Shown: piece after piece, positions 1 to 64,000 of the stretch
Numbering within the stretch: the first letter of the stretch is position 1
Layout of the letters: each line of letters opens with the position of its first letter
Source: Kiritimatiellia bacterium
Lineage (GTDB): Bacteria > Verrucomicrobiota > Kiritimatiellia > RFP12 > UBA1067
Direction of reading: 5' to 3'
Length of the DNA: 64,000 nt
NCBI GenBank assembly: GCA_028686345.1
Contig: JAQUCE010000002.1
Location: 42,735-106,734, forward strand
Made by a program: the position numbers and the translations under genes
Notes under the pieces: generated by a model
What the model saw: only the letters and a program-made list of their open reading frames with translations
Told to the model about the DNA's origin: nothing
Database searches by the model: none

Positions 1-1201
1 CGCCAATCTGCCAGCCATCCATAACCACGAGCGAATTTCGGACAGCTTTGTCATCGCTCGCCCCCAGAATCCCCATGCACAGCGCTCCCACCGAGGTCAA
101 ACCATGCGTTCCGCTCTTTGAGATATAGCCAAAGCCTCCGTTATCACCCGCGTTGCTTTTAAAGCCTTTGACTGCCAGCTTGGCAGCCCTATCCAGCCCC
201 TCCACTTTGAGGCCCGCCAGTTTAGCCGCCTTGAGCGCCTGGGCGCACCAACCCATGTAAGAGGTGTCATCCCGGTATTTTCCTGTTGCCGAATCGATAC
301 CCGGCTCCATCTTATAGGTCCAGCCGCCGGTCGGATGCTGCCCTTTGATAATCGGAAGCAGCGCCAGCTCAGCCGACTCTTTGACATTGGGATTCCGCGT
401 CATGCCATAGGCTTCGCACATCGCATAGGTTGCGATCGGGTGCGAGTAGTAATGCTGATCCTGATTGGGATAAACTCCGGTTGTCCGATCCTGTCCTGCC
501 ATCAAAAACTCAATGGCGCGCTGAACCGTGTCGCCGAACTCCTCGGATTTGCCTGGCAGCTCGTTGTGCGCCAGGAATGTTAGAATCGCCAGCCCAGTCA
601 TGGCTGACTTATTTTTGTTCCAGCTTCCATCAGCAACCTGCGTCTTTTTCAGCCAGCGCAGCGCCTTGAGGACCGCGTCTTCAGTGTCTGTTTGGCGCCG
701 CGCGCCAACGCCGTCGCCGCGCCCGTCACCCAAACCTGAGGTCAAGTCCGTAAAGGTCGGGCCCACCTTAAAGCCCGCTAACACAACAATACTCTGGTTG
801 TCTAAAACCCTCTGGGGTGGCGGTTCAACATCCTCAAGCGCAGGGTTGAGATCAAGATTTCCAATAAAAGTCGCCTCTGGCTGGGCAACTTCTGAAGGAT
901 CACTTTTCTCGGATTTGGGTGGTTCAGTTAAGGTCTTCGGCTTCTCCTCTGGAATCCATCGCACGACCGTTGTGCTTTGTTCCTTTGGCAGCGAGCCACT
1001 CAGCATGAACAAGAGCAGTAGGGCCAGCAGCGGAAAGAAGAGCGCGCTCGCTGGCGCTGAGAGGCGCTGCCCTTCAATCAGTGCCTCTTTATACTCTTTG
1101 GAGTCTTTTGGCTGCCGGATGCCGGTGATCATCTTTTTCATGCGGCGCAAGAGCGAATCGCTCTGGTATCGCTCAGCAATCTCTTTAAGATTAGTATTCA
1201 T
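1..1201 (-). CDS. TonB-topology membrane-anchored protein with a C-terminal prenyltransferase/squalene-oxidase (QW-motif) alpha/alpha-toroid repeat domain. The C-terminal end lies beyond window coordinate 1. Paralog of 4613..6196.
   Basis: Manual minus-strand translation from ATG at 1201..1199 (AAGGTGG RBS upstream) gives MNTNLKEIAERYQSDSLLRRMKKMITG..., open to position 1. It has a single TM helix (ALFFPLLALLLLFMLSG), an acidic/Pro-rich linker, and QW motifs LRWLKKTQVADGSW and IIKGQHPTGGWTY. There is strong nucleotide similarity to the 5130-5400 region of the paralog. It is absent from the ORF track because no stop codon falls inside the window. Confidence 0.6.
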   Translation of the reverse strand, partial: MNTNLKEIAERYQSDSLLRRMKKMITGIRQPKDSKEYKEALIEGQRLSAPASALFFPLLALLLLFMLSGSLPKEQSTTVVRWIPEEKPKTLTEPPKSEKSDPSEVAQPEATFIGNLDLNPALEDVEPPPQRVLDNQSIVVLAGFKVGPTFTDLTSGLGDGRGDGVGARRQTDTEDAVLKALRWLKKTQVADGSWNKNKSAMTGLAILTFLAHNELPGKSEEFGDTVQRAIEFLMAGQDRTTGVYPNQDQHYYSHPIATYAMCEAYGMTRNPNVKESAELALLPIIKGQHPTGGWTYKMEPGIDSATGKYRDDTSYMGWCAQALKAAKLAGLKVEGLDRAAKLAVKGFKSNAGDNGGFGYISKSGTHGLTSVGALCMGILGASDDKAVRNSLVVMDGWQIG

Positions 1202-1221
1202 TTCAAACCACCTTTCATTGT

Positions 1222-1620
1222 TTATAAACTGAAAATCGACAGATTTGTCATACCATGTTTGCTGCAGATATCCAGTGCCTGGATCAGCAAAGCATGCGCA
1301 GAATCAGCGGTGCACTTGATCGTGACTGAAGCACTTTTGCTTAAAAGGGAGTACTGCTCCATCCTGCGATCCAGCTCCGCGTTACTCATCGCCCGTCCAT
1401 TAAAGGCAAACCCTTGTGGTGAGAGGGTGACCTCAATCAGATCAACTCTCGTAGCATTAGTCTCCGGAGAAGCGGGCCGAGCAGCTGTCAGTTTGGATAA
1501 AATATCATCCTGTCTGATAGCGACCAAAAAAAAGATTAATAGCTGAAACACAACATCAATCATAGGTGTCATGTCTAAACAAGGGGCCGACCCCTTGTCG
1601 CTTTTACTGTAACGTGTCAT
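1222..1620 (-). CDS. exbD: ExbD/TolR family biopolymer transport protein
   Basis: 132 aa with the N-terminal signature LDMTPMIDVVFQLLIFFLV (ExbD TM segment) and a periplasmic domain. It sits immediately upstream of the QW-repeat TonB-like gene. Confidence 0.85.
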   Translation of the reverse strand: MTRYSKSDKGSAPCLDMTPMIDVVFQLLIFFLVAIRQDDILSKLTAARPASPETNATRVDLIEVTLSPQGFAFNGRAMSNAELDRRMEQYSLLSKSASVTIKCTADSAHALLIQALDICSKHGMTNLSIFSL

Positions 1621-1740
1621 CTCGATCTCCTTTTAGTTATGCCAGTCAATCTACTATGGATCGAAATTAATATATACTCTCCCTGATTTGAGAACACTTT
1701 ATCAAAAAAAATGAGCTTTGTAAATAATTAAAAACTAAAG

Positions 1741-1917
1741 CTGCCAAAAGAGTTTGTGTGATGGCCGCGAGGTCGTCGCCTGGCTGCGAACAGTGCCGAC
1801 GAGGACATCAGCACTCTACGAACGACCTTGCAATGTAAACGTACACTTTGTCGCAAGCTTTGTCGTAAACTTTGTTGGAGTGGAATGAACGCGCCACGTT
1901 GTTTTTGAGGTGAAAAT
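1741..1917 (+). repeat. Dispersed intergenic repeat family 4 copy (related copies at 12700-12945, 14599-14880, 40449-40620 reverse-complemented, plus fragments at 36200-36290, 36660-36720, 47940-48000, 48500-48600)
   Basis: Shared blocks seen by eye, e.g. ctttgtcgcaagctttgtcgtaaactttgttggagtggaatgaacgcg...cgttgtttttgaggtgaaaa and caatcgtcggtcaacatcgtcgcacag. Confidence 0.6.
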
Positions 1918-2110
1918 GTTTTCTGCAGGCAAGATGCTTGCACTACTCCATTATCACTTTTACGGTAACGTCTCAATAACACGCTTTGGAGCAGCCTTCC
2001 TCCTCCGCCAAGGCTACGGCGCGACAAGAAAGGCTGGACAACAAACCTTATGCAGCAGCCGTTTGTTGTTCACGCTTCAGCGGGCTCTTTGTTCTCTGAC
2101 TGGTTATTGA
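1916..2110 (+). repeat. Structured ~170-nt dispersed repeat family 2 copy (candidate small RNA or MITE). Other copies are at 19640-19830 (reverse strand), 40726-40890 and 44690-44870.
   Basis: Conserved core: gcaagcaagatgcttgcactactccattatc...ggagcagccttccgtcttcgcgcttcg.agctacgccggacacggaaaggctggacaacaaaccttacg..gcagccgtttgttg. It contains nested inverted repeats: gcaagca/tgcttgc, cagccttccgt/acggaaaggctg, caacaaac/gtttgttg. Confidence 0.6.
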
Positions 2111-2235
2111 AAAACTACCTTCGCGAGTAAAGAGGTCGGACAAGCAACGTAGGTCTGATTTCGAATCGGACATCTCCGGTTGTAAACCGGAGCTACAGAA
2201 GATCGGCATACTGCAACAGGTATGTGAAAAGCGCG

Positions 2236-2360
2236 TCCTAGGGTGTAGGGTTGCTTCTCAGAAGCAATTAGCGGATGCCAGCTGGTTGTTCGCCAAAGGT
2301 GCGCCAAAGGATTTCATGATCTTTGTTTGGTTCATCCGTCTTCAGGCTTCACAAAAGCTA
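2236..2360 (+). repeat. Dispersed repeat family 3 copy (related copies at 12380-12560 and 36420-36600 reverse-complemented; fragments at 48460-48500 and 55830-55880)
   Basis: Shared string gtagggttgcttctcagaagcaattagcggatgcc.g.tggttgttcgccaaagg...atctttgtttgg.tcatccgtcttc. Confidence 0.55.
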
Positions 2361-2376
2361 CGCCCCTTATGCGTCC

Positions 2377-3051
2377 TCACACCCCAACCAGCAAGCCCTC
2401 TTGGATCTCCAGAATCCGGTCGCACAGTGCCGCGCTCTGCATGGAGTGGGTGACCATAATCAGCGCCGAGCCATTGACGCTGGAGAGTTCAAAGAGCAGA
2501 TCCATCACCTGCGAGCCGGTTTTGCTATCCAGATTGCCGGTCGGCTCATCGGCCAGCACCAGCGCCGGGTTGTTGATCAGTGCCCGCGCCAACGCGACGC
2601 GCTGTTGCTCACCGCCTGAGAGTTCCATTGGCATATGACTAACACGATCGCTCAGTCCAACACGCGCCAGCAGCTCCAGTGCGCGCGCGCGCATCTCGGA
2701 GCGAGTGATTTTGAGAACTCCGGTCATGGCGGGCAGCATTACATTCTCGGTCACATCCATTTCCGGCAGAAGGTGGTATGACTGAAAAACAAAACCGATC
2801 CGGGCGGCTCGCACCGCCGTTCTTTTACGCCGCGAGATATTATACAGCGGGATCCCGTCAATCAGCACCTCGCCGGAATCAGGGCGATCCAAGCCGCCCA
2901 GCACATGCAGCAGGGTGCTTTTGCCGGCACCGCTGCGTCCGACAACTGCGACGCGCTCGCCCTCTCTAACTGCTATCCCAGCACCCTTCAGCACACTGAC
3001 TTGCTGATGGGGTAGAGTATAGGTTTTAAATAAATTTTTCGCTTCCAGCAT
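2377..3051 (-). CDS. lolD: Lipoprotein-releasing system ATP-binding protein (LolD-like ABC ATPase)
   Basis: Walker A GRSGAGKST, ABC signature LSGGEQQRVALARAL, Walker B LVLADEPTGNLD. It is paired with an FtsX/MacB-type permease. The start was chosen at MLEAKNLFKTY rather than the upstream ORF-track Met. Confidence 0.75.
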   Translation of the reverse strand: MLEAKNLFKTYTLPHQQVSVLKGAGIAVREGERVAVVGRSGAGKSTLLHVLGGLDRPDSGEVLIDGIPLYNISRRKRTAVRAARIGFVFQSYHLLPEMDVTENVMLPAMTGVLKITRSEMRARALELLARVGLSDRVSHMPMELSGGEQQRVALARALINNPALVLADEPTGNLDSKTGSQVMDLLFELSSVNGSALIMVTHSMQSAALCDRILEIQEGLLVGV

Positions 3052-3109
3052 TGATTGCCTCTTTCCACGGCAGCGGCCCACGGCTCATCCGCCTGACATT
3101 CCCGCAACT

Positions 3110-4336
3110 CTACTCCTTACGCAGCGCAACAACAGGATCCATGCGCGCGGCTCTCCAGGCGGGCAGGAAACTGGCGACCGTGCAGAACATGATCACCGAC
3201 ATCGCCACATTCACCACCTCAGAGGGGATGATCCGCCAGGGGATGGCATTCAGCCCATAGATCGCCTTGGGAAAGACCTCCACTCCCAGCATACCCAGCC
3301 CATTCACCATGGACTGCAAGTTGTACAAAATCAGGAAGGCCGCGACGATCCCCAGCAAGGTTCCGATCAGACACTGGATCCAGCCGTAAATCACAAAGGC
3401 GCCCATGACCTGGCGCGAAGAGAAACCCAGTGCCTTGAGCAGGCCGATCTCATCGGTTTTCTGCACTGTCAGCACAATCAAGGTGTTGGTGACACAGAAA
3501 ATAGCAACGACCGTGATAAACATCAGCAGAATCACCATCATATTTTTCTCAACCGCCAAAGCATTGAAAATCTGGCGGTCGATCTCCTGCCAGGTCTGGA
3601 CTTGAAAATTGGGTGTGATATCCTCAACCCGTCCCACAACCTTGTTGAAAAACTCAAAATTGGCGGGTTGTTCGGTCTTGAGGTGGATGGAATAGACCCC
3701 TGAGCTCATACCCATCAGGTCGCGCGTCACGGCCAGCGAGGTGATAATGTAACCAGAGTCAAAGTCACGCTGCCCTGACTCGAAGATCCCTTTGACAATC
3801 AAACGGTCGGGAAAGTAGACCTCATCCGTGGAAACCAGATTCATAGGCGAGTAGACGAGCAGATCGTCGCCAACGTCCACCCCAAGTTCCTGTGCCAGAT
3901 CAGTGCCCAGTACCACGGCGTCACCGGTCACATCAAACTCACCCGCGCGCATGTGCTCCAGTTGCATAATATTTTTCGCGCGCACCGGATCCACTCCGAT
4001 CAGCACTGGGGCCACCACGCGCCGGTGATTTTCCACCAGCACCCTGGTCTCCAGTGACGGTGAGGCGGCTTTGACCCCCTCCACCAGCTCCAGCCGGCGG
4101 CAGAGGGCCTCCTCATCTTGGATGACCTTGCCCGCGAACGCACGGATGATGATATGGGGTTTGAAATCCAGGATCTTCTCCTGCCACATGTCGCCAAAAC
4201 CGGTCATCACTGCGCGCACAATAATGATAATGGCCACACCCAGCACAACACCGAGTACCGAGATCAGCGAGACTACCGATGTGACAGTGCGCTTGGGTTT
4301 CAAGTATTTCAGCGCCAAAAAAAGCGAAAAAAGCAT
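3110..4336 (-). CDS. LolC/LolE family lipoprotein-release ABC permease (FtsX-like with MacB periplasmic domain)
   Basis: 408 aa with N-terminal TM1, a large periplasmic domain, then 3 C-terminal TM helices typical of FtsX/LolCE. It is adjacent to the LolD-like ATPase. Confidence 0.75.
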   Translation of the reverse strand: MLFSLFLALKYLKPKRTVTSVVSLISVLGVVLGVAIIIIVRAVMTGFGDMWQEKILDFKPHIIIRAFAGKVIQDEEALCRRLELVEGVKAASPSLETRVLVENHRRVVAPVLIGVDPVRAKNIMQLEHMRAGEFDVTGDAVVLGTDLAQELGVDVGDDLLVYSPMNLVSTDEVYFPDRLIVKGIFESGQRDFDSGYIITSLAVTRDLMGMSSGVYSIHLKTEQPANFEFFNKVVGRVEDITPNFQVQTWQEIDRQIFNALAVEKNMMVILLMFITVVAIFCVTNTLIVLTVQKTDEIGLLKALGFSSRQVMGAFVIYGWIQCLIGTLLGIVAAFLILYNLQSMVNGLGMLGVEVFPKAIYGLNAIPWRIIPSEVVNVAMSVIMFCTVASFLPAWRAARMDPVVALRKE

Positions 4337-4420
4337 ATAAATTCTCAGTAGCGTCCCATAATCGCTTAAGCGGCTAGAAAAAACTATTAATTGTTCTTTC
4401 CCAAAAGTTGTTTATTGTGG

Positions 4421-4590
4421 CATCATTGCGGATATACTTCGCAATCATCCACCGCATAGCGGCGGATATACTTTACAATCATCCACCGCATAGCGGCGGA
4501 TATACTTTGCAATCATCCACCGCATAGCGGCGGATATACTTTGCAATCATCCACCGCATAGCGGCGGATATACTGTGCGTGGCTCTTAAA
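4421..4590. repeat. Tandem array of a 34-bp unit ATCCACCGCATAGCGGCGGATATACTTTGCAATC (4 full copies plus partials). Each unit holds the hairpin core CCGC-ATA-GCGG.
   Basis: The period-34 repeat is read directly from the sequence and is contiguous, with no unique spacers. The same 26-bp core recurs as inverted pairs at 14893-14961 and, diverged, at 51301-51375. Confidence 0.8.
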
Positions 4591-4612
4591 GGCCGAAGCA
4601 CATGCGTCCGTA

Positions 4613-6196
4613 TTACAGATTCCCGACATCAACCTCAATATCGCCGGTGTCGGTTGAGGTAGCCTCGATCTCCGCTTCAACCTGGACCGCTTCGCGGCTG
4701 GTGGTTGGCAGGTTGCGGTAGTATACCATCAATTGAAGCGCTACCAGACAGGTGTCCATCACCGGACGGTCGGTGTGCGCGTCAACGTTTTCCCACCACC
4801 CAATATCCTGATCTTTGCCGTTCATATCTTTGATCGCGTTTTTTGTAATCTTTTGGGCTTTGATATAAACCGGCTTCATCTCGGCGTTCCAATTGGCCCA
4901 GCGCTTACCGCCAGCATGAAATTTGGCTTGCGTTGCGTAGTAAAAATAGTACTGCGGGCTTCCGCCGACCTTATTCTCCTTATCAAACTCTCCGATACTC
5001 CACCCATCCATCAGATCCTGTGATTTGCGCACTGTGGTGTCGCTGCCAGCTCCCAGCAGCTGCAAACACAGCACACCCACGGCGGTCAATCCACCGCTGC
5101 CAGGCGAGGTATAACCGAACCCGCCATTCACAGCTGCATTGGCCTTAAAACCCTTAACCGAGTCCCGCATCGACTTGTCCAGCCCGTCAACATCGAGCCG
5201 CGCCAGTTTGCCTGCTTTAAGCGCCTGGGCACACCATCCCATATAAGAGGTGTCATCACGGTATTTTCCGCTCTCGGGGTCGACACCGGGGAAGAGTTTG
5301 TAGGTCCAGCCGCCAGTTGGGTGCTGTCCTTTGATAATCTGCTCCAGCGACTTTTCGGCGGCATACTTAACATTCGGATTCAGGGTCATGCCGTAGGCCT
5401 CGCACAATGCGTATGAGGCAATGGGGTGATCATAGTTGTTACCGCCGCCTGGCAGCAAACCGTTGTCGCGCTGTACCTTCATCAGATACTCCAGAGCCTT
5501 GCGCACAGTTTCGCCAAACTCCGGCGAGTCACCGGGTTTCTCTCCGTGAGCTAAGAAGGTCAGCACTCCCAGGCCGGTCATGGCGACCTTATTCTTGCTC
5601 CAGCTTCCATCTGCGTTCTGATTTTTCTTGAGCCAGCGCAGTGCCCGCATCACCGCCTCTTCGGTCTGTTTATCGCCGCCAAAACGGGCCAGTGAGGCGC
5701 CACGGGTGCCGGTATTACGTATATCGCCATAGATATTTTTAAGAATCACGGGACTTTTCACATTCATGACAGTGTCAAACTCCTGAGGCTGGGGGCTCAT
5801 GGGAGTGTCCTGCACATTCTCGACGCTCACATTCGGGGTGTCAACAGGCACGTCAATCTCGATCTGCTCCATATCTTCAGGCGGTTTCTCCAGGACTTCA
5901 ACGTCCTCCAGCTCCTGCATCTCCTCAGCCTCCATGATCTGCGTCTCAATAATCCGGTCATCGGTGACCGAAGCATTCGACAACACAACCAGCAACAGAA
6001 CCGAGAGCAGCGGCAACAGAACAGCTGAAATCGGGGCGGAGAGGCGCTGAATTTCAATCATCGCCACTTTATAAGCTCTGGAGTCACGCGGCGCTTTTAA
6101 GCCGGTGAAGAGCTTTTTCATCCGCTTGATGTAGGACTCATTGCCATACATCTCGGCGATCTCTGCGAGATTCGCATCTACCTCATTGAAATCCAT
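4613..6196 (-). CDS. TonB-topology membrane-anchored protein with a C-terminal prenyltransferase/squalene-oxidase (QW-motif) alpha/alpha-toroid repeat domain
   Basis: 527 aa with a ~50-aa cytoplasmic N-terminus, a single TM (ISAVLLPLLSVLLLVVLS), an acidic/Pro-rich linker (EEMQELEDVEVLEKPPEDMEQIEIDVPVDTPNV...PQPQEF), then QW motifs (LRWLKKNQNADGSW, IIKGQHPTGGWTY, MKVQRDNGLL). RBS AAGGGTGG lies before the ATG at 6196. Confidence 0.6.
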   Translation of the reverse strand: MDFNEVDANLAEIAEMYGNESYIKRMKKLFTGLKAPRDSRAYKVAMIEIQRLSAPISAVLLPLLSVLLLVVLSNASVTDDRIIETQIMEAEEMQELEDVEVLEKPPEDMEQIEIDVPVDTPNVSVENVQDTPMSPQPQEFDTVMNVKSPVILKNIYGDIRNTGTRGASLARFGGDKQTEEAVMRALRWLKKNQNADGSWSKNKVAMTGLGVLTFLAHGEKPGDSPEFGETVRKALEYLMKVQRDNGLLPGGGNNYDHPIASYALCEAYGMTLNPNVKYAAEKSLEQIIKGQHPTGGWTYKLFPGVDPESGKYRDDTSYMGWCAQALKAGKLARLDVDGLDKSMRDSVKGFKANAAVNGGFGYTSPGSGGLTAVGVLCLQLLGAGSDTTVRKSQDLMDGWSIGEFDKENKVGGSPQYYFYYATQAKFHAGGKRWANWNAEMKPVYIKAQKITKNAIKDMNGKDQDIGWWENVDAHTDRPVMDTCLVALQLMVYYRNLPTTSREAVQVEAEIEATSTDTGDIEVDVGNL

Positions 6197-6216
6197 AGTG
6201 TTCCACCCTTCTTTTG

Positions 6217-6621
6217 TCAGATACTAAAGATCGACAGGTTGGTCATGCCATTCTTGTTGCAGATATCCAACGACTGCACCAGAAAGGCATGCGGTGAGTC
6301 GGCGGTGCATTTAATGACAATCATCGCCGTCTTGCTCAGGTCGGCGTAACGTTTGATCCTGCGGTCAAGCTCCACTAAAGAGACAGGCCGTCCATTCAAA
6401 ATAAACCCCTGGGGCGCGACCTGGATTGTGATCAATTCGGGCTGATTCTCTTTTCGCGCTCTTGGATCCGCAGCTGGACGAGCTGCGGAAAGTTTTGACA
6501 GGATGTCCTCCTGTTTAATTGTCACAATAAAGAAAATCAACAACTGAAAGACAACATCAATCATTGGTGTCATGTCCAGTTTCGGGGTCTCTCCTTTATT
6601 TTGTTTTCTTACATAAGCCAT
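6217..6621 (-). CDS. exbD: ExbD/TolR family biopolymer transport protein
   Basis: 134 aa, LDMTPMIDVVFQLLIFFIV signature. Confidence 0.85.
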   Translation of the reverse strand: MAYVRKQNKGETPKLDMTPMIDVVFQLLIFFIVTIKQEDILSKLSAARPAADPRARKENQPELITIQVAPQGFILNGRPVSLVELDRRIKRYADLSKTAMIVIKCTADSPHAFLVQSLDICNKNGMTNLSIFSI

Positions 6622-6641
6622 CTAAAGCCTCCTGGCATTTA

Positions 6642-7139
6642 TCATTTTTTCCCTGCTTTATGCTCTTGAATAGCCACGAACGACAGCTTCCAAATTCCCA
6701 CGCCCGTGCAGATATCCATAACCTCGCGCACCTTTTCGTGCGCAGTTTTGCGGTCTGCGCGAATCAACACGGGAAACTCATTTCCGTTGCGGTTGACGCG
6801 GGCTTTTAGAATCTGTTGCAGTTGATATTTCGACAGCGTCGCATTATGGATTGAGATGCGCCCACCCCGCGCCAGCTCAATTTCGAGCGTGGTTGGCGGC
6901 ATATTATCCTGTGTCAGCGTCACGCCATGCTTGCCATCCTCCAGCATGATCTCCTCATTGCGGTCAGATGTCATTTTAAGCGTGACCACAAAGAAAATAA
7001 TCAACTGGAACACAACGTCAATCATCGGTGTCATATCCACATCGCACGTCTCGGTTGAGCTATGTCTTCTTTTGTGCATGGTTCGGTTCCTTTGTCTGCT
7101 ATAGGCAGTTAAATTCGCACTTCGCAGTCGGGCAGCCAC
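6642..7139 (-). CDS. exbD: ExbD/TolR family biopolymer transport protein (second ExbD of the operon). The true start may be the internal Met near 7079.
   Basis: VDMTPMIDVVFQLIIFFVVTLK signature. An AAGGAACC RBS precedes the internal MHKRR start. Confidence 0.8.
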   Translation of the reverse strand: MAARLRSANLTAYSRQRNRTMHKRRHSSTETCDVDMTPMIDVVFQLIIFFVVTLKMTSDRNEEIMLEDGKHGVTLTQDNMPPTTLEIELARGGRISIHNATLSKYQLQQILKARVNRNGNEFPVLIRADRKTAHEKVREVMDICTGVGIWKLSFVAIQEHKAGKK

Positions 7140-7237
7140 AAATGACAGCCCGACTGCCGCGCTTTAAAACATGGCAATCCTATGATCAATAGCCAACTGA
7201 AGCCCGGTTAAAAGGGCGGCAGCTGCCACGGACGGAT

Positions 7238-8029
7238 TTAGTCGCTAACAATCTCGACGTTGCGCAAATCCTTAATCAATTCCATGGTCATCGCCTGCAT
7301 GCGCAAGACCAAACGGTTGGCATTGTTACGGATGGCGTAATAAAAAGTGATTGAGGGAATCGCAATCGCCAGACCGGCGGCGGTAGTCCAGAGCGCCTGC
7401 GAGATGTTCATTGCCAGGGCGCCGACATCGGGGGCGCCTGTGGCCAGGGTGGAGAAACTCATGATCATGCCTTGCACGGTACCCAGCAGCCCCAACATGG
7501 GCGAGAGGTTGGAGCAGACAGAGATCCAGGTCAGACGCTGCATCAGTCGCTCAGTCTCCAGGTCAGCGGCTGCGATGATCGATTCCTGAATAATGTCGAA
7601 GCCCTCTTCCACATGCGAAAAGCCGGCGGTTAGAATATTGGCCAGTGGTCCGGGCTCGGATTCACAGGCTTGCAGGGCTTTCATCACATCACCCTCGGAC
7701 ATGCCCTCTTTCACGCGGTTGATCAGCGTCTCAGGCATGACCTTCTGCGGGCGAATCAAGACTGAACAGTCAACAATAAAGTACACTGCCGCGCCGCCGC
7801 AACCAAACAGAGCTGCCCACAACACCATTCCCAGCCATCCTGAACCCACAATCACAGCCCAGAACCCGGCGGATTTAGGCGCCTGTCTGGCCCCTGCCGC
7901 GCCTCCTTCGGCGACCAATACGCCCTCAGCGGCAGCGGCAGCTGGCGCATCTACATCTTGCGCCATGACCGGCGCACTCCCAAGCATCAACCCTGTGAAC
8001 ACTACTGCTGACAAAATCAGTCTTTTCAT
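7238..8029 (-). CDS. exbB: MotA/TolQ/ExbB proton-channel family protein with an N-terminal signal peptide and a long periplasmic N-terminus
   Basis: C-terminal LSPMLGLLGTVQGMIMSF...ALWTTAAGLAIAIPSITFYYAIRN matches the ExbB/TolQ TM2-TM3 signature. It lies directly upstream of two exbD genes. Confidence 0.85.
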   Translation of the reverse strand: MKRLILSAVVFTGLMLGSAPVMAQDVDAPAAAAAEGVLVAEGGAAGARQAPKSAGFWAVIVGSGWLGMVLWAALFGCGGAAVYFIVDCSVLIRPQKVMPETLINRVKEGMSEGDVMKALQACESEPGPLANILTAGFSHVEEGFDIIQESIIAAADLETERLMQRLTWISVCSNLSPMLGLLGTVQGMIMSFSTLATGAPDVGALAMNISQALWTTAAGLAIAIPSITFYYAIRNNANRLVLRMQAMTMELIKDLRNVEIVSD

Positions 8030-8124
8030 TGTTACCTCTTGTGTTTTTATTACTCGTGTTTTTTAAAGTTAGCTGTTGACTAACAAAACTTTTGTTTATG
8101 CCCCGTCCGGGGCACACCTGCGGT

Positions 8125-8934
8125 TTATTTGAGAGCCCACTCAGAAGAGCTGTACTCCCCTTTCAACTTTGTGCGCATCTGATCAGCGCGCGATGAATGG
8201 CCCAGTTTCTCAAAGCACTTGGCCGCCTTGTACAACGCTTCCGGCTGCGCGGCCTTGATTCCGCTGTAAAGCGTAATCACGCGCAAATAGCCATCACGCA
8301 AAGCCCTGCTGGCGCTCTCATTGGTGTCGCCATCTTTCCTGATCATATCACCACGCATAATCAGTGCAAAAGCGGAAGCGGAACGATCCGCGTTTTTCAC
8401 CGCTTGTGTAATCAGATCGTCCAATCTGGCTGTCCGGTCACCCATTAGCAGCGCTGCCCAGTAGGCGGGTGCCATATCGCCTTGATAGGCAGCCGTTGGA
8501 TCAGCGGCGATCACCCGCTCGCAGACCTTGATTGCATTAGAGGGGTCATTGTCTTTGACATAAGCCTCGGCCAGCAGACGTGTTGCCGGCCTGTCCCAGA
8601 TCAGCATGAAGTAGTCGTTGATAATCTTGTTCAGCACAGGAATGGCGGCAGCGGCGCCCTCGCCGCGCTTAAGGCTCGCTTCAATTGCGGTTAACTCCGC
8701 CGGCTTGGGGATGAGCAGCCGCGCAATCATATCCCGTTCCAGCGTCAGCTCAATATTGCCCGGGCCTGACGCACGAATGCCGTAGGCTTTGTCGCGGCTC
8801 TTCCAGGTAATCTCGCCATCCAGTCTTTTCCCGTCAGTCGTGACAATCGTGCCCTGTATGGCGGCCATCCCGGCGCCTGCTGTTAGCAGCAGGGCTGTCA
8901 AAAGAACTCTTTCAATACTTTTTCTCATACTCAT
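8125..8934 (-). CDS. Hypothetical secreted protein (signal peptide; helical, TPR-like) in the Ton-like operon
   Basis: N-terminal LLTALLLTAGAGMAA signal-like segment. No recognised catalytic motifs. It is operonic with exbB. Confidence 0.45.
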   Translation of the reverse strand: MSMRKSIERVLLTALLLTAGAGMAAIQGTIVTTDGKRLDGEITWKSRDKAYGIRASGPGNIELTLERDMIARLLIPKPAELTAIEASLKRGEGAAAAIPVLNKIINDYFMLIWDRPATRLLAEAYVKDNDPSNAIKVCERVIAADPTAAYQGDMAPAYWAALLMGDRTARLDDLITQAVKNADRSASAFALIMRGDMIRKDGDTNESASRALRDGYLRVITLYSGIKAAQPEALYKAAKCFEKLGHSSRADQMRTKLKGEYSSSEWALK

Positions 8935-8973
8935 TCCTTATTTATTCCTCAAAACTCGTTGCCATCCACTTGC

Positions 8974-11900
8974 CTACTGTCCGATTTTCGCCTGGTTGAG
9001 CCAGTTCTGCATATCAGTTGCATAGCGTCCCTGCGGGAAGAGTTTGAGATATGTTTCGCAATCCTCCACGGCCTGGTCATAGGCTTTATGCTCCAGCAAC
9101 AGGGGGGTGAAGGCAAAGTAGGCCTTCTCCAGATAGGGTGCCAGTATAGCATCACCGGGATCAAACCGGTCGATAATGGTCATAAACGCCACAATCGCGG
9201 TGCCGCGCGTCGCAGCTGCCTGGTCATCCAGCCCCAGCTTTTTCTCAGCCTCCATCTTGCGCACCAGCATGTTGCCGGTGGCCAGATCGATCTCGGCGAT
9301 CTCGGCTTTGGTCTTGCGGTAGCCCCGCACCAGCTTAAGTGAATCAACCGCCTGGTTGAAGAGGTCTTTACGCAGATCGTTGTCCGCCTCACTCCTGCCC
9401 TCTTCACTGGCCGCTTCGGCCAGCAGCATGTGGGCGTCCACCACTTGCACTAACTTCGAAAGCTCGGGATCAGCCACATACGCTGCCAACAGTTGGCGCG
9501 CCTCACGGTATTGCTTCTGGCCAATCAGCGCTTTGGCTTTGCCCAGTTTGGCCTCAGCAATCAAGGCAAACTCCTTAGACTCGTCCAGCACCTTGTTATA
9601 GGCCTCCAAAGCCAGCGCATCCTCCCGTGCCTGCAGCAGGGCGTTACCGGCCGCGTTGTACTGCCCTGGCGTGTATTTGCCTCCTCCGATGAACATCTCG
9701 CGGTATTTGGCCACGCCCTCACCGCGCAGCCCCATTTCAATCAAACTCGCTGCCAGCATTGGAACCGAGTTTTTGGCTTCGTCGGAGTCGGGGTAATTTT
9801 TGCTGAGAGCTTCAAAGGCCTTCTGGGTCTCTTCCTTGTATTGGTTCTGCTTGGCCTCATCCGTGGCGCTGCCCGCAAGGATCGTGTACAACGTGCCGAG
9901 CTGTAACTGAGCTTTAGGCGCGTATTTGCTCTTGGGGAAAATTGCGAGAAACTCCTTAAACGCGGCAGCCGCTTGGTTGCGGAACTCTGCCAGTTTGTCC
10001 TTGGGGTACTGCAGCTGTGAGAGAGCAACGCCTTTGGTGAATGTGGCCAGCTCCCGCATCTGCTGGTTGCGATCGCTCTCCTCGGCGTTCTTCTGATAGG
10101 CCTCCGGATTGGCCAGCATTTTTGCAACTGAATCAAAGCTGCTCGCAGCTTTCTCCAGTAAGCGGGCACCCTGTTGCAGGACCACTTCATCGGTCTCGTT
10201 GGTGGCTGATTTCAAAAGATATGCGCCATATGAGCGCTCAGCATCAGCTAGGCGGAACTTCGCAACCGTCAGGTTATGGCCCGGACGCTCGCCCTTCTGT
10301 AGCTCGTCAATCATAAACTCCAGCGTGCTCAACTCATTGGAGTAGTTCCCTTCAGCCTTGTAAATTTGCGTGATCCGGTTCAAGGCGTCATGATAATAGG
10401 TGGATGACTTGTACTCGGTGATCACTCTGTCGTAGTAGGCTTTAGCGCCAACGTAGTTCTCGGCTTTGAACTCACGCTCCGCAAAGCTCATTACCAACTG
10501 ACTCGCAGCATAGTGCTTGGGATAATCGCGGAAGAACAAGGCGTAAACCTCACGCTTTTTGTCATCGCGGTTATTGTTGCCGTAATAATCCCCGATCTTA
10601 CGCACCTGGTCACCAGCGGCCTTCATCAAATCCTCCTTGGTGGCAAAACGCTCGGAGAGATGCCCCACCACGGTATCAGCCATCAGCTCATCGTCGGCAC
10701 CGCCCTCAATATAGCAGATGGCAAGATTGCCGAGCGCGTTGACCGACTCCATGGACTCCGGAAACTGGTTCAATACGATCAGATACTTCTCTGCCGCCTC
10801 TTTAAACTGATTCTGGCTGAACAAAAGATTGGCGCCGGCAAACTGCATGGAGCGCACCCGCTCCATCTGCTGCGGGGTCACCTGGATGGGGATATCGACA
10901 TTGTAGCGATCTTTGATAATACTGCGGATCTCATTGGAGTGCTCGCCGGCTTCCGCCGCCCACTGGCTCTCAGGAAAGCGGATAAACACATTGATAAAGT
11001 GGTTAAAAGCACCGTTGTTAGCCCGCCGCTTGGTCCTGGCATCGCGCTCTCCCAGAAAGTAGGCCTTGATCAGCTCCTCATCCGGGGCGGGTTTCTGCAT
11101 CTCCGCCTTGGCCTCATTCAGCAGCAGTAACGCCAGCAGATAGCGGCACTCAGGCATTGGGCTCATCCGCAGCCAGCCCCGTGTGCCGTCAGGATCTTCT
11201 TCCAACAGCGAGTCGTGGATGATCTTCAGCTGCGGCATGTAATTTTCCACCAGTGCTTGCGCGCCTTTGATGTCACCACGCAACATCGCAACATGGGCCT
11301 TCATGACAATCGCTTTACCGAACCAGACATCCTGCTTCCAAAGCAGCTTGTCCGCCAGCGCCTCCGCCTCTTTCAGCATCGCTTCCTTGGCGCCCTTGTC
11401 CTTGCTTTCCGCTGAGAGCTTCAACATCAGCTCCGCCATGTCAGCATTCACATTCCGAGCTCGCCCCTCCTCCAGCTTCACGTTGGACAACAGTTTGTAA
11501 GCCTTCAGCGCCTCCGCGTCCTTGCCCAAATAAAGCAGCATCTGCGCATACTTATAAGCCGAGTCCCGATAAAAGGAGTGCATCGCTTCAGAGGGCTTGG
11601 CCACTTTTTTGAAAAACTCCTGGTAGAGCGCATCCGCCTCGGCATAGCGCTGAAAAGCGTAATACGCGTCCGCCATTGCCAGCGTCAACGCCCAGAACTC
11701 AGGGCTGTTCTTGTCAGCCATTGCGTCAATCTGCGCCTTGACCTCATCAAACTTGCCCTGCCATAGCAATCCCTGAAATTCACGCACCTTGAGCTGCGGT
11801 CCAGCTTCGGGATATGCTCTTTTAACCTCAGCAATCACCTGCTCCGCAATGTCCGGCATACGCAGTTGCTGTAGTAACTCTATATATTTGAGTTCCTCTT

Positions 11901-12012
11901 TAAGCTCTGCATCGGTCTCTGACTCCTGTGCCTTTAGCCTAGGAGTAAGGGCTAAGGCAAAGATGGCCGTGACCGATAGCAACAGAAATCTATGAAATCT
12001 TATGTAACTCAT
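8974..12012 (-). CDS. Large secreted tetratricopeptide (TPR) repeat protein, first gene of the Ton-like operon
   Basis: 1012 aa with signal peptide MSYIRFHRFLLLSVTAIFALALTPRLKAQE. Many AxxAxxxYxxA-type TPR-like helical repeats occur throughout (YYAFQRYAEADALYQEF, etc.). Confidence 0.7.
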   Translation of the reverse strand: MSYIRFHRFLLLSVTAIFALALTPRLKAQESETDAELKEELKYIELLQQLRMPDIAEQVIAEVKRAYPEAGPQLKVREFQGLLWQGKFDEVKAQIDAMADKNSPEFWALTLAMADAYYAFQRYAEADALYQEFFKKVAKPSEAMHSFYRDSAYKYAQMLLYLGKDAEALKAYKLLSNVKLEEGRARNVNADMAELMLKLSAESKDKGAKEAMLKEAEALADKLLWKQDVWFGKAIVMKAHVAMLRGDIKGAQALVENYMPQLKIIHDSLLEEDPDGTRGWLRMSPMPECRYLLALLLLNEAKAEMQKPAPDEELIKAYFLGERDARTKRRANNGAFNHFINVFIRFPESQWAAEAGEHSNEIRSIIKDRYNVDIPIQVTPQQMERVRSMQFAGANLLFSQNQFKEAAEKYLIVLNQFPESMESVNALGNLAICYIEGGADDELMADTVVGHLSERFATKEDLMKAAGDQVRKIGDYYGNNNRDDKKREVYALFFRDYPKHYAASQLVMSFAEREFKAENYVGAKAYYDRVITEYKSSTYYHDALNRITQIYKAEGNYSNELSTLEFMIDELQKGERPGHNLTVAKFRLADAERSYGAYLLKSATNETDEVVLQQGARLLEKAASSFDSVAKMLANPEAYQKNAEESDRNQQMRELATFTKGVALSQLQYPKDKLAEFRNQAAAAFKEFLAIFPKSKYAPKAQLQLGTLYTILAGSATDEAKQNQYKEETQKAFEALSKNYPDSDEAKNSVPMLAASLIEMGLRGEGVAKYREMFIGGGKYTPGQYNAAGNALLQAREDALALEAYNKVLDESKEFALIAEAKLGKAKALIGQKQYREARQLLAAYVADPELSKLVQVVDAHMLLAEAASEEGRSEADNDLRKDLFNQAVDSLKLVRGYRKTKAEIAEIDLATGNMLVRKMEAEKKLGLDDQAAATRGTAIVAFMTIIDRFDPGDAILAPYLEKAYFAFTPLLLEHKAYDQAVEDCETYLKLFPQGRYATDMQNWLNQAKIGQ

Positions 12013-12239
12013 ACTGTGCTTTATACTCTAACCGTGGCTTTTGGTCAATTTCAAATCATCACTTTTTTCTAAAAAGTGCATACAAGTGTAGTCAGCCATG
12101 GTATTTTACACCTTAATATAAGCTTACGTGGCATAGCTGCTGCCCCAAGCGCGCCGAAATAGCTGAGGTCAGCGATCTGAGATAGAGGCCGCTGCAAAAA
12201 AAGTGGGCTAACTTAAAGGCCAAAAGCATCGGGTGGCGC

Positions 12240-12950
12240 TCTGCGAGCGATATGAAAGATGGGCCGCCGCTGGTAGAGCGGCATTTTGCAGCAGACCCGT
12301 GAAAGGCTCGCCCCGGGGTGTAGTAGCCGCTCTATGAGCGGCATTTTGCAGCAGACCCGTGAAAGGCGCGCCCCGGGGTGTAGGGTTGCTTCTCAGAAGC
12401 AATTAGCGGATGCCGGGTGGTTGTTCGCCAAAGGATTTCACTATCTTTGTTTGGCTCATCCGTCTTCGTCCCGCAACCCGGCTTCGCCCTCAAGCGCTGC
12501 TGCGTCGTGGGATGGCGGAACTACGACGGACAAGTTCCGCCAACCCTACACGTTTCCACTGTGATGAAGCTTGCATGTCGTACGACAGGCGCGAGTACGC
12601 GAATGCGCGAATGCGCGAGTTAAAGAGATGGAGACTTTTATGCGACGCAACGCAGCTCCGATTTTCAATCGGACATGTCCGGCTGGAAACCGGAGCTACT
12701 GCGGTCGGACATCTCCGGTTTGCGATAGCGGCGGCGACGATGCTGGTTGACAAGCCCGCGCATGACCCCAATCGTCGGTCAACATCGTCGCACAGTATCG
12801 TCGGCCGCAGCGGCAGGGCACGGCCTCCACCGCGCCGCCTGAACGACCTTGCAGCGCAAGCGCAAACTTTGTCGTTAACTTTGTCGGAGTGGAGTGAGGT
12901 TTTTCAAAAACGTGCGTGAAAAACAACGCAGCGCACTCTCCGTCCCCTCT
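12240..12950. repeat. Mosaic repeat block: a 63-bp direct duplication (12268-12392), then a family 3 copy (12380-12560), then a family 4 copy (12700-12945)
   Basis: Direct comparison with the copies at 2236-2360, 36420-36600, 1741-1917 and 14599-14880. ORF-track ORFs inside this block (e.g. 12410..12919) are judged spurious. Confidence 0.6.
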
Positions 12951-13229
12951 GTGCCTCAATGGCTAAACAAAATTCGCGGCAAAGGGCCAAAACTCTCTCA
13001 TATCCACGCTGTTCGTCCACTTTTGCTGTGCCAACCGCTGCGAAAATTACGCAGAATCAGGGTCGTTTAACTCAATTTATCGAGTTTTAGCCGCCGAAAC
13101 TCTGGAATTTCGAACAAAATGCAAAAAAAAACCTTATTTATGAATTTCTGGTTGCAGTAAACCCCGATTTTAGGTAAATTTGATGATGTTGTTAAATCTA
13201 TTTACAGGAATAAATTCAGAGGTATTGAC

Positions 13230-14366
13230 ATGGGTAAAGCATTAAGAATACTTGTAATCATCATTTTGTTACTGAGTGTTGTCTCGTTGGTGTTCGCGCA
13301 TCTGCTTTTTGAAAAGCGAGTGCTGCTAACTGAAAGGAATCGAATTTTCGAAAACGCGGTCGTTAATCTGGCCAAAACAATCGAAAAAGAAGATGCCGCC
13401 GACTCGACTCCACCCAGCGTAGAAAAAGATATCGCCACGGTTACCGACCGTGAACTGGTAAACCCCGAAAAAGAGCCGATGCTCCAAAACTATCCCATCC
13501 AGCTGGAGCAACAGAACTTGCCCACCTTGGATTTGGATAACACCAAGATGCGTCTGCAGCTGCGCAGTTACTATGTCATCGACCCTGTAACCGGCAAATA
13601 TAAGATCGACGAGCTCAGCCAGCTTCCTGCGACAAAAGGTCCAGGCTCAATGGTCGAAGTGCTTGACAATGTCTTTGAGCGCGCCAAGGTCCAGCAGGCC
13701 AAGCTTAACAGCACCCGCGCCGAGCTGGCTAAAATGCGCGATAAGATGACCGCCGCGGTTGAAGATATCAACGCACTCAAAATCGCTGGCCGCGCCGATA
13801 AAAAAGAGATCACCGAAAAGGCCGGGCAGATTGCTTCGCTACAGGGTGAAGTCGCTGATCTGGAAACCAGAGTTGCCCGCCTGACCAATGAGAAGCGTGA
13901 ACTCGCCGCTGAATTGGCTGACAGCCGCAATGAGGTCGAAACCCTTAACGGCGAACTCGTGGCTGTCAAGGAAGACTTGGTCAAAGCGGAAGAGAAAAAT
14001 GCCGATTGGGAAAAACGCTGGAAAGGCTTGAAAAATAATCCGCTGGGCGACCCTGACGCAATTATCGTGACTGCGCTCAGCGCTGGCGACAAAGGCAAAA
14101 TCATTGAAGCCAATGATGAGCTGAAGTTCGCTATCCTTGAGTTTTCCAACGAAGCCATCACTGAGATGCTCGGCCCTGAGCGTGCCAACCAGCTCCCTCA
14201 ACTGGAGATGAATGTGCGCCGCCCTGGACACCAGAGCGCCTCTGGCGAGTTTATCACCCGCATCAAGCTGCGTCAGGTGGTGCGTGGCAAAAATCTGGTT
14301 GTAGCGGATATCCTCAGCGACTGGCAGCAGGCAACCGTGGAAAAAGGCGATGTCGTATTTTTCTAA
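13230..14366 (+). CDS. Hypothetical N-terminally membrane-anchored coiled-coil protein
   Basis: 378 aa with TM ILVIIILLLSVVSLVFAHLLF, then a long heptad-rich region (AELAKMRDKMTAAVEDINALKIAG...LETRVARLTNEKRELAAELADSRNEVETLNGEL). An AT-rich promoter-like region lies at 13100-13229. Confidence 0.55.
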   Translation: MGKALRILVIIILLLSVVSLVFAHLLFEKRVLLTERNRIFENAVVNLAKTIEKEDAADSTPPSVEKDIATVTDRELVNPEKEPMLQNYPIQLEQQNLPTLDLDNTKMRLQLRSYYVIDPVTGKYKIDELSQLPATKGPGSMVEVLDNVFERAKVQQAKLNSTRAELAKMRDKMTAAVEDINALKIAGRADKKEITEKAGQIASLQGEVADLETRVARLTNEKRELAAELADSRNEVETLNGELVAVKEDLVKAEEKNADWEKRWKGLKNNPLGDPDAIIVTALSAGDKGKIIEANDELKFAILEFSNEAITEMLGPERANQLPQLEMNVRRPGHQSASGEFITRIKLRQVVRGKNLVVADILSDWQQATVEKGDVVFF

Positions 14367-14526
14367 GTCGTTTCCCTTACTAGTGCTGGCCGCACTGCTT
14401 TTCCTGACCTTATTCGCAGGATGTATCCAGGATAGCCCGAATGATACCGATATCCCTTGGGCCGGGCCAGCGAGCTGGGAGGGCACCATGCCACTGCCCG
14501 GCAGTGTCAGAGACCGGTATCAGTAG
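14350..14526 (+). CDS. Possible small lipoprotein (58 aa) overlapping the 3' end of the upstream gene by 17 nt
   Basis: Manual translation gives MSYFSKSFPLLVLAALLFLTLFAGCIQDSPNDTDIPWAGPASWEGTMPLPGSVRDRYQ, with lipobox LFAGC. It is below the ORF-track length cutoff. Confidence 0.3.
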   Translation: MSYFSKSFPLLVLAALLFLTLFAGCIQDSPNDTDIPWAGPASWEGTMPLPGSVRDRYQ

Positions 14527-14598
14527 CCTGCCGCAGCAGCTAGTCAGGCAACCAAATGAGTTGCGCAACACGCCAATGATCAGGCGCGCAGTGTGTCA

Positions 14599-14880
14599 GC
14601 CGCACCTTCGGTTTACGATAACGGCGACAATGCTGACCGACGAGCCCCCGCATGATCCCAATCGTCGGTCAACATCGTCGCACAGCATCGTCGTTCGATG
14701 TCGCTGGCAGAGCGGCTGCTACACATGCGCTGCACTGCGGAGTGCAAGAGAAAATCAGTGCCTGTCCCCAGAAAATCCCTAATCTCAATCTTAATCATAA
14801 GCGTAAATTTTGTCGCAAGCTTTGTCGTTAACTTTGTCGGAGTGGAATGAACGCGCTACGTTGTTTTTGAGGTGAAAAAT
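14599..14880 (+). repeat. Dispersed repeat family 4 copy
   Basis: Shares cggtttacgata.cggcgac.atgctg...caatcgtcggtcaacatcgtcgcacag...tttgtcgcaagctttgtcgttaactttgtcggagtggaatgaacgcg with the other copies. Confidence 0.6.
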
Positions 14881-14892
14881 CTTAGCGGTGAA

Positions 14893-14961
14893 AAATGGGC
14901 ATCCACCGCATAGCGGCGGATATACTGAAAGCAACACAGTATATCCGCCGCTATGCGGTGG
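14893..14961. repeat. ~66-bp near-perfect palindrome built from two inverted copies of the 26-bp core ATCCACCGCATAGCGGCGGATATACT (the same core as the 4421-4590 tandem array), ~60 bp upstream of the ROK kinase gene
   Basis: Read directly: catccaccgcatagcggcggatatactg-aaagcaacac-agtatatccgccgctatgcggtggatg. Confidence 0.8.
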
Positions 14962-15019
14962 ATGATTGTGAAACAAGCCGCAATAAGGCCCGATAGACAA
15001 CTTTCAGGAAAGAATATTT

Positions 15020-16249
15020 ATGGCAACTCAATACTGCATGGGCATTGATGTCGGCGGCTCGCATATCACCCTTGATTTGGTGAATGACACCACCTTGGAA
15101 ATCCTGCCGCAAAGCACTATCCGTAAAAACCTGAATACCAACGCCGCACCAATCGAGGTGCTGAGCGTCTTTGAAGCTGCCATCCTTGAGTGCGCTGCCA
15201 TCACTGGCCAAGATGCGGTACGCGGTGTTGGCCTGGCAATCCCCGGCCCATTCAACTACAGCGAGGGCATCTGCAAAATCACGCCTGCCCAACAGAAGTA
15301 TGAGCAGATGTTCGGCATCAACTTCAGGGCCAGCCTGTGTAACGCGCTCACGCCATCCAAACCAATCATCTTCAACAACGATGCCGCCTGCTTTGCCATG
15401 GGTGAGTACTTCCGTGGCGGTGCCAAGGGATTTGAGAACGCCATTGTCGTGACCCTCGGCACTGGTTTCGGTGCATCTTTCCTGCTGCGAGGCCGACCGC
15501 AAAGTAGCGGTGTTGGGGTCACCAAGGGCGGCGAACTGTGGGATGTGCCCTACCGCGAGGGGATTGCCGATGACTATTTCTCCACCCGCTGGCTGGTGAA
15601 CGAGTGGAAAAAGCGTAGTGGCAGCGAGATCGCCGGCGGCAAGGAGCTTGCCCGGGCCGCCCTCTCCGGCAATGCCGTTGCACAGGCGCTCTTCCGTGAG
15701 TTCGGCTCCAATCTGGCGGAGTTCATCACCCCCTGGCTGAATGGGTTCAAAGCCGACGCCTTTGTGATTGGAGGCAATCTGGCCCTTGACTGGAATCTTT
15801 TTGTCCCGGCGCTTGAGGCCGGCCTCGCTGGTCAGCTCTCCAAGCTGGTCGCAATCAAGCCCTGTACCCTTGGCGAGCAGGCGCCGATCTACGGCGCCGC
15901 GCTGGCCTTGACCATGGTTGAACCAGCGGTTGCCGCGGAGCTGGACGCATCAGCTGACATTGACATTGATGCCATTCTCACAACACTCCAGTCAAATCAA
16001 CGGGTAATGATCGACGGAGCTGCCTCCACTCCCTGGAGCAGCCTGTGCCTAACACTTGATCGCGCCCTGCGCCGCAAAGGCATCAAAGCACTTTGGTTTG
16101 ATGCGAGCGCAGCGCATGGGGCGGATGGATCCATCGACGCAGAGCAGTTGGCAAATATCCGTTTCGACTCAACCGCCGCACTCAACATCCTGATCGGAAC
16201 CAATGCCGCGGAGGCGAACTGGGACAATGCCGCGAAGATCACGCTTTGA
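15020..16249 (+). CDS. ROK family sugar kinase (glucokinase/N-acetylhexosamine kinase-like) with a ~100-aa C-terminal extension
   Basis: N-terminal GIDVGGSHITLDLV (ATP-binding), LGTGFGASF, and the overall ROK fold signature. AGGAAAG RBS. Confidence 0.75.
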   Translation: MATQYCMGIDVGGSHITLDLVNDTTLEILPQSTIRKNLNTNAAPIEVLSVFEAAILECAAITGQDAVRGVGLAIPGPFNYSEGICKITPAQQKYEQMFGINFRASLCNALTPSKPIIFNNDAACFAMGEYFRGGAKGFENAIVVTLGTGFGASFLLRGRPQSSGVGVTKGGELWDVPYREGIADDYFSTRWLVNEWKKRSGSEIAGGKELARAALSGNAVAQALFREFGSNLAEFITPWLNGFKADAFVIGGNLALDWNLFVPALEAGLAGQLSKLVAIKPCTLGEQAPIYGAALALTMVEPAVAAELDASADIDIDAILTTLQSNQRVMIDGAASTPWSSLCLTLDRALRRKGIKALWFDASAAHGADGSIDAEQLANIRFDSTAALNILIGTNAAEANWDNAAKITL

Positions 16250-16311
16250 GAATTTTGGATTTTAGATTTTACATTTCAGCTCCGCGATTGCCAAGCGCCA
16301 CCACCGGCTAC

Positions 16312-16456
16312 GCCAAGCGCCACCACCGGGTTTACCCCGGTGGAGCGATGATCAGACCGAACGCACGATCGCCAAGGCCACCACCCCGCCACGCCACCAC
16401 CGCTCGCCCCGCCAAGCGCCACCACCGGGTTTACCCCGGTGGAGCGATGATCAGAG
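16312..16456. terminator. Two direct copies of a 45-bp unit (16312-16356 and 16411-16456), each holding the perfect hairpin CCACCGGG-TTTAC-CCCGGTGG. They lie between the convergent ROK and FKP-like genes and are putative bidirectional terminators.
   Basis: The palindromes are read directly. The second copy abuts/overlaps the FKP-like stop codon (16451-16453). Confidence 0.5.
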
Positions 16457-19400
16457 CACCGTCACCTTCAGCCCCTGCTGATCAATATCAAAATCAAAAA
16501 ACCGCGCCTGCTGGTTCGGTGGGTTGCGCTCAAATTTTTCCCGGATGCGGGCCGCCGCCTCCGCGCTTTTGGCAATCAAAAAGATAAAGCCGCCGCCGCC
16601 CGCTCCCGGCAGCAAGGCCGCCGCGCTCTCAGCCTCAACCATCTTAAGCAGCCCTTCAATCGGCGCATTGGTTGACCCGGGATCAATCTGCTTTTTCAGC
16701 TCCCAGTAGCGTCCCACACCCCGCGCAAATGCTTCGACATCCTGGGCATCCAACGCCTCTTTAGTCTCCAGCGCTGAGACCTTGAGCTCATGCACGGTTT
16801 GCAGCACCTTTGGATCGCGCGCCAGATACCCGCCCACCACGTTCTGCAGAATATTGCGCGCCAGGCGTTTTTGACCCGTGAAGTAGAGCAGGCAGCGGCT
16901 TTTCAGCTCACTCCCGCCCCGCATATCAAAGACGCTCCAGCGCAGGCTGACGCGCTGATCAGCCCCCGGAGCAGTACAGATTAGCTTAACGCCAGGCATA
17001 ATGCCACCCACCTGATCCTGCCACCCGCCACCGGTAGACATGCGCTGCTCCAGCATGGAGGTCATGTAAACCAGGCGGTCAGTAGAGAAGGGAACCCCCA
17101 GCACCCGCCCCAGACAGGCGAGTACTGCCGCCCCCAGAATGGAACTGGTGCCCATTCCGGAGCCCTTGGGCAGCGCTGAAAAGATGGTTAGATCCAACCC
17201 GCCACCGAGTGCCTTCAGCCGATTCTGCAACGATTCATCCGCCCGCTCAGGTACGATTCCCGCCAGCACCAGAGCGGCTTTGGCCAGTGCGGCCCAGTCG
17301 AACGGGTCATGGTGGGCCAGCACCTGCGCGCTCTGGCTCAGTTCCTGCCGCTCTCCCAGATCAATGCTGGAAAGCCGGATAATGTTGTGGGTGTTTAATT
17401 TGGCCATCACCTGTATCGGATAAAGCCCGTTTAACGTGATTGCGGCATTGAGAACTGTTCCTCCGCGCTCCGTACAGATCGGCGGGGTGTCCGACCAACC
17501 ACCGCCAAAGTCAATCCGCACCGGAGTTGTCACCCAGACCACCTGATCATGCAGAATGGCAGCCTTGTCAAAGCCTTTCAGCGGGGTGTAGCTCAACGAC
17601 ACTGACTTCGAAACCTCGGCCAGCGCGGCCTTGAGCCCCGACTCTGCGTCCACCACCCCGGCGGCCACCTCACACCCGGCCTGTGGCCACGCCTGCAATA
17701 TCATGGATGCCAGACGCAAAACCCTGGCACGCAGCAGATGCTCCGAGCCATCAAGGGCAATAATCAGATCCGCAATCTGCCGCAGCACGCTCTCCGCATC
17801 ATCGACGCATTGAATTTCATTGCAAATCACACTTGCGGCCAGGGTGTCGTCAGCCACGATGCGCTTGCTCACATTCAGCAGATTGACCTTGCGTCTGATC
17901 TGATGCCGCGCCTCCAGCAAACGTTTGTGATTCACCCGCGGCAGCAGCTCGGCCAAGCTGTGGCGGCGCCCTTTAGCACCCTGCGTGAACCCTTGGCCAG
18001 CCGCAATCCGCACCGCTTCTGACATGACATCATTCAACTCACCAATGCGCCACAGTCGCGCACTCCACATGCCGTCACCCTCATCACCGCGCCATAACTT
18101 CGACGCTGAAACTTGAGTGGCCGACAACCATTGCTCCACCGGCGCATTGAGAAACAGACAGCTCTTCTCCCCGCCATACGCGCTCTTAAAATCATCCTGG
18201 ATACCGTAAACCAGCGCGGCCCACACTTTGCCACCGACTGGAAGCGCGAGCAGGCCATGCCCGCAGGGGAGCTTGATCGCGACCTGACACCCCTCTGGCA
18301 CGCCGGTCAGAATATTATCCCCCTCCAGTGTCACGCAAAGGGGTTGCTCAGCATAAACTCCCTCCACCAGCGAGCGCCGCGCATTAAAGCGCGCGTTGAT
18401 ATAGGAGTTGAAAACAAAAGAGTATCCGCTATCATCAGCGTGCGTCACCTCAGCGCCGCTGTTGTTCATAAACCCATACTCCTGCGCGGTGCGCGAAAGT
18501 CCGGAGAACCCGGTCAATAGCTCAGCACTGCTGCCAATATGAAAAAACTCACAATACGGCAGGATATTGACATTAAAATCAATCTCACGCAAGGCCCGAT
18601 AAAGTGCGCGCATGCGTTCGCGGTGGATCTCCACAGCGGATGCTTTACTGGTAAACCGCTCGACAAAGCGCTCCTCGGAGTAGGATGGCGAGAGCCCCAT
18701 CAACAGCTCTTCATAGAGATCCAATGGCGGCGCGCTGCCATCAATCAGCTCTGCCAGCAGCCCCTTGCCCACACGCACCCCCGCGCGCCCCAACCGCACG
18801 CCGCACAGCTGCAGCAAACCGGCGGTTGTAGATGGGCCGAAGCTGACCAGCCCCGTGTCAATCGCCACATGGCCAAAGTCGTCAATCGCTGCAGCGCGAC
18901 GCAACTCATTCTCATCCGGCTTCTGCAAAAAATCCGCCACCGGCAGACACTCGGTGGTTGAGTTGCCCCCCTTGAATGCGGCGGGCACATAGACTCCATG
19001 GCGGGAGCCGCGCTCAACCGAACCGAAATATGCAATACCGGTCACACCCGGCTTTGAAAAATCGACTGAGCCATGGTCAAATGTCAGGAGCACATCACCG
19101 GAGGTCACCAGCACATGCCCCTGCTCAGGCGCGGGCAGGCGCGTGAGCGTGCGCAATATCAGGTCAAACAGAGCCAGCGGCAGAGCATTATCGGTGGTGA
19201 CAGGCACTGGGGTGAAAACCTTGCCCTGGGCTGTGTAGGCCGGTGTGCGGCGGCTATCGCCGCCTGAGTGACAGATCAGGATCCGTCGCTCTGCGAACAG
19301 TGCTTCGATTGACCTCGTCCTGCTACCGGCGCGCTGCTGCAAGCTGGTGGCCAGTTCGGCCAGGACATTGAGCGTGGCACCCAGCGAGCCCACGCGGCGC

Positions 19401-19546
19401 CCGCCAGGATCGGTAATCACCACGCACTCGGTCTGCGGGGCGATCATGTGGTTAGCGCGGCGCCAGGCCAGCTGTTCGCGGTAGCCACCGGCCTGCGCCT
19501 CATTGGCTGCTGTCAAAACTATAATATCGTAAGGTTTCATTGACAT
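16451..19546 (-). CDS. Bifunctional L-fucokinase / fucose-1-phosphate guanylyltransferase-like protein (FKP-like), with a GHMP kinase C-terminal domain
   Basis: 1031 aa. The C-terminal GHMP motif LPKGSGMGTSSILGAAVLACL is present. The N-terminal half has a nucleotidyltransferase-like layout (IIVLTAANEAQAGGY...HSGGDSRRTP). Confidence 0.65.
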   Translation of the reverse strand: MSMKPYDIIVLTAANEAQAGGYREQLAWRRANHMIAPQTECVVITDPGGRRVGSLGATLNVLAELATSLQQRAGSRTRSIEALFAERRILICHSGGDSRRTPAYTAQGKVFTPVPVTTDNALPLALFDLILRTLTRLPAPEQGHVLVTSGDVLLTFDHGSVDFSKPGVTGIAYFGSVERGSRHGVYVPAAFKGGNSTTECLPVADFLQKPDENELRRAAAIDDFGHVAIDTGLVSFGPSTTAGLLQLCGVRLGRAGVRVGKGLLAELIDGSAPPLDLYEELLMGLSPSYSEERFVERFTSKASAVEIHRERMRALYRALREIDFNVNILPYCEFFHIGSSAELLTGFSGLSRTAQEYGFMNNSGAEVTHADDSGYSFVFNSYINARFNARRSLVEGVYAEQPLCVTLEGDNILTGVPEGCQVAIKLPCGHGLLALPVGGKVWAALVYGIQDDFKSAYGGEKSCLFLNAPVEQWLSATQVSASKLWRGDEGDGMWSARLWRIGELNDVMSEAVRIAAGQGFTQGAKGRRHSLAELLPRVNHKRLLEARHQIRRKVNLLNVSKRIVADDTLAASVICNEIQCVDDAESVLRQIADLIIALDGSEHLLRARVLRLASMILQAWPQAGCEVAAGVVDAESGLKAALAEVSKSVSLSYTPLKGFDKAAILHDQVVWVTTPVRIDFGGGWSDTPPICTERGGTVLNAAITLNGLYPIQVMAKLNTHNIIRLSSIDLGERQELSQSAQVLAHHDPFDWAALAKAALVLAGIVPERADESLQNRLKALGGGLDLTIFSALPKGSGMGTSSILGAAVLACLGRVLGVPFSTDRLVYMTSMLEQRMSTGGGWQDQVGGIMPGVKLICTAPGADQRVSLRWSVFDMRGGSELKSRCLLYFTGQKRLARNILQNVVGGYLARDPKVLQTVHELKVSALETKEALDAQDVEAFARGVGRYWELKKQIDPGSTNAPIEGLLKMVEAESAAALLPGAGGGGFIFLIAKSAEAAARIREKFERNPPNQQARFFDFDIDQQGLKVTVL

Positions 19547-19639
19547 AAAGTATCACCCGCATCAGGCAAACACAACTAAAAAAGAGTAAAAGGCTTGGGC
19601 CATGTTTTAGGCGCAGGCACAAATGCGAATTAGTCGCTT

Positions 19640-19830
19640 AGGCGGGCAACCAAAAGAGTTTGTGAACAACAAAACCGCTGCGTAAGGTTTGTTGTCCAGC
19701 CTTTCCGTGTCCGGCGTAGCTGCGAAGCGCGAAGACGGAAGGCTGCTCCAAAGCGGATTATTGAAAAGTGACCCCTAAAATGATAATGGAGTAGTGCAAG
19801 CATCTTGCTTGCGGAAAGCAACGCGCCAGC
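19640..19830 (-). repeat. Structured repeat family 2 copy (reverse orientation)
   Basis: The reverse complement matches the 1916-2110 and 40726-40890 copies over ~170 nt. Confidence 0.6.
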
Positions 19831-19976
19831 TGAGTGACAAACGAGCCGCAAAGTGCGTGCCAACCGGGTGACACCCGAACCGTAAGCTGTAGGACGGCTG
19901 GCCGTGAACGCGCCGACGGACGACAGTGGAGTGCTTCGCGAATCGAATTGCCTGGCGATTGGCCTTAAACGCGTCT

Positions 19977-22900
19977 CTATCGCAGTATCATCAGCGTGCC
20001 GACCAAACGGTGGAGTGTGACAACGCCGACATCGTAATCATAGTTGATGCTCCAGCTCGACGGCAGGTCATCTGAGGTAAATGTACCGCTTAGGGCTCCG
20101 CTGCACTGCAAAATGGTGTAGGACAGCGCCGTTAATTTCTCAGGATCCTCAATCCTCAACGCAAGAGAGCTGATATCAATATTACCTTGAACATTGATGC
20201 AATCCGCACTGCCCGGGCCGGCGGTGAATGAGTAATTGCCGGCGAGTGAGGGCGAGCCGTCGAAGGTCAGAGTCCCAACCGTACCAACCCCGCCCGGTGC
20301 AACAGAGCCTGTGACAATCAGACCGTCACAATCCATGACAGTGCCAGAGCCCGCAATCGCAGCCAGTGTCTGCGGCAAGTAGCTCACATCAAACACGGCG
20401 TTGCTCTCAACAGTGGCAGAGCTGGCCGGGTTGAGACGATTGGCACCGCCGCTGAGGCGCAGCGTGCCGCCCGAGACAATGGTTTCTCCAGTGAAGCTGC
20501 TGACACCCGTGAGGGTCAGCATGCCGCTGCCGGCTTTATTAAACAGAGCCAGATCGGATATGCTGCCGCCAAAGGTGGTATCACGATTGTCAAGGCCAAC
20601 TCTCAGCTCTGCCGCGCCTGTCGCGCTGCTCAGAACATGGCCGTCACCGCGCAGCGATGCAACTGCCTGAACCGAGTCTGCCAGATCCAACACTCCGTTT
20701 TTCTCAATGACCAGAGCGGTTGTTTGCGGCAGGACATTGGTCAGCACCGTTGACTGCGTGCTGCCGAACCACTTGAGATTCAGATATCTTTCAACAACTT
20801 CACGCTGCGAGTTGCTCAATGCGGTTTTGTAAACCAGCACTTCGCCGATGTCACCAATGTAGGAGCGGTGCTCAGTCACATGGCCCCAGTAATCGCCGAC
20901 CGCGCCTGCAAATTTTCTGACAGCTACCGAAGTGGCGGCCAGTACGTGCGGCGTGCCCTGGATGTAGCTTCGGGTATTAACCCCGTTGACATAGAATGAA
21001 GCGCCGCGCGCAAAATCATTTTTATCGCCATCCTGCCACATGGCTGCACTTGCTGCACGGACACCAAAATCCGCCCCTTTGCTGCCCCAGATACCTGAGA
21101 GGTTCATCTGTCCTGTTTTGTTGTTGACGATCAGCACGGTCTGATTGTCAACAACGTTGGTGGCATAGAGACGGTTCCAGTTGCCATCAAAGCGAACGGC
21201 CCCTTTGCCGTTGATGGCATCACTTACATAGGAAGGATACTGGTTGTAGGCATCGCCAATCTCCTGCACAAAATGGTTGTTGTTGCCGCTTGAGTCAGCC
21301 CAAGCAACCACATTTGCGCCAGAGAGGGTCACTGTGTCAGGGGTGCTGGCATCCAGCTGATAGGCAAGATCGCTTCGGTAGGGAACCTTGCCAACCGAGG
21401 CTGAGAGTTTAACGGTGCCCTCTGAGATTGTGGTTGCTCCCTGGTAGCTGTTGCTGCCGCCAAGAACCAGCGTGCCTGCGCCGTCTTTGTTCAGGTCAAT
21501 GATGTTGCCGCCATCGTTGATTGAACCCCAGTAGATTGACTCTGAGCCAGCGGCAACATCAAGATTCAACGCAGCCGAGGCTGCGTTGCTATTGGTAATG
21601 CTCCCGATGCCGCTCAAAGAGTTGATCGTGATGCTCTGTCCGTTCACATCCATGATGCCGGAGATACCGACTTGCGGCGAAACCGCGTTGGAAGCGAGGA
21701 CAACAGAGCCGGCAACCACCTCAATATCGCATGCAACCGCACCTGCGAGGGTCAGTGCACCGCTACCGACTTTCTTCACTACGCCTGAGCCCTCAATCTT
21801 GTTGGTGACAGTTCGGGCCGAGCTGTTATCAAAGAGCAGCGTGCCGCAGTTCACAACATCACCGATACCGAGAGTGCCGCCTTCATCAACCTGCAGTGTC
21901 CCTTGGTTGATAACGGTGCGTCCCTGGTAGCTGTTTTGTGCGCCAAAAATAATTGTGCCCGATGGTCGGTCAGCACGATGAGTGTTAATCTCCAGGTCGC
22001 CGGTTCCGGTAATAGGCTGGGAGAAGCGTCCTGATGACGCAACTCCATCCGCGCCAACACGCGCAGTGCGCATTAACTCAACCGGGGCATCAATTACGCC
22101 CTCGTTTTCATTGAGGAATGTTACCGCACCGTGGACGTAGTAGAGAGGGCCACCCACGCCGGCCAGGTGCATGGGGTTGGTGATGGTGCCGGCAAAATTA
22201 AAGAGAAAGCAGCCGCCCACCAGGTCGCTGCCATAGATATAAAGATCACCGGAGCTGAAGCCCTGAGGGCTGGCAAGGGTTACCCGTCCATTGAGAATAT
22301 GGGTATCACCAAGATAGGTGTTGCCGGCCGGCGCAGTCAGGTTCAGGATCTCGCTGTTGCCATATCCTGCAATTGTCAGCCCGTTGTCTCCGGTAATGGT
22401 TGAGCTGATGGTATGGCCAGGCGCATTGTAGTTATCAATGTAAATAATGCCCTCTGAGCTCTGAAAGTCAAGTGTCCCCCCGAGCAACGCGCTTCTGCCG
22501 GCAGAGTCACGATTAAGGATCAGGCCAGCTGGATTGACACCATCGCCGATGGTCAGGGTTTCGCCGCTGTTAACAGTCAGGTCAGCTCCGGTCAGGCGCA
22601 GCCCATGCACATGAACGCTGCCCGTGGCAGTGTCAGCAGAGAGCGTTGCAAGTGAGGACGCGCCGCCGCCCAGCCCGGTGGTGTAAGTGGCATCAATCAA
22701 TCCATTGACCCCGTTATAATTCAGAAAAGAGCCGCTGTACCAGCTGCTGCCACCCCAGATGATACCCAGGATAGACGGAGTTACCATGCCGCTGGTTGTG
22801 TTCAAGCCGCCGTTGGCTATTATTTTTTCATTCACGCCGAAGTTTGCAGCACCCAGCCCGCCGAACGGTGCCACCAGCAGAACGCCATGGTCCACACGGT

Positions 22901-24981
22901 TTAAAGCCGAGTCAGGTGTGGCGGACGGATGGCCGATCTCCAGCGTCAGAGTTCCGGCTGTGGGTTTGTGCAAACTCAGGCTGGCCACGCCTCCGCCAAA
23001 GCTGAGCGAATCAGCGGGAGCGGCATTGGCAAATTTTTGAACCAGGAGTTCGGAGCCTGTCGACCCGGACTGGACGCGGATCTCGCCATGCTCGATATGC
23101 ACTGTATTGCTGCCCAGCGGTTGCGCGTCCTTGCTCAGGGTGCGCAGCAATCCGTCCCGCACAACTGTCTTGCCTGTGTAGCGCATATGGTTGCTCAAAT
23201 CAAGCCGCCCGATGCCGCTCTTGATTAACCCGCCGTCTTCTCTGCCGAAAACTCCGGAGTAGAGGGTTGGCTGGAAAGCATACTGTCCACTGGCAGCAAC
23301 ATCAATCCGTGCTCCGCCATCTAACACCGAGAAGGTTGAATAGAGCGGATTATCATAGGTTGTTGTATTAACTTTTGGGCGGAGTATGCCGCCGTTAAAA
23401 TTAAATTGGATGGTATTATCGACATCGCAGTTGCCAGCGTTGTTGTCTAAAGCATTGAACGCCAGAGTTCCGCCAGACAGCTCAACCCTGGAATCGCTGC
23501 CACTCGTGCCTTTGCTCATAAGCTGGATGGTACTCCCATCAACAAGGGCATTGTTGGTCAAAATCAGGTCATGCGACCAGCCATCGCTGGCCAGCCGCTG
23601 CGTGCCTTCCATTGTCACCCTGCCATCCCCGGCGACCTTCAATCCAAGGCCGCGCGGGGGATTGACAAAACGGATGTTGAGCTCTCCGCCGCTGACAACG
23701 CCATACACGCGGTTGGTGTTATTCATTCCCCTGGAGACATTAAAGTTGGCCTTTCCGCCACTCTGAGTGTACATAAAATTTCTCTGGCTATTAGCACCAA
23801 AGTCAGAGCTGAAATGCCAATCGCCTCCAGTTACGTTGAGAGCAGATAGAAGATTGTTATTGTTGTAAGCAAGATTTCTGCTGCTCCCTTGATTCAGTGT
23901 GATGGAGGTGTTTCCGCTGAGCGCACCCTCGCTGACAACACTTATCGAGGAGTCAATAAAATGGCCGCCGTTGACAACCAGGCCCAGCCCTTTGTCAACC
24001 CTGATCGCCAGATTGGAGCTGCTGCCGCCGCTAATGGTTGCGCTGCCGCTGTTGATATTCAACTGGCCGCCCTGCATATCCAGCGAGCCCAAGGCAATCT
24101 CAGAGGAGCGGTTTTTATTGATGTTGCCAAGACCGGTGATAGAGTTCGGATAGGTCATCGCATCTTTGTTCTCAATATTGAGTGCTCTGCCGCTCATGAT
24201 TGTGATGCAGCTGGAGTTGGTGATGGCACCGTTGTAGGTGGCACCGTCACCCACAGTCAGGGTGCTGCCCTTGACAATGGTCGGGCCGGCATAGGAGGTG
24301 TCGGCCAATACCGTCAAGGAGGCCGGCCCTGCTACGGTTAACCCGCCTTTGCCATTAACATCCGCTTTAATGCTGGATGTCCTGGCCGCTGTTCCCAGTG
24401 CCAGCTGAATCGGTTTGCCATCCTGAGATTCGAGCGTAATGGGATTAATACTATCCAGCCAGCCGATGCCGAAATTGACAATTCCGGGCGCAAAACCAAG
24501 CAGTGTCCCAGTGACCTCAGTATCAGAGTAACCCACCTGTTCAAGGGTGTTTGCTCCGCCCAGAACAAATGTACCCGCCGATCGCACGGTAATACTTCCG
24601 CCAGCGGTTCCGTAGGCATATCCAGAGAATGTCAGGGTTCGTCCCTGCAGCCGGCAGGGCATTGGAGCAGTGAAGTTGGTCACAACTCCCTCACCAGTGA
24701 AACAGCCGATATTGTCCGTCTTGCCATTCAAATCAACCGTATGTGAAGGGAGAGACGATCAGCATTCCAAGCGTGAAACCAGCGTTGACAACGACTGGAG
24801 CGGACACCGATCCGTTAAATGTGGCGGAGCTGCCGACACCGTCGGCAATCATGCCCGCTTCCCAGTTGGAGGAAACACTCCATGTGCCACCCGCTGTGTT
24901 GGACCAAACCCCGTCAGCGGCAAAAACCGTTGTAGAGCAGAAAAACGAAGCAAACGCTGTAGCAAACATAAGTTTTTTCAT
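19977..24981 (-). CDS. Giant secreted autotransporter-associated beta-strand-repeat / pectin-lyase-fold adhesin-like protein. It appears interrupted by a frameshift near 24731-24736: an 82-aa signal-peptide fragment (24733-24981) plus a 1584-aa body (19977-24731).
   Basis: The N-terminal fragment MKKLMFATAFASFFCSTTVFAADGVWSNTAGGTWS (signal peptide) ends at TGA. The body resumes in the +1 frame with an open upstream reading (..LNGKTDNIGCFTGEG..). Repeated GxGxLxLxGxNxYxGxTxIxxGTL units are present (e.g. DGAGTLVLGGSNSYQGATTISEGTVKL). Confidence 0.7.
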
Positions 24982-25108
24982 TGACTCAAACCTCCTGGTG
25001 CATTAATAAACCCTGATTCTAAAGCAACCCGTTATACAAATGCTATAACACGACATTAATTTACTATCTTCTGTTATTGTTGTAAAGAGAGATGTGCGAA
25101 GCCAGCAA

Positions 25109-27076
25109 TTAATGCCAGATTCGCTTCGGATTCAAAAAGAGACATCCGGGCACCCCAAGAACGTCCACGCTGTAGTCTTCAAACCCGCCGGCTGCTGGAC
25201 GCTCCAGCTTGATCCGCCATAATCCGCTCTGTGCTGTGTTGCCGTCGAAAGTAAAACGATCAAGGTCAAAGAGGCTCTCCCGCAACCAGGCAACACTGCC
25301 AGACGGATCAATCACAGAGGCCTTAACACCCTCGCCGTCATTACCGGAGACCGCAAAGGCAAAGAGTTTGACCTCTGCCGGCACTGCCACATAAAGTGTG
25401 CCTTGACTTCCAATCAGTTTCACCGGCTGAACAGTTGCATCCAGCGCAACAGGGACATTAGCCGCTTGCAGCAGGAATGAATTCTGCCCTGCGTCAAACT
25501 CCAACCTATAAAACCCGGTTTGCGGAGCGCTGAACTGAATTGTCAGCTCCTGTTTAAAAGCCAGCATCGCACTGCTTTTAAGAGTCTTTCCATCCAGCCC
25601 GCTGATCACCACCGGTTTAGTTGTCTCACCATAGCGTCCCACCTGCTGCTGCACCCCTTTGAGCACCACCTCCCTGTTAGCAGTCGCATGAAAGATGTAG
25701 CTTCCCTGACCTCGCACCCGCATCGGTTCCAAAGGGTGAAGGCCGTCTATTTCATCTTTAACATCCAACTTTTTCCAATCCACCTCCACACGCGCTACCC
25801 GCACGTTGAAACGAGGCGGAAATTTGGCCTTAACCCACTCAGGTGTCAAGGCAATCCGCTGCGTCTGGCTGCCGCAGATTACAACAACATCTCCGGTCAG
25901 GCCTGTTACGGATTCAACATCAAAAATATTGTTACGCCACCCAATCCAAGGCCGCGAAGTTGGTTGCACAACACGCAGCTCCTTGAACCGGATTCCGCCG
26001 ACAGCCGCGACATCCCCATTACGGTTGGAGAGCGTGATATCCAGTTGGTTGCTCTGACCCGCCCCGCACCCCGCAACCGCACACCTGTCAAAGGCCAGCG
26101 CCATCCCGTAATCCGGCTTGCGAGCCAGCTCGATCCCCCCCCTGACAGCATCCTTAAACTCACAATCTGAAAAAACCAACGCGCCTCTAACAGCATCCGC
26201 CTTTGAATTAGCGGTGACAACCCTGACAGCTGTACGGTCGCCAACTGATCGGCAGTTTTCTATCTGAATCGAAACCGGCTCGCTCTGCTGATTCAGGTTG
26301 GGCAGATAGAACTCATAACCATCCCCGGCGTTATTGGATGTCAGGCATCTGCGCATGACAATGTTTTTGAGGCGCTCTTTGGCGCTGTTCGGCTCAAAGT
26401 CAATACCTGCCGCGGGCGGCGTACCAGCAGTATCGCGCATAACAGTATCTTCAATCAGCAGGTTTTCCGCTGAAATCACACTGATTCCCTGGCGATAGTT
26501 CTTGTCGCAGGTCACATCTTTAATATGAATATCTTTATTGGATGGTGCTCCGGTAACGCTTCCCAGATAGATGCCGTCGCCTCCGCTCTCAGCTAGAGTC
26601 AGACCATAAACCTTGATGTTTTGGCAACCGCGAATACTCAGGACATGGCGCCACTCTGCTTTGCGATAGGGCGGGGCATCATAGTCAGCCCGCCGCATAC
26701 GCAGTGTGGCGCCCGTGCCTCGCAGGGTCACATTGCTGACACACGAGAGCAGCATCAAGGAGTCGCCCGTACCTTTGAAAGAGCCCTCTTTAGCCAGCAC
26801 CTCAACCCCGGACTCAAAAACAATCTCCTGATTGCTGACAAGTTTCAGCGGTTCGGTAATCCATGCGCTCGCTTGTCGCTCCACAATCAGCCGCGGCACG
26901 CCAGAATTTATGGCGGCCTGCAATGCAGTGGTTGAGTCGTCCGCATCAAATCCCCACCAGGAGGCGCGCGCCTCCTTCAGTTCACCTGACCTGACGCGAG
27001 CCACCTGATCCGGTGCGGCGGCATATGCTCCAGCCGCGGCAATGGCTGCGAGTAGATATGTAATTGCTTTTTTCAT
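25109..27076 (-). CDS. Secreted right-handed parallel beta-helix (pectin-lyase-fold) protein, a putative glycoside hydrolase or polysaccharide lyase
   Basis: Signal peptide MKKAITYLLAAIAAAGAYAAAP. The WWGFDADDSTTALQAAINSG opening is typical of pectate-lyase-superfamily enzymes, and repeated beta-helix motifs are present. The start was chosen at the internal Met (27076) to avoid overlap with the divergent gene. Confidence 0.65.
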   Translation of the reverse strand: MKKAITYLLAAIAAAGAYAAAPDQVARVRSGELKEARASWWGFDADDSTTALQAAINSGVPRLIVERQASAWITEPLKLVSNQEIVFESGVEVLAKEGSFKGTGDSLMLLSCVSNVTLRGTGATLRMRRADYDAPPYRKAEWRHVLSIRGCQNIKVYGLTLAESGGDGIYLGSVTGAPSNKDIHIKDVTCDKNYRQGISVISAENLLIEDTVMRDTAGTPPAAGIDFEPNSAKERLKNIVMRRCLTSNNAGDGYEFYLPNLNQQSEPVSIQIENCRSVGDRTAVRVVTANSKADAVRGALVFSDCEFKDAVRGGIELARKPDYGMALAFDRCAVAGCGAGQSNQLDITLSNRNGDVAAVGGIRFKELRVVQPTSRPWIGWRNNIFDVESVTGLTGDVVVICGSQTQRIALTPEWVKAKFPPRFNVRVARVEVDWKKLDVKDEIDGLHPLEPMRVRGQGSYIFHATANREVVLKGVQQQVGRYGETTKPVVISGLDGKTLKSSAMLAFKQELTIQFSAPQTGFYRLEFDAGQNSFLLQAANVPVALDATVQPVKLIGSQGTLYVAVPAEVKLFAFAVSGNDGEGVKASVIDPSGSVAWLRESLFDLDRFTFDGNTAQSGLWRIKLERPAAGGFEDYSVDVLGVPGCLFLNPKRIWH

Positions 27077-27283
27077 ATTTCTCTTCCCTGTTATATTGCT
27101 TGAAATATCCCTTGCCACTACTGCTTTGCAACACAGAGCCGCTTGGCCGGAGCAAAGTCTCAAATCCAACTGAGGGCTATTCTCTCAACTCCTGTCGTAA
27201 ATAACAAGAAACTTAGGCAACCTTTTTGCCAAAAATCAACTAAAGCCCTTGACATAGAGGGTCTCTTGAGTTACAAGCATTCT

Positions 27284-30200
27284 ATGGCTTTTAAATTATC
27301 TTCACTGTTTTCTCGTGCGACGCGTGATTCATCCAGGCGTACCTCAGCACGCACCCCTCGTCGGTTTGGGGGCTCTCGGCGTATGCGCCGCCCCAATTAC
27401 AGCAAACTGCGTTGGCGCGATATTTTCTCTGAAAGAGCCATCCGTTTTCTCTCCTCCTCCCTGGCAAAAGGACGGCGCGGCCGTGATCTGGCATTGGGTC
27501 GGGACGAGCCTTTGCGCGCCGAGTTGCTCAGCTTACAGCAGATCACCCCCTTTGCCAAGGAGTTGGCGCAACAGCACCAGGTGGCAGCCGGACGCGGGGC
27601 TGACAAACTCCTGCCGCAACTGGCTAAAAATCAACGCGCCTTGTACCGCTCCTACGACATTGTCGGCGCGGCGCTGGCGCAGGGACGCCAGCTCGAACCA
27701 GCGGCAGAGTGGCTGCTCGATAACTTCTTCCTCGTTGAGCAGCAGATCAACGATGCCTACCTTCACCTCCCGCGCGCCTACAGCCGCAGTCTGCCTCGTC
27801 TGACAGCTGGCGCGATGGCCGGCTTTCCCCGGGTTTACCATATGGCAATCGAACTGATCGCGCACCTGGATGGACGATTAGAGGCGAACACTGTCACCCA
27901 GTTCGTCTCCGCCTATCAGGAGATTACCCCGCTGCGTTTAAGCGAACTCTGGGCCTTTCCGATTGCCCTGCGTCTGGGGCTGATCGATAATTTGCGCCGC
28001 GTGGCAGCGCGGATCGCCCGGCGGCGGCGCGAGCGCGACGCTGGCATTGCCTGGGCCGAACGCATGATCGCCACCGCCGCCGAGCAGCCGCAACGGTTGA
28101 TCCGACTGCTGGCGGAATTTGCCGACAGCGAGACTAAACTCACCGCGCCGTTCCTGGAAGAGTTCAGCAGCCGATTACGGGGCCAAGGCATGGCACTCGC
28201 CTTTGTTCTGAACTGGGTTGAGCAAGCCCTGGCCGACAAGGGCACCAACGAACCCCAGCAGCTGCAAGCCGATAGCCATGCGCAGGCCGCAGAGCAGGTC
28301 TCCATTGCCAACAGTATCGCCAGTATGCGCTTCCTTGGCGCGCTGGATTGGAAAGAGTTTGTCGAAACCCTCAGCGTCGTGGAACATACCCTGCGCGGCG
28401 ATCCAGCCAACGCCTATTCAGAGCAGGATTTTGCCACGCGCGACCGCTACCGCCATATTATCGAACGCCTCGCCAAGCGTAGCGACCAAGATGAAGCAGC
28501 AGTCGCACGTAAAGTCGTTGAGTTGGCACAAGCGCACGCCGACCATGATGACGCGCGTAAGAGCCGGGAGTCGCACATCGGCCACTACCTGATCGGCGGC
28601 GGCGCGCAGCAGCTCACCCGGGTGCTGAAGTGCCGCGGCCTCCTCTGCGAATGCGCCTTGCGCCTGTGCACGCGTTACGCGCTGCTCCTATATCTTGGCC
28701 CGATTTTTATGATCACCGCTGCGGCCACCGCCGCCACCATACCCTGGTTTTCCAGCCTGGGCATGGCCTCGCCGCACTTTTGGCTGTTTGTGATCACAGC
28801 CGCGATCGGCGCTTCCGCGCTGGGGGTCTCGCTGGTCAACTTTTTGGCGACCCTGCTCGTCCCGCCGCGCCCGATGCCACGGCTTGATTACTCCCAGGGC
28901 ATACCCTCAGACCAGCGCTCCATCGTGGTCATCCCCTGTTTACTCAGTAACGCGGCAACCGTTGAACGGCTGTTGGAAGCGCTTGAAATCCGCTACCTCG
29001 GCAACCGCGATCCGAACATAGGCTTTGCTTTGCTCAGCGATTTCGTCGATGCCGAGAGTGAGACCATACCAGCTGACGAGGAGTTAATTGCTCTGGCCCG
29101 CGCAGGAATCGCAGCTTTGAACGAGCGCTACCAAACAGCTGAGCAGCGCGCGCTTTTTTACCTGCTCCACCGCCCGCGCGTTTGGAACCCGATCGAAAAT
29201 CAGTGGATGGGCTGGGAGCGCAAGCGCGGCAAGCTGGAGCAGTTCAACGCTTTCTTACGGGGCGAGGCGCAGGATGCGTTTTCAATCATCGACGGCTTCC
29301 GCCCATTTTTACGCGCAGTCAAATACGTGATCACCCTGGATGCCGACACCGAGTTGCCGCGCGGCGCGGCGCACCGTTTGGTGGGTGCCATGGCGCACCC
29401 CTTGAACCAGCCGCGTATCGACCCCAAAACCCGCCGCGTTGTTGAAGGCTATGGCATCTTGCAACCGCGCGCCTCGATCCGCTTGACCGATGGCCAAAGC
29501 CGCTTTGCCTCCCTTTTTTCAGGCGCGACCGGTTTGGACCCCTACACCCGTGAGGTCTCAGATGTCTACCAGGATCTCTTTGGCGAAGGCTCTTTTGTTG
29601 GCAAGGGCATCTATGATGTTGATGCCTTCCGCGAAGTGCTGGAGGGGCGTTTTCCTGAGAATCAAATCCTCAGCCACGATCTGCTGGAGAGCTGCTATGC
29701 CCGCTCAGCGCTGTTGAGCGGTGTCGAAGTCTATGAGGACTTCCCTGCCACCTATCTGGGTGAGATCAGCCGCCAGCACCGCTGGACCCGCGGCGATTGG
29801 CAGATTCTGCGCTGGCTCTTCCCGCGCCCGCCCACCAGCACGGCTCAGCGCGACTCCAACCCGCTCTCAGCCCTCAGCCGCTGGAAGATCTTCGACAACA
29901 TCCGGCGCAGCCTCGTGGCCCCCGCCTTACTGGTGTGGCTGATTGTGGGCTGGGCCGTGACACCTGACTGGTCCTGGCTTTTCACCGGTTATGTGCTGGC
30001 GATCCTGTTCTCCAGCGGCATTCTGCGTACCCTCACTAACATTGTACGCAAGCCCGAGACCAGTGAGTGGCATCTCCATTTGCGCTCTGTTGGCAGCACA
30101 TTCGGCCTCTGTTTTGCCGAGCCGCTACTCGCCTTGGCCTGCCTACCCTACGAGGCCAGCATTACCCTGGATGCCTGCTGCCGCGCCACTGGGCGCTTTG

Positions 30201-33200
30201 GCATCACCCGCCGCGGTCTCCTGCTCTGGAACCTGCCGCAAGACCAGCGTCGTAATCAACGGCGCACCCTCGCTGGATTCTTAATCGAGATGTGGCCGAC
30301 CGGCTGCTTGACGCTGGCCGGCGTGGCTGTCTGCTGGCTGGTGCCGGGCCAGCCCCTTGCCCGCCTGCCACTGATCGGCGCCTGGCTGTGCGCCCCGCTG
30401 ATCGCCTGGTGGCTCAGCCGCCCGCCCCGCGCCGCCACCCCTGAGCTGGCCCCCGCGCAAAAACAGTGGTTGCGGGCGCTTGCCCGCCGGACATGGCGCT
30501 TCTTCGAGGTCTTTGTCACCGAAGAAAACCAGTGGCTGCCACCTGATAACTATCAGGAAACACCCGCGCCCGAGATCGCCATGCGCACCTCGCCCACCAA
30601 CATGGGGCTGGCACTGACAGCCAATTTGTCGGCCTGGGACCTTGGCTACCTGTCAACAGGGCGGCTACTGGAACGCACCGAGCATATGCTGAGCGCCATG
30701 AAGCAACTGGAGCGCTATCGCGGCCACTTTTACAATTGGTATGACATCCAAAACTTGCAGCCCCTGCGTCCGCTCTATGTCTCCAGCGTGGACAGCGGTA
30801 ACCTGGCAGGCCACCTGGTTGCACTGCGGGGCGGGCTCAGTGACCTGCGACAACAACCAGCTCTCTGCCCGCGGGATCAGATCAAGGCCGGTTTGCGCGA
30901 CACCTTGAGTGTGTTGCGGCAAGAGAGCGGACGCCGCGCGCCACCACTCTTGGCGCAGGCGTTGGCAGCCGCCAAAACCGCAGTTCAGGGACTCCCGCTC
31001 GCTGATGAGAGCGACTTTCGCACACCGCTGGCAACCACCCTGCAGGTCGCCGCGCTACTCTGTAATGCCGCCGAACCTGTGGGAGGCGAGGTGCTAGCCT
31101 GGGCCAATGCGTTTATGGCGCAGTGCGAGGACCATGTTGCCGACATAGATCTGTTCGCGTCGGGCACCCGTACCCAGGCACATGCCCTCTCCCTTGAAAT
31201 GCTGGCGCAAACACCTGACGCTGACAATGCGCCGGCCCAACGCCGGGCAGTCACCCGGCTCCAGAGCATCACCAACCTGGAGCGGGTGTGCGCGGAGATG
31301 GAAGCCGCGATGGACTTCCGCTTTCTCTATGACTCGGCGCAGAACCTGTTGAGCATCGGTTATGATGTCAGTGCCCGTCACCTTGACCCCGGACGTTACG
31401 ACATGCTGGCCTCCGAGGCGCGTCTTGCCAGCTACCTGCTGGTGGCCAGTGAGCAGGCACCGGTTGACCATTGGTTCGCTCTGGGCCGGCTGCTCACACA
31501 ACACAAGCGAGCCACGGCCCTGCTATCATGGAGTGGCTCGATGTTTGAGTACCTCATGCCGGCCTTGCTGATGCCCCACTACCGCAACACGCTTTTGGAG
31601 CGCACCTGCCGGGCAACTATTGCCCGTCAGATCCACTATGGCCGTCAGCGCAACGTTCCATGGGGTATCTCTGAATCATGCTACAACGCCCGCGATGCCC
31701 GACATGTCTACCAATACCGGGCCTTTGGTGTCCCGGGTATGGGGTTAAAACGCGGTTTGGCCAATGATCTTGTGATCGCGCCTTATGCCACACTGCTGGC
31801 CCTGCCGTTCGCACCGCAAGAGGCCTATGAGAACCTGCGCCGACTGGTGAGCCAGGAGCGCGCCCTTGGCGCATATGGATTGTACGAGGCCATCGACTAC
31901 ACCCGCTCCCGTGTGCCTCACGATAAAACAAGAGAGGTCATACGCGCTTTTATGGCCCACCACCAAGGCATGGGGCTGATTGCCATGGCCAATCTGTTGG
32001 TCGGCGGACGGATGATCGAACGCTTCATGGCTGATCCCGCTATGCGTGCAACTGAACTGCTGCTCCAGGAGCGCATGCCACAGGCGCTCTCACTGCTGCA
32101 GCCATATGCCCGCGAAGCCGGAGCCGCCACCGAACCAAAGGACGATAAACCGGAAGCCGTGATGCGCGTCTTCTCCGATCCCGACACCTTGGTCCCGGAG
32201 GTTCACTTCCTCTCCAATGGCAACTACCACGTAATGGTCACCCACACGGGCGGCGGCACCAGCCGCTGGCATGATCTGGAGATCACCCGCTGGCGGGAGG
32301 ACGCAACCTGTGACAACTGGGGCTCGTTCATCTACCTGCGCGACGTCGGCTCAGCCGCCGTGTGGTCGGCGGCCTTCCAGCCAACCCGTGATCCGGGCGA
32401 GGACTATGAGGCCATTTTCACACAGGGACGCGCTGAATACCGCCGCCGCGACCATGATCTTGAGACCCACACCGAGATCTGCGTTTCGCCCGAGGACGAC
32501 GTGGAAATCCGCCGCGTGACCCTCAACAACCTGGCACGCCGTCCACGCCGCGTTGAATTGACGAGTTTCGCCGAGGTTGTCCTGGCACCCCAAAACGCCG
32601 ACTTAGCGCACCCGGCCTTCTCCAAGCTCTTCCTGCAAACCGAGGTGTTGCCGGATCGGCAGGCGATCCTATGCACACGCCGCAAACGCTCCCCTGAAGA
32701 TGTCACCCCCTGGCTCTTCCACCTGTTGATTGCGGTCGAAGCCGACCAAGCGCCGACCTTCGAGACCGACCGCGCCAACTTCATTGGCCGTGGCCGCACC
32801 GCTGCCAATCCAATTGCGATGGACGCGCCGAGAGATGAGCCAGCCCCGCTCTCCAATACCGCCGGCGCGGTACTGGACCCGATCATTGCTGTGCGCCAAC
32901 TGCTGGTCGTCCCTGTTGACCGTGTGATCACCACACACCTTGTCACCGGCGTTGCCGCAACCCGCGAAGCTGCACTGCATTTGATCGAAAAATACCAGGA
33001 CTGCCACTTTGTTGAACGCGCCTTTGAAATGGCTTGGTCCCACAGCCAGATCGTTATGCGCCAACTGGCTGTCAGCGAGGCCCAGACCCAGCTTTATGGA
33101 CGGCTGGCCAGCTCCATCATCTATGCCAACGACCACCTCCGCGCGCCAGCCAGTGTGATCGCGCAAAACCGCCTGAGCCAGCAGAGGCTGTGGCACTTCG

Positions 33201-36037
33201 GCATCTCGGGCGATCTGCCGATTCTGCTGATGCGTATCCGCGACCTTAAACGCCTCGACCGTATCCACGAGATATTGCGCGCCCACGCCTATTGGCGCAC
33301 CAAAGGAATCACCTGCGATATTGTGATCATCAATGAAGACTACTCCGGCTACCGGGCAACATTGAATGACCGCATCATCGACGCCATCAACTCCGGACCG
33401 GCCGCTGGACTGCTCGACAAACCTGGCGGCATATTTGTCCGCCGCATCGAAACCTTGTCGGAAGAGGAGCTGACCCTGCTCGCGACCGTGGCACGGGTGG
33501 TGCTCTCCGACACCGCTGAAACCTTGCACGAGCAGGTTGGCCGCATGGTCTCGACCCGACGCCTCCCAGGCCGCTTCCACCCAACACAATCGGATCTGAC
33601 TCCCGTGGTGCCAACCCCGTTGCGCACCCCTGAGAGGATCTTTGTCAACGGCCCCGGCGGTTTTACCCCTGATGGACGCGAGTATGTAATCCGCCTGGCA
33701 CCAGACGAAACCACCCCCGCGCCGTGGTGCAATGTGATTGCCAGCCCGCATATCGGCACCGTGGTGAGTGAGAGCGGCAGTATGTACACCTGGGTCGAGA
33801 ATGCGCACGAATTCCGGCTGACCCCATGGCACAACGACCCGATCAGCGACACGAGTGGCGAGGCCTTCTACCTGCGTGACGAAGCCACCGGACGCTTCTG
33901 GTCGCCGACCATGCTGCCTGCACCCGGTGTGTCAGGCACCATCTGCCGACACGGCTTTGGTTACACGGTCTTCGAATATGAGGAAGCCGGAATCGTCGCT
34001 GAAACATGGGTGTATGTGGCCATGGACGCGCCCGTGAAGTTTGTGGTGATCAAATTGCGCAATCAATCCGAGCAGCAGCGTAAGCTCTCGCTCTCCGCTT
34101 TTTATGAGCTGGTGCTGGGCGAGTGGCGCCACAGCAATGCCATGCACATTGTGACCGAGGTCGATCCCCGCAGCGGCGCGCTCTTTGCCAGTAACCCCTA
34201 CAGCCGCGAGTTCGCCAACCGCGTGGTGTTCGCCAATTGCAGCGTTACCGAAAGATCGTACACAGGCAGCCGTAACGAGTTTATCGGACGCAACGGCTCA
34301 CTTGCTGATCCGGCGGCCTTGCACCGTGAGCGCCTCTCCAATGTGACTGGCGCCGGCTTGGACCCCGCCCTTGGATTGCAGGCCTTCATCACCTTGGATG
34401 CCGGGCAGTCGCAAGAGGTGGTCTTCACCCTCGGCGCCGCCGCCTCAACCGCCGAGGCGCAGAGCTGCCTGCAGCGCTACAGCGGGCCCAACGGCGCCCG
34501 CGACGCGCTGAACGCGGTCTGGGAGCACTGGAACCACACCCTCAGCCGCGTCCATGTTGAAACCCCTGACCAGGCCACCAATGTGCTGCTCAACGGCTGG
34601 CTGCCCTACCAGGTGCTCTCATGCCGCTACTGGGGACGCAGCGGCTACTACCAATCAGGTGGAGCCTATGGTTTCCGTGATCAACTCCAGGATACCATGG
34701 CGCTGATCCATGCCGCACCATATGTGACGCGCGAACATCTGCTGCGGGCCGCCTCCCGCCAATTCGTCGAGGGCGATGTGCAACACTGGTGGCACCCCCC
34801 GCAAGGCGCGGGCGTGCGCACCCACTTCTCTGATGATTACCTGTGGCTCCCCCAGGCAGCCATGCGCTATGTCCAGGCAACAGGCGACACCGGCGTGCTG
34901 GATGAATCCATACCATTCCTCAGTGGACGCCCTGTCAGCCATGATGAGGAGGCCTACTATGAGACACCGATCCACTCGAATGAAAGCGGCACCCTCTATG
35001 AACACTGCGTACGGGCGCTGCGCAATGGACTGCGCTTCGGTGTCCACGGACTGCCTTTGATCGGCTGTGGCGACTGGAACGACGGCATGAACCTCATCGG
35101 ACGTGATGGCAAGGGCGAAAGTGTCTGGCTGGGCTGGTTCCTGTACGACAGCCTGACCCGTTTCTCCGTGCTTGCCAAGGAGCGCGGAGATAAGGATTTC
35201 GCCGCGTTTTCTCTGGAGCAGGCGGGAGCTCTGCTCCTGCGGATCGAAGACGCTGGCTGGGATGGCGCCTGGTACCGCCGCGCCTACTTTGATGACGGCA
35301 CCCCGCTCGGCTCGGCCGCCAACGAAGAGTGCCGTATTGACTCGCTCAGCCAAAGCTGGGCGGTTATCAGCGGGGCCGCACAACCGGAACGGGCGCGCCA
35401 GGGCATGGCAGAGGTCTCTGCCCAGCTGGTTGACCGTGAAGCAGGTATGATCCGGCTCTTTGCGCCGCCCTTTGACAGCAGCGACATTGAACCAGGCTAC
35501 ATCAAGGGCTATCCGCCGGGAATGCGTGAAAACGGCGGCCAGTACACGCACGGCGCGATCTGGTCGGTGATGGCGCTGGCCCTGCTCGGTGAACACAGCG
35601 AGGCGTGGGAGCTCTTCCGTATGATCAACCCGATCCTTCACAGCGATACCCCTGAAAAGGCCGCGCACTACTGCGTGGAGCCATATGTCATGGCCGCGGA
35701 TGTCTATGGTGTTGAACCCCACCGCGGCCGCGGCGGATGGTCATGGTATACAGGCGCTGCCGGCTGGATGTATCGCCTGGGCCTTGAAACACTTCTGGGG
35801 CTGGAGTTGCACAACGACCATTTATTGATCAACCCCAGGCTGCCGGAACAAGGGTGGGATCTCTACCGTATCCACTATCACCACCGCGAGACCGCATATC
35901 ACATCACCATCCGCAAGAGCACTAAGCCCTTGCAGCAGACCCGGGTGCGGATTGACGGCATCAAGCAGCCGGATGCCCGCATCCCGCTGCGCAACGACGG
36001 CGGCGAGCATCAGGTCGAGGTAATGGTTAGGGGTTAG
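27284..36037 (+). CDS. ndvB: Cyclic beta-1,2-glucan synthase (NdvB/ChvB/Cgs family): GT84 glycosyltransferase domain plus C-terminal GH94 (cellobiose-phosphorylase-like) domain. The start is uncertain; the ORF is open from 27143.
   Basis: ~2900 aa. GT84 DxD region VITLDADTELPRGAAHRLVGAMAHPLNQPRIDPKTRRVVEGYGILQPR. Multiple TM segments in the first 1000 aa. GH94 C-terminal signature NGWLPYQVLSCRYWGRSGYYQSGGAYGFRDQLQDTMALIH...WWHPP. Confidence 0.8.
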   Translation: MAFKLSSLFSRATRDSSRRTSARTPRRFGGSRRMRRPNYSKLRWRDIFSERAIRFLSSSLAKGRRGRDLALGRDEPLRAELLSLQQITPFAKELAQQHQVAAGRGADKLLPQLAKNQRALYRSYDIVGAALAQGRQLEPAAEWLLDNFFLVEQQINDAYLHLPRAYSRSLPRLTAGAMAGFPRVYHMAIELIAHLDGRLEANTVTQFVSAYQEITPLRLSELWAFPIALRLGLIDNLRRVAARIARRRRERDAGIAWAERMIATAAEQPQRLIRLLAEFADSETKLTAPFLEEFSSRLRGQGMALAFVLNWVEQALADKGTNEPQQLQADSHAQAAEQVSIANSIASMRFLGALDWKEFVETLSVVEHTLRGDPANAYSEQDFATRDRYRHIIERLAKRSDQDEAAVARKVVELAQAHADHDDARKSRESHIGHYLIGGGAQQLTRVLKCRGLLCECALRLCTRYALLLYLGPIFMITAAATAATIPWFSSLGMASPHFWLFVITAAIGASALGVSLVNFLATLLVPPRPMPRLDYSQGIPSDQRSIVVIPCLLSNAATVERLLEALEIRYLGNRDPNIGFALLSDFVDAESETIPADEELIALARAGIAALNERYQTAEQRALFYLLHRPRVWNPIENQWMGWERKRGKLEQFNAFLRGEAQDAFSIIDGFRPFLRAVKYVITLDADTELPRGAAHRLVGAMAHPLNQPRIDPKTRRVVEGYGILQPRASIRLTDGQSRFASLFSGATGLDPYTREVSDVYQDLFGEGSFVGKGIYDVDAFREVLEGRFPENQILSHDLLESCYARSALLSGVEVYEDFPATYLGEISRQHRWTRGDWQILRWLFPRPPTSTAQRDSNPLSALSRWKIFDNIRRSLVAPALLVWLIVGWAVTPDWSWLFTGYVLAILFSSGILRTLTNIVRKPETSEWHLHLRSVGSTFGLCFAEPLLALACLPYEASITLDACCRATGRFGITRRGLLLWNLPQDQRRNQRRTLAGFLIEMWPTGCLTLAGVAVCWLVPGQPLARLPLIGAWLCAPLIAWWLSRPPRAATPELAPAQKQWLRALARRTWRFFEVFVTEENQWLPPDNYQETPAPEIAMRTSPTNMGLALTANLSAWDLGYLSTGRLLERTEHMLSAMKQLERYRGHFYNWYDIQNLQPLRPLYVSSVDSGNLAGHLVALRGGLSDLRQQPALCPRDQIKAGLRDTLSVLRQESGRRAPPLLAQALAAAKTAVQGLPLADESDFRTPLATTLQVAALLCNAAEPVGGEVLAWANAFMAQCEDHVADIDLFASGTRTQAHALSLEMLAQTPDADNAPAQRRAVTRLQSITNLERVCAEMEAAMDFRFLYDSAQNLLSIGYDVSARHLDPGRYDMLASEARLASYLLVASEQAPVDHWFALGRLLTQHKRATALLSWSGSMFEYLMPALLMPHYRNTLLERTCRATIARQIHYGRQRNVPWGISESCYNARDARHVYQYRAFGVPGMGLKRGLANDLVIAPYATLLALPFAPQEAYENLRRLVSQERALGAYGLYEAIDYTRSRVPHDKTREVIRAFMAHHQGMGLIAMANLLVGGRMIERFMADPAMRATELLLQERMPQALSLLQPYAREAGAATEPKDDKPEAVMRVFSDPDTLVPEVHFLSNGNYHVMVTHTGGGTSRWHDLEITRWREDATCDNWGSFIYLRDVGSAAVWSAAFQPTRDPGEDYEAIFTQGRAEYRRRDHDLETHTEICVSPEDDVEIRRVTLNNLARRPRRVELTSFAEVVLAPQNADLAHPAFSKLFLQTEVLPDRQAILCTRRKRSPEDVTPWLFHLLIAVEADQAPTFETDRANFIGRGRTAANPIAMDAPRDEPAPLSNTAGAVLDPIIAVRQLLVVPVDRVITTHLVTGVAATREAALHLIEKYQDCHFVERAFEMAWSHSQIVMRQLAVSEAQTQLYGRLASSIIYANDHLRAPASVIAQNRLSQQRLWHFGISGDLPILLMRIRDLKRLDRIHEILRAHAYWRTKGITCDIVIINEDYSGYRATLNDRIIDAINSGPAAGLLDKPGGIFVRRIETLSEEELTLLATVARVVLSDTAETLHEQVGRMVSTRRLPGRFHPTQSDLTPVVPTPLRTPERIFVNGPGGFTPDGREYVIRLAPDETTPAPWCNVIASPHIGTVVSESGSMYTWVENAHEFRLTPWHNDPISDTSGEAFYLRDEATGRFWSPTMLPAPGVSGTICRHGFGYTVFEYEEAGIVAETWVYVAMDAPVKFVVIKLRNQSEQQRKLSLSAFYELVLGEWRHSNAMHIVTEVDPRSGALFASNPYSREFANRVVFANCSVTERSYTGSRNEFIGRNGSLADPAALHRERLSNVTGAGLDPALGLQAFITLDAGQSQEVVFTLGAAASTAEAQSCLQRYSGPNGARDALNAVWEHWNHTLSRVHVETPDQATNVLLNGWLPYQVLSCRYWGRSGYYQSGGAYGFRDQLQDTMALIHAAPYVTREHLLRAASRQFVEGDVQHWWHPPQGAGVRTHFSDDYLWLPQAAMRYVQATGDTGVLDESIPFLSGRPVSHDEEAYYETPIHSNESGTLYEHCVRALRNGLRFGVHGLPLIGCGDWNDGMNLIGRDGKGESVWLGWFLYDSLTRFSVLAKERGDKDFAAFSLEQAGALLLRIEDAGWDGAWYRRAYFDDGTPLGSAANEECRIDSLSQSWAVISGAAQPERARQGMAEVSAQLVDREAGMIRLFAPPFDSSDIEPGYIKGYPPGMRENGGQYTHGAIWSVMALALLGEHSEAWELFRMINPILHSDTPEKAAHYCVEPYVMAADVYGVEPHRGRGGWSWYTGAAGWMYRLGLETLLGLELHNDHLLINPRLPEQGWDLYRIHYHHRETAYHITIRKSTKPLQQTRVRIDGIKQPDARIPLRNDGGEHQVEVMVRG

Positions 36038-36059
36038 GGGTTAGGGGTTAGGGGTTAGA
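36025..36059 (+). repeat. Heptamer microsatellite (GGTTAGG)x5 (equivalent to TTAGGGG) overlapping the ndvB stop codon
   Basis: Read directly: ggttaggggttaggggttaggggttaggggttaga. Confidence 0.8.
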
Positions 36060-36720
36060 GGATAGGGGTGTGGTAGTCGAAGGTAGACCAAGGGCATCGA
36101 AGGTAGTCGAAAGAAGCCGCTTGCTGCAAAATGCCGCTGGTAGAGCGGCTACTACACCGAACGACAACCCGTGCATCCCGCAGTGCAGCGCATATGTAGC
36201 AGTCGCTCTACCAGCGACATTGGTTGACGATGCTGTGCGACGATGGCGGTGGACGATTGGGATCATGCGCGCTCTTCCACCAGCATCGTCGCCGCTATCG
36301 TCAACCAAAGGTGCAGCGGATCTCAGTAGGTCCGGTTTCCAACCGGACATGTCCGATTGGAAATCGGAGCTACGTTGCTCCCGCACCAACGCGCGCTTGC
36401 GCCTGCCGCGCGACATGCAAGCTTCACTCAAGTTGAAACTGTAGGGTTGGCGGAACTTGTCCGGCGTAGTTCCGCCATGCCACGGCGTAGCCTCGCTAGC
36501 GGGCGAAGCCGGGTTGCGGGACGAAGACGGATGAGCCAAACAAAGATTATGAAATCCCATGATGCGCCTTTGACAAACAACCACCTGGCATACGCAAATT
36601 GCTTCATAGAAGCAACACTACACCCTAGGGCGCGTTTTTCACGAACTAAATCATGATCCTAGTCAAGCTTCGGCCGACGATGCTGGGCGACGATGTTGGT
36701 GGACGATTGGGATCACGCTA
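36060..36720. repeat. Mosaic intergenic repeat block (family 4 fragments, family 3 copy in reverse orientation)
   Basis: 36420-36600 is the reverse complement of 12380-12560. 36200-36290 and 36660-36720 match the family 4 core gcgacgatg.tggttgacg...caatcgtcc. ORF-track ORFs here are judged spurious. Confidence 0.55.
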
Positions 36721-36726
36721 CAAGCT

Positions 36727-37743
36727 TCAAGCAAATCCATTCGGATTCATCGACTGCCAGCGCCAGGCATCCTCGCACATCTTGTTGAGGTCGCGCTCTG
36801 CCTTCCAGTTCAGCTCTGTGAGCGCCAGCGTAGGATCAGCCCAGCAGGCGGCGATATCGCCGGGGCGCCGCGGTTTAATCGTGTATGCCACCTTTTTACC
36901 GGAGGCCCGCTCAAAGGCTGTGACAACCTGCAGCACGCTGTAGCCATTGCCTGTCCCAAGGTTATAGATGGCCAGGCCGGGATCTGCGGCGAGCTTTTCA
37001 ATGGCGCGCAGATGCCCGAGTGCCAGATCAACCACGTGGATGTAATCGCGCACGCCGGTGCCGTCAATTGTGGGGTAGTCGTCCCCAAAGACCGAGAGGC
37101 ATTGCAAGCGGCCAACCGCGACCTGCGACACAAAGGGCAGGAGATTACTGGGAATGCCGGCGGGATCTTCACCGATCAGACCGCTCTCATGGGCACCGAT
37201 TGGGTTGAAGTAGCGCAGCAGCACGATGTTCCACTGTTGGTCAGCGGTGTGCACATCGCGGAAGATCTGCTCCATCATCAGCTTGGACCAGCCATACGGG
37301 TTGGTCGCCCCTGTGGTAGGGAAATCCTCGCGGATCGGCATGGCGTGTGGTTCGCCGTAAACAGTGGCCGAGGAGCTGAAAACAATGTTTTTACAGTTGT
37401 TCTCTGCCATCACCTCACAGAGTGTGATGGTGCCGGTGATGTTGTTGTGGTAGTACTTCAGCGGCTGCTCGGTGGATTCGCCGACTGCTTTCAAGGCTGC
37501 AAAGTGGATTACAGCGTCAAAGGGGCCGACTTCTCTGAAAACCTTCTGCAGCTCAAGTTTATTGCAGATATTCACTCTGAAAAAACGAACTTTCCTGTCT
37601 GTGATCTTTTCGACCCGCCGGAGGCTCTCCTCCACACTGTTGCAAAGGTTATCCACCACCACCACCTCATGCTCTGCCTGCAGCAGTTCCAACACGGTGT
37701 GACTGCCAATAAACCCTGCTCCGCCAGTAACGAGAATTTTCAT
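36727..37743 (-). CDS. galE: UDP-glucose 4-epimerase
   Basis: MKILVTGGAGFIGSHTVLELL Rossmann motif, YxxxK catalytic region, 338 aa, typical GalE length and motifs. Confidence 0.9.
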   Translation of the reverse strand: MKILVTGGAGFIGSHTVLELLQAEHEVVVVDNLCNSVEESLRRVEKITDRKVRFFRVNICNKLELQKVFREVGPFDAVIHFAALKAVGESTEQPLKYYHNNITGTITLCEVMAENNCKNIVFSSSATVYGEPHAMPIREDFPTTGATNPYGWSKLMMEQIFRDVHTADQQWNIVLLRYFNPIGAHESGLIGEDPAGIPSNLLPFVSQVAVGRLQCLSVFGDDYPTIDGTGVRDYIHVVDLALGHLRAIEKLAADPGLAIYNLGTGNGYSVLQVVTAFERASGKKVAYTIKPRRPGDIAACWADPTLALTELNWKAERDLNKMCEDAWRWQSMNPNGFA

Positions 37744-37891
37744 AAATACCTTTCAGTAGTTTGGTGTTGCAACACTAATTGGATCAAAAAATTCAATAGC
37801 CAAACAACTCCTTTAATAGCCCTTAGTTTAGGCTTTGAAGCAATCATAGTAAAGCGGCAAAATACGCATCCCGATTTTCACTAAACCGTGG

Positions 37892-40414
37892 TCACCTTGG
37901 TTTTACCCGCCGCGTGGGTTCGGCCTGCGCGGGATCTTCGGGCCAGTAGTGTCTGGGGTAGCGCCCGCGCATATCCTTGCGCACCAGCGCGTAGCTGCTT
38001 TGCCAGAAACCTTCGAGATCCTGGGTGACCTGCACCGGGCGCTGGGCCGGTGAGAGCAGGTGCATTGTCACCGGCACCCGCCCCTCCGCGATTTTCGGGG
38101 TGCTCAGCATCCCGAATACCTCTTGAATACGGACCTTGAGACAGGGTTGATCGGTTTCGTAATTGACCCGGATGCGGGAGCCGCTGGCCACTTGGATATG
38201 GGTGGGCGCCAGTTTGTCCAGCCGCCGCATATCACACCCCAGGCGGGCCAGATAACCGAGAATGATCCCGGCCATGTCCAGCCGCTGGATGTGAGCCCAG
38301 CGCGTCAGACCATCGCAGGCAGGCTTGAACCAATCCTCCAGGGTTGCCAGGAGTGCCGCGTCGGAGAGATCCGGCCACCCTTGATTGGGCAGCACCCGGC
38401 TCAAGAAGGTGACCCGCTCGCGAAGGCTCTGCGCTGCCATGGACCACGGCAGTTGGTCGATGCCTTTGCTGCGAACTCCCTCCAGCATTGCTGCTGCCAT
38501 CTGTTCAGGGTCAGGCTTCAGGCATGGGCTCTCTTTGATTGTGATGGCACCCAGCCGTGTGCGTTCGGTGGCTGCCACAGTTTCGTTACGTTTATCCCAA
38601 TGCGGGAGGGTTGTAGTTTCAAAATGGCTATGGAACAGCTCATGAACCTGAGCTTCGTCGATTGCCGCTGCCAGGCGGATACGGGTGTTGGCCCCGGCAT
38701 CGTGCAGTTCGATTGCCACCAGCCAATCCTCAGCGGCAAGTGGCTCAGCAATGTCAATGATTGCTCCCTGACCGCTTCGCAGCAGGTAAACGCCGCGGTT
38801 ATCGCGTTTACGGGCAACGCGGTCGGGGAAGGCCCAGGCCAGGAGTGAGCCGTCATCAATCCACTGATGCTTGCGATGGGCCGCGCTAACGCCGCGGCCC
38901 CACTGCTGCGCCAGCTCTCTGATTGAGCGCGCCGGGAACGAATCGGGGTTACATTCGATAAATTCGGCCAGGGCGCCCAGATCAGTGAACTCGCGCAGTC
39001 GCGCGTGTGAGCTGCGTTCACTGATCAAGGCCGCGAGGAAAGAGGCCCGCCCCACGGCGCCGTAATCCGCCGCCTCCAGAATCATATGCGCCAGCCGCGG
39101 GTGGACCGGGATGCGGGCCATGGCCCGCCCGCGGAGGGTAATGCGCAACCGGCCCGCATCCTCGGCAATGGCCTCCAGTGTGCGCAGCAGGCCCACTGCC
39201 CGCTGCCAGGCGGCGGCGGGCGGCGGTGTCATCCAGGGCAGCTCATGCGCACTGGTCATACCCCACTCCGCGCACTGCAGCACAGTGGCGGTGAGGTCGG
39301 TGTCGAGGATCTCCGGCTCTGACTCGGCCTTGAGCTGGCGATCAGCAGCCTCATCCCAGAGCCGCAGGCAGAGTCCCGGAGCAAGCCGCCCGGCTCGTCC
39401 ACGGCGTTGATCAGCGCGGTCGCGTGTGACCGGCAGGGTTTCCAGCCGCGCCATGCCCAGTCGCGGTGAGTAGCGCGGCACGCGCATGAGCCCCGCGTCA
39501 ATCACCACCCGGATGCCTTCGATGGTCAGGGATGACTCCGCGACCGATGTGGCCAACACCACCTTGCGGGTGTTCCCGCGCGGCGGGGCGATGGCGGCAT
39601 CCTGCTGTGCGCGCGGCAGGGAGGCGTAGAGCGGGTGGATCTCCACGTTATCCGGCAGGGCTTGATTCCGCAGCGCAGCACAGCACTGCTTGATCTCGCC
39701 TTCGCCTGGAAGGAACACCAGGATACTGCCACGCTCGCTCTCCAGTGTCCGCATCACGGAGGAGGCCACCTGACGGTGGAGCGCGGCAGTTGAGGGGCGC
39801 GGCAGATAAACGGTCTCCACTGGATAGAGGATGCTTTGGGCAGTGTGCACATCGGCATGGCCGATGTGGCTGGCGATGAGATCAGGCTGAAAGGTGGCGG
39901 ACATGATTACGAGCCGCAGATCCGGACGCAGCGCCTGCCGGATTTCAAGGGTGATGGCCAGCGCGGTGTCGGCGGCCAGGGAGCGTTCATGAAATTCATC
40001 GAAGATGATCACCCCGACCTCGCGCAACTCAGGGTCGGAGATCAGACGCTGAATCAGTAGTCCCTCGGTGATAATCTCAATCCTGGTGGAGCGCGAGATC
40101 TTGCGATCAAGCCGCACGTGATAGCCGATGGTCTCCCCCACTGCTTCGTCCAACTGGCGCGCCATGTAGGCGGCAGCTGCGCGGGCTGCCAGACGACGCG
40201 GTTCCAACAGCAGGATCTTGCTTCCTTTCAGCCAGCTCTGACGCAACAGGGCTGGTGCCACACGGGTGGTTTTACCGGAACCCGGGGGTGCCTGCAGCAC
40301 AACATTGCGCCCAGCCTCCAGCGAGGCGCACACCTGCGGCAGGATCTGATCAACCGGGAATTCGTCGAAGTTGGTGCTCATAGCAGGTGGGTGCAGCGTA
40401 GGGCTATCATTCAT
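37892..40414 (-). CDS. hrpB: ATP-dependent RNA helicase HrpB (DEAH-box)
   Basis: LQAPPGSGKTT (motif I), DEFHER (DEAH-like motif II), an HA2 region, and a C-terminal HrpB-specific domain. 840 aa. Confidence 0.85.
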   Translation of the reverse strand: MNDSPTLHPPAMSTNFDEFPVDQILPQVCASLEAGRNVVLQAPPGSGKTTRVAPALLRQSWLKGSKILLLEPRRLAARAAAAYMARQLDEAVGETIGYHVRLDRKISRSTRIEIITEGLLIQRLISDPELREVGVIIFDEFHERSLAADTALAITLEIRQALRPDLRLVIMSATFQPDLIASHIGHADVHTAQSILYPVETVYLPRPSTAALHRQVASSVMRTLESERGSILVFLPGEGEIKQCCAALRNQALPDNVEIHPLYASLPRAQQDAAIAPPRGNTRKVVLATSVAESSLTIEGIRVVIDAGLMRVPRYSPRLGMARLETLPVTRDRADQRRGRAGRLAPGLCLRLWDEAADRQLKAESEPEILDTDLTATVLQCAEWGMTSAHELPWMTPPPAAAWQRAVGLLRTLEAIAEDAGRLRITLRGRAMARIPVHPRLAHMILEAADYGAVGRASFLAALISERSSHARLREFTDLGALAEFIECNPDSFPARSIRELAQQWGRGVSAAHRKHQWIDDGSLLAWAFPDRVARKRDNRGVYLLRSGQGAIIDIAEPLAAEDWLVAIELHDAGANTRIRLAAAIDEAQVHELFHSHFETTTLPHWDKRNETVAATERTRLGAITIKESPCLKPDPEQMAAAMLEGVRSKGIDQLPWSMAAQSLRERVTFLSRVLPNQGWPDLSDAALLATLEDWFKPACDGLTRWAHIQRLDMAGIILGYLARLGCDMRRLDKLAPTHIQVASGSRIRVNYETDQPCLKVRIQEVFGMLSTPKIAEGRVPVTMHLLSPAQRPVQVTQDLEGFWQSSYALVRKDMRGRYPRHYWPEDPAQAEPTRRVKPR

Positions 40415-40448
40415 TTTCGTTTTCTATGCCCATTTTTCATTTCTAAGA

Positions 40449-40620
40449 TTTTTCACCTCAAAAACAACGCAGCGCGTTGATTCCACTCCGACACAGTTTG
40501 CGACAAAGTTAACGACAAAGTTTACACTTGCGCTGCAAGGTCGTTCGTGGGGCGCGGTGGAGGCAGAGCCCTACCGCTGCGGCCGACAATGCTGTGCGAC
40601 GATGTTGACCGACGATTGAG
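40449..40620 (-). repeat. Dispersed repeat family 4 copy (reverse orientation)
   Basis: Reverse complement of the 1741-1917 / 14599-14880 cores. Confidence 0.55.
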
Positions 40621-40725
40621 AGCTTGCGGGGGCCTAATCCTAATCATTATCCTAATCCCAATCCTCGTCTTTGTTGAATGAAGTACCTCAAGCTTCCAGC
40701 TTGAATGAAAATATCTTCTGCAAGC

Positions 40726-40890
40726 AAGATGCTTGCACTACTCCATTATCGCTTTTACGGTCACGTCACAATAATCCGCCCTGGAGCAGCCTTCCGTCTT
40801 CGCGCTTCGTAGCTACGCCGGACACGGAAAGGCTGGACAACAAACCTTACGGGGCAGCCGTTTGTTGCTAAAGCAGCGGTCTCTTAATCA
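40726..40890 (+). repeat. Structured repeat family 2 copy
   Basis: gcaagcaagatgcttgcactactccattatcgcttttacggtcacg...ggagcagccttccgtcttcgcgcttcgtagctacgccggacacggaaaggctggacaacaaaccttacggggcagccgtttgttg. Confidence 0.6.
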
Positions 40891-40920
40891 CAAACTCTTT
40901 CGGTTGCCCGGCTAGCTGCT

Positions 40921-42246
40921 TTAGTCCTCTTTGAGAATACCATGGCTTTTGATATCTCTCATGGGAATTGTCTGGCTGACACCTGGCGCGGTTTCAAGGC
41001 GGATCCCCTCTTCGCTGATAAATTCGATCACGCCCTTGTAGTAAGAGCGGGTGGTGGTAACCTCATAGTTGGGAATGAACTGCCGCACTAGTTTAATCTG
41101 CAGGGCGGTGGTTTGATCCTGGATGATGGTGAATGGGCGTTTCTGGGGGGCGTATCCCTGGCGGATGATCTCAACCTCGTGTTCACCTGCCATGATGTCG
41201 CCAATCGACAGCGGGTTTGAGACAGCGCTGGTGCCAGCTTTGTCAGCCTCAGTGATGCCGGCCTTTTTGCCATTCACCAGGATCGTGGCGCCTGCGGGGG
41301 CGGTGATGATGGTGAGAATGCCTGTGTTGCCGGTCAGCCGGAACTCCTCTGTGCGGGAGGTGCCCTTCTCAACCTCGATGTCGCGCGCCATCGGGGTGTG
41401 GCCAGCGAGTTCGACCCGGATGCGATAGCTTCCCGGCGTGATATCAACAAAGTTATGGGGACTTTCACCCTTGAACTCATTGCCAAGATAGACCCGGGCA
41501 CCCTCTGGGATCGTGACAATTTTCAAGGAGCCGGGCAGTGGTTCGAGTTGAATGTTGACCTGCTGCCGCTCTCCGGCAGCCAGCGCGATATCACGCAGGT
41601 GGGGGGTGTAGCCATCCTGCCTGACCTCCAGTTTGACGCTGCCGCCAGGGATGCGGTCGATCTCGCACGGAGTTCTGCCGCGTGTGATGCCGTTGATCTG
41701 CACCTCCGCGCCTGCGGGTTCGGATGTGATATTAAGGGTGCCCGAGTCAGCGACCAGCGCGACCACCTCCTTATGGGGGGTGCGGCCATTGAGGGTAAGA
41801 TCAATCTCTTTTGTCTGAAAGCCGGGCAGCGAGATTGAGAGCCGGTGGTCACCCGGACGCAAGGTGGTGACCAGCAGGGGGGTGCTTCCCAGGGAGACAC
41901 CTTTGGTCGTCACCTCAGCCCCGGCAGGCTCGGAGTCGACCAGCAGCAGCCCTAGCTCAGGTGTGAGCATCAGTTTAACATTGCGGGTTATGCCTGGCTG
42001 CAGGGTGGTGCTCTCGAAGCTGTCGCTGTATCCCTCATGGGAGGCGCGGATCAGATATCTACCGGCTGGCAGATCAGTGATGGTCAGGGGCGTTATGCCG
42101 CGTTCCCTGTGGTTGACAGTGATTTCAGCCCCCTCCGGATCAGAGTGAATTATGAGGCAGGTGGCTGGCTCCTTGGAACTCTGGGCAAAGCAGGTGGAGA
42201 GCGCAAAGAGAGTCGCGATAACGGGAAGCATTTTGTATTTAATCAT
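40921..42246 (-). CDS. Secreted PEGA-domain repeat protein
   Basis: Signal peptide MIKYKMLPVIATLFALSTCFA. Several ~70-aa repeats carry the PEGA-like cores DPEGAEITVN, EPAGAEVTTKG, EPAGAEVQING, IPEGARVYLGN, APAGATILVNG. Confidence 0.7.
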   Translation of the reverse strand: MIKYKMLPVIATLFALSTCFAQSSKEPATCLIIHSDPEGAEITVNHRERGITPLTITDLPAGRYLIRASHEGYSDSFESTTLQPGITRNVKLMLTPELGLLLVDSEPAGAEVTTKGVSLGSTPLLVTTLRPGDHRLSISLPGFQTKEIDLTLNGRTPHKEVVALVADSGTLNITSEPAGAEVQINGITRGRTPCEIDRIPGGSVKLEVRQDGYTPHLRDIALAAGERQQVNIQLEPLPGSLKIVTIPEGARVYLGNEFKGESPHNFVDITPGSYRIRVELAGHTPMARDIEVEKGTSRTEEFRLTGNTGILTIITAPAGATILVNGKKAGITEADKAGTSAVSNPLSIGDIMAGEHEVEIIRQGYAPQKRPFTIIQDQTTALQIKLVRQFIPNYEVTTTRSYYKGVIEFISEEGIRLETAPGVSQTIPMRDIKSHGILKED

Positions 42247-42317
42247 GATGTTATACCTGTTTTATCCAGCAGCTGATCGGGCTTCGGGGAAGTCCGATCA
42301 GCTATTGGAATGGGGGG

Positions 42318-43619
42318 TTAGAGTCGGTTTTCCACATCCAGCAGCTTGCGGGTCGCCTCAGCATGGCGCGGATCAGAGCGTTCGGGGATCATCTCGCGCA
42401 GGATCTTCAGCTCTGTGGCTGCGGTGTGCCACTCTTTCAGGTTGATGGCGCGGTCAGCTTTGAAGTTCTGATCCCGGTATCTTTTTTCCAGTTCAACCTC
42501 GCACTGGTCAATGTTGTCAACAATCGTCGCGTAAAAATCCGGCTTAGGGTTAACTGTATCAAGGTAGAAGACCGCCTCTTTGTAACTCTTGATGGCCTCG
42601 AAAAGGTTGCCGTGACGGACATTAAGTTCAGCAAACTTTTTATCTGCAATGGCGCGGGCCTCGATCGCGAGCTCGATCAGCTTGTCAGCGGAAAACTGAA
42701 TGGCCCAGATACCGAGTTCATTTTTGCTGAATGTTTCCAGTATTTCGCGTAAGGCTTTAAAGGCATCCGGCTCAAGCCGGTCACGAATCTGGCAGGTGTG
42801 CACATTGGTGCCCACGGCAATGGTGAGTTTCCAGAGCTTGAGTGTTCCAGGGGCCGAGGCGTAGCCTGTGTAGCTGGGGTCAAGGGTGAAAAATCCGCTG
42901 GCTTTAATTGTTTTGGTAAGGTTGGAGATCAGCTCCTGATCCAGCCGCTTCTCTTTGCGCACATGGCGGTCGCCGGCAATATCGTCGATCACAGCGCTCA
43001 ACATGTTGTCAGGGGTGATGGTCAGGCTGTACTTAAAGATATTGGCCGTGTCGGCCTCGACCTTCTCGTACTGAATCAGCAGCTCCTCGTTGCTAACAAT
43101 TGACGCGGCAACGGTTTTGCTCTTTTCTTTGCCCGGGGTCAGGATCAACGTTGCACCGATAACCAGAACCAGGATCGAACCTGCAATCCATAGCACTGGA
43201 CGCAGGGCTGATTTTTTATCATCCACTGTGTTTTCGCTGCTGCTGTTGAACCCTAGATCAATCAACACCTCCCCCTCGCCTATGAGCGCTGCTTCAACGC
43301 TGGGGATCAGATCGTCTGGCGGGTCAGCAACGACCTTGATGGTTGACTCGCCCACCTCAATCAAATCGTTGTGGTGCAGCTCTTTTTCGTCAACCGCCTC
43401 GCCATTTACCAGTGTCTCGTTGGCACTGGCCAGATCAATCACAAACAGCTTCGAGTCTCTGAGTTCGAATCTGCAGTGCGAGCGCGAGAGCAGGAGATCC
43501 TTGATCTTGATCGCGCAGGTGTTGGAGCGCCCCAGATTCATTGAGGCTTTGTTGACTGGATACTCCTGTCCCGCCCGCGGGCCGGCGGTGATTTTAAGGG
43601 TATATTTTTTTGAGTTCAT
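42318..43619 (-). CDS. FHA-domain membrane protein (N-terminal FHA, one TM helix, C-terminal TPR-like periplasmic region)
   Basis: N-terminal FHA signature (RSNTCAIKIKDLLLSRSHCRFELRDSKLFVIDLASANETLVNG). TM LWIAGSILVLVIGATLIL. Confidence 0.7.
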   Translation of the reverse strand: MNSKKYTLKITAGPRAGQEYPVNKASMNLGRSNTCAIKIKDLLLSRSHCRFELRDSKLFVIDLASANETLVNGEAVDEKELHHNDLIEVGESTIKVVADPPDDLIPSVEAALIGEGEVLIDLGFNSSSENTVDDKKSALRPVLWIAGSILVLVIGATLILTPGKEKSKTVAASIVSNEELLIQYEKVEADTANIFKYSLTITPDNMLSAVIDDIAGDRHVRKEKRLDQELISNLTKTIKASGFFTLDPSYTGYASAPGTLKLWKLTIAVGTNVHTCQIRDRLEPDAFKALREILETFSKNELGIWAIQFSADKLIELAIEARAIADKKFAELNVRHGNLFEAIKSYKEAVFYLDTVNPKPDFYATIVDNIDQCEVELEKRYRDQNFKADRAINLKEWHTAATELKILREMIPERSDPRHAEATRKLLDVENRL

Positions 43620-43622
43620 AGC

Positions 43623-44546
43623 TTAAAAGAGATGCTCCAGGGTTTGGCGCAGAATTGGGCCGAGAAGGATAATAAACACAGCGGGAAAAATGAAAAGCAT
43701 CAGGGGGCCCAGCATCTTGACCGGGGCCTCGTTGGCCAGTTTTTCCGCCCGGTCAAAGCGGCGTGACCGGATCTGGTCGGATTGAATGCGCAGGATCGGG
43801 CCAATGCCGACACCCAGTTCATCGGCTTGAATCAGCGCGTGAGTGACGGATTTCAGCTCTGCCAGGTTGACGCGCTGGGCCATGTTTTTGAGGGCAATTC
43901 GTCGGGGGATACCAACCTGAATCTCGCGCGACATGCGGATCAGCTCCTCGTTCAGCGGATCGAGTTTACGGCGCTGGCAGTTACGCTGCAACGCACTCAT
44001 GAAATCCATGCCAGCCTCAACCGAGAGGGTCAGCAGATCCAACACAAAGGGCAGCGATTTTTGAATGGAGCGGTGGCGCAGGCTCAGAGCCCGCTTCAGC
44101 CAGAAGACCGGGTAGATGTAAAAAACAATCAGCCCCAGCACTGCGAGATACAAGGTGTTGCCTGCCAGCAGCGACTCAGGATTGAGCGTATCCAGCAGCT
44201 TGAGGGTCGCAATCCAGAATGATCCGAACACAATCGGCATCAGAATCTTGAGTGCCACAAACTCGCGCCCTGAGAGCAGCCCTTCAAAACCAGCTGCAAT
44301 CAACTGGCTTTCACCTTGATCACGCGAGCCTTTAAATGACGGTCGCATGATAAAGGTGTTCAGGTTGGGCACAAACGGCAGCATCAGACGGAACATCAGC
44401 GGCAGCCGCCGCTCCTGCTGCCGCCCATCCGCTAAGGTCACATAGGTGATCTGCTTGGCAGCATTAAAGCAATACCACGCAATGCCCGCTGCGCAGAGAA
44501 ACCAGGTTGCCACAGCGCCATACCAAAAAATATCAGCCAAATTCAT
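43623..44546 (-). CDS. Type II secretion system F-domain (TadB/TadC-like) inner-membrane protein, single GspF domain
   Basis: 307 aa with a 3-TM layout and the GspF-type core LLTLSVEAGMDFMSALQR...NEELIRMSREIQVGIPRRIALKNMAQR. Confidence 0.6.
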   Translation of the reverse strand: MNLADIFWYGAVATWFLCAAGIAWYCFNAAKQITYVTLADGRQQERRLPLMFRLMLPFVPNLNTFIMRPSFKGSRDQGESQLIAAGFEGLLSGREFVALKILMPIVFGSFWIATLKLLDTLNPESLLAGNTLYLAVLGLIVFYIYPVFWLKRALSLRHRSIQKSLPFVLDLLTLSVEAGMDFMSALQRNCQRRKLDPLNEELIRMSREIQVGIPRRIALKNMAQRVNLAELKSVTHALIQADELGVGIGPILRIQSDQIRSRRFDRAEKLANEAPVKMLGPLMLFIFPAVFIILLGPILRQTLEHLF

Positions 44547-44689
44547 GTAGCAATAATATCATTATGAATATTGAGTGTCACGCGCATTCTGATAGTTTCA
44601 TCGGCATTAAAAATACAGTGATAATTCGGCTGCGCCGAATTATTCTTAATTGCTGCTCTCTCAACTCCTGTCGCGAAAAACAAGAAGTT

Positions 44690-44870
44690 CAGATACCGAT
44701 CTTCATCGCTTTGGAGCAGCCTTCCGTCTTCGCGCTTCGCAGCTACGCCGGACACGGAAAGGGTGGACAACAAACCTTACAGGGCAGCCGTTTGTTGTTC
44801 ACACTTCCCTGTCACGGCGTAAAAGCGAAGTTCGGAGCCGGAAGCGTGCTCTTTATTCTCTGGCAGGTTA
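44690..44870 (+). repeat. Structured repeat family 2 copy (lacks the 5' hairpin module)
   Basis: ggagcagccttccgtcttcgcgcttcgcagctacgccggacacggaaagggtggacaacaaaccttacagggcagccgtttgttgttcac. Confidence 0.55.
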
Positions 44871-44992
44871 TTGAGAAGTTACCTTTGTGTTAGTGCGCGA
44901 GTTAAAGAGATGGTGGTGTTGCTCCCGCACAAAAGGCACGACCTTTTTACTCGCGCACTGCTTCACTCCGCGCCAGGCGCGGATCTAGAACC

Positions 44993-45688
44993 TCAGGAGT
45001 TCCCGCCACCCTCCAGACGGGCGGCCTCGGCCAGCGAGCGGTTCATGTGGTCGCGCTCGTCAAGCCCCACACGGCGGATAAGGTCGCCGAGGCTCTTCTG
45101 GCGCGGGTAGTACTCAAACCAGATTGAGTCGACTGCCATGGAGTCAAACTCAGGGTGCTCCTGAGCGAAGAGCATATACTCGTGTTCAGCATGCGACTCA
45201 AAGGCCGCGTTCATTCTGAATGACCAGACAGGCTTGATCCAGTACATGATGCGGGTCAGATAAAAGTAGACAAAGGTCATGTGACGCGGCAACAGCCAGT
45301 GTTTAAACCAGCTGAGCTTGATCTGCTGCTGCCGACAGAGATCAGCCCACAGCAGCATGTGCCACTGTTCATTGTCCTGAGCTTCGCGCCCCATCTCAAT
45401 GTGGCGCAGAGCGTCCTTGATTTTCTGTTGATCAACCGGCCCTGTGGCGCAATGCCAGAGCGAGAGCAGCTTGTAGGCGCCGTTCTCCCAGGCCCAGTAG
45501 GGGTAGCGCGCCAGAATCTCCAGCACCAGCACCTTGGGCAGGGAGCGACCCTTGCCGTAGAGCAGATCAAAGGTCAGAAACATGATTTTAAGGGTCAGGT
45601 TGGCAGGCAGCCGCGGTGTTGCCAAGGTTTTTTCCTGCTCGGCTTTCAAATCCAGCTCTTTACCCATGGTGTAGATATCATCGGTCAT
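44993..45688 (-). CDS. Ferritin-like di-iron carboxylate protein resembling alternative oxidase / plastoquinol terminal oxidase (AOX/PTOX-like)
   Basis: Four-helix di-iron ligand pattern E...ExxH...E...ExxH: LEILARYPYWAWE, EMGREAQDNEQWHM, AFESHAEHEY, DERDHMN. The start was chosen at MTDDIY (45688) to avoid overlap with dnaX. Confidence 0.45.
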   Translation of the reverse strand: MTDDIYTMGKELDLKAEQEKTLATPRLPANLTLKIMFLTFDLLYGKGRSLPKVLVLEILARYPYWAWENGAYKLLSLWHCATGPVDQQKIKDALRHIEMGREAQDNEQWHMLLWADLCRQQQIKLSWFKHWLLPRHMTFVYFYLTRIMYWIKPVWSFRMNAAFESHAEHEYMLFAQEHPEFDSMAVDSIWFEYYPRQKSLGDLIRRVGLDERDHMNRSLAEAARLEGGGNS

Positions 45689-45731
45689 TGTGTGGTCTCT
45701 CCAGATACATTTTCCCTGTCTTAATCTTGAT

Positions 45732-47207
45732 CTACTCTTCAACATTAATGATTCGCGCGCCTTTGAGGATATCCTGGGCAAGAGCCAGAGCAGGGTCATC
45801 ATGCAGGGCTTGCGTTGCCTGGCGCAGCTCGGCCGGGCTCTTCTTGCGCTTGGCCGGCGGTGGCAGCTCCGCAGGCGCGGGTGCTGGCTCCGGCGGCGGG
45901 ATGGGTGTTGGCTCCCGCGGCGGGATGGGTGTTGGCTCCGGCGGCGGGATGGGAGTTGGTGCAGGAACTGCGGGTGGCGGTGGCGCTACCGCGGACGGCG
46001 GCACCCGGCTCGGTGCGGGATTGCCGGCAGCGGGAGCAGGGCTGGAGGGTGTCGCAGAGGCCGGGGCTGAGCCGCGCAGCTCGTTCAGCCGTCTGAGAAT
46101 GGCATCCAGCGGCACGGCCTGGGCAATACGGGCGCAGCGGATCAGGGCGAGTTCAATCAGGGTGCGCACTGAGAGCGCGTAACGCAGCCGCCCTTCGGTC
46201 TCGCCGAGTTGATCGGTAATCTGCAGCACGCGGTCGGGGTCAGCAAGTTTGGCCTGTTCAGCATAGACGGCGATCTGCTCCAAGGTGGCATCCTGGGCGG
46301 CCATCTGGTCGCCGACATGCATATAGATCAGCAGATTGCGGAAGTGCTCCATTAGCTCGACAACCAGGCGGCTCATATCCTTACCAGCGCAGTCAAAGGT
46401 ATCGATCATCTTTAGTATCCGCGGCATCTCACCTTGCAGCACCGCGCTTGAAAGTGTTTCCAGCGCCTTGCGGGAGACCAGACCAAAGACCGCCAGGACA
46501 TCCTCCTCGGTCAGCTGGTTGCCTTTGAACGAGATCAGCTGGTCCAGCGCCGAGAGCGCATCGCGCATCCCGCCCTCGGCACCGCGGGCAATGGCGAGCA
46601 GCGCATCCTCGGTGATCGTGACCCCCTCCTGGGAGCAGATGTAGTTCAGCCGTTTGACAATCGCCGCAATCTGAATCCGACGCAGATCAAAGCGTTGACA
46701 GCGCGAGATAATGGTTGGCAGCAGCTTGTGCCCCTCGGTGGTGGCAAAGATGAACTTGACATGCGCAGGCGGCTCCTCAAGGGTTTTCAGCAGTGCGTTA
46801 AAGGCCTGTGTGGTGAGCATGTGCACCTCGTCGATGATAATGATCTTGTAGGTGGCGCTCACAGGCGCGAACTGCACCTGTTCGCGCAGGGTACGCACCT
46901 GCTCCACCCCGTTGTTGGAGGCACCGTCGATCTCCAGCACATCCAGCGAGTTGCCGGCCGTGACCTCGCGGCAGATATCACAGACACCGCAGGGCGTGAC
47001 AGTGGGCCCCTGTTTGCAGTTTAAGGCCTTGGCAAAGATGCGGGCCAGCGAGGTTTTACCAATGCCGCGCGGGCCGACAAAGATATAGGCATGCGCCACG
47101 CGGTCGTTGATGATCGCGTTTTTAAGAGTTTGAGTAACATGCTCCTGCCCGACAACATCTTCAAAGAGATTCGGGCGCCATTTTCTTGCTAAAACTTTAT
47201 ATCCCAT
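45732..47207 (-). CDS. dnaX: DNA polymerase III subunit gamma/tau with a proline-rich repetitive C-terminal region
   Basis: MGYKVLARKWRP...VVGQEHV, Walker A GPRGIGKTS, the Zn module CKQGPTVTPCGVCDIC, DEVHML, and sensor motifs. C-terminal PTPIPPxE repeats are encoded by a 21-bp DNA tandem repeat (45880-45965). Confidence 0.9.
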   Translation of the reverse strand: MGYKVLARKWRPNLFEDVVGQEHVTQTLKNAIINDRVAHAYIFVGPRGIGKTSLARIFAKALNCKQGPTVTPCGVCDICREVTAGNSLDVLEIDGASNNGVEQVRTLREQVQFAPVSATYKIIIIDEVHMLTTQAFNALLKTLEEPPAHVKFIFATTEGHKLLPTIISRCQRFDLRRIQIAAIVKRLNYICSQEGVTITEDALLAIARGAEGGMRDALSALDQLISFKGNQLTEEDVLAVFGLVSRKALETLSSAVLQGEMPRILKMIDTFDCAGKDMSRLVVELMEHFRNLLIYMHVGDQMAAQDATLEQIAVYAEQAKLADPDRVLQITDQLGETEGRLRYALSVRTLIELALIRCARIAQAVPLDAILRRLNELRGSAPASATPSSPAPAAGNPAPSRVPPSAVAPPPPAVPAPTPIPPPEPTPIPPREPTPIPPPEPAPAPAELPPPAKRKKSPAELRQATQALHDDPALALAQDILKGARIINVEE

Positions 47208-47278
47208 AACACCCCGAGAGTTTACAGGGTTGGCGTTGGATATGCAAAAGAAAAAAAGTGATTTCAATTGCATATACC

Positions 47279-47292
47279 AGAACATTTGTTCT
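47279..47292. promoter_or_regulatory. Putative LexA operator (SOS box) of the GAAC-N4-GTTC type: AGAACATTTGTTCT, 12 bp upstream of the lexA ATG, in the dnaX-lexA divergent intergenic region
   Basis: The inverted half-sites AGAAC/GTTCT are read directly. Their position relative to the lexA start fits autoregulation. Confidence 0.5.
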
Positions 47293-47303
47293 ACTATATC
47301 CCC

Positions 47304-47894
47304 ATGGCACCTAAATCAAAGATCACCGCGCGAATTCCTGTACTGCAAGAGTATATGCGGCGCACAGGCAGAGCCCCGACGCTGAGGGAGCTCTGCGAGC
47401 TGTTTAATGTTAAGTCCAAAAACTCCGCCGCTTTAATGGCTCAGGGCTTTGTGGCAGCTGGCATTGTGACTAAAACCGCGAGCGGGCGGCTCTGCGCCCC
47501 GCCCCGCACAGGACGCGCGCTGCGTCTTTTAGGCAGCGTTACCGCTGGGTTTCCCTCGCCAGCTGAGGAGTCGCTGCTGGACACCGTCACGCTGGAGGAG
47601 TATCTGATCACCCGGCCGGATTCAACCTTCATGCTGCGCGTGGATGGTGATTCGATGATCGATGCCGGCATCCTGCCGGATGACATTGTGTTGATTGAAA
47701 GGGGGCGCGCCGCTGGCAACGGTGACATTGTAATTGCCTGTGTGGATGGCGAATGGACGATGAAGTACTACCATAAAACAGGGAAAGATGTGCGCCTTGA
47801 GCCGGCCAACCGCAACTACGCCACCATCCGCCCGCGGCGCTCACTCACGGTCGAGGGTGTGGTCTGCGGTGTTGTGCGCAAGCTGGGAGGGTAA
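47304..47894 (+). CDS. lexA: LexA repressor (S24 peptidase with an N-terminal winged-helix DNA-binding domain)
   Basis: N-terminal HTH-like LQEYMRRTGRAPTLRELCELF, C-terminal S24 motifs (VDGDSMIDAGILPDDIVLIE...KLGG), ~197 aa. Confidence 0.8.
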   Translation: MAPKSKITARIPVLQEYMRRTGRAPTLRELCELFNVKSKNSAALMAQGFVAAGIVTKTASGRLCAPPRTGRALRLLGSVTAGFPSPAEESLLDTVTLEEYLITRPDSTFMLRVDGDSMIDAGILPDDIVLIERGRAAGNGDIVIACVDGEWTMKYYHKTGKDVRLEPANRNYATIRPRRSLTVEGVVCGVVRKLGG

Positions 47895-48289
47895 AGCGTT
47901 GGCGCCGCTGACGCTGGGGCAACGTAGCTTTGATTTCCAACCGGGCCACTGACGTTCGGCTGCGCCTTCGGTTTACGATGGCGGCGACGATGCTGGTTGG
48001 CGTTTCCTAAGGGCGTAATTTTTAATCGTAATTCGCAGGCACTGCCACCAGGTCACCATGTCACCATGTCACCATGTCAAAAAACAGCTTGCAGCCTGGA
48101 CTGCGGAGCAACCTGCAAGAGATAAGCCGGAGATCATTTCCATACGCTCTTCGATACCGGCCCCGGCCCCGACTCCAAGTTATGGGCAAAGCGGCAGCCA
48201 AGTGACAAGCGAATCGAAGCTGTAGGGCGGCTGGCCTTGAACGCGCCGGCGGACGACAGTACAGCGCAATGCGAGCCGTAAGCTGCCAG

Positions 48290-48600
48290 GCGATTGACCT
48301 TAAACGCGCCAACCGCGGTCACGGCCCGCGGCTACAGTGCTGCGCAAGCAGAAAGCAACGCGCCAACCGCGGTCACGGCCCGCGGCTACAGTGCTGCGCA
48401 GGGCGGATTGCAAGTTGTTTGCAAACCTTGTAGTATCGGTGTAGTAGCCGCTCTATTTGTCGGGCATAGTTCCGCTTGCGGGACGACATCTGACGAGCGG
48501 CATTGGTTGACGGTGATGTGCGGCGATGCTGGTTGACGATTCTCGCATGGTGCCAATCGTCCACCAACATCGTTGCCGCTATCGTCAACCAGAGGCCTCG
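48290..48600. repeat. Intergenic repeat cluster: a 57-bp direct duplication (48302-48345 / 48359-48402) with CCGCGG palindromes, then family 3 and family 4 fragments. A caccatgt x3 microrepeat lies at 48051-48078.
   Basis: Read directly: cgcgccaaccgcggtcacggcccgcggctacagtgctgcgca occurs twice. Confidence 0.55.
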
Positions 48601-48681
48601 CCTCCATAGGTAAATATTGGTGATCTTTAGATCAGTATAAGAGATATTTTACAAAAAAATGAGTTATAGAAAGGAAGAACC

Positions 48682-49956
48682 ATGACCGAGCAGTGCACCA
48701 TGCTGCATGTTGATGCAGACGGCTTTTTCGCCTCAGTGGAGCAGTCGTTAAACCCTGCCTTGCGCGGCCGGGCGGTTGTGACCGGCGCGGAGCGCGGGAT
48801 TATTGCGGCTGCCAGCTATGAGGCCAAAGCCCTTAAGATTGGACGCGGCATGCAACTGCATGAGGCCAGGGCGCTCTGCCCCAGCCTGGTTGTGCTGCCA
48901 TCTGATTACGAGGCCTACAGCATTTACTCCCGCCGAATCTTCAATATTCTGCGCCGCTTCACCCCCTGCGTTGAGGAGTACTCGATTGACGAGGCCTTCG
49001 CCATTATCGACACAGCCCGCAGCTCTCCTGAGGAGCTCGCCGCCGCGATCCGACAAGCGGTGCGCGAAGAGCTGGGCCTGACAGTCTCGGTCGGGGTCAG
49101 CCTGACCAAAACTCTGGCAAAGCTCTGCTCGAAATTCCGCAAACCGGACAATCAGACGATCCTGCGGCACGAGCATATTCCCGTGATGCTGAAACGCACG
49201 CCCATTGATAAGGTGTGGGGCATCGGCGCGGCGAGCACGGCCAAACTCACCCGACTCGGAGTTCACAGCGCACTGGACTTTATCGGGATGGAGGAGAGCC
49301 AAGTTCGGAAGCTGCTGCACAAGCCGGGCCACGAAAGCTGGCATGAGCTGCGGGGCGCGCGCAGGTTTCGATTGGAGCAGAACCCTCAGCGCAGCTACGA
49401 CTCTATGATGAAGGGCCATACCTTCGCGCCCCCCAGTGGCGATCCGGATTTCATTTTCGCGGAGGCGCTCAACAATCTGGAGCGGGCGTTGGCAAAGCTG
49501 CGTCGCCACCAGCACCGGTGCGGCGAGATCGGCCTGTCGCTGCGCCTCAAAGATTATGATCACCGATCCGCCGCACTGCGGATTGCGCCGCTCTCGGACA
49601 GCAACGCCGCGCTGGTACCGCGCCTGCGCCAGCTCTTTAACGCGCTGTTTGAAGATGGGGCGATCTACCGCTCGACCAATGTCTGGCTGGCAGAGCTGGA
49701 GCCGCCGCACCTGCGTCAGCCCGACCTCTTTGACAACAGCGTTGCGAAGCAGGCGCGCCAGGAGCTTGACCGCAAGGTTGACCAGCTAAACCGGCAGTTT
49801 GGCGGCCAGAGTGTAAAAGCCGCGGCGCTGCTCAATCTCAAAGACAAGCCGTCCCACGCCCGTGACGCGCAACCCGAGCGCTACGGGAGGTTGTTCAAAG
49901 GGGAGAGCCGGATCCGGCACATCAACATCCCGCGGCTGACGCTGGGTGAGGGGTAG
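48682..49956 (+). CDS. Y-family translesion DNA polymerase (UmuC/DinB-like)
   Basis: LHVDADGFFASVEQ (catalytic Asp motif), EYSIDEAF, SVGVSLTKTLAKLCS, 424 aa. Confidence 0.8.
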   Translation: MTEQCTMLHVDADGFFASVEQSLNPALRGRAVVTGAERGIIAAASYEAKALKIGRGMQLHEARALCPSLVVLPSDYEAYSIYSRRIFNILRRFTPCVEEYSIDEAFAIIDTARSSPEELAAAIRQAVREELGLTVSVGVSLTKTLAKLCSKFRKPDNQTILRHEHIPVMLKRTPIDKVWGIGAASTAKLTRLGVHSALDFIGMEESQVRKLLHKPGHESWHELRGARRFRLEQNPQRSYDSMMKGHTFAPPSGDPDFIFAEALNNLERALAKLRRHQHRCGEIGLSLRLKDYDHRSAALRIAPLSDSNAALVPRLRQLFNALFEDGAIYRSTNVWLAELEPPHLRQPDLFDNSVAKQARQELDRKVDQLNRQFGGQSVKAAALLNLKDKPSHARDAQPERYGRLFKGESRIRHINIPRLTLGEG

Positions 49957-50080
49957 GGAAGCGGGAGGAGAGTGGAAACGGCTGTGAATAAATATCAGTT
50001 CTTATTGAACAGTGATCATCATTCGTGGTATTATTCAAAGGTCTTTTGTGGGATGAAATTAAGAAAAAGGAGGAGTAAAG

Positions 50081-51262
50081 ATGGATGTTCGTAAATTGGG
50101 TCTTTTCAGTGTGTGCGGCATGAGCGCAATCGTCTCCCTGGCCGGGCTGTATGGTGACACCCCGGATGCCAGGCACGCTTGGGCAGTGCATGACTGGAAT
50201 CGTCCGTTGCCAGCCAAGATTACAGCTGAGCCGGGCCAGCCGCCCTCGGATGCGGTTATTCTTTTTGACGGCAGCAATCTGGATGCCTGGGAGTCCACCA
50301 AGCGCGGGGGTGGCCCGGCCACCTGGAAGATCCTTGAGGACGGCGCAATGGAGGTGATCGGTGGAAGCGGCGGCATCAAAACCAAAGCGGCCTTCGGTGA
50401 CTGTCAGCTGCACATTGAATGGGCCTCTCCCAAGGAGGTTAAAGGCTCGGGGCAGGGGCGCGGCAACAGCGGTGTTTTTCCAATGAACAGCTATGAGGTC
50501 CAGGTGTTGGACTCCTATGAAACTGAGCTGCTGCCAGATGGCTCGAATAAAAACCCGAACTACGCGGATGGCCAGGCCTCGGCAATCTATGGTGAGAACC
50601 CGCCGCTAGTCAATGCCTGCCGCGCTCCGGGTGAGTGGCAGAGTTATGACATCATCTTTCACCAACCGATCTGGGAGGGCGATAAGCTGAAATACCCTGG
50701 GTCGATGACAGTGTTGCACAACGGTGTTCTGACACAGGATCACTGGGAGATGGAGGGGCTCTCGACCCATTGCCGCCGCCGCGCTCTGGCGCCGCATCCA
50801 ACCAAACTGCCGCTTTCACTGCAGGACCACGGCAATCCAACCCGCTTCCGTAATATCTGGATCCGCGAGATCCCCTCACGCTATGAAAACACAACCCATG
50901 GCGGACCGGCAGTCAACGAGGCCGATGTCTTAGCGCTGCGTCAGAAGACCGCCGGAGAGCTTTTCGCCAAAGCTAATCCTGCTGATTCTAACAAGAAGGG
51001 TGCGCTGGATCGTATGCTCGAGGTTATCTCCTACGATACCGCGGACCAGTATATGAAGATTGTGGACGAGCTCTCTAAGGCCTATATTGCTGAATTAGAT
51101 GCTCTGGACAGCACTGCCATTCAATCCAGGAAGGGCGATGTTCTCTCATTAAAGGGCAGTTGCGATGTACTGACCCGCAATGCAGTTGTGCCTGAAACAT
51201 TCCCGCTCAAGGTGGCTGTTTTGAGAATCATTAAAGCCAATGACTTTGACAAGAAGAAGTGA
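50081..51262 (+). CDS. Secreted DUF1080-like (3-keto-disaccharide hydrolase / LamG-like jelly-roll) domain protein with a C-terminal helical extension
   Basis: Strong RBS AAGGAGG. Signal-like N-terminus. Core GNSGVFPMNSYEVQVLDSYE resembles the DUF1080 signature. Confidence 0.55.
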   Translation: MDVRKLGLFSVCGMSAIVSLAGLYGDTPDARHAWAVHDWNRPLPAKITAEPGQPPSDAVILFDGSNLDAWESTKRGGGPATWKILEDGAMEVIGGSGGIKTKAAFGDCQLHIEWASPKEVKGSGQGRGNSGVFPMNSYEVQVLDSYETELLPDGSNKNPNYADGQASAIYGENPPLVNACRAPGEWQSYDIIFHQPIWEGDKLKYPGSMTVLHNGVLTQDHWEMEGLSTHCRRRALAPHPTKLPLSLQDHGNPTRFRNIWIREIPSRYENTTHGGPAVNEADVLALRQKTAGELFAKANPADSNKKGALDRMLEVISYDTADQYMKIVDELSKAYIAELDALDSTAIQSRKGDVLSLKGSCDVLTRNAVVPETFPLKVAVLRIIKANDFDKKK

Positions 51263-51300
51263 TGGATAAAGCAAAGCTCTGCTGCATGCAAGCGTTGAAA

Positions 51301-51375
51301 TCGGTGTAATAATCCACCGTTTAACGGCGGATTTACTTATTTGCAATATAAGTATGTCCTCCGCTATGCGGTGGA
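51301..51375. repeat. Diverged inverted pair of the ATCCACCG...GGCGGAT core element
   Basis: atccaccgtttaacggcggatttactt-atttgcaatat-aagtatgtcctccgctatgcggtggac. Confidence 0.6.
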
Positions 51376-51489
51376 CAGCAATGATTTCAAAAGGTGCACA
51401 TGATGTCTTAGCGCAGATGCGTGGAAGCTCTGAGTTGAGTGTTCCTGTCCCGTGACCGGGATCTTTTTGCTGTAATTAGATAGCAGCTT

Positions 51490-51640
51490 AATTCCAAAAA
51501 CGCGGTGGACTGCGCGGGGGAACGGTGCTGACCCTGAGGTAAAGGATGCGGCTCAGTTGCTGCTTACACAGGGCGAGAGCGGCCGCGATGTCTCAAAGGC
51601 TTTAAAGGTTGATCCAGGATGTTCCGAACCAGCCAACTAA
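51490..51640 (+). pseudogene. Possible remnant of an IS3-family transposase OrfA N-terminus (HTH region only)
   Basis: In-frame translation gives ..DPEVKDAAQLLLTQGESGRDVSKALKVDPGCSEPAN*, resembling the IS3 OrfA pattern PEFK.EAV.L....G.S...VA..LG. No downstream transposase body is present. Confidence 0.25.
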
Positions 51641-51667
51641 GGATCAGCTTGATGCTGATCCGCTTCT

Positions 51668-52464
51668 TCACCGATTCATTGTCGTGTTTGATTGCGAGGG
51701 ATGCAGTCCTGCGTTTCGCCAGTCATTGACGAGCTTTGCATCGCGGTATTCCTGGTCGGGTGATGCGTAGCAGGCATCCAGAATCAAGAGGCACCCGGGT
51801 TGTTTGGCCGCGGATAACAGGGTTGAGATTTCACTCTGGTTGTCATGGGCATAGAGCGGTCTGTGCAGGCTCCAGAGCTGGTTGTGATCATCTCTTCCGC
51901 AGGCGGCCGCTAAAACCAGTTCGCACGGGAATGCGGCCAGCGCTTTGGCTTGGGCGGTGCGCTCCGTGTCTTGCGCCAGCAGCGCGGCCATTGAAGGCGC
52001 ACCCTTGAAATTCGGCTCGTTGACGGTTTTCACCCAGTGCGCAAGATCGTCGAGGGTGACTGTCCGCAGGATCATCGGTGCGCAGCCAAGGCAGCGGACG
52101 GCTGGGCGTTGTGTCATAGCGGCGGGCAGCGTTACGCCAGCTGCTGATATCTGTCCACTGCGCAATAAAGTTTGTCCGGTTTTCGGGGATGATTTCAAAT
52201 GAATCCGGGCGGCTGGCATCCAGATGGAAGACCGGCTCTGCCGCAGGCTGGCTGTCGGTGACAAAGGGCACGGATGTTTGTAAATGACCTTCCTGCACGT
52301 CGATAGCTCCATAAAATGAGGTCGCGCCCTGCTGTCACGCGTAACACGCCCTCGCTATCCAGTATGCTGTCATTGCTCCAGACACCGCCGCCCAACACCC
52401 ACCCTCCTCCGTTCTGGCTGCCCCATGCCGCGATGATTGTTCCAATCAACGTCAAGCATGACAA
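51668..52464 (-). pseudogene. Gene of unknown function apparently disrupted by at least two frameshifts (ORF pieces 52195-52464, 51888-52298 and 51668-52312 in three different frames)
   Basis: Three overlapping minus-strand ORFs each give protein-like sequence only over part of their length (e.g. GGGWVLGGGVWSNDSILDSEGV; VPFVTDSQPAAEPVFHLDASRPDSFEIIPENRTNFIAQW; LLILDACYASPDQEYRDAKLVNDW). Confidence 0.35.
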
Positions 52465-52528
52465 TTAATTCTTTTTTGGAATAAAAAATGAGGCAGCCCA
52501 GCCGGACGCGCTTGCAGGCGGCCCGAAT

Positions 52529-53932
52529 CTAAGACGAGTGCCGCCCGTCATGCTCCGGCAGCTCAATCCCCAGCGCACGTATCCTGCGAAAAAGCGTCGT
52601 CTTGTGGATGCCCAGCTCTTTGGCCGCTGCCAGGCGGTTGCCGCCAGTGCGTTGCAGCGCCTCGCGAATGGCCCGCGTATCGAGTGCCTCGCGAGCCTCA
52701 CGCAGCCCTTTGGCGCTGGAACTAATCCGGCTGATCCCCATGCCCGTCAACGCCTCGGGCAGATGACTCAAGTCGATGCGCCCGGAGCCGCACAGGATAA
52801 AAGCGCGTTCAATGATGTTCTCCAGCTCGCGCACATTGCCGGGCCAACTGTGCGCCATCAACAACGAAAGCGCTTCGGGCGTGATACCGGCAACTGTCTT
52901 GCTCTGCAACCGGTTGAAATGATCGATGAACTGCTCCGCCAGTAGCGGGATATCCTCCTGGCGACTGCGCAGCGGCGGCAGATCAACGCGCACAACATTG
53001 ATCCTATAGTAGAGGTCCTCGCGGAATGCGCCGGTGCGGCTCTCCTCCAAGAGATCGAGGTTGGTGGCAGCAATCACCCGCACATCCGCCTTCTCGGAGC
53101 TGATTGAACCGAGCGGCTCATAAACGCGTTCCTGAAGCACGCGCAGCAGCCGCACCTGCAACGCCGGGCTGACCTCACCAATCTCATCAAGAAACAGGGT
53201 ACCCCCCTTGGCCAGCGCGAAACGTCCAGGCTTGTCTTTATTAGCGCCGGTAAAGGCGCCCGCTTTGTAACCGAAAAGCTCCGACTCCAGCAGCGTGTCC
53301 GGCAGTGCTCCGCAGCTGACAGCCACAAAGGGTCCGCGGGCCCGCGGACTGAGCGCGTGCAGTGTGCGCGCCATCAGCTCCTTGCCAGTGCCGGTCTCGC
53401 CTTGGATCAGTACCGTGCTGGGGCTCGCCGCAACCGCTGGCAGCACCTCGAACAGCTTTTTCATCACCGGGCTGTGACTAACCAGCTCGCCCACCCGCAC
53501 ACGCCCTGCCAGCTCGCGGCGCAAGGCGTCAATCTCCGAAAGGTCACGAAATGTCTCAGCGCCGCCAATCACGACACCATCCGCATCCTTGAGCACAGCG
53601 GTTGAGATGCTGATCGGAATACGATCCCCCTCGGCGGTGATTATGTAGCCGGATTTACCGATGATCGGGCGCCCTGTTTTTAGCGTCTGCTGCAGTGCGC
53701 ACCCCGCGCCGCACATACTGGAGCGGAAGACTTCGGCGCAGCGCTGGCCGATCGCCTCCTCACGCGGCACGCCGGTGATCTCCTCCGCCGCCCGGTTAAA
53801 CGAGGTCACACGCCAGTTTTCGTCCACGGTGAAAACCCCATCCGAGATACTCTCCAGAATCGCTTCAGTGACATTAAAGTCGCCGGCCCTGGCGCTCAGT
53901 TTGGAGTTCAGCGGTTTTTTTTCAGATTTCAT
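52529..53932 (-). CDS. Sigma-54-dependent transcriptional activator with an N-terminal PAS sensor domain and a C-terminal Fis-type HTH (no receiver domain)
   Basis: PAS ([27 protein letters not shown]), AAA+ Walker [15 protein letters not shown] motif, ESELFG, C-terminal [19 protein letters not shown]. Confidence 0.85.
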
Positions 53933-54543
53933 TGCCAACAGTATGCCCCTTTTTGAATTTTTCCTCAAGCCGCTTTTTTGAGGGTGATCAACCTATCTTG
54001 ATTTCTAATCGACACATAAATGCGGGCTCCGGATACCCGGGACATTGCCCCGGGCTGTGGTGAATCCGGCCCGTTGGGCCGGTAATACGAAAAATCCTAA
54101 TCAAACAACGACTGCCAGTGGTTGATCGAAAGAGCTAAGGGTTGGGATTAGGATGAGCCACTGGCAACATGTTTTTAAGGAGCAACATGCTTTCATTTAT
54201 GACCTGATAGACTACCGCATTTGAATTGTAGAATCTTTAGCTACGATCCCGGTGCCGCGGCTTTTTGCCAAAGATGCGACTGTCATTGCGTCATGGAAGC
54301 TCTTGACCCCGGTTTTAGAGGCGTGGCGGAACAACCCGGAAAATTATCCATTGCTGAGCTATCCAGCTGGCTCCGATGGCCCTGTTTGAAACAGCCTTCC
54401 TCCTGCTGGACTTTGCTGTAACGTTAATGATATGCTTAAAATTTGTTGGCCCCAATTACACCCCCTAAATAGTTGCAAAATTAACAGGTATGATTCAGCG
54501 CAGTAGCGTTGAACGCGTAGATTGTTAAGAAAAGGAATTAGAC

Positions 54544-55692
54544 ATGGATATGAGCAAACGAGAATTTATGACACGAACAGGGCTGATGGGCGTGGCTGGG
54601 CTTTCGGGTATCGCACCACCTGCTGCTTTGGGACAGAGGGGTGCGCATGGCACCTCTGTCTTTAATGTACGAGATTACGGTGCCAGGGGTGACGGCAAGA
54701 CACCAGACTCGGAGGCCATCCAAAAAGCACTCGATGCTGCCGGCACTGTCAGTGGAACCACCTACTTCCCGGCGGGCAGATATCTTTGCCACGACCTCAA
54801 AGTTGCGGCCCACACCACTGTGCTGGCTGAGCCGCAATGGGGATACCGGGGCGACGCCGGAGCGATGCTAATCCTTGATTCCGAGGAGGCGGAGTGTGTG
54901 CTCAACATCACAGGTGCTTACGGCGTGCACCTCCGGGGCCTTTTTCTGCAGGGACTTCAGGATGCCAAAAAAGCCATCCACGGCATCTTCCTCAACAACG
55001 TTGAAAAATACAGTCCGCAAGAGGACGCGATTGTCATCGACGACTGCAAGGTTGAAAAGTTCTCGGGACACGGTGTGAATCTTTTACGCATTTGGCTTTT
55101 CATCATCCGGCACAGCATCCTGCAAAGAAACAAAGGCTGTGGGGTTCAAATCACCGGCTGGGACGGCTTTGTGACTGATAACCAGTTCTCTGGAAACAAG
55201 AGCCATGGTTTCGGCTGCGAGGGCGTTGGCAGTACCGTCATGTTCACCGCGAACCGCGTAGAGTGGAATGAGGGCTGCGGGCTTTATCTCAACCGCGGAG
55301 ACACATGGAATGTAACCGGTAACTCCTTTGACCGTAACTGGGGCGCTGGCCTCTGTGCGATAAAGATGAACACGACTGCGATCACCGGCAACGTTTTTCG
55401 GCGGTGCGGAAAGGACAGCAACCTGCTGGCTGAGGGGGAGCATTCTTGCCAAGTTCGTCTGGAAGAGTGCAACGGCCTGACGTTTGTCGCTAACTCATGC
55501 GCGGCGGGCCGTGATGACGGAGCGAAGGGCAAGTACACCCCGCAGGTTGGCTTCATACTGCGCAAGCTCAGCTACTCCATTATCTCATCCAACACGCTTT
55601 TCCGAGGTTATATGGATAAAATGTTGGTGGACTTGGGAGATCATGGCAAGGATTATATCTTCACCAACAACGTTGGCTGTCCGATGACCTAG
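54544..55692 (+). CDS. Exported (Tat-like KR signal) right-handed beta-helix protein of the pectate-lyase superfamily (Pectate_lyase_3-like)
   Basis: N-terminal SKREFMTRTGLMGVAGLSG, then VRDYGARGDGKTPDSEAIQKALDAAG, typical of this family. Repeated NxxGxGxxI beta-helix turns. Confidence 0.65.
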   Translation: MDMSKREFMTRTGLMGVAGLSGIAPPAALGQRGAHGTSVFNVRDYGARGDGKTPDSEAIQKALDAAGTVSGTTYFPAGRYLCHDLKVAAHTTVLAEPQWGYRGDAGAMLILDSEEAECVLNITGAYGVHLRGLFLQGLQDAKKAIHGIFLNNVEKYSPQEDAIVIDDCKVEKFSGHGVNLLRIWLFIIRHSILQRNKGCGVQITGWDGFVTDNQFSGNKSHGFGCEGVGSTVMFTANRVEWNEGCGLYLNRGDTWNVTGNSFDRNWGAGLCAIKMNTTAITGNVFRRCGKDSNLLAEGEHSCQVRLEECNGLTFVANSCAAGRDDGAKGKYTPQVGFILRKLSYSIISSNTLFRGYMDKMLVDLGDHGKDYIFTNNVGCPMT

Positions 55693-55990
55693 GGTCATCG
55701 TGAAACATCGTGCAACGCACAGGCAGGCAACCAATTTTTGACAGGATAACAGGATTAACTTGATAAATTATCTCTCACAGAGTCGCAGAGGGCACAGAGA
55801 GCAAAAGTGTATACTCTGAGAACTCTGTGCCTTCCCCGTCATGGCGTAGTTCCGCTTGCGGGACGAAGCCTGATGCGAGAGATAGAAAACGTGCATAAAA
55901 AACAAGAATATGAATGATAGTAGTACAGAGCAGTATTATTTCTATAAACCCTGTGCATTGATCTTAAAAAACCGCTTCAGGGCACAAAAA

Positions 55991-56083
55991 AAGCCTGTAT
56001 TCATTGGGTTAAATCAACAAATACAGGCTTTAAGATGGTAGCGGGGACCGGATTTGAACCGATGACCTTCAGGTTATGAGCCT
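55991..56083. other. attL: ~93-bp direct repeat duplicating the terminator plus the 3' 48 nt of the tRNA-fMet gene. This is the left boundary of the integrated element.
   Basis: aagcctgtattcattgggttaaatcaacaaatacaggctttaagatggtagcggggaccggatttgaaccgatgaccttcaggttatgagcct matches 62694-62786 with 3 mismatches. Confidence 0.8.
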
Positions 56084-56236
56084 AACACCATACCACAGCC
56101 GCACCCCTATAAACAAAGGCTTTCGTTTTCTTGAAATATCCATTTGTGCGTTTATTTGTGTTTTGTGTTTGTGTTTTATTCCAGTTCATGCCATAGTGTA
56201 ACCATGTGTTAAACCAATAACGAAAGCGGGTTAATT

Positions 56237-57823
56237 ATGGCACTTGAAATCAGGAAAAACACCAAAGGCGACATTATAGGGCACTGGTACGGAGCTTATA
56301 CCGATGCCAACGGGAAGCGGCGAATTGTGCCACTGTCAGAACAGATACCACCGAACAGTTACCCCGGCGCAGTGAAGCAGACCGGAAGCCCATTGTTTGA
56401 AGCAAGCAGGGCACGGGCTGAAAAGGAGCTGGAAGAGATCAGAACCGAAGCAGCGCAGCGGGGACGGGTTGACCACTTGACCGAGCGGTTAATTCAGAGT
56501 AAGACAGGGCGCAAGGTTGACTATGTGAAGCTGGCAGACTTGCCGGCCAAATGGCGCAAGGTAGGACGCAGCCGAAAACCGTCTAAAGAGTGGATGCAGA
56601 ACTGTGACGGCATTTTCAGCAAGTTTGCAGAATCGGTACCATGTCAATTCTTGTATGAGGTGACCAGCGACCAGGCCGCCGTCTATCTGGAGACACTAAA
56701 GCAGCGGGTGACCCTGAAAACAGCCAACGGCACACTTCAACTATTGAAGGCCGCCTTCACTCGCTTTCTACCAACGGGAGCGGTAAACCCGTTTAATGAT
56801 CTAATCGGAGGGAGCGACCCCGACACCGTCCACCGCCGTCCCTTCACAGCTCCGGAACTTACACGGCTATTTGAAGCCGCTAGCAGTGACAGCTTTATGC
56901 ACCCCTTGATAGTTTGCGCAGCTTGCAGCGGACTCAGGCGCGGGGACGTATGCCGCCTAACATGGGATAGCGTCAACTTAACCGAAGGCGTGTTATCCAT
57001 TAAGCGAACCTCTAAGACGGGCGCGGGGGTTGAGATACCAATATTCAAGCCGTTGCGGGAAGTCCTAGAAGCCGCCTTATCAGAAAAGGACGAAGGGCAA
57101 AGGTATGTTTTCCCAGAAGCGGTTAAAATGCTGAAAGCGAACCCGGACGGATTGACATGGAGGTTTAAGAAGATAGCAGCCGCCGTAGTTTGTCCAGAAG
57201 GCGACCCAGACAGCCCACAGGCCGCAACCCTTGCCGATGTATTGCCGGAAGTCTTGAAGGCCGTAGCGGGGACGCTGGACGGCAAGCGGCGCGACAGGGT
57301 GACGGATTGCCTTGAACGGTACGCAGACGGGCAAAGCATACGCGACATTGAAAAGGAGACCGGGCGTTATCGCTCCCAGGTATCAAGCGACTTGCACCAA
57401 GCAGAAGAGATCAGCGGGTTTTTGTTTATGCCGTTGCCTGCTGGAGGGGAAAGCAGCAAGGCACTAATCAATAGAGCGACACGCGGCACAAAAAAGGGAC
57501 GGGCGCGGCGGTCTTCAACCGTTGATTGGCACTCGCTCAGGACTACATGGGTAACGCTGGCACTGTCAGCCGGGGTACCGATGGAGATATGCCGACGGGT
57601 GACAGGCCATAAAACGGTTGAGACTGTACTAACTCACTATTTCAGGCCAGGGCGCGACCACCTGAAGGCGGTATTAGGGGAAAAGCTACCGGACGTTTTA
57701 ACGGGCAATAATAACACCCTACCAGCAGCCGGGCCGGACGTTTCAGCACTTGCGGCGCAACTGGCAAATTTGACAAGTTTTGAACGGGAGAAAATAAAAG
57801 AGATATTAAATAATCAGCCTTAA
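56237..57823 (+). CDS. int: Tyrosine-type site-specific integrase (large, 528 aa)
   Basis: Catalytic R (LRRGDVCRLTWDS), HxxR (WHSLRTTWVT), H...Y (GHKTVETVLTHYF). Located next to the tRNA att site. Confidence 0.85.
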   Translation: MALEIRKNTKGDIIGHWYGAYTDANGKRRIVPLSEQIPPNSYPGAVKQTGSPLFEASRARAEKELEEIRTEAAQRGRVDHLTERLIQSKTGRKVDYVKLADLPAKWRKVGRSRKPSKEWMQNCDGIFSKFAESVPCQFLYEVTSDQAAVYLETLKQRVTLKTANGTLQLLKAAFTRFLPTGAVNPFNDLIGGSDPDTVHRRPFTAPELTRLFEAASSDSFMHPLIVCAACSGLRRGDVCRLTWDSVNLTEGVLSIKRTSKTGAGVEIPIFKPLREVLEAALSEKDEGQRYVFPEAVKMLKANPDGLTWRFKKIAAAVVCPEGDPDSPQAATLADVLPEVLKAVAGTLDGKRRDRVTDCLERYADGQSIRDIEKETGRYRSQVSSDLHQAEEISGFLFMPLPAGGESSKALINRATRGTKKGRARRSSTVDWHSLRTTWVTLALSAGVPMEICRRVTGHKTVETVLTHYFRPGRDHLKAVLGEKLPDVLTGNNNTLPAAGPDVSALAAQLANLTSFEREKIKEILNNQP

Positions 57824-58004
57824 ACCGCCTTAAGTTTTAATGCCGTTTCATCACGTAACCCTTGCATTTGCAGGGGTTTGTTTGTTTCTAGCAATAATCG
57901 GTTTGTGATCGTGTGACCCCTTCATGCCGTAGAAAGCCGCCTAAATAGCGTTCACCATTTTTACACGTTGGCTATAGGTGAACGTGTAACGGTAATGAAG
58001 CCGC

Positions 58005-58304
58005 TTGCATGAAACGAAAGGCGACCATATGACCACAGAGAACCGAATACAGGCGATACTAATAGCCGACCCCGTCAAGCTGGCACAGATTGACAGCATA
58101 CTGACAGGTACGCACACAGAAGCAGCACCAAGCGACCGCCGTTTGTTGACCAAGACGGAAGCCGCTAAAACGCTAGGCATGTCACGTCAAACGATTTGGC
58201 GCATGATTAAAGAGGGACGCTTGCCCGTGATCGAGATCCGGCGCGGACAGCACCGCATACCAAGCGCGGCACTAACTTCAATGCTTCAGGAGGTGAACCA
58301 GTGA
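58005..58304 (+). CDS. Excisionase / AlpA-like HTH DNA-binding protein
   Basis: LLTKTEAAKTLGMSRQTIWRMIKEGRLPVIEIRRGQHRI matches the Xis/AlpA (HTH_17) family pattern. It follows the integrase. Confidence 0.6.
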   Translation: MHETKGDHMTTENRIQAILIADPVKLAQIDSILTGTHTEAAPSDRRLLTKTEAAKTLGMSRQTIWRMIKEGRLPVIEIRRGQHRIPSAALTSMLQEVNQ

Positions 58305-58464
58305 AGATCGTTATTCCTCAAATTCTTTGCAAATATCGACACTTGAAAACAGCCGCTTGCCATAATCTAAAACGCTGTAGCGGTTGCAGCCGCGTTTTAC
58401 GGGAGCATGAAAAGGGCTGGACTTGCTCAGCCTGTCGCAACTCTCAGAGAGGGGCCGCGAAATG
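58301..58464 (+). CDS. Possible 54-aa Cys-rich (Zn-ribbon-like) protein translationally coupled to both neighbours
   Basis: The GTG start overlaps the xis stop (GTGA). Its TGA stop overlaps the primase ATG (ATGA). Translation gives VKIVIPQILCKYRHLKTAACHNLKRCSGCSRVLREHEKGWTCSACRNSQRGAAK, with cysteines arranged C..CxxC...CxxC. Confidence 0.3.
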
Positions 58465-60993
58465 AAGTTTTACAACTTTGACGAAATCAAGGCGCAAGCG
58501 GACTGTTCAGAGATTGCGCGCGATTTAGGGCTAATTTTGAACAGTAAGAACCGATGCGCGGCAACATGGCGCGGCGGCACGAATCCCAATTCAGTAGAAA
58601 TACAAGAAAAGAGCTTTACAGACCACGGAAGCAGTGACAAGAAAGGAGAAAAGACAGGCGGCAGCGTCATTGATTTGGTTGCAGCGGTTAAGTTCTCAGG
58701 ATGCGTACAGCAGGCGCAGCAGTATTTAGGGGAACGGCTCAGGCTCATCCCTAAGCATGACACGGCCAAAGCCAAGCCGCGCAGCAAGGCAGCGACCAGG
58801 AGCGACCACCTGAAGGCAGAAGGATACACCGAGGTTAAACGCTATAGCTACACCAGCGCAAGCGGCGAACTCATTCACCAAGTGATTAGGTTTGAACACC
58901 CGGGCAAGCTAAAACAGTTCGTTCAATGCGCAGCCAGCGGCACAGAATCGTTAAAGGGAGTCGAAACCGTTCTTTACAATCTCCCAATGATCACTAAATC
59001 TGAATGGGTTGTCATTGTTGAAGGTGAAAAGGATGCCGACACGCTTATTGAGTTAGGCATACCGGTAACTACCAACTCAGGCGGCGCAAGCACTTGGAAG
59101 GATTCTTTCAACGAGACCCTAAAAGGCAAGGATATAATCATACTCCCAGACAATGACCCAGCAGGCGCGGGACATGCTGAAAAGGTACATGCAGCCATTC
59201 ACGGAATCGCAAAGAGCGTTAAAATACTCACACTCAGCACTCAGCCTAAAGGGGATGTTACCGACTGGTTGCAGAATGAGGGCGGTACCAAAGAAAAATT
59301 ACTAAAAGCGATTGAGCAAGCGACCATAGCACCCAAGCCCGAGGCACCCAGTCTTTACGGACTCGACCCAGTCAAACAAGCAGCAAGCGGCAGCCCCTAC
59401 GAAGCTACCGACTTAGCAAATGCCGACAGATTGCGGGCCATTTTTAACGACCGGATACGCTTCAATGTAGACCGCAAAAAGTGGATAATCTGGAACGATT
59501 GCCAGTGGTTGGAAGATAAGAAGGACTATATTAACGTCTTGACCGAAAAAATGATCAAAGGCATAAAAAGAGAAGCGGACGCACTCCCGAAGCCCGCAAA
59601 AGGAGCCACCGAAGAGGAACGAAAAAAACATGATGAAGCTAGAGATGTTCTATTAAAGCATTATCACTCTTCACAATCAAAGCACCGATTGATCGCAGCG
59701 GTTGACCTTGCGCGGAGTAGACCAGGAATCCCAGTCACAGCGGATGAACTCGACACGGATATATGGAGCTTGAACGTACAGAACGGAACCATTGATCTAA
59801 AGACGGGTATTTTACGACCCCACAACAGAGACGACTTTAACACTAAAATATCGCCCGTTGCATATGACCCCGGATGTAAATGTAAACGATGGGACAAATT
59901 CCTAGATGAAATCACAGGAGGTGATAGCGATATGGCGCACTACCTTCAAAAGATTTGCGGATATGCTTTAACTGGGAGTGTAAGAGAGGAAAAGCTATTT
60001 TTCTTTTATGGTGAAGCAGGCCGGGGCAAGTCAACCTTGATTGAGGCACTCGCAGCACCTTTAAGAGACCACTCAGTGGTTATCAGATCGGAGCTGCTAA
60101 CAGAGCAAGGCAAACCACAGAGCGCAGGCGCAGCGACCCCCCATATTGCAAAACTGGAAGGCAAGAGGTTTGCGCACGGCTCAGAGTTGGCAGAAAACCA
60201 GAAGTTTAACAGCGCGCTAATTAAAAACCTCACTGGAGGTGACCGAATCACAGGAAGAGGGCTGTACGTCAATGACTCTGACTTTTTGCCACAGTTTAAG
60301 ATCTTTTTTAGCATGAACTGTTTACCGATTGTGAATGCGAGTGATACCGGATCATGGCGGCGTCTGGTTTGCATTGAGTTGAATAACAAACCAGCACAAA
60401 CGGACTTCACCTTAAAGGACTACCTACGCAATCCGAACGGCGGCGGGCCTGCTGTACTTGCATGGGCGGTTGAAGGTTGTTTACTTTGGCAGCGCGAAGG
60501 CCTAGACAATCCACCAGAAGCGATTAGAAACGCAATCGCAAGATGGCGCGGCAATTATGACCCATTAGGGCCGTTCTTTGAAACGTGTTTGAGGTTCAAC
60601 CCGAGAGCATGGACGCTATGGGCGGACATATGGGCAGCCTATCAGGAGCATGAAGCAGAATCGAAGATCGCGACTAAATATCAAGTTTCGCAAAAGGAAC
60701 TTCAGGACAGATTAAGCAAGCGCAAATGCGAACCGAACCGGCGAGGGGCTGGCAGGGGGTGGAATGGAGTGGAGCTTAAAACCTCTCAGCAAACTGGAAT
60801 ATATTCCACCATGACACCAATTCCACCATTTAGTAAACTCCCCAAGGAAATTGAAAAACCTCTTAAAAAAGGGATATTAACAGATGAAAACTCTCACTAC
60901 GTAAAAAGTTTAGGAAATGGCGTCATTGATGGAATAGGCGGCATGGGTGAAGTCATGGAGCTGGAGGAGGCCGCTTATTATGCGAGTCTTTGA
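58462..60993 (+). CDS. Primase-helicase (TOPRIM primase domain plus phage/plasmid P4-type D5-like NTPase domain). The ORF track has an alternative start at 58423.
   Basis: TOPRIM-like VIVEGEKDADTL...IILPDNDPAGAGHAEK. Walker A FFFYGEAGRGKSTLIEAL and Walker B in the C-terminal half. Confidence 0.8.
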   Translation: MKFYNFDEIKAQADCSEIARDLGLILNSKNRCAATWRGGTNPNSVEIQEKSFTDHGSSDKKGEKTGGSVIDLVAAVKFSGCVQQAQQYLGERLRLIPKHDTAKAKPRSKAATRSDHLKAEGYTEVKRYSYTSASGELIHQVIRFEHPGKLKQFVQCAASGTESLKGVETVLYNLPMITKSEWVVIVEGEKDADTLIELGIPVTTNSGGASTWKDSFNETLKGKDIIILPDNDPAGAGHAEKVHAAIHGIAKSVKILTLSTQPKGDVTDWLQNEGGTKEKLLKAIEQATIAPKPEAPSLYGLDPVKQAASGSPYEATDLANADRLRAIFNDRIRFNVDRKKWIIWNDCQWLEDKKDYINVLTEKMIKGIKREADALPKPAKGATEEERKKHDEARDVLLKHYHSSQSKHRLIAAVDLARSRPGIPVTADELDTDIWSLNVQNGTIDLKTGILRPHNRDDFNTKISPVAYDPGCKCKRWDKFLDEITGGDSDMAHYLQKICGYALTGSVREEKLFFFYGEAGRGKSTLIEALAAPLRDHSVVIRSELLTEQGKPQSAGAATPHIAKLEGKRFAHGSELAENQKFNSALIKNLTGGDRITGRGLYVNDSDFLPQFKIFFSMNCLPIVNASDTGSWRRLVCIELNNKPAQTDFTLKDYLRNPNGGGPAVLAWAVEGCLLWQREGLDNPPEAIRNAIARWRGNYDPLGPFFETCLRFNPRAWTLWADIWAAYQEHEAESKIATKYQVSQKELQDRLSKRKCEPNRRGAGRGWNGVELKTSQQTGIYSTMTPIPPFSKLPKEIEKPLKKGILTDENSHYVKSLGNGVIDGIGGMGEVMELEEAAYYASL

Positions 60994-61131
60994 CAGTCAG
61001 CCGCAAACAGCAAAAAGGTACTACCCCCAAGAACCGAAGACTAGGTAAACTAGACGATACTTGAAAAAAACATCTTGTAACGCTGTATAGAAACACTCAT
61101 ACGGAACAACAAAACGAAAGGCAAAAGAAAA

Positions 61132-61578
61132 ATGATAAAAGCTAGAAGAATACCACTTGTAAGATACGATACTTTTGAAATGGAGACATTGAAAAAGTAC
61201 ACCGCCGAAACACTGGAAGCCGTTCAAACCTTGCAGGACAAACTAAACAAGACAGACGAACAGCAAACGAAAATCAAACAGTACATGCGAAGGGTTGAAC
61301 GGCTTTTAAACCTTGCAGTGGATCAGCTTGAAATTGTAGCGGACAAAGTAGAAGCGGGCGAAATCCAGTTAGACAAAAAACTACACACTGTTCAACAAAT
61401 TATCACACACCGACAAATACAGCGGCGGCGTTTTAAACCAGGTCTTCAATTAGGAATAACCCCACGGCGTAGTAAAAACAGCAAACGAAGCGCACAGCAG
61501 GAAGCCGAAGACGCAAGGCAGGAGTTGTTTAACATTCATGAAGAACTATACCATAACCCGTACCCCTTCACGCTGTAA
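61132..61578 (+). CDS. Hypothetical coiled-coil protein within the element (positionally equivalent to packaging-redirection genes of satellites)
   Basis: 148 aa, helical/basic, no motifs recognised. An AT-rich promoter-like region lies upstream (61040-61130). Confidence 0.35.
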   Translation: MIKARRIPLVRYDTFEMETLKKYTAETLEAVQTLQDKLNKTDEQQTKIKQYMRRVERLLNLAVDQLEIVADKVEAGEIQLDKKLHTVQQIITHRQIQRRRFKPGLQLGITPRRSKNSKRSAQQEAEDARQELFNIHEELYHNPYPFTL

Positions 61579-61633
61579 GAAAAACCGAGATGACAAATGG
61601 GACAATATCAAATAGCCCGCTATCGGTTTTGAC

Positions 61634-62149
61634 TTGCGGGCCATATGTATGAGACTAACTAATAAACAAGCGCGGTTTTGTAGCGAGTATATGACCGACT
61701 TCAACGCGACCCAGGCGGCAATTAGAGCGGGATACTCACAGAAGACCGCAGCGCAGGCGGGATGTTCTTTATTAACTAATCCTAATATCAAAGAAAAAAT
61801 CACACTTACAACTAATGAAATGGCAGGAGATAACCTTGCCACAGTGAACCGAATCATTAGCGAGCTATGCGGCATTGCATTCACCCGCGTGACCGATGTA
61901 GTATCAGTTAGCGCGGGCGGGGTTGCAAGCGTAAACCCCATAGACGAATTGACCGACTCACAGCAGCGGGCTATTGAGTCAATAAGTCAAACTCAGTTCG
62001 GTGTTAAAATCAAGATGCACGACAAAGTTAGGGCCATAGAGCTATTAGGGCGGCATTTAGGTATGTGGGTTGAAAAAATAGAGATCGATACAAAAAGCCC
62101 CTTTGATGACTTTACAGATGAGGAACTAGATCAAATAATTAACGGCTGA
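61634..62149 (+). CDS. terS: Phage terminase small subunit (Terminase_2-like)
   Basis: N-terminal LTNKQARFCSEYMTDFNATQAAIRAGYSQKTAAQAGCSLLTNPNIKEKI is the characteristic TerS HTH region. Confidence 0.7.
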   Translation: MRAICMRLTNKQARFCSEYMTDFNATQAAIRAGYSQKTAAQAGCSLLTNPNIKEKITLTTNEMAGDNLATVNRIISELCGIAFTRVTDVVSVSAGGVASVNPIDELTDSQQRAIESISQTQFGVKIKMHDKVRAIELLGRHLGMWVEKIEIDTKSPFDDFTDEELDQIING

Positions 62150-62394
62150 AAGATCAAAGCATCACTTTGTAAGTAAATCTCAAACACCACAGCAAAGCGG
62201 CGTTATCTCATTGCAGGGATAGGGCCGCCTTTTTGCTTTAAAGCGTGACACTCTAACAGGCCATTTTTAAGCGATTTAAGGCCATAGCAGTTTAAAGCAT
62301 ACGAACACCCGCGCCGGAACCAGCAGCGCGACCAGCGCAGCGACTCGCATTAGAATAAATCAAAGATCAGAACTCGCAGCAAAGCGGCGATATT

Positions 62395-62625
62395 AAGCAA
62401 CTACATTTGTGTGATATTTGTGTGATTTGTGTGATTTGTGTTTGTGTGATTTGTGTTTGTGTGATTTGTGTGATTTATGTGATTTGTGTGATATTTGTGT
62501 GATTTGTGTAATGGCCATAAACCTGAAATATTCAGGTGACAGCCGTTTCAACCTTGTAAGACGGGGGTTTATGCGTTTATTTGTGTGATTTGTGTTTGTG
62601 TGATTTGTGCGTATATTTGTGTGAT
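62395..62625. repeat. Tandem array of TTTGTGTGA-type 9-bp units (two blocks, 62395-62515 and 62570-62630) just inside attR. A short related block sits at the other end of the element (56143-56180). Both ends share TGCGTTTATTTGTGT.
   Basis: Read directly. Candidate integrase arm-type sites or replication-origin iterons. Confidence 0.7.
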
Positions 62626-62693
62626 TGACCCCCGTAAACCCCTATATTCCACACTGTAACATGAAAACAGGGGATTAAACGCAGAAATAGAAA

Positions 62694-62738
62694 AAGCCCG
62701 TATTCATTGAGTCAAATCAACAAATACAGGCTTTAAGA
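62694..62738 (-). terminator. Rho-independent terminator downstream of tRNA-fMet (hairpin GCCCGTATT...AATACAGGC followed by a T-run on the tRNA strand). It is duplicated in attL, where the stem is perfect.
   Basis: Stem-loop and U-tract read directly from the minus strand. Confidence 0.6.
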
Positions 62739-62815
<77 letters not shown>

Positions 62816-62832
62816 TTATAAATTCCGGTTCT

Positions 62833-62909
62833 TGGCGCGCCTCGCAGGAGTCGAACCTGCAACCTTCTGATCCGTAGTCAGATGCTCTATCCAATTGAGC
62901 TAGAGGCGC
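62833..62909 (-). tRNA. tRNA-Arg (anticodon ACG)
   Basis: Minus strand GCGCCTCTAGCTCAATTGGATAGAGCATCTGACTACGGATCAGAAGGTTGCAGGTTCGACTCCTGCGAGGCGCGCCA. Cloverleaf with anticodon loop CTACGGA. Encoded CCA. Confidence 0.85.
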
Positions 62910-62956
62910 GTTGAACAAGGGGTAATATAGCAAAAAAGTGGCCTTGTGCGCAACGG

Positions 62957-63943
62957 TTATTTTAATATAATTTTTTCCCCCACAAAAAGACCCTCAATGA
63001 AAATATTCAGACGCTGTTCATCAACGGTGAAAACGCTCTGGTCGCCGCGCAACATCACGTAACGCAGGTTGAATTCAGCTGCGCGGCCAACCAGCAGGGT
63101 TTTTCTGACCGCGCTCTCAATATCCACATCCAGGTTGACCTCCAACCAGGGCTCTTTAAACCCGTAATATTCGTAGTCATCGACTGACATGCCGATTTTC
63201 ACTACGTTGTCCGCCCGAAAAGCGGTGAGCAGCTGTAAGACCTTTGCAAAGACCTCGCTGTTCAGCTTACCTTTAAGTTCGCCGTCTGAGGGATGCCAGG
63301 TGCCATCCGCTTCAACGTAGTCAATGCTGAGCGCGGTTGTCCCGTGCTTTTTAATGGTTACCCGGCTGATACTCCCCAGGGGCAGTGAGAGCAGTGTTTT
63401 ATCGCGCAAGCCCATCACGGCTTCGCGCTCGACCATAACCGGCGGCATGTTGCTGGCCGCCACATAAAAGAGATCGGAAGAGTCTGCGAACGACAGTTCG
63501 TAGGATGAGCCCGCTAAATCCAGCTTTTTAACGCTAACCATAGCGCTCTGATCCCCGGCCAGGAACTCGACATAGCTCCAGTCACCACTGTCTTTGCTGG
63601 ACTCCGGTTGCACTGCACTGGTTACCACGTGCTCGGCCCTCAGCGCGAGTATTTGCTGGATGGCGCGTCGCACCGCCTCCTGATCCGCAGGTTCTGAGGC
63701 GGGGGCATCAATCCGCCACAGGCCATTGGTTTGGCTCAAAACAAAAATATCTTCTCCGTGCATCAGCTGCAGCCGACTGAGAGGCTTGGTGATCTCTTCA
63801 AACACACGCATGCTCCGGAAATCAGAGGCGGTCACGCTGACAATATCCGCAAAGCTGTTGGAGACCACGCCAATCGCAGTGCTGTCGTCCAGCAGCGCAT
63901 AAACAGGCTCACCCGCCTTCTCGGATCGGCGGCCAATCACCAC
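62957..63943 (-). CDS. Hypothetical protein (may start upstream, beyond the window end)
   Basis: 328-aa ORF with protein-like composition and no recognised motifs. The reading frame appears open toward 64000. Confidence 0.4.
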   Translation of the reverse strand: MVIGRRSEKAGEPVYALLDDSTAIGVVSNSFADIVSVTASDFRSMRVFEEITKPLSRLQLMHGEDIFVLSQTNGLWRIDAPASEPADQEAVRRAIQQILALRAEHVVTSAVQPESSKDSGDWSYVEFLAGDQSAMVSVKKLDLAGSSYELSFADSSDLFYVAASNMPPVMVEREAVMGLRDKTLLSLPLGSISRVTIKKHGTTALSIDYVEADGTWHPSDGELKGKLNSEVFAKVLQLLTAFRADNVVKIGMSVDDYEYYGFKEPWLEVNLDVDIESAVRKTLLVGRAAEFNLRYVMLRGDQSVFTVDEQRLNIFIEGLFVGEKIILK

Positions 63944-64000
63944 TTTGGAGTCCGAACCGCCATCCAGTGTGTAAACCTGGATCGTGGTGCCGGTTTCATC

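Follow-up and report, generated by a model that had tools for sequence, protein, structure and literature searches.

TonB conveys the proton energy of the inner membrane to the outer one. It is built of a single N-in helix anchor, a disordered acidic/proline linker of ~100 residues and a globular C-terminal head, its gene immediately follows exbB and exbD, and several paralogues may be found per genome. The two proteins considered here, QW1 and QW2, share all of these traits; unlike TonB, they have no TonB_C domain, their head being modelled as an (alpha/alpha)6 toroid of ~330 residues.

By analogy of design, the closest published counterpart is a group of periplasmic force transducers with a vWA head, known from PVC and other bacteria (Williams-Jones et al. 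2025, Mol Biol Evol, PMC12204202). First noted in the Kiritimatiellae isolate Tichowtungia (PMC12204202), they also combine a TM helix (SHLS), a motor box, a ~100-residue linker and a globular head with no relation to TonB. However, their head has a vWA fold instead of a toroid, and their loci carry one TPR gene, not two; the words squalene, prenyl and toroid are absent from PMC12204202. The first-pass annotation of our locus could not match it to any described system. While the toroid head is indeed new, the vWA-headed proteins are a published precedent, so the idea is less unprecedented than that annotation held. In our opinion, QW1 and QW2 are probably TonB/TolA-class periplasmic force transducers in which a single (alpha/alpha)6 toroid replaces the usual C-terminal domain.

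The QW operon and its conservation

We analysed a 64-kb stretch of Kiritimatiellia DNA (hereafter, the window), where all features given below lie on the minus strand in the order TPR (1012 aa), TPR (269 aa), ExbB/TolQ-like, ExbD, ExbD, QW2, LolE, LolD, ExbD, QW1. The first gene of the operon encodes a secreted 1012-aa TPR protein (8974–12012) with a hydrophobic signal-like segment at its N-terminus, matches to Pfam TPR families, and CpoB/YbgF-like and BamD-like repeats; the second secreted TPR protein, of 269 aa (8125–8934), matches Pfam TPR_6 and related families. Next come the ExbB/TolQ-like proton-channel subunit (7238–8029; 263 aa; Pfam MotA_ExbB, 92.7 bits), already recognised in the first-pass annotation, and two heterologous ExbD/TolR subunits, where a single ExbD before QW2 had been implied. 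ExbD_c (6642–7139; 165 aa; Pfam ExbD, 78.8 bits) is the first of them, and ExbD_b (6217–6621; 134 aa; Pfam ExbD, 75.4 bits) lies directly upstream of the complete QW2 ORF (4613–6196; 527 aa), the product of which matches P0001, a database protein of a Kiritimatiellae MAG, at 100% identity. A LolE/LolC-like permease (3110–4336; Pfam MacB_PCD and FtsX) and a LolD-like ABC ATPase (2377–3081; Pfam ABC_tran, 122 bits) adjoin the operon and lie outside its conserved core. The series ends with ExbD_a (1222–1620; 132 aa; Pfam ExbD, 62.7 bits) and its partner, the second paralogue QW1 (1–1201), which is cut by the window edge after residue 400 of 527; the identical database entry P0404 gives the full length of 527 aa.

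All three ExbD proteins retain the transmembrane Asp, located in ExbD_c within MTPMIDVVFQL. ExbD_c is only 28–30% identical to the other two, and ExbD_a shares 60% identity with ExbD_b and 28% with ExbD_c. At both ExbD–QW junctions, 20 nt separate the end of ExbD from the start of QW, each with a GGTGG ribosome-binding-like site, and QW1 orthologues from two other genomes (69% and 58% identity) each follow directly after a lone ExbD. The ExbD and QW pair has been duplicated as a module. As a separate observation, one of these QW1 orthologues adjoins BamA, Skp and LpxD.

Our synteny sample comprised 86 QW genes from 80 genome loci. Two ExbD genes directly precede QW in 46 of the 86 cases; those where the upstream sequence extends over 6 kb or more were informative for the rest of the operon, and in all of them (29/29) the six-gene core TPR, TPR, ExbB, ExbD, ExbD, QW is complete, with the gene for the 1012-aa TPR protein upstream of the motor genes. 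The core is also present in a distant lineage, L081, where QW is ~37% identical and the downstream genes are different; the 269-aa TPR gene keeps its position both there and in related loci. The link between QW and ExbB/ExbD is thus strongly conserved. The earlier claim that each QW gene is paired with its own ExbD holds for both QW genes of the window; among relatives, however, just 49 of the 77 QW genes with an informative context have an ExbD directly 5' of them, and 23 of the 86 have no ExbD nearby, which counts against reading QW proteins as transducers.

In 21 of 34 loci with an informative context, QW is followed by LolE and LolD. Such an adjacency to genes of envelope biogenesis would suit a Tol-Pal-like system of envelope maintenance, where QW plays the role of TolA and the pmf serves outer-membrane stabilising or constriction, or lipoprotein/lipid trafficking, rather than nutrient import. 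The same may be said of the motor subunits, whose top NCBIfam matches are TolQ (ExbB-like protein, 70 bits) and TolR (ExbD_c), of the 1012-aa TPR protein, matching CpoB/YbgF (tol_pal_ybgF, 75 bits) and BamD-like models, of the BamA, Skp and LpxD genes mentioned above, and of the cultured Kiritimatiellae representative Tichowtungia, which has no recognisable TolA or TonB (PMC12204202). However, every NCBIfam Tol match falls below its cut-off (90.1 bits for tol_pal_ybgF), a TolA C-terminal domain is missing from the QW locus, neither the operon nor the window contains a gene resembling TolB or Pal, and L081 has lost the Lol adjacency while retaining the six-gene core. Moreover, genomes carry several QW paralogues, of which some are tandem copies and others neighbour ECF sigma/anti-sigma pairs, a trait reminiscent of TonB paralogue families and not of Tol. 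We consider a Tol-Pal-like function of the operon unlikely.

Comparison with Ton systems also reveals differences, as the QW core includes two heterologous ExbD and two TPR genes, and no TonB-dependent receptor is found near the QW locus. ORFs of at least 150 aa across the window gave no Pfam matches to TonB_C or TonB-dependent receptors, in agreement with the first-pass annotation, which saw no canonical TonB in the operon. Since a canonical ExbB-ExbD-TonB operon is also present in related genomes, the QW system exists in parallel to TonB and is not its replacement.

The toroid head

Modelled confidently in two AlphaFold runs on QW2 alone, the head (residues 174–500; 4697–5677) is predicted to be an (alpha/alpha)6 toroid of the terpene-cyclase/prenyltransferase superfamily, and Pfam SQHop_cyclase_C matches above its curated cut-off (29.8 versus 26.1 bits). 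Both QW motifs quoted in the first-pass annotation were recovered. A canonical one lies at residues 184–199 (5600–5647), and RALRWLKKNQNADGSW matches the full QW consensus perfectly, as did only 3 of 20,000 protein shuffles. Judging from the Pfam match and the toroid model, the C-terminal domain is no divergent TonB_C.

In databases, QW proteins bear the name 'terpene cyclase/mutase family', and polar and aromatic toroid residues are kept family-wide (LAHGE, YAxxEAY, RxDTS, WxxQAxKAA), for which an enzyme active site could be an equally possible meaning. QW might then be a membrane-tethered periplasmic enzyme, either terpenoid/polyprenol cyclase-like or a glycan-active (alpha/alpha)6 protein, merely co-transcribed with ExbBD and transmitting no force. 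A cyclase is unlikely, since the head has no DxDD motif (the window proteins have YRDD) and family-wide conservation is lacking for D314, the residue in the general-acid position. In comparison with class-II terpene cyclases (squalene-hopene cyclase, oxidosqualene cyclase and the single-domain myxobacterial 8paj/8pak), identity is only 13–17%, the two-domain cyclase architecture gives way to one toroid held by a periplasmic tether, and the genes around QW are those of a proton motor, with no isoprenoid genes found near them. For any such enzyme, the conserved disordered tether of ~100 residues, the post-helix strand and the motor synteny maintained across 37% identity would be hard to explain, and we find this interpretation distinctly improbable.

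Anchor, linker and likeness to TonB

Homologues down to 32–39% identity retain all three parts, namely TM helix, linker and head. An N-terminal hydrophobic helix is present in 129 of the 150 best family representatives, and the median linker length is 106 residues among the 117 representatives where the linker could be delimited. QW1 and QW2 share 51% identity, and only 20% in the linker; each has exactly one strongly hydrophobic 19-mer (QW2 residues 54–72, Kyte-Doolittle 2.66; QW1 residues 53–71, 2.34). Around this core, the membrane anchor region of QW2 comprises residues 56–77 (5966–6031), with the conserved QRLSAP motif just before it; the helix is preceded by 5 K/R within 20 residues and followed by 1, and R51, P55 and P62 are invariant in 82 homologues. 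The acidic periplasmic linker (residues 78–173; 5678–5965) is predicted to be disordered, with pLDDT <50 in both AlphaFold models, and has 25% D+E and 9% Pro over residues 78–165. The 'exact TonB topology' of the first-pass annotation stands as to the one TM helix and the disordered acidic linker; however, this linker is not clearly Pro-rich, and the cytoplasmic N-terminus, helical and ~53 residues long, is not short, contrary to that annotation, and is an extension that TonB does not have.

Among the few conserved stretches of the linker is DDRIIETQIMEAEE (residues 79–92; 5921–5962), a candidate D-box or motor box in which conservation reaches 90% or more at D80, I83, E84, T85 and E89, and whose position agrees with the D-box described in PMC12905483. 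The N-terminus of a sister QW subfamily reads WGPTGSVILH...APEVEVVIMEPDA, and 112 of its 117 members have the TonB-type SxxxH helix motif; the window subfamily lacks this His of the SHLS motif, QW2 having Leu instead. In hhalign comparisons, S, H and the post-helix strand of the sister subfamily were in register with a Kiritimatiellia TonB (E 0.0077), whose genuineness is indicated by its TonB_C score of 74.9 bits, as well as with the TonB of E. coli (E 0.07), the sister motif EVEVVIMEP being aligned with PELEVTAVE and PISVTMVTP, respectively. These pairwise profile tests point to a statistically weak N-terminal similarity to TonB. No Pfam model matched the N-terminal region, and an HMM of the sister N-terminus failed to retrieve the canonical TonB present in the loci. 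We infer that DDRIIETQIMEAEE would be equivalent to the sister motif and D-box-like in function. ExbD_a and ExbD_b hardly differ in their C-terminal strands although QW1 and QW2 have different candidate D-boxes, so there is no co-variation signal.

At its other end, QW2 has a conserved acidic tail (residues 501–527; 4616–4696; ending ...GDIEVDVGNL), which is disordered in the AlphaFold monomer models. Its residues D519 and I520 are conserved, and endings of the 'D-[IV]-x-[IV]-[DE]' type are seen again across subfamilies. This tail may have a role in partner binding.

Possible mechanism and role

Synteny and motifs argue for a physical coupling of QW to the motor and support the earlier suggestion of a pmf-energised periplasm-spanning protein with a non-TonB effector domain. 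Such coupling might also be that of a stator-anchoring or regulatory ExbBD accessory, with the toroid binding peptidoglycan or a periplasmic scaffold and no pull exerted on the outer membrane, given that ExbD/TolR proteins are established to bind peptidoglycan (summarised in PMC12905483), that the co-conserved TPR proteins resemble periplasmic scaffolds and that the monomer models define no target. However, the median linker of the family fits periplasm-spanning proteins and not local anchors, and several paralogues with diverged heads argue for several targets. We think that an accessory of this kind is very improbable.

As a force transducer, QW would dock its N-terminal helix outside the ExbB/TolQ-like pentamer, the pore of which would hold an ExbD heterodimer (ExbD_c and ExbD_b, or ExbD_c and ExbD_a for QW1). 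The conserved post-helix strand would bind the periplasmic ExbD dimer in the manner of the TonB D-box, the disordered acidic linker would cross the periplasm, and proton flow through the motor would lead to a pull on the toroid head, itself holding an outer-envelope partner. As direct interactors of QW, the likeliest candidates are the two secreted TPR proteins conserved together with it, possibly contacted through its acidic tail.

Davey et al. reportedly described, in 2023, a mucin utilisation locus of Akkermansia muciniphila, MUL1 (Amuc_0543-0550). We take it to consist of eight genes, two TPR proteins coming first and ExbB and ExbD homologues next; presumably, this order would match TPR, TPR, ExbB, ExbD, ExbD, QW, LolE, LolD gene for gene, with Amuc_0548 as a possible QW-type protein. 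In this locus, mul1A (Amuc_0544) is a mucin-transport gene required for growth on mucin, and the annotation of Amuc_0546 is that of a biopolymer (ExbD-type) transporter. By this analogy, a link between the QW operon and the mucin-import locus of Akkermansia would be plausible. The most likely role of the QW system would be to supply energy for taking up or handling large glycans at the outer membrane of polysaccharide-degrading PVC bacteria. Overall, a deeply conserved ExbB/ExbD operon with toroid-headed proteins points to a variant of envelope-spanning force transducer that has not been described before.

Gene content of the operon and of the rest of the window

All of the genes of interest in the window lie on the minus strand, and their assignments rest on Pfam and NCBIfam. 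In the 5'->3' order, the operon opens with two TPR proteins of 1012 aa (8974–12012) and 269 aa (8125–8934), followed by an ExbB/TolQ-like protein (7238–8029), ExbD_c, which is the first ExbD of the main operon (6642–7139), ExbD_b (6217–6621) and QW2, a TonB-like protein of 527 aa with a toroid head (4613–6196). Then come a LolE-like permease (3110–4336), a LolD-like ATPase (2377–3081), ExbD_a (1222–1620) and its partner QW1 (1–1201), a paralogue of QW2 that is partial at the window edge and whose full length of 527 aa comes from an identical database entry. QW2 itself is 100% identical to a Kiritimatiellae MAG protein annotated as a "terpene cyclase/mutase family protein". The three ExbD proteins score 62.7, 75.4 and 78.8 bits with the Pfam ExbD model (cut-off 25.4), and all of them carry the transmembrane Asp in MTPMIDVVFQL. 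The first-pass annotation paired each QW protein with an ExbD of its own, and each QW gene is indeed directly preceded by exbD, with 20 nt from the ExbD stop to the QW start and a GGTGG site in between; the main operon, however, has two different ExbD genes. It was also right that no canonical TonB is visible here: neither a TonB_C nor a TonB-dependent-receptor match was found in any ORF of at least 150 aa over the whole 64-kb window.

A gap of about 750 bp (1620–2377), devoid of ORFs with a Pfam match, separates LolD from ExbD_a and probably holds a separate promoter of the ExbD_a–QW1 pair. A promoter-like site lies within it at 1724–1696 (minus strand), such sites being not above chance. Promoter and terminator scans of positions 1–13000 gave nothing above shuffled expectation, and Rfam gave no match over 1–13500, including this gap.

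Several other features of the window deserve a brief comment. The stretch 56237–62149 (plus strand) encodes a tyrosine integrase, a D5_N/primase-helicase and a terminase small subunit, has low GC (0.46–0.49) with a strong positive AT skew, and ends beside tRNA-Met and tRNA-Arg genes (tRNAs at 62739–62909, minus strand); it probably represents an integrated phage or a satellite-like element. A 2964-aa ORF at 27143–36037 (plus strand) joins GT2, glucoamylase-like and GH94 domains in the manner of a cyclic beta-1,2-glucan synthase. On the minus strand, there are a 1584-aa protein with PATR (passenger-associated transport) repeats (19977–24731) and a 1031-aa fusion of fucose pyrophosphorylase and GHMP kinase (16451–19546) that looks like a bifunctional fucokinase/GDP-fucose pyrophosphorylase. 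Also on this strand, genes for a PEGA-domain protein, an FHA/YscD-like protein and a T2SS-F-like protein stand in a row (40921–44546) and may belong to a pilus or to a secretion machinery.

A toroid head on a TonB-like tether

The first-pass annotation assigned the C-terminal domain of the QW proteins to QW-repeat toroids instead of TonB_C, quoting two sequence motifs; both are present, and one is a perfect full QW consensus, a result reached in 3/20,000 shuffles. The Pfam model SQHop_cyclase_C clears its cut-off in the head, over only ~45 residues, and a profile of 82 homologues, searched against the PDB, matched chains of squalene-hopene cyclase (E 5e-8). In the AlphaFold model, residues 174–500 form an all-helical toroid (pLDDT mostly >90) with a single beta hairpin at residues 449–467, and Foldseek retrieved generic toroids alone for the head (E ~1e-5). 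The TonB_C domain (PF03544), which in TonB binds the Ton box by strand addition, was not matched in QW1 or QW2 by Pfam or NCBIfam; the TonB of a related Kiritimatiellia locus, L015, served as a positive control and scored 74.9 bits. The toroid model together with the profile and Foldseek matches therefore places the head in the terpene-cyclase/prenyltransferase toroid superfamily, not in TonB_C.

Class-II terpene cyclases (SHC/OSC) share with the QW proteins the (alpha/alpha)6 toroid with QW motifs. The DxDD general-acid motif is absent from QW1 and QW2 (no D.DD), with YRDDTS in its place, and when 125 family representatives with a median identity of 39% to QW2 are aligned, only RxDTS of this region is kept, the general-acid position being not conserved. 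The cyclase models TIGR01507 and TIGR01787 of NCBIfam reached 23.9 and 30.8 bits, far below their cut-offs of 431 and 323. Taken together, the missing DxDD, the unconserved general acid and these low scores make cyclase activity unlikely. The toroid has many polar and aromatic residues that are kept family-wide, and these would be compatible with a ligand- or partner-binding site. A thioester reading (alpha-2-macroglobulin/C3d-like) of "LCEAYGM" was also considered and was dropped on inspection of the alignment, the Cys-x-x-Gln spacing being absent.

As for the tether, each protein has one strongly hydrophobic segment (residues 54–72 in QW2 and 53–71 in QW1), with five K/R before the QW2 helix and one after it, that is, a single N-terminal transmembrane helix of N-in topology as in TonB. 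The TonB topology proposed in the first-pass annotation thus stands as regards the single helix, but not as regards a "short" cytoplasmic N-terminus, which comprises ~53 residues and is helical. The linker was disordered in two AlphaFold runs (pLDDT <50 at residues 76–173), and the second run, made with a more diverse alignment, still did not order the linker and the tail. It thereby resembles domain II of TonB, which is disordered or proline-rich and spans the periplasm. Described initially as acidic/Pro-rich, the linker is more acidic than proline-rich (25% vs 9% in QW2).

Conserved linker positions are few among 82 close homologues and cluster in three motifs: "QRLSAP" before the helix, DDRIIETQ..EAEE straight after it, and "SPVILKNIYG...RNTGTRG" before the toroid. 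The helix motif SHLS/SxxxH is missing from the window proteins, which have Leu at the His position, and any SxxxH within the first 100 residues occurs in only 10/120 close homologues. It is present in 112/117 members of a sister subfamily, comprising homologues ~37% identical to QW2, the short N-terminus of which reads "DHVWGPTGSVILHILVI...APEVEVVIMEPDA". In the TonB family, a strand 10–15 residues after the helix, the D-box or motor box, binds the ExbD dimer. The post-helix strand of the QW proteins matches it by position: the candidate D-box motif DDRIIETQIMEAEE (residues 79–92 of QW2), a putative binding site for the ExbD dimer, is conserved among close QW2 homologues, and the equivalent stretch of the sister subfamily falls into register when aligned with TonB. 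With hhalign, the N-terminal module of the sister subfamily aligned to the Kiritimatiellia TonB of L015 at 29% identity over 42 columns (E 0.0077), with DH, S, H and the post-helix strand in register; the same register was found with E. coli TonB at E 0.07. The D-box pairs with both ExbD protomers in published structures (PMC12905483, PMC12204202).

Run on the N-terminal modules by themselves, Pfam gave only noise, as the TonB helix is not covered by any of its models. An HMM built from the sister-subfamily N-terminus weakly retrieved other QW N-termini and did not retrieve the canonical TonB proteins in the loci, so that homology of the QW N-terminal module to TonB stays suggestive, not conclusive. 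Co-variation of the candidate D-boxes of QW1 and QW2 with the C-terminal strands of ExbD_a and ExbD_b was also sought and gave no signal, since these strands are nearly identical.

A conserved six-gene core and its variants

A pattern scan with one genome per species yielded 325 confirmed loci, of which the best 80, holding 86 QW genes, were examined. Among these 86 genes, 46 directly follow two ExbD genes, three follow one ExbD gene, five follow another QW gene in tandem, 23 have no ExbD nearby, and nine lie too near a contig end to judge. The exbD–QW pairing noted at first pass thus recurs in 49 of the 77 informative genes of these best 80 loci. ExbB and both TPR genes are present in all of the 29 two-ExbD cases with at least 6 kb of upstream sequence (29/29), so that genetic linkage to exbB and exbD, another feature of TonB, extends from the window to these loci. 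LolE lies downstream of QW in 21/34 informative loci. A distant lineage (QW of 479 aa, ~37% identical) keeps the six-gene core and has MutL downstream, not Lol genes. The conserved unit is therefore TPR, TPR, ExbB, ExbD, ExbD, QW, and the Lol genes are its lineage-specific neighbours.

ExbD_a is 60% identical to ExbD_b and only 28% to ExbD_c, and QW1 orthologues at 69% and 58% identity each follow a lone ExbD with no ExbB nearby. An ExbD_b-type gene and QW therefore constitute a duplicated two-gene module, which persists in other genomes. In one locus, L086 (5282–9338), a QW1 orthologue and its ExbD lie a few kb from BamA, Skp and LpxD, a proximity to outer-membrane biogenesis genes that may be a coincidence. 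Tandem arrays of two to three QW paralogues stand directly after the core motor cluster in L070 (4279–9665), L074 (6826–11857) and L068 (7962–11302). Downstream of some stand-alone QW paralogues, which lack a nearby ExbD (L026, L028, L030, L039–L042, L044, L046 and L051), there are genes for an ECF sigma factor (Sigma70_r2/r4), for a zf-HC2 anti-sigma factor and, in some of those loci, also for an acetolactate decarboxylase; this arrangement recalls TonB-linked trans-envelope signalling. A Lentisphaerales MAG (L075, 118–7046) has a second motor cluster composed of TPR (802 aa), ExbB, ExbD, ExbD, a 149-aa protein with a TonB-type helix (STVIH), an Ala/Pro-rich tail and no head domain, a DUF4159 protein and a NAGPA-like protein, with an ExbD–QW pair just downstream. 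The DUF4159 protein was considered as a third head type and was dropped because it spans the membrane several times and does not resemble TonB.

Canonical TonB does exist elsewhere among the relatives: a standard ExbB-ExbD-TonB operon lies a few kb from the QW cluster in two related loci, directly beyond LolD in the Kiritimatiellia MAG locus L015 (11811–13852, minus strand) and in the equivalent region of L016. Published genome analyses reported TonB-related Pfam domains in Pontiella and, for Kiritimatiella, an outer-membrane energisation complex but not TonB-dependent polysaccharide uptake. Thus, the QW system is parallel to TonB and does not replace it.

A profile search of 1.84 billion representative proteins, with hits counted as clusters at 50% identity, returned 12,715 matches at E<=0.001, 8,249 at 1e-10 and 2,148 at 1e-30, the weakest of which may include unrelated toroid proteins. 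Among the 150 best matches, 129 have an N-terminal hydrophobic helix, and those with a definable linker show a median length of 106 residues with 17% acidic residues and 12.7% Pro. The family occurs chiefly in Kiritimatiellia and in MAGs that carry a Lentisphaerae or Verrucomicrobia label; the named organisms are MAGs of these three groups and one Marinimicrobia MAG. Its members are currently labelled "terpene cyclase/mutase" or "prenyltransferase repeat" proteins. Such labels are misleading, and for this large, mis-annotated and unstudied family a better reading is that of a TonB-like tether on a proton motor, with an alpha/alpha toroid at its end. On the whole, the initial observation is confirmed, and its interpretation as a periplasm-spanning protein energised by the proton motive force is supported.

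Possible mechanism and role

Proton-driven 5:2 motors (ExbBD, TolQR, MotAB, GldLM, ZorAB) are increasingly seen as general power units, the attached "tool" setting what each of them does. We infer that the QW proteins are most likely periplasmic force transducers of the TonB/TolA class with a toroid head. The helix would bind the ExbB pentamer and the strand just past it the heterodimeric ExbD pair; the disordered linker would span the periplasm, and proton flow would pull on whatever the toroid holds, possibly also on the cargo of the acidic C-terminal tail. These tails are conserved (...DIEVDVGNL and ...EITVDYPENL), and acidic C-terminal peptides are often bound by TPR grooves; the strongest candidates for a direct partner of QW are the two secreted TPR proteins.

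A related class of force transducers is already known. With the Kiritimatiellae isolate Tichowtungia as their starting point, Williams-Jones et al. 2025 (PMC12204202) screened the neighbourhood of motor genes in species lacking TolA and TonB and described a class that combines an SHLS helix and a motor box with a linker of ~100 residues and a head of the vWA type. The gene order in the window and in the 29/29 informative loci fits the published description of that class; the von Willebrand A fold, however, is absent from the QW head, which is all-helical apart from one hairpin and gave toroid matches only. The words squalene, prenyl and toroid occur neither in the text of that paper nor in a 2026 review of Ton and Tol motors (PMC12905483), and a literature search for squalene oxidase repeat together with ExbD returned no paper. 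Because an analogous class with another head was published in 2025, the QW system is not categorically new.

As to its role, energising the handling or uptake of large glycans is the most likely one, the main rival being a Tol-like envelope role. On the latter, neither Pfam nor NCBIfam matched the TolA C-terminal domain, tolB or pal in the operon or the window, and the scores of the operon proteins with the TolQ, TolR and CpoB models were all below the cut-offs. Regarding large glycans, Kiritimatiellia, Lentisphaerae and Verrucomicrobia rank among the major degraders of both mucin and sulfated polysaccharides, and, to our knowledge, how large substrates pass the outer membrane in these degraders is not understood.

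The mucin utilisation locus MUL1 of Akkermansia presumably comprises eight genes, Amuc_0543–0550, with two TPR proteins first and with ExbB/ExbD homologues, and in the order that we assume, it would match the eight genes of the window one after another. MUL1 has been described as a mucin import system with Amuc_0544 as mul1A, and Amuc_0546 is annotated as a biopolymer transporter. It is tempting, if rather doubtful, to go further and speculate that the six-gene module of two TPR, ExbB, two ExbD and QW might be a PVC-wide, TonB-receptor-independent energiser of macromolecular glycan uptake that is homologous to MUL1. The toroid head and TPR-scaffolded enzymes would then hold on to polymer chains or to a conduit in the outer membrane and draw these into the periplasm by proton-motive force, with different substrates or signalling pathways (ECF sigma/anti-sigma) for the different QW paralogues.

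In terms of 5:2 motors, QW would be a new tool, namely a TonB-like tether with a toroid end. The minimum gain is a corrected annotation and a second non-TonB head type, after vWA, for periplasmic force transducers. If the link to MUL1 holds, it would provide a concrete, testable mechanism of mucin import in a medically important gut bacterium.

Follow-up and report, generated by a model that had tools for sequence, protein, structure and literature searches.

A conserved Kiritimatiellia operon combines ExbB/ExbD-family subunits with a membrane-anchored toroid protein, a candidate transducer

Gene clusters of the type exbB-exbD1-exbD2-tonB are found in Bacteroidetes and Xanthomonas, and there are bacteria in which several TonB paralogues use the same motor. 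In PVC bacteria, non-TonB transducers are encoded behind TPR-tolQ-tolR-tolR, including a vWA 'force transducer' class (PMC12204202), and this class is the closest published analogue of the locus described here, which lies in a 64-kb stretch of DNA (64,000 nucleotides; hereafter, the window) from a Kiritimatiellia (PVC) MAG. The two share their phylogenetic setting and the succession of a TPR gene, one TolQ/ExbB gene, two different TolR/ExbD genes and a gene for a bitopic protein with a TMH, a disordered linker and a globular periplasmic domain other than TonB_C. They differ in that the last protein, called QW here, ends in an (alpha/alpha)6 toroid and not in a vWA domain, that the SHLS/His motif reported for the TMH of the vWA type is missing from QW, and that two TPR genes are present here; a squalene, terpene, prenyl or toroid type is not mentioned in that study. 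The toroid type of QW, in which a toroid stands in place of the TonB domain, appears to be undescribed in the searchable literature. Our favored hypothesis, to which we assign a probability of roughly 55%, is that the locus encodes a Ton/Tol-type, PMF-driven machine with a toroid transducer and a Tol-like role in the envelope, that a second cassette shares its ExbB, and that lolDE belongs to the locus by neighbourhood.

All 12 elements of the locus are on the minus strand, and ORF listing, translation and Pfam/NCBIfam scans bore out the gene order and coordinates given by an earlier, sequence-only reading of the window. The operon's first gene (8974-12012) encodes TPR1012, a secreted, 1012-aa, all-TPR protein whose sequence starts with a signal-peptide-like segment. 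It is followed by the gene for TPR269 (8125-8934; 269 aa), previously described as a small secreted protein; secreted it is, but it is also a TPR protein itself, with a TPR/YbgF-like module at its C-terminus. The ExbB/TolQ-family proton-channel subunit (7238-8029; PF01618, 92.7 bits), the type a and type b ExbD/TolR proteins, ExbD_a (6642-7139; PF02472, 78.8 bits) and ExbD_b (6217-6621; PF02472, 75.4 bits), and QW1 (4613-6196; 527 aa; SQHop_cyclase_C, 29.8 bits) complete a core of six genes. Beyond QW1 are a tandem array (4428-4578), a LolE/LolC-like ABC permease (3110-4336), a LolD-like ABC ATPase (2377-3081), a repeat-filled spacer of 756 nt (1621-2376), ExbD_c (1222-1620; PF02472, 62.7 bits) and QW2 (1-1201). 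The second QW gene is thus present as proposed earlier, but it is cut by the window edge, so that only its first 400 codons fall inside; the full-length protein (P0121) is a QW1 paralogue of 527 aa.

ExbB and all three ExbDs score above the Pfam gathering thresholds for PF01618 and PF02472, and the TM motif MTPMIDVVFQL, with its conserved Asp, is found in all three ExbDs. The best NCBIfam match of ExbB is tolQ (70 bits, far below the cut-off) and that of ExbD_a is tolR (also below the cut-off). ExbD_a and ExbD_b are 29% identical, and in the ExbD tree (neighbour-joining, like the QW tree, and without support values, as is the latter) the split between types a and b is deep and kept across loci, with the ExbD_c clade nested in type b. 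Under our hypothesis, ExbB would form the channel, as a pentamer by analogy, and this channel would house a heteromeric pair of type a and type b ExbD.

QW1 is a bitopic protein: its cytoplasmic N-terminus, which is conserved, leads into a single TMH, and a disordered acidic linker of ~100 aa then connects to an (alpha/alpha)6 toroid, followed by a C-terminal tail that is conserved too. In the AF2 model, the TMH lies within a helix spanning residues 40-75, residues 76-173 are disordered (pLDDT <50), and the toroid is modelled with confidence, its fold being confirmed by further checks; the sequence gives a positively charged N-terminus and an acidic linker. The cytoplasmic motif (S.EYK.A.IE.QRLSAP), the TMH, in whose region the conserved motif is QRLSAP..A...P, and the C-terminal end (DI.VD.GNL) are common to all QW paralogues; the segment after the TMH reads DRIIETQ..EAEE in the operon clade only and is different in QW2. 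The TMH of every QW paralogue lacks a His and the SHLS motif of TonB (S-x3-H-x6-L-x3-S), whose His is essential, and Pfam scans gave no match to TonB_C (PF03544) in QW1 or QW2, nor to a vWA domain in QW, while the positive control for TonB_C, a genuine member of that family in locus L017, scored 74 bits. The sequence-only reading had called QW TonB-like and the first half of the locus a Ton-like operon. This description fits the topology of QW (N-in bitopic, with a disordered periplasmic linker and encoded next to exbBD) and the Ton/Tol-like architecture of the operon (ExbB, two heterologous ExbDs, a protein of TonB topology, TPR), as well as the several partner paralogues per genome, but it does not extend to membership of the TonB family: in addition to TonB_C and SHLS/His, the polyproline region and a nearby TBDT gene of Ton systems are missing.

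QW would be the periplasm-spanning partner of the motor under our hypothesis, encoded directly after ExbD_b (20 nt separate the two genes). QW would dock on ExbB through its TMH and the conserved cytoplasmic segment, in a way that would differ from TonB/TolA and from the published vWA type because the TMH has neither His nor SHLS; the type-b ExbD would engage the short conserved stretch that follows the TMH, the ~100-residue linker would cross the periplasm, and the toroid and C-terminal tail would contact a periplasmic or OM target, where the two secreted, CpoB/BamD-like TPR proteins may plausibly join the toroid. Alternatively, the invariant residues of the toroid, i.e., RDDTS and many aromatic positions, could mean catalysis or ligand binding, not force transduction; GGW and GGFGY are invariant as well. 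Class II terpene cyclases carry DxDD in a central cavity, have two domains (beta-gamma) and are membrane-monotopic cytoplasmic enzymes, and by eye the GGW...RDDTS..W segment of QW may resemble the active-site segment of SHC. QW might be a membrane-anchored periplasmic enzyme, or a lipid/isoprenoid binder, that derives from these cyclases and is co-expressed with the motor without transducing force. We consider this distinctly improbable. The fold is that of the beta domain of squalene-hopene cyclase, but identity is just 13-17%, and the AF2 model has a single toroid after the TMH and linker, predicted to be periplasmic and TMH-tethered, and not the beta-gamma architecture. Profile alignment of QW to SHC matches generic QW repeats only; it does not support an alignment to a catalytic DxDD motif, and RDDTS aligns to another repeat, at SHC ~540-560, outside the expected DxDD region. 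Further, the strict adjacency and co-duplication of ExbD_b and QW, the long disordered linker, and the fact that the cytoplasmic segment and TMH are so highly conserved among paralogues would all be left unexplained by an enzyme or binder.

The core order ExbB-ExbD_a-ExbD_b-QW was found in 45 of the 79 loci fetched (44 assemblies). Both TPR genes are present, with TPR1012 upstream of ExbB, in 39 of these 45 loci, the remaining six being cut by contig ends, and TPR269 is kept between TPR1012 and ExbB in every complete core locus. The core also occurs in the distant loci L089, L090 and L091, with QW proteins 39-45% identical. The operon is characteristic of Kiritimatiellia and conserved class-wide. 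In relatives, its neighbours are asd, fabH, bamA, skp, lpxD, degP, lpxI, lpxB and a Mur ligase, and this envelope-biogenesis, housekeeping neighbourhood is shared with Tol-Pal systems that include CpoB/YbgF, as are the tolQ/tolR best matches of ExbB and ExbD_a and the YbgF/CpoB-like TPR modules. We view Tol-like envelope maintenance, rather than nutrient import, as the most likely role. Against a Tol-like machine, no TolB or Pal gene is found in the operon (Pfam/NCBIfam scans of the operon genes matched neither of these nor TolA, PF06519), and the NCBIfam Tol and CpoB matches are all below their cut-offs. For instance, TPR1012, which also has TPR_14, TPR_19 and YfiO matches, scores 75 bits in three stretches against TIGR02795 (YbgF/CpoB; cut-off, 90 bits) and 55 bits, again below the cut-off, against the BamD-type TIGR03302; TPR269 reaches 24 bits against TIGR02795, below the cut-off. 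A precedent for TPR accessory subunits is the Vibrio TonB2 system with TtpB/TtpC/TtpD, in which the operon-encoded TPR protein TtpD2 is essential (PMC6957404); the likeness is one of TPR content, and that system differs in having a true TonB2 and in serving siderophore uptake. Another possible part of the motor system is CC378 (13230-14366, plus strand), a TMH and coiled-coil protein with coiled-coil matches only in the domain scan. It is a conserved neighbour: in 24 loci, L090 and the distant L089 (30% identity) among them, a homologue is the next gene upstream of TPR1012, in divergent orientation.

TonB binds the TonB box of TonB-dependent transporters (TBDTs). If QW replaced TonB instead, it would energise OM transporters for nutrients, e.g., glycans, and its paralogues would serve different transporters. 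The TonB-like topology would fit such a role, and so would the occurrence of at least two QW loci in 21 of 58 assemblies (with tandem triplets in L074 and L079), the toroid fold, which is common to many glycan-binding enzymes, a clade of solo QW genes that adjoins an ECF sigma/anti-sigma pair and recalls TonB-dependent surface signalling, and the absence of SusC-type uptake genes from K. glycovorans (PMC5148204). However, the conserved neighbourhoods that were inspected contain no TBDT-like gene, and the core gene order is fixed among housekeeping genes, unlike that of accessory uptake loci. Moreover, canonical TonB_C proteins exist in Kiritimatiellia, in Pontiella (PMC10880615) as well as in L017/L018, where a canonical ExbB and TonB_C protein coexist with the QW operon. 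This means that the QW system is not just the Ton system of the cell, and we regard import as an unlikely role for it.

The two ABC genes next to QW1 have LolCDE components as their best family matches, with TIGR02212 for the LolE-like permease (277 bits vs. an equivalog cut-off of 362 bits; MacB_PCD + FtsX architecture) and TIGR02211 for the LolD-like ATPase (251 vs. 308 bits). In a phylum this distant, scores under the cut-off might not be surprising; a further difference from LolCDE is that there is one permease gene here. The synteny comparison showed that their adjacency to the motor is not confined to one strain: among the 39 informative core loci, 23 have a lolE-lolD pair behind QW, with lolE next to QW in the same orientation and often after a gap of 5-100 nt, and lolE follows QW again in the distant L091 (19-nt gap; LolE 52% and QW 39% identical). 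These data, and the two ExbD+QW cassettes that bracket lolDE in the window and in L087/L088, would be in line with a functional link of the kind at which the sequence-only reading had hinted, in which LolDE-dependent lipoprotein release or OM lipoprotein trafficking would be energised or regulated by the motor with its QW/ExbD modules, lolDE being a true component. We find this coupling doubtful, since lolE is missing from 16 core loci in which 1.5 kb of flank or more is available and from L089 and L090, stands without an adjoining lolD in L091, and solo QW genes and ExbD+QW pairs (L086, L080) also occur away from lolDE. In addition, the N-terminus of no operon protein carries a lipobox, and LolCDE, which releases lipoproteins together with LolA/LolB-type partners, is ATP-driven and is not known to depend on a PMF motor. 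The linkage of lolE-lolD to QW holds at the level of a clade and lies in a neighbourhood of envelope-biogenesis genes. Under our favored hypothesis, lolDE would be at the locus because the operon sits in this neighbourhood, and in one clade lolE-lolD would have joined, or would directly abut, the operon's transcription unit.

The second pair, ExbD_c and QW2, has the same 20-nt spacing as ExbD_b and QW1. At the DNA level, the two modules can still be aligned with ~75% similarity at a constant offset of ~4990 nt, as might be expected if the second module had arisen by a recent segmental duplication, the alternative offered by the sequence-only reading, and were specific to this strain and devoid of a role of its own. 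We rejected this reading, which has hardly any probability left, based on the divergence of the paralogues (protein identity is just 60% between ExbD_c and ExbD_b and 52% between QW2 and QW1) and their separate orthologue clades, which date the duplication as old. Specifically, QW2 orthologues were found in other MAGs at 80, 69, 62, 59 and 56% identity, and wherever the flank could be inspected, an ExbD_c-type gene precedes them; QW2 forms its own clade in the QW tree, branching outside the whole operon-linked QW1 clade, and ExbD_c groups with ExbDs from L085, L086 and L087 whose genes stand in front of QW2 orthologues. The nesting of the ExbD_c clade in type b, together with the separate QW2 clade, points to co-duplication of the pair. 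The same full 11-gene arrangement is found in one other MAG (L087/L088); in the closer relatives L004, L005 and L024, no second pair lies between lolD and asd. Judging from these comparisons, ExbD_c+QW2 goes back to an ancient duplication of ExbD_b and QW as one cassette, and it has no ExbB or ExbD_a of its own. ExbB is present in one copy in the window, and a search of the whole window found no second one; by analogy with shared TonB motors, the cassette would most likely plug into the same ExbB as an alternative stator-transducer complex.

Finally, the tandem array in the QW1-lolE spacer consists of 4.4 hairpin units of 34 bp (96% matches), with a folding MFE z of -6.3. Its unit has four matches vs. 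none expected, and related units recur at 14900-15020 and 51350-51375 and, in L004, in the corresponding spacer; the array is a dispersed repeat, not an operon-specific signal. The spacer between lolD and ExbD_c is likewise filled with pieces of dispersed intergenic repeats, which recur at 12266-12897, 14603-14878, 19662-19820, 36122-36718, 40450-40885 and 44707-44885.

Every gene and repeat block listed by the sequence-only reading was borne out on the minus strand by ORF listing, translation, and Pfam and NCBIfam scans. In this Kiritimatiellia MAG (PVC superphylum), a core operon encodes a large TPR protein (TPR1012, 8974-12012), a 269-aa protein (TPR269, 8125-8934), ExbB (7238-8029), two ExbDs (ExbD_a, 6642-7139, and ExbD_b, 6217-6621) and QW1 (4613-6196, 527 aa), a bitopic protein of TonB topology carrying a SQHop_cyclase_C-like toroid. 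Downstream follow a tandem array of 4.4 copies of a 34-bp unit (4428-4578), LolE-like (3110-4336) and LolD-like (2377-3081) genes, a repeat-filled spacer (1621-2376), a third ExbD (ExbD_c, 1222-1620) and QW2 (1-1201), whose gene continues past the window edge and whose full-length product (P0121) has 527 aa. The same 20-nt gap separates ExbD_b from QW1 and ExbD_c from QW2. TPR269, described earlier simply as a small secreted protein, is secreted and is also itself TPR/YbgF-like. An Rfam scan of the window matched only three tRNAs, all far from the locus.

We mapped these genes by tblastn in 79 loci from 58 assemblies, obtained from a scan in which each GTDB species was represented by one genome; all the loci are labelled Kiritimatiellia or carry older PVC labels. 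The order ExbB-ExbD_a-ExbD_b-QW recurred in 45 loci (44 assemblies), 39 of them with the two TPR genes upstream and the remaining six truncated at contig ends, and the six-gene core was also found in three distant loci (L089, L090 and L091), where the QW protein is 39-45% identical to QW1. The adjacency of lolDE, from which a functional link to lipoprotein trafficking had been proposed, held in only part of this sample: 23 core loci have lolE no more than 3.5 kb downstream of QW and 16 with at least 1.5 kb of flank have none, and its presence follows the clade closest to the window. Gaps of 5-100 nt between QW and lolE are frequent in relatives. The gene recurs in distant L091, where a LolE 52% identical to that of the window begins 19 nt past QW; the genes after it are queF, a Mur ligase gene, lpxI and lpxB, with no lolD there. 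Neighboring genes in relatives mostly have envelope functions (asd, fabH, bamA, skp, lpxD, degP). A promoter and terminator scan gave counts inside the shuffle range and detected nothing resembling a terminator between QW1 and lolE, and was thus uninformative on co-transcription. Judged by gene order, the Lol link is a real linkage at the clade level with a hypothetical mechanism, that is, a source of hypotheses and not a result. The more interesting content of the locus is the QW-type partner and its cassette-wise duplication with ExbD.

A recent segmental duplication, the other origin that the sequence-only reading had offered for ExbD_c and QW2, is refuted by the divergence of the paralogues and by their trees. 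ExbD_c is 60% identical to ExbD_b and QW2 is 52% identical to QW1, and the phylogeny proposed there to date the event placed ExbD_c and QW2 each in its own clade. Specifically, in a neighbor-joining tree the QW2 clade falls outside the entire operon-linked QW1 clade, beside a clade of "solo" QW paralogues, and the ExbD tree shows a deep a/b split with the ExbD_c clade nested within type b, next to type-b orthologues from the clade to which the window belongs (both trees are without support values). QW2 also has separate orthologues in other samples (80, 69, 62, 59 and 56% identity), each preceded by an ExbD wherever flank exists (L085, L086, L087/L088). Taken together, the identities, the separate orthologues and the tree positions point to a duplication of ExbD_b and QW long ago, as one cassette. 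The whole arrangement of the window, including LolD-ExbD-QW-asd, was found in L087/L088, whereas in closer relatives (L004, L005, L024) asd directly follows lolD without a second cassette, a distribution that argues for an old but patchily retained second cassette. ExbD+QW pairs were also found apart from lolDE (L086, L080).

Other copy-number changes were seen as well. In the closest relative, whose QW1 is 87% identical, a 577-aa QW lies between lolD and asd (L001 13671-15404; L003 11882-13615); it falls inside the QW1 clade, has no preceding ExbD, and shows 73% identity overall and 82% across the N-terminal 402 aa; this is a distinct, more recent duplication at that site, or else a gene conversion there. 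In L023 (11698-12093, with cinA after it) and L030, the gene after QW1 is a third ExbD, of the ExbD_c-like lineage, and there is no second QW. Two or three QW genes stand in tandem after the core operon in L074 (6279-11665), L079 (6826-11857), L073, L089 (8001-11598) and L055, those of L074 and L079 being triplets. At least two QW loci occur in 21 of the 58 assemblies, and the family comprises 854 clusters at 50% identity (E<=1e-30).

The AF2 model of QW shows N-terminal helices with a TMH inside residues 40-75, then a stretch of low confidence that is presumably disordered (76-173), a confident toroid (174-495, pLDDT ~90) and a low-confidence C-terminal tail. A cytoplasmic juxtamembrane motif (S.EYK.A.IE.QRLSAP) and the TMH, which contains no His and no SHLS, are strongly conserved in all QW paralogue clades, as is the C-terminal end (DI.VD.GNL). 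A post-TMH segment (DRIIETQ..EAEE) is confined to QWs of the operon clade; QW2 differs there. By the defining features of each family, QW is outside the TonB, vWA-transducer and terpene-cyclase families. The TMH motif and a Pfam scan, which found neither a TonB_C nor a vWA domain, rule out membership in TonB; terpene-cyclase activity was rejected since a PDB-sequence profile search returned only generic QW repeats, and in that search the invariant RDDTS of QW did not align to the catalytic DxDD.

Two QW1 segments are predicted to be disordered yet are near-invariant in the QW1 clade, and are candidate partner-binding motifs: residues 134-175 before the toroid (window ~5672-5797; SPQPQ.FD.VM.VKSPV.LKN.YG..RNTGTRG..LARFGGD) and 496-527 at the C-terminus (~4616-4711; LPTTS.EAV.VE.EI.ATSTDT.DI.VD.GNL). 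After the solo QWs, which have no adjacent ExbD (L029, L031, L033, L042-L049, L051-L054, L058, L059), come same-strand genes for an ECF sigma factor and for a zf-HC2 anti-sigma factor, which suggests a tie to envelope-stress signalling; secY precedes the solo QW in L045, the one case checked.

The textbook case of inner-membrane energy reaching the outer membrane is that of the Ton and Tol motors, and the locus bears on how phyla without a recognisable TolA or TonB energise theirs. The single ExbB, the two deeply diverged ExbDs and a bitopic partner always 20 nt past the type-b ExbD, together with ExbD/partner co-duplication, an N-terminal docking region common to all paralogues and a clade-specific post-TMH segment, are consistent with a 5:2-type ExbB/ExbD motor that would carry a heteromeric ExbD pair, with QW in a TonB/TolA-like role and ExbD_b-type subunits conferring partner specificity. 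ExbD_c and QW2, with no ExbB or ExbD_a of their own, would then assemble with that same ExbB into an alternative complex. We consider a Tol-like role in the envelope likelier than nutrient import because the core order is fixed and set among housekeeping envelope genes, the TPR modules are CpoB/BamD-like, the best matches of ExbB and ExbD_a are tolQ and tolR (all under cut-off), and no TBDT gene is linked to the operon. A further reason is that a canonical ExbB and a TonB_C protein coexist with this system in L017/L018, and TonB_C and TBDT domains have been reported for Pontiella (PMC10880615). Directly after lolD, on the opposite strand, these two loci (L017 13808-15813, L018 16435-18430, both minus) encode a second ExbB paralogue and a canonical TonB with a SxxxH-type TMH, a Pro-rich linker and TonB_C at 74 bits; therefore, at least some Kiritimatiellia have a true Ton system beside the QW system.

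Kiritimatiellia belong to a phylum of polysaccharide degraders that has received little study, and for which the locus offers a concrete, testable case of a Tol-like envelope system, as well as of modular stator-adaptor-transducer evolution. A 2025 study, which started from Tichowtungia aerotolerans (Kiritimatiellota), a bacterium without discernible TonB or TolA, proposed vWA proteins behind TPR-tolQ-tolR-tolR as new transducers in PVC bacteria (PMC12204202). The QW system shares backbone and topology with that class but differs in its C-terminal fold and in missing the SHLS His; the vWA paper makes no mention of any toroid, terpene or prenyl type (PMC12204202), and targeted literature searches returned nothing relevant on a toroid-type ExbB/ExbD partner or a Kiritimatiellaeota ExbD. 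A TPR protein, TtpD2, is essential for a Ton-type motor in Vibrio (PMC6957404). Kiritimatiellia seem to combine the same operon backbone with another kind of partner, the toroid type, which shows extreme conservation, is present in multiple copies and co-duplicates with one specific ExbD type. As known here from comparison and structural prediction, the QW system would be a variation on a known motor type. Our boldest reading, to which we give a probability of about 30%, is that QW adds a third structural class, besides TonB/TolA and the proposed vWA class, to the motor-coupled periplasmic force transducers, forming a Kiritimatiellota Tol-equivalent envelope machine with the two TPR proteins and a divergent coiled-coil protein, and that ExbD_b-type subunits are dedicated specificity adaptors, which would account for the joint, cassette-wise duplication of ExbD and QW. 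Links of the system to ECF envelope signalling and lipoprotein/outer-membrane biogenesis are also possible.

The coiled-coil protein (CC378, 13230-14366, plus strand, 378 aa), absent from the earlier gene list, has a TMH at its N-terminus as well as a long coiled coil and is encoded divergently from TPR1012; its homologues are placed in this way in 24 loci, among them the distant L089 (30% identity) and L090, and it may be a member of the motor system. Genes further along (16451-36037) include those for a 1031-aa fucokinase/fucose-1-P guanylyltransferase-like protein, a 1584-aa PATR-repeat protein, a beta-helix protein and a 2964-aa GH94/glucoamylase-domain protein resembling cyclic beta-1,2-glucan synthase.

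The long spacers of the window's operon (276 and 756 nt) are made up of repeat units dispersed through the window, and it is these units that lengthen them. Repeat-mosaic intergenic regions occur at 1621-2376, 12013-13229, 14603-15020, 19662-19820, 36122-36718, 40450-40885, 44707-44885 and 47966-48586, with short units of 76-95% identity whose order is shuffled from site to site; they look like a REP/MITE-like family. Neither the 34-bp array nor the repeat block was accepted as an operon-specific regulatory element, since the same units occur window-wide and in relatives. The 34-bp unit holds a hairpin (AUCCGCCGC...GCGGUGGAU), and the array folds far better than shuffled sequence (z = -6.3); related units lie at 14900-15020 and 51350-51375, and a further copy is found in the QW-lolE spacer of the relative L004 (11679-11704).

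Follow-up and report, generated by a model that had tools for sequence, protein, structure and literature searches.

Dispersed hairpin repeats in a Kiritimatiellia contig are most likely worn or broken MITE copies joined to other small palindromic repeats

The 64,000-nucleotide stretch of Kiritimatiellia DNA analysed here (the window) carries four hairpin-rich repeats, which a reading of the letters alone had described as one conserved, highly structured dispersed element of ~170 nt, either an sRNA or a MITE. Which of the two the locus presents, an RNA gene family or a mobile element, is the question addressed here. Our answer, held at a probability of about 0.84, is that the repeats of the window are MITE copies, worn or broken, that are joined to other small palindromic repeats, and not an RNA gene. 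A profile search with nhmmer, using a profile from 22 copies, returned exactly four matches in the window at E≤1, with E-values from 3e-48 to 2.5e-32: positions 1965-2118, 40760-40886 and 44707-44882 on the plus strand, and 19661-19772 on the minus strand. The 23-nt core GAAAGGCTGGACAACAAACCTTA, with at most one mismatch, is likewise found four times, at 2028, 19683 (minus strand), 40827 and 44757, compared to zero occurrences in 100 shuffles. The four copies proposed earlier are thus borne out by core motif and profile, with none other in the window. They are also intergenic as claimed, each lying between Pfam-supported genes (ExbD / ABC ATPase, fucose pyrophosphorylase-kinase / PATR autotransporter, HrpB / PEGA, and T2SS-F / AOX-like); an ORF over the first copy has no Pfam match. 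Three of the four are antisense to both neighbours, including the copy at 1916 for which this had been stated, and the 19.7-kb copy is sense, so that the orientation is mixed overall.

Alignment of the window copies revealed that they are collinear over ~90-110 nt of their middle part only, beyond which differing sequences follow on both sides. Without common ends, they do not represent a single ~170-nt unit in four copies; the stretch delimited as such consists of a GTAG-tagged palindrome plus the 5′ two-thirds of a MITE. The three stems assigned to all copies do exist, except that stem 1 (GCAAGCAAGATGCTTGC; gcaagca/tgcttgc) is present in three window copies only and missing from the 44.7-kb copy.

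The basic unit was defined on 24 non-redundant dispersed copies from two genomes, four in the window and 20 in a related MAG, aligned on the core motif. In its simplest form it reads GTAACTTCTCAATAACCCGCTTTGGrrCAGCCTAAAGGCTGGACAACAAACCTTACGCAGCAGCCGTTTGTTGTTCACGCTTCAGCGTGCTCTTTGTTCTCTGGCCGGTTATTGAGAAGTTAC and comprises 123 bp, the first and last 17 bases of which are perfect inverted repeats, GTAACTTCTCAATAACC and GGTTATTGAGAAGTTAC (the end sequence is also written GTAACTTCTCAATAAC). Between these terminal inverted repeats (TIRs) lie three internal hairpins, H2 (CAGCCT/AGGCTG), H3 (ACAACAAAC/GTTTGTTGT) and H4 (CACGC/GCGTG), of which H3 corresponds to stem 3 of the sequence-only reading (caacaaac/gtttgttg). 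The unit is non-coding, being too short for a protein, and measures 122-123 bp, or 154-158 bp with a loop insert, which is below ~300 bp. Both TIRs are retained in 11 copies at a spacing of 122-158 bp, and they are complementary at 17/17 positions in the related-MAG copies L011, L016 and L023. In the 295 kb analysed, TIR matches with up to three mismatches fall solely at copies of the MITE.

Five of these 11 two-ended copies, all situated in unrelated flanks, have direct duplications of 8 bp just outside the TIRs. Three duplications are perfect (8/8), namely TAAAGAAG in L016, AAAGGAAG in L023 and ATATGTTT in L011, and two match at 7/8 positions, AAAyCATC and CAyTTTTC, in L020 and L006; a single 8/8 match is expected by chance with a probability of ~1.5e-5. 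The other six two-ended copies have common flanks, module A (see below) on the left and CTTTGTTTCCCC.. on the right, with 2-4/8 matches, which indicates that they spread inside a larger composite or by duplication and recombination and not by simple transposition. The basic unit is a MITE, as defined by TIRs and fixed-length target-site duplications in the related-MAG copies. The MITE alternative is hence supported by the very features that had been named as evidence against an RNA, although no clean duplication was found at any of the four window copies. Mechanistically, a DDE transposase supplied in trans would bind both inverted repeats, then cut and paste the unit; 8 bp of the target are duplicated on insertion. 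No host function of the MITE is indicated.

The four window copies differ in what they have kept. Copy 1 (1965-2118, plus strand; E 3e-48) is the sole one with both ends and has H2, H3 and H4. Its TIRs, at 1965-1981 (GTAACGTCTCAATAACA) for the 5′ end and 2102-2118 for the 3′ end, are degenerate (12/17 complementary), and no target-site duplication flanks them (3/8 match). Five MAG copies have the flanks of copy 1, module A to the left and CTT.G... to the right; this composite therefore spread either as one block or through recombination. Copy 2 (19661-19772, minus strand) has a 5′ TIR at 19756-19772 with three mismatches and no 3′ end; it stops after H3 at ..GTTGTTCAC, and a microhomology at that point joins it to a module R fragment (~19633-19661). 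Copy 3 (40760-40867, plus strand) has a degenerate 5′ TIR at 40760-40776 and also lacks the 3′ end, stopping within the 3′ arm of H3 (..CCGTTTGTTG / ..CGTTTGTTG) and fused at a short homology to module R. The latter, an unrelated long-hairpin repeat (CTAAAGCAGC...GCTGCTTTAG) at 40868-40924 on the plus strand, abuts the stop codon of the opposite-strand PEGA-domain gene. In copy 4 (44707-44882, plus strand) it is the 5′ end that is missing: neither a 5′ TIR nor module A is present, another repeat precedes it, and its 3′ TIR at 44866-44882 is perfect (GGTTATTGAGAAGTTAC). Copies 2 and 3 have lost their 3′ ends through microhomology-mediated fusion to another repeat, and copy 4 its 5′ end. All four are relics for which movement is probably no longer possible.

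Stem 1 comes from another dispersed repeat, module A, which at 1911-1964 (plus strand) directly adjoins the 5′ TIR of copy 1. Its hairpin GCAGGCAAGATGCTTGC is followed by ACTAC, which on the other strand gives GTAG plus the palindrome. Module A also lies beside copy 3 (40706-40759, plus strand), and its hairpin, again a GTAG-tagged palindrome, lies beside copy 2 (19791-19814, minus strand); gtagTGCAAGcatcttgCTTGCA is found at 40741 (minus strand) and 19791 (plus strand). In total, the DNA analysed contains ten non-redundant copies of module A: eight abut a 5′ TIR, two occur without the MITE, and the clean insertions have none. Module A is not part of the MITE; it is a REP-like GTAG-tagged palindrome. 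GTAG is moreover the top tetranucleotide just 5′ of perfect hairpins of at least 6 bp in the window, with 24 occurrences; no other tetranucleotide exceeds 14, and the permutations of GTAG range from 0 to 10. GTAG-tagged REPs, 20-40-bp palindromes with an unpaired GTAG at one end, are known from several phyla, among them the PVC group (PMC3733652).

Stem 2 (cagccttccgt/acggaaaggctg) is hairpin H2 of the MITE (CAGCCT-A-AAGGCTG) with an imperfect palindrome of 32-36 nt in its loop. This mini-palindrome is of the type CTTCGC-N4-10-GCTACGCC-N1-3-GACA (~30-36 nt) and has two variants. Variant v1, TCCGTCTTCGCGCTTCGCAGCTACGCCGGACACGGA, fills the H2 loop of window copies 2-4, at 19704-19739 (minus strand), 40793-40828 (plus strand) and 44723-44758 (plus strand), and of four MAG copies. 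Variant v2, TCCTCCTTCGCCAAGGCTACGGCGyGACAAAGA, fills that of four other MAG copies and of window copy 1, where it reads TCCTCCTCCGCCAAGGCTACGGCGCGACAAGA (1998-2029, plus strand) and is framed by CAGCCT and AAGGCTG. The earlier observation that the 1916 copy keeps the outer stem around a different interior is therefore right, and is explained by v2 in place of v1; the interior is still ~70% alignable to that of the other copies. Its interpretation as structure-preserving variation does not hold, because what took place is a swap of two small-palindrome variants in a hairpin loop, with no compensatory evolution of an RNA helix.

The mini-palindrome is not confined to H2, whose loop is empty in nine copies and filled with v1 in seven and v2 in five. 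A loop profile located it in reverse orientation in H4 of the MITE, both in L012 and in window copy 4, where a second mini-palindrome (reverse complement ..CTTCGCTTTTACGCCGTGACAGG) occupies 44808-44842 on the plus strand between CACACTTC and AGCGTG. It is also present in an unrelated GTAG-tagged hairpin, TTGCTTC-N3-GAAGCAA (L028 9057-9104 and L012 4394-4441), which is empty at 2251, 12386 and 36599 of the window, at 5634 of L002 and at 6016 of L015; alignment against two window copies showed a clean 31-nt insertion. Three different host hairpins are thus filled by it, each also known in the empty state. Furthermore, copies with different loop content are nearly identical outside the loop: L003 (v1) and L004 (v2) share 97.4% identity, L006 (v1) and L016 (empty) 97.6%, and L002 (v2) and L026 (empty) 95.9%. 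Loop content therefore does not track backbone similarity, which implies that the loop was repeatedly gained, lost or exchanged.

It is conceivable, if rather doubtful, that the mini-palindrome is a tiny mobile unit that inserts, in either orientation, specifically into the tips of hairpins already present in the DNA, which thereby become longer. Gene conversion among copies, or loop-length polymorphism as described for REPs, could also account for the pattern. In some REP families, short loops coexist with long self-complementary loops (PMC3733652), so the phenomenon has a precedent. A blastn search with H2 and the v2 mini-palindrome against 72,556 plasmids returned only chance-level matches (E 0.2-0.7), and the idea that strings of the form 'CTTCGCC..GCTACGGCG.GACAAG' are widespread across phyla found no support in it. 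The mini-palindromes in hairpin loops are the sole unusual feature of these repeats and the sole part that might lead to a new mechanism; if the proposal is true, a hairpin-tip-targeting micro-element without a known enzyme would represent a new kind of bacterial repeat dynamics.

The whole repeat might also be regarded as a REP/BIME mosaic, in which single-strand hairpins are moved by RAYT, an IS200/IS605-like tyrosine transposase, and not by a DDE enzyme. Several observations point this way: the prevalence of GTAG before hairpins, the imperfect, REP-sized mini-palindrome, the intergenic regions of the window, which are mosaics of small palindromic modules, and the nature of module A and several of its neighbours, all GTAG-tagged palindromes of the sort known from PVC bacteria (PMC3733652). 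The window contains no RAYT gene, however, and the core of the repeat has 17-bp TIRs and 8-bp target-site duplications. Y1/HUH single-strand transposition is not known to leave such duplications. As an account of the whole repeat the mosaic is therefore improbable; it may be correct for module A and the mini-palindrome, but not for the core.

A family of structured sRNAs or cis-regulatory RNAs, with three hairpins under selection and the copies as paralogous RNA genes, would account for copies that are all intergenic and share the same hairpins. In the 22-copy alignment, 93.6% of the cells in proposed pairs are indeed paired, and folding z-scores reach down to -2.8. These scores range from -1.4 to -2.8 and are thus modest, and they are similar on both strands, as expected for DNA palindromes. 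The covariation test covered 48 pairs (the TIR stem, H2 with the v1 extension, H3 and H4). Only two of them change on both sides, a count also reached by 83 of 500 shuffles, while 18 pairs are invariant, eight vary on one side and 20 depart through broken pairs only, including six of the nine in H3. Invariance in part of H2 and H3 stems solely from the fixed motif used to retrieve the copies. Each of the two both-sided changes is a single event, one being G-C/U-A between v1 and v2, the other G-C to C-G in H4 of L020; the latter, a compensatory change, hints at some constraint on H4.

Other signals expected of RNA genes gave little. Searches against Rfam (Rfam 15) returned no match over the copies at gathering score or at E≤1, and only tRNAs in the window reach gathering score. 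Promoter and terminator scans of the four copies found nothing above chance; one sigma-70-like match (9/12) lies across the junction of module A and the TIR, in copy 2 only. A solo H3 fragment in L001 does resemble a terminator, as a stop codon immediately precedes it and TGATTTTTT (a T-run) comes after it; this single case may have been co-opted as such. Against a common RNA gene also speak the lack of common ends in the window and the mixed orientation towards genes, and TIRs and duplications account for the spread without any RNA function. Altogether, the sRNA reading has no support, and an RNA gene family is highly improbable.

It is hardly credible that the copies are immobile remnants left by recombination and segmental duplication between spacers rich in repeats, since such events, although consistent with the cuts of copies 2-4 at microhomologies and their fusion to other repeats, with the eight copies sharing one module A junction and with a loop content that suggests gene conversion, would not give the exact or near-exact duplications of the five copies in unrelated flanks. 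Three further classes of repeats were considered and rejected: integron attC sites (copies in both orientations and no supporting features seen), CRISPR (no regular spacing) and the template/variable repeat pair of a DGR (copies intergenic and more than two in number). As a separate observation, the tRNA-Met island carries an integrase.

For the preferred reading, a MITE, the ends of the unit offer a lead to its source. The termini begin with GTAAC and the duplication has 8 bp; GTAA ends together with a duplication of 8-9 bp are characteristic of the IS66 family. 8-bp duplications also occur in IS6, IS21, IS256 and ISL3, which have other termini (ISfinder tables). Comparison of the TIR GTAACTTCTCAATA with the right inverted repeat of ISDge4, GTAACTGCTCAGCA, gave 11 identical positions out of 14, a likeness that was spotted post hoc. 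ISDge4, from the ISBst12 group of IS66, ends in the TIRs GTGACTACTCAGCA / GTAACTGCTCAGCA, and its direct repeat is 8 bp long (PMC12898284); further IS66 inverted repeats start with GTAAGCG or GTAACCG (PMC12888890), and IS66 members captured in Paracoccus have 8-bp repeats (PMC3281130). Pfam-based gene annotation revealed no transposase of any kind in the window, and no longer, autonomous element bounded by these TIRs was found in the 295 kb analysed or near any copy. As no transposase with matching TIRs was found, the assignment draws on end sequence and duplication length only: the MITE probably derives from the IS66 family, which we offer as a lead and not as a demonstration.

The family has a narrow distribution. 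A scan for the core motif, with each species represented by one genome, gave eight loci, all in Kiritimatiellia bacterium SO_2017_CLC_139 (JBAYXX01); a metagenome scan gave 19 loci, all from the source metagenome of that MAG, and the viral contigs scanned contained no copy. At the DNA level, the repeats alone match between the window and the related-MAG loci, whose flanks are unrelated. Copies average ~88% identity, be it inside the window, inside the MAG or across the two, which indicates that most copies are old, and three insertions nevertheless keep perfect TIRs and duplications. The family is either older than the split of the two species or was exchanged between them.

The spacer at the orthologous PEGA-HrpB gene junction illustrates how such repeats build up. 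It has 12 bp in L029 (GCA_036681025.1), whose HrpB is 78% identical to that of the window, and 507 bp in the window, where it consists wholly of repeats including copy 3. In L028, a Kiritimatiellia MAG that may be JBAYXX01 itself (HrpB 88%), it has 1130 bp and contains other modules of the window type but not the MITE; as the whole spacer differs, these loci do not form a clean pair of filled and empty sites. The repeats of the window are all but absent from L029, so the build-up is specific to a narrow clade. Growth of spacers from ~12 bp to 0.5-1.1 kb by stacked small repeats matters for MAG assembly, and also for gene calling, as spurious ORFs cover the repeats in gene spacers. In a full-text literature search, no paper mentioned MITEs together with Kiritimatiell*. 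For Kiritimatiellia, a candidate sRNA is thus removed and a MITE family, probably derived from IS66, is added; the family itself is new, its kind is well known, and it is ordinary selfish DNA.

Comparison with known systems places the parts of these repeats in different classes. Module A resembles the GTAG-tagged REPs/BIMEs (Di Nocera et al. 2013, PMC3733652) in its stem of 6-7 bp and the unpaired GTAG at one end, and the GTAG palindromes of the window are likewise enriched and clustered in mosaic spacers; by contrast, the MITE core has TIRs and duplications. REP families with short and long loops resemble the empty and filled loops described here, but here the same loop-filling sequence is found in three different host hairpins. 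The MITE shares with IS66/ISBst12 elements such as ISDge4 the GTAA start, the 8-bp duplication and a similar TIR, whereas it has no transposase gene. It is closest in kind to the bacterial MITEs from DDE insertion sequences (such as Correia of Neisseria, RUP of Streptococcus pneumoniae, Nezha of cyanobacteria, MITEAba12 and MITEPsy1/2), which are also non-coding, of ~100-160 bp, and have TIRs, fixed-length duplications, internal hairpins, dispersed intergenic copies in either orientation, and frequent truncated or nested copies. It differs from them in its unrelated sequence, its uncultured Kiritimatiellia host and the absence of a parent IS from the DNA analysed, in a duplication of 8 bp (Correia has TA, MITEAba12 9 bp), and in the small palindrome that many of its copies carry in the loop of an internal hairpin.

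Small shared modules, which occur in both orientations, make up nearly the whole of six gene spacers in the window (1621-2376, 12013-13229, 14367-15019, 36038-36726, 40415-40920 and 47895-48681). These modules include GACGATG-rich units and the GTAG-tagged hairpins GTAGTAGCCGCTCTATGAGCGGC, GTAGGGTTGCTTCTCAGAAGCAA and GTAGCTCCGGTTTACAACCGGAG. In L028, the Kiritimatiellia relative with 88% HrpB identity, a spacer of 1130 bp is filled by them too; the corresponding spacer is 12 bp long in the relative whose HrpB is 78% identical. Within window 47268-49956, about 790 bp of repeat modules lie between the gene for a LexA-like repressor (47268-47894) and that for a Y-family DNA polymerase (48682-49956). 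The repeat-filled spacers are traversed by open reading frames of 99-178 aa, located at 1728-2027 (-), 44507-44893 (+), 12410-12919 (+) and 36048-36584 (-). A Pfam match was found for none of the three that were tested among these four, which are probably artefacts liable to be annotated by gene callers as hypothetical proteins.

The 31-nt palindrome that fills the loop of hairpin H2 in the MITE also occurs, at two loci (L028 9057-9104 and L012 4394-4441), as the loop filling of TTGCTTC..GAAGCAA, an unrelated hairpin. Five further copies of this hairpin carry a 3-nt loop, including those in the window at 2251-2267, 12386-12402 and 36599-36615. At locus L001 (4464-4517), a solo MITE fragment of 43 nt comprises the 3' arm of H2 together with hairpin H3, and is 97.7% identical to window copy 1. 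A stop codon directly precedes this fragment and TGATTTTTT comes after it, so it may be a remnant of the MITE that has been recruited as a terminator. In the copy at locus L020 (3492-3613), hairpin H4 reads CACCC-TTTA-GGGTG instead of CACGC-TTCA-GCGTG; this double change is truly compensatory, and no other of its kind was seen inside a single copy.

Upstream of a gene encoding 527 aa, a tandem array at 4428-4597 consists of about five 34-bp units, GCGGATATACTTTGCAATCATCCACCGCATAGCG, each of which contains the palindrome CCACCGCATAGCGGCGG. An inverted single copy of the unit lies 10 kb from the array, at 14935-14972. An Rfam search gave a weak and symmetric match to mir-7563 at 14900-14964 (E 0.007); it falls well short of the gathering score and reflects a palindrome nearby. 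In addition, the window has a paralogous duplication of ~75% identity at an offset of ~5 kb (192-1575 against 5178-6576). It takes in an ExbD gene together with the end of its upstream neighbour, and the window thus holds two related ExbB/ExbD-type clusters.

A small integrative island of low GC content (46-51%) extends over window 55988-62815, flanked on one side by a partial tRNA-Met copy (56039-56108) and on the other by the intact tRNA-Met (62739-62815). Its direct repeat of 108 nt (55988-56095 and 62691-62798) is 93% identical. Degenerate TTTGTGTGA / TTTGTGT repeat arrays (62396-62619 and 56143-56180) adjoin both ends of the island, immediately beside the tRNA-Met repeat. The island genes encode a tyrosine integrase (56237-57823), an AlpA/HTH_17-type regulator (58005-58304), a D5-type primase-helicase (58423-60993) and a small terminase subunit (61634-62149), a gene content that resembles that of a phage satellite.

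Follow-up and report, generated by a model that had tools for sequence, protein, structure and literature searches.

The window, by which we mean the whole 64-kb stretch of DNA analysed here, contains a single tandem array, located at 4428-4578, with a period of 34 bp, 4.4 copies and 96% matches (Tandem Repeats Finder, TRF). The array occupies the spacer between two genes of the minus strand. On its upstream side it is faced by the stop of a 527-aa ORF (4613-6196) that is itself located downstream of ExbB/ExbD/ExbD, and on its downstream side lies the start codon (at 4336) of a MacB/FtsX-type (LolE-like) permease (3110-4336), which is followed by an ABC ATPase. This agrees with the initial annotation, in which a 34-bp array was placed between a lolE-like start and the stop of a QW-TonB-like gene. 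Four perfect plus-strand copies of a 26-nt core, ATCCACCGCATAGCGGCGGATATACT, are distributed across 4447-4574, where zero matches would be expected by chance (100 shuffles), and it is the minus strand, the strand of both flanking genes, that bears the G.T version of the hairpin together with a 5' AGTAT. Read in the direction of transcription, the array region comprises the following features:

4428-4578, minus strand: 4.4 tandem repeats of a 34-bp unit, representing a B-type REP arm that has been amplified (TRF, repeat-family listing and oriented sequence).
4549-4569, minus strand: hairpin copy 1, ATCCGCCGC-TAT-GCGGTGGAT (core scan and copy listing).
4515-4535, minus strand: hairpin copy 2 (core scan and copy listing).
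4481-4501, minus strand: hairpin copy 3 (core scan and copy listing).
4447-4467, minus strand: hairpin copy 4 (core scan and copy listing).
4428-4446, minus strand: partial unit at the array end, GATTGCGA-AGTATATCCGC, with the tail attached (oriented sequence).
4359-4427, minus strand: diverged copy of the conserved 85-nt tail of B arms (oriented sequence and tail comparison).

The junction between partial unit and tail at 4428-4446 recurs at the ends of 34-bp arrays in two other loci (L003 and L028), and the tail copy at 4359-4427 holds a near-palindrome (4377-4400) as well as a small hairpin, TAGCCGCTTAAGCGATTA (4359-4376). The sense RNA of the array is predicted to fold far better than shuffled sequences (z = -5.1). 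Scans for sigma-70 promoters and terminators returned neither in the array region (4250-4700), and an intrinsic (Rho-independent) terminator was rejected as an explanation of the array, since there is no terminator-like site in this interval and no U-tract. Rfam matched nothing at the window repeats, three tRNAs being its only matches in the window. A dyad remarked upon initially in the linker (TTGCAA) is indeed present in the window linker, but is not conserved in the arrays at other loci and carries no weight. An exact-copy lookup of the flanking proteins found no identical permease protein in the records, and the contigs with exact copies of the ExbD and ROK proteins are short and end at the repeat. 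One short-read contig with an identical ExbD (L032) breaks off within the first copy of the hairpin, as assemblies usually do at multi-copy repeats. A metagenome scan gave 0 matches to the window-specific junction between flank and hairpin.

The hairpin family occupies three loci in the window. The other two had been described as a palindrome at 14893-14961 and a diverged palindrome at 51301-51375; an inverted pair is present at each, with boundaries that differ by a few bases from those given, namely 14901-14963 (63 nt) and 51311-51376. At the first of these, ATCCACCGCATAGCGGCGGATATACT occurs perfectly once on the plus strand (14901-14926) and once on the minus strand (14938-14963), and the two arms of the doublet (26+11+26 nt) can pair into a 26-bp stem; the RNA of the doublet region is predicted to fold with -75 kcal/mol (z = -9.9 versus shuffles). 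The features of the two doublets are:

14798-14900, plus strand: left mosaic module, CTTTGTCG repeats ... TTTTTGAGGTGAAAAATCTTAGCGGTGAAAAATGGGC (window repeat families D16 and I5).
14901-14926, plus strand: first arm of an inverted doublet (REPIN), B-like with closing pair A-T, yet in the arm-A position (core scan).
14927-14937, plus strand: 11-nt spacer GAAAGCAACAC, the same as the canonical spacer of the MAG copies (copy listing).
14938-14963, plus strand: second arm, B type, AGTATATCCGCCGCTATGCGGTGGAT (core scan).
14964-15019, plus strand: conserved tail, with its 28-nt core perfect at 14974-15001 (tail comparison).
51351-51376, minus strand: arm A of a second-subfamily doublet, GTCCACCGCATAGCGGAGGACATACT (core scan).
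51311-51338, minus strand: second-subfamily arm B, in which the closing pair, pair 9, is T-A in place of C-G (repeat-family listing and variant comparison).

The left module at 14798-14900 is an independent repeat that is present also without hairpins. In the second subfamily, the arm at 51351-51376 shows 3 mismatches to the 26-nt core, and its position 5 is A/A on the minus strand and T/T on the plus strand.

The CCGC-ATA-GCGG dyad core that was initially highlighted does correspond to a hairpin, but one with a longer stem than had been stated: 9 pairs, ATCCACCGC/GCGGCGGAT, including one fixed mismatch, within a hairpin of 21 nt. Among 23 distinct hairpin variants (about 300 copies counted), pair 1 swaps between A-T and G-C, and pair 9 between C-G, G-C and T-A, with both sides changing together. 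Such both-side changes account for 20 cells, compared with 6.2 +/- 2.5 in shuffles, where 0 of 500 shuffles were as high, and pairing is lost in slid registers. In contrast to these compensated positions, stem position 5 is never Watson-Crick in the about 300 copies, with one strand reading G.T or T.T and the opposite strand A.C or A.A. On the strand with G.T, each of the two arm types is preceded by AGTAT. In E. coli, TnpA-REP recognises an imperfect stem, the mismatch of which is required for binding, together with a conserved tetranucleotide at the 5' foot, GTAG (PMC3479197).

Rather than being confined to three loci without conservation, a pattern that would have counted against the initial annotation, the motif is found in at least 77 distinct clusters in related MAGs and metagenomes (a de-duplicated set of loci selected for containing the hairpin). 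An exact scan with one genome per species located the 21-nt hairpin at at least 31 loci, 29 of them in three Kiritimatiellia MAGs (SO_2017_CLC_139, GH19 and STCSWMC_75) and 2 in unrelated bacteria. The latter, from Micavibrio and Aquabacterium (L009 and L010), lack the AGTAT foot as well as partners and were taken as isolated chance matches. A further set of at least 50 metagenome loci with the hairpin stems from seven sample or record series, and a scan of viral contigs gave 0 matches. The window shares 75-87% nucleotide identity with the three MAGs in syntenic genes and its organism thus belongs to the same group. All 40 clusters of the first set are located outside substantial ORFs (ORFs being called by a simple greedy rule).

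The basic unit of the family is an asymmetric inverted doublet, in which arm A (GTCCACCGCATAGCGGCGGAC-ATACT) is followed by an 11-nt spacer (GAAAGCAACAC) and an inverted arm B (AGTAT-ATCCGCCGCTATGCGGTGGAT). In the sense direction, arm A thus reads GTCCACCGC-ATA-GCGGCGGAC-ATACT and arm B AGTAT-ATCCGCCGC-TAT-GCGGTGGAT, and a tail of ~85 nt comes last. Simple inverted doublets are the commonest form (31 of the at least 77 clusters), alongside 15 singlets and 24 same-orientation runs. The singlets resemble decayed doublets, as seen from half-deleted arms in L026, L021 and L028, and most arrays start with an inverted doublet. Between 2 and 6 copies make up each same-orientation run, at periods of 29/30, 34 or 37-39 bp. 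Without exception, amplification in ordered arrays concerns the second arm (B type), and in all 24 runs, as in the window array, it is a lone arm that is repeated, with a linker of 4-12 nt, and never a REP/iREP pair. The linkers (TTGCAATC, TCGCAATC, TCTCAACC, GTGTTCGCAATC and TGGC) are uniform inside one array and different between arrays, as is also the case for E. coli BIMEs (PMC3333891). Because the linkers are locus-specific, they argue for local amplification at each locus and against insertion of a fixed unit.

Copy number differs at an orthologous site. Where the window has 4.4 units, the corresponding spacer in the MAG GH19 (L026) contains one hairpin and a half-deleted arm A; the 25-nt hairpin is 100% identical between the two, compared with about 75% for the flanking genes, and the rest of the spacer barely aligns.

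Neither the window nor the ~300 kb examined at first yielded a RAYT, and a regular expression for the RAYT motif (NPV[RK]AGL) returned nothing, being too strict for the ...NPVKAGRV that occurs here. Using E. coli RayT (from NC_000913) as a probe, however, matches were obtained in two of the additional metagenome loci, L073 (E 7e-7) and L055 (E 1e-4). The L073 gene (4231-4839) encodes an HUH motif (HIHLL) and a tyrosine motif (RYIASNPVKAG) and contains one in-frame TAA; it is located on the same MAG contig as a CRISPR-Cas locus. The L055 copy is missing its N-terminus. Given the in-frame TAA in the one and the lost N-terminus in the other, present activity of the RAYT in this repeat-rich MAG appears doubtful. 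The only NCBIfam match is NF047646, REP-associated tyrosine transposase, at 59.8-68.4 bits (best E 6e-19) against an equivalog cutoff of 80 bits, and the best PDB match is 4ER8, TnpA-REP (E 0.012). Pfam PF01797 (Y1_Tnp) did not match the RAYT-like protein at E <= 0.01, although two relatives are annotated with a precomputed PF01797 match. Identity to E. coli RayT is only about 27%, but the HUH histidines (H108 and H110) and the tyrosine (Y170) of YIxxNxVxxG show no variation in an alignment to which E. coli RayT was added. A protein search recovered 76 RAYT relatives, most of them intact at 200-215 aa and several named RayT by JGI.

On either side of the RAYTs of L073, L055 and L089-L093, hairpins lie no more than 100 nt away, and the L073 and L055 genes sit among alternating A-type and B-type hairpins of the window family; the two arm types thus alternate in orientation around RAYT genes as they do in doublets. 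In all, hairpins of the window family flank both sides of four independent RAYT gene versions. One intact relative, P0001 (67% identical, present in two samples), has the same arm A on its flanks, together with an arm B that is flipped to G-C at pair 9. Another, likewise intact (P0002, 64% identical), is flanked by arm A and the T-A variant of arm B, the arm type found at 51311-51338 in the window and thus the subfamily of 51311-51376. The more distant P0004, P0029 and P0010 (56-58% identical) are accompanied by different stems in the same AGTA-plus-stem layout, namely AGTAG-GTCAAGCGC..., AGTAG-GTCCGACCC... and AGTAA-ATCCGGTTGC..., respectively. At the level of sequence, the hairpin co-varies with the transposase clade, which is a hallmark of REP-RAYT pairs. 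In the related genomes only, the RAYTs lie within the distance of about 200 bp from REPs that RAREFAN uses as its adjacency criterion (10.1101/2022.05.22.493013). Adjacency is subject to ascertainment bias, the loci having been chosen for the hairpin, but the same flanks also occur in relatives recovered purely through protein search, which reduces this bias. The link to a RAYT, as read from these comparisons, rests on related genomes and not on the window's own organism.

Taken together, we conclude that the repeat very probably represents a REP family of a Kiritimatiellia lineage, comprising REPIN-like doublets and BIME-like clusters and tied to a cognate RAYT, with the window array being a local amplification of arm B. 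A REP/BIME-like family was one of two options offered by the initial annotation, and it is favoured by the dispersed intergenic doublets, the compensatory changes in the stem, the RAYT flanks, the co-variation of hairpin and transposase clade and the copy difference at the orthologous site; the second option, an operator, is disfavoured.

By analogy to E. coli TnpA-REP, recognition by the RAYT presumably concerns the hairpin in its folded single-stranded form and relies on the mismatch at position 5 and the 5' AGTAT; the enzyme would disperse the element by cleavage and joining of single-stranded DNA, as in E. coli (PMC3333891, PMC3479197). The array at 4428-4578 would then have arisen by head-to-tail local amplification of arm B together with a short locus-specific linker, most likely via replication slippage, unequal exchange between adjacent hairpins or RAYT strand transfer; in E. 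coli, strand transfer can assemble tandem BIMEs. Local amplification would also account for the differences in copy number between loci and between genomes.

With respect to flanking genes (ORFs >=150 aa), 12 clusters are co-directional, 4 convergent and 1 divergent, and in 12 of the 12 co-directional cases the polarity of the element coincides with the gene strand (p = 5e-4). Owing to this fixed polarity between co-directional genes, the element is probably transcribed, and the amplified arm on the transcribed strand is the G.U version, for which the predicted RNA stability is -15.2 kcal/mol, compared with -11.2 kcal/mol for A.C. The transcribed window array would form a row of stable G.U stem-loops between the upstream TonB-system operon and the permease gene, which could serve as a transcript end or as a stability barrier. 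The ~85-nt conserved tail (GATTGCGAAACAAGCCGCAATAAGGCCCGATAGACAACTTTTTGGAAAGAACAATTAATTGTTCTTTCTAGTCGCTTAAGCGACTA), which follows arm B in the sense direction, is attached to a B hairpin or a remnant thereof in 19 of 19 occurrences, and is carried by both canonical window sites. Beyond the tail, the nearest ORF shares its strand in 15 cases and lies on the opposite one in 4 (p = 0.02), such that leading into a gene start is a tendency only, not a rule; the four remaining copies face the 3' end of a convergent gene. At the doublet locus the tail is truncated (14964-15019), so that its AGGAAAGAA ends up 8 nt before the ATG (15020) of the ROK kinase. Consensus matching lends no support to the tail as a promoter, since a sigma-70 scan of both window loci, including the doublet near the ROK kinase, found none. 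Neither the tail nor the upstream modules match any Rfam family, and the upstream module (...GAGGTGAAAAATCTTAGAGGTGAAAAATGGGC) occurs also without hairpins and is part of a wider mosaic of intergenic repeats. A role as a CsrA sponge (one GGAUG per unit) was dropped, as the GGA is inside the stem and other support is lacking.

Such observations would fit hairpins that are primarily host RNA elements, independent of any transposase, namely stem-loops between the cistrons of an mRNA that act as blocks to 3' exonucleases, as attenuators of read-through or as insulators of neighbouring genes, with an effect tuned by copy number and with the tail providing a shared 5' leader/Shine-Dalgarno cassette. 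The strict polarity (12/12 co-directional), the G.U version of the amplified arm on the transcribed strand, the strong fold z-scores of the array and the doublet (-5.1 and -9.9) and the tails that run into start codons all point in this direction, as does arm 1 of the doublet, whose antisense reading (14922-14900) followed by CCCATTTTTC is terminator-like and is the only such site in the terminator scan. A host RNA element would, however, leave unexplained the flanking of RAYT genes and the co-variation of hairpin and transposase, as well as why the G.U position is never Watson-Crick in about 300 copies. Moreover, the sense hairpins are without a U-tract, the scan of the array region revealed no promoter or terminator, and four tail-bearing copies face a convergent gene 3' end. 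As a primary explanation we consider it possible, if on the unlikely side, and a role in host RNA is compatible with the REP-RAYT explanation when regarded as a secondary, exapted function and not as an alternative origin.

Single-arm amplification, the obligatory 85-nt tail and the polarity are unexplained by the textbook REPIN model. A more speculative and rather improbable reading is that hairpin and tail are more than a selfish REPIN and constitute a domesticated polar 'gene-front cassette' placed by this lineage before many unrelated genes, in which a single arm, amplified by the RAYT or by slippage to anything from 1 to 6 or more copies, acts as a heritable dial on downstream read-through, mRNA stability or translation. 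If so, the single-arm arrays would represent naturally occurring evidence for the 'second mechanism' by which REP clusters form, one that has been inferred in Pseudomonas and E. coli but never pinned down.

It is very unlikely that the repeats are double-stranded operator or iteron sites of a dimeric DNA-binding protein, with arrays as clustered sites. While dyad symmetry, regular spacing of the copies and a 25-nt stretch without a difference between genomes in which the flanking genes agree to about 75% would be expected of such sites, the changes at pairs 1 and 9 are compensatory and keep intrastrand pairing, one position is asymmetric in all copies, and the same hairpin brackets a transposase gene. 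In addition, periods of 29-39 bp that vary by locus do not fit the helical phasing of one protein, and copies between co-directional (12) or convergent (4) genes far outnumber those in divergent promoter regions (1). The chance that the element is a MITE moved by a DDE-type insertion sequence, with arrays arising from repeated insertion, is slighter still, even though inverted-repeat doublets are dispersed between genes and one locus contains an ORF with DUF4372 (IS4-like N-terminal). In the oriented flanks there is neither a target-site duplication nor, apart from the hairpins themselves, any terminal inverted repeat, the one-sided tail makes the element asymmetric, the locus-specific linkers favour local amplification over repeated insertion, and the only consistently adjacent transposase is of the Y1/RAYT type. 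Finally, a degenerate or spacer-less CRISPR-like array, as might be suspected from short palindromic direct repeats of regular period and from the Cas1, Cas2 and Cas_NE0113 that are found amid these arrays on the related contig L025, is scarcely credible: as had been pointed out initially, unique spacers are absent, the hairpin occurs at dozens of dispersed loci, mostly as inverted doublets, no cas genes are located near the window array, and L025 has a normal CRISPR with unique spacers and an unrelated 37-nt repeat, such that the ORF bracketed by arrays there (Cas1) is a mere neighbour and the link via L025 was rejected.

With the REP-RAYT explanation preferred, several practical consequences follow. 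In annotation, the array is best treated as a repeat region, neither a CRISPR nor a regulatory operator; the breaks of short-read assemblies at such sites in these organisms are explained by the family; and the arrays could provide variable-number tandem-repeat markers for strain typing. To our knowledge, work on REP/REPIN-RAYT systems has been almost entirely in Proteobacteria, and a literature search found no publication linking RAYTs with Kiritimatiellota. What is added here, for the PVC group, is a REP family defined by its sequence (two arm types, one fixed mismatch, a foot of AGTAT) and the divergent RAYT clade cognate to it.

Modular intergenic repeats with an internal module that varies in tandem number between loci or strains are also represented by the BOX elements of Streptococcus pneumoniae (boxA-boxB(n)-boxC) and the mycobacterial MIRU-VNTR. 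Like the element described here, these follow the direction of transcription where they lie between co-directional genes, and a stable RNA structure is predicted for them. They differ in that their modules are 40-100 nt and are not REP-like hairpins with a 5' guide-like foot, and neither is known to have a dedicated transposase.

The Pseudomonas REPIN-RAYT systems (PMC3116915; 10.1101/2022.05.22.493013) share with the present family the predominance of an inverted doublet that forms one long hairpin, singlets that resemble decayed doublets, several subfamilies per genome and REPIN clusters beside each RAYT. Ordered tandem clusters are likewise shared, and it is from these that a second cluster-forming mechanism was inferred in Pseudomonas (PMC3116915). 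In the tandem clusters of Pseudomonas, however, the repeated unit is an entire REPIN including its flanks and measures well over 100 bp, whereas here it is one arm that is repeated, and the strict gene polarity and the fixed one-sided tail, both seen here, are not described for Pseudomonas.

The resemblance to the REP/BIME elements of E. coli and their TnpA-REP (RayT), the 'REPtron' (PMC3333891, PMC3479197), extends from the imperfect extragenic hairpins of 20-40 nt, with a stem mismatch and a conserved 5' foot, to the two arm types that alternate in orientation, the repeat clusters that border the transposase gene and the uniform tandem copies at each locus, the number of which varies between loci and genomes. 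The enzyme is also of the same type, with an HUH motif and a tyrosine. By contrast, the foot here is AGTAT (tetranucleotide GTAT; AGTAG or AGTAA in sister families) where E. coli has GTAG, and the repeated unit is a single direct-orientation arm of 30-38 bp where E. coli has a REP/iREP pair. Unlike in E. coli, a one-sided tail of ~85 nt is always attached, and the transposase, about 27% identical to RayT and below curated cutoffs, is hosted by Kiritimatiellia of the PVC group and not by Proteobacteria. The system is thus known in kind, as a REP/REPIN-RAYT system, to which a Kiritimatiellia family and a divergent RAYT clade, from a phylum that has received little study, represent an addition of modest interest, useful but not surprising. 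The single-arm amplification and the strict polarity are small, testable departures from the known systems, and could show how REP clusters form and whether they are exploited by hosts.

Damage to the transposase was found wherever the exact variant of the studied hairpin lay directly beside a gene for RAYT, the REP-associated tyrosine transposase (two of two copies, at loci L073 and L055), with the lesions as follows:

L073 4576-4578, in-frame TAA
L055 2000-2130, N-terminus lost to hairpin sequence

RAYT relatives that are 64-67% identical to these damaged copies are intact. Thus, in some lineages the transposase could be decaying while the repeats persist. The L073 pseudogene adjoins Cas_NE0113 within a CRISPR-Cas locus, where L073 (2682-5100) and L025 (1-8000) represent one MAG contig (JBAYXX010000013 / Ga0265294_10000436). 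This locus comprises a CRISPR with a 37-nt repeat, GTCTCAAGTGACCAAATAGCCGAAAGGCGATTATGAC, of about 30 units and a second array, which is short. Cas2, Cas1 and Cas_NE0113 are also encoded in the locus, and all gaps within it are filled by REP arrays with a 29/30-bp period.

The 85-nt tail conserved 3' of the B arm, represented in the window by 14964-15019 and by the near-palindrome at 4377-4400, contains a perfect 24-bp palindrome, GAAAGAACAATT-AATTGTTCTTTC (consensus from L003-L031), which overlaps a Shine-Dalgarno-like GGAAAG and is followed on its 3' side by a second small hairpin, TAGTCGCTTAAGCGACTA. The tail may serve as a leader, an operator or a processing site. The related MAG GH19 carries its own diverged version of it (L002, L026).

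A second REP-looking family, GTAG-TAGCCGCTC-TAT-GAGCGGC, bears the classic 5' GTAG foot and is present in three window copies versus none expected by chance, with a further hairpin outside the window:

12320-12342, plus strand, GTAG-foot hairpin
36133-36155, minus strand, GTAG-foot hairpin
14700-14722, minus strand, weaker copy
L025 about 6479-6504, GTAG-foot hairpin outside the window

Because AGTAG-type hairpins flank related RAYTs, this family may have a RAYT of its own.

Duplication is also observed among the window's genes and tRNAs. The cluster of ExbD and the 527-aa gene has a paralogous copy about 5 kb away with about 75% nucleotide identity, and the TonB-type energy-transduction module is therefore duplicated. 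A 108-nt segment with one tRNA is likewise present twice (55988-56095 and 62691-62798, 93% identity), and tRNA genes have as neighbours TG-rich microsatellite-like arrays, in which ATTTGTGTG and TGTGATT units are repeated at most about 12 times. The architecture of a very large ORF resembles that of a cyclic beta-1,2-glucan synthase.

192-1620 and 5178-6576, paralogous ExbD/527-aa clusters (repeat families D2, D9, D12)
62405-62609 and 56143-56180, TG-rich arrays
56039-56108, 62742-62815 and 62836-62909, nearby tRNA genes
27143-36037, plus strand, 2964-aa ORF with GT2, glucoamylase-like and GH94 domains
19977-24731, minus strand, 1584-aa PATR-repeat protein

Many intergenic regions of the window are filled by long modular repeats other than the studied hairpin, which are 80-95% identical, occur in both orientations and vary in module order, the modules recombining in different orders. 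Short tandem arrays border these regions.

1811-2343, 12266-12886, 14596-14900, 19677-19820, 36122-36733, 40426-40867, 44707-44797 and 47906-48595, long modular repeats
36025-36069, heptamer GGTTAGG x6.4
40633-40665, hexamer CCTAAT x5.5

The long modular repeats are a BIME/NIME-like mosaic, far larger than the studied hairpin family.
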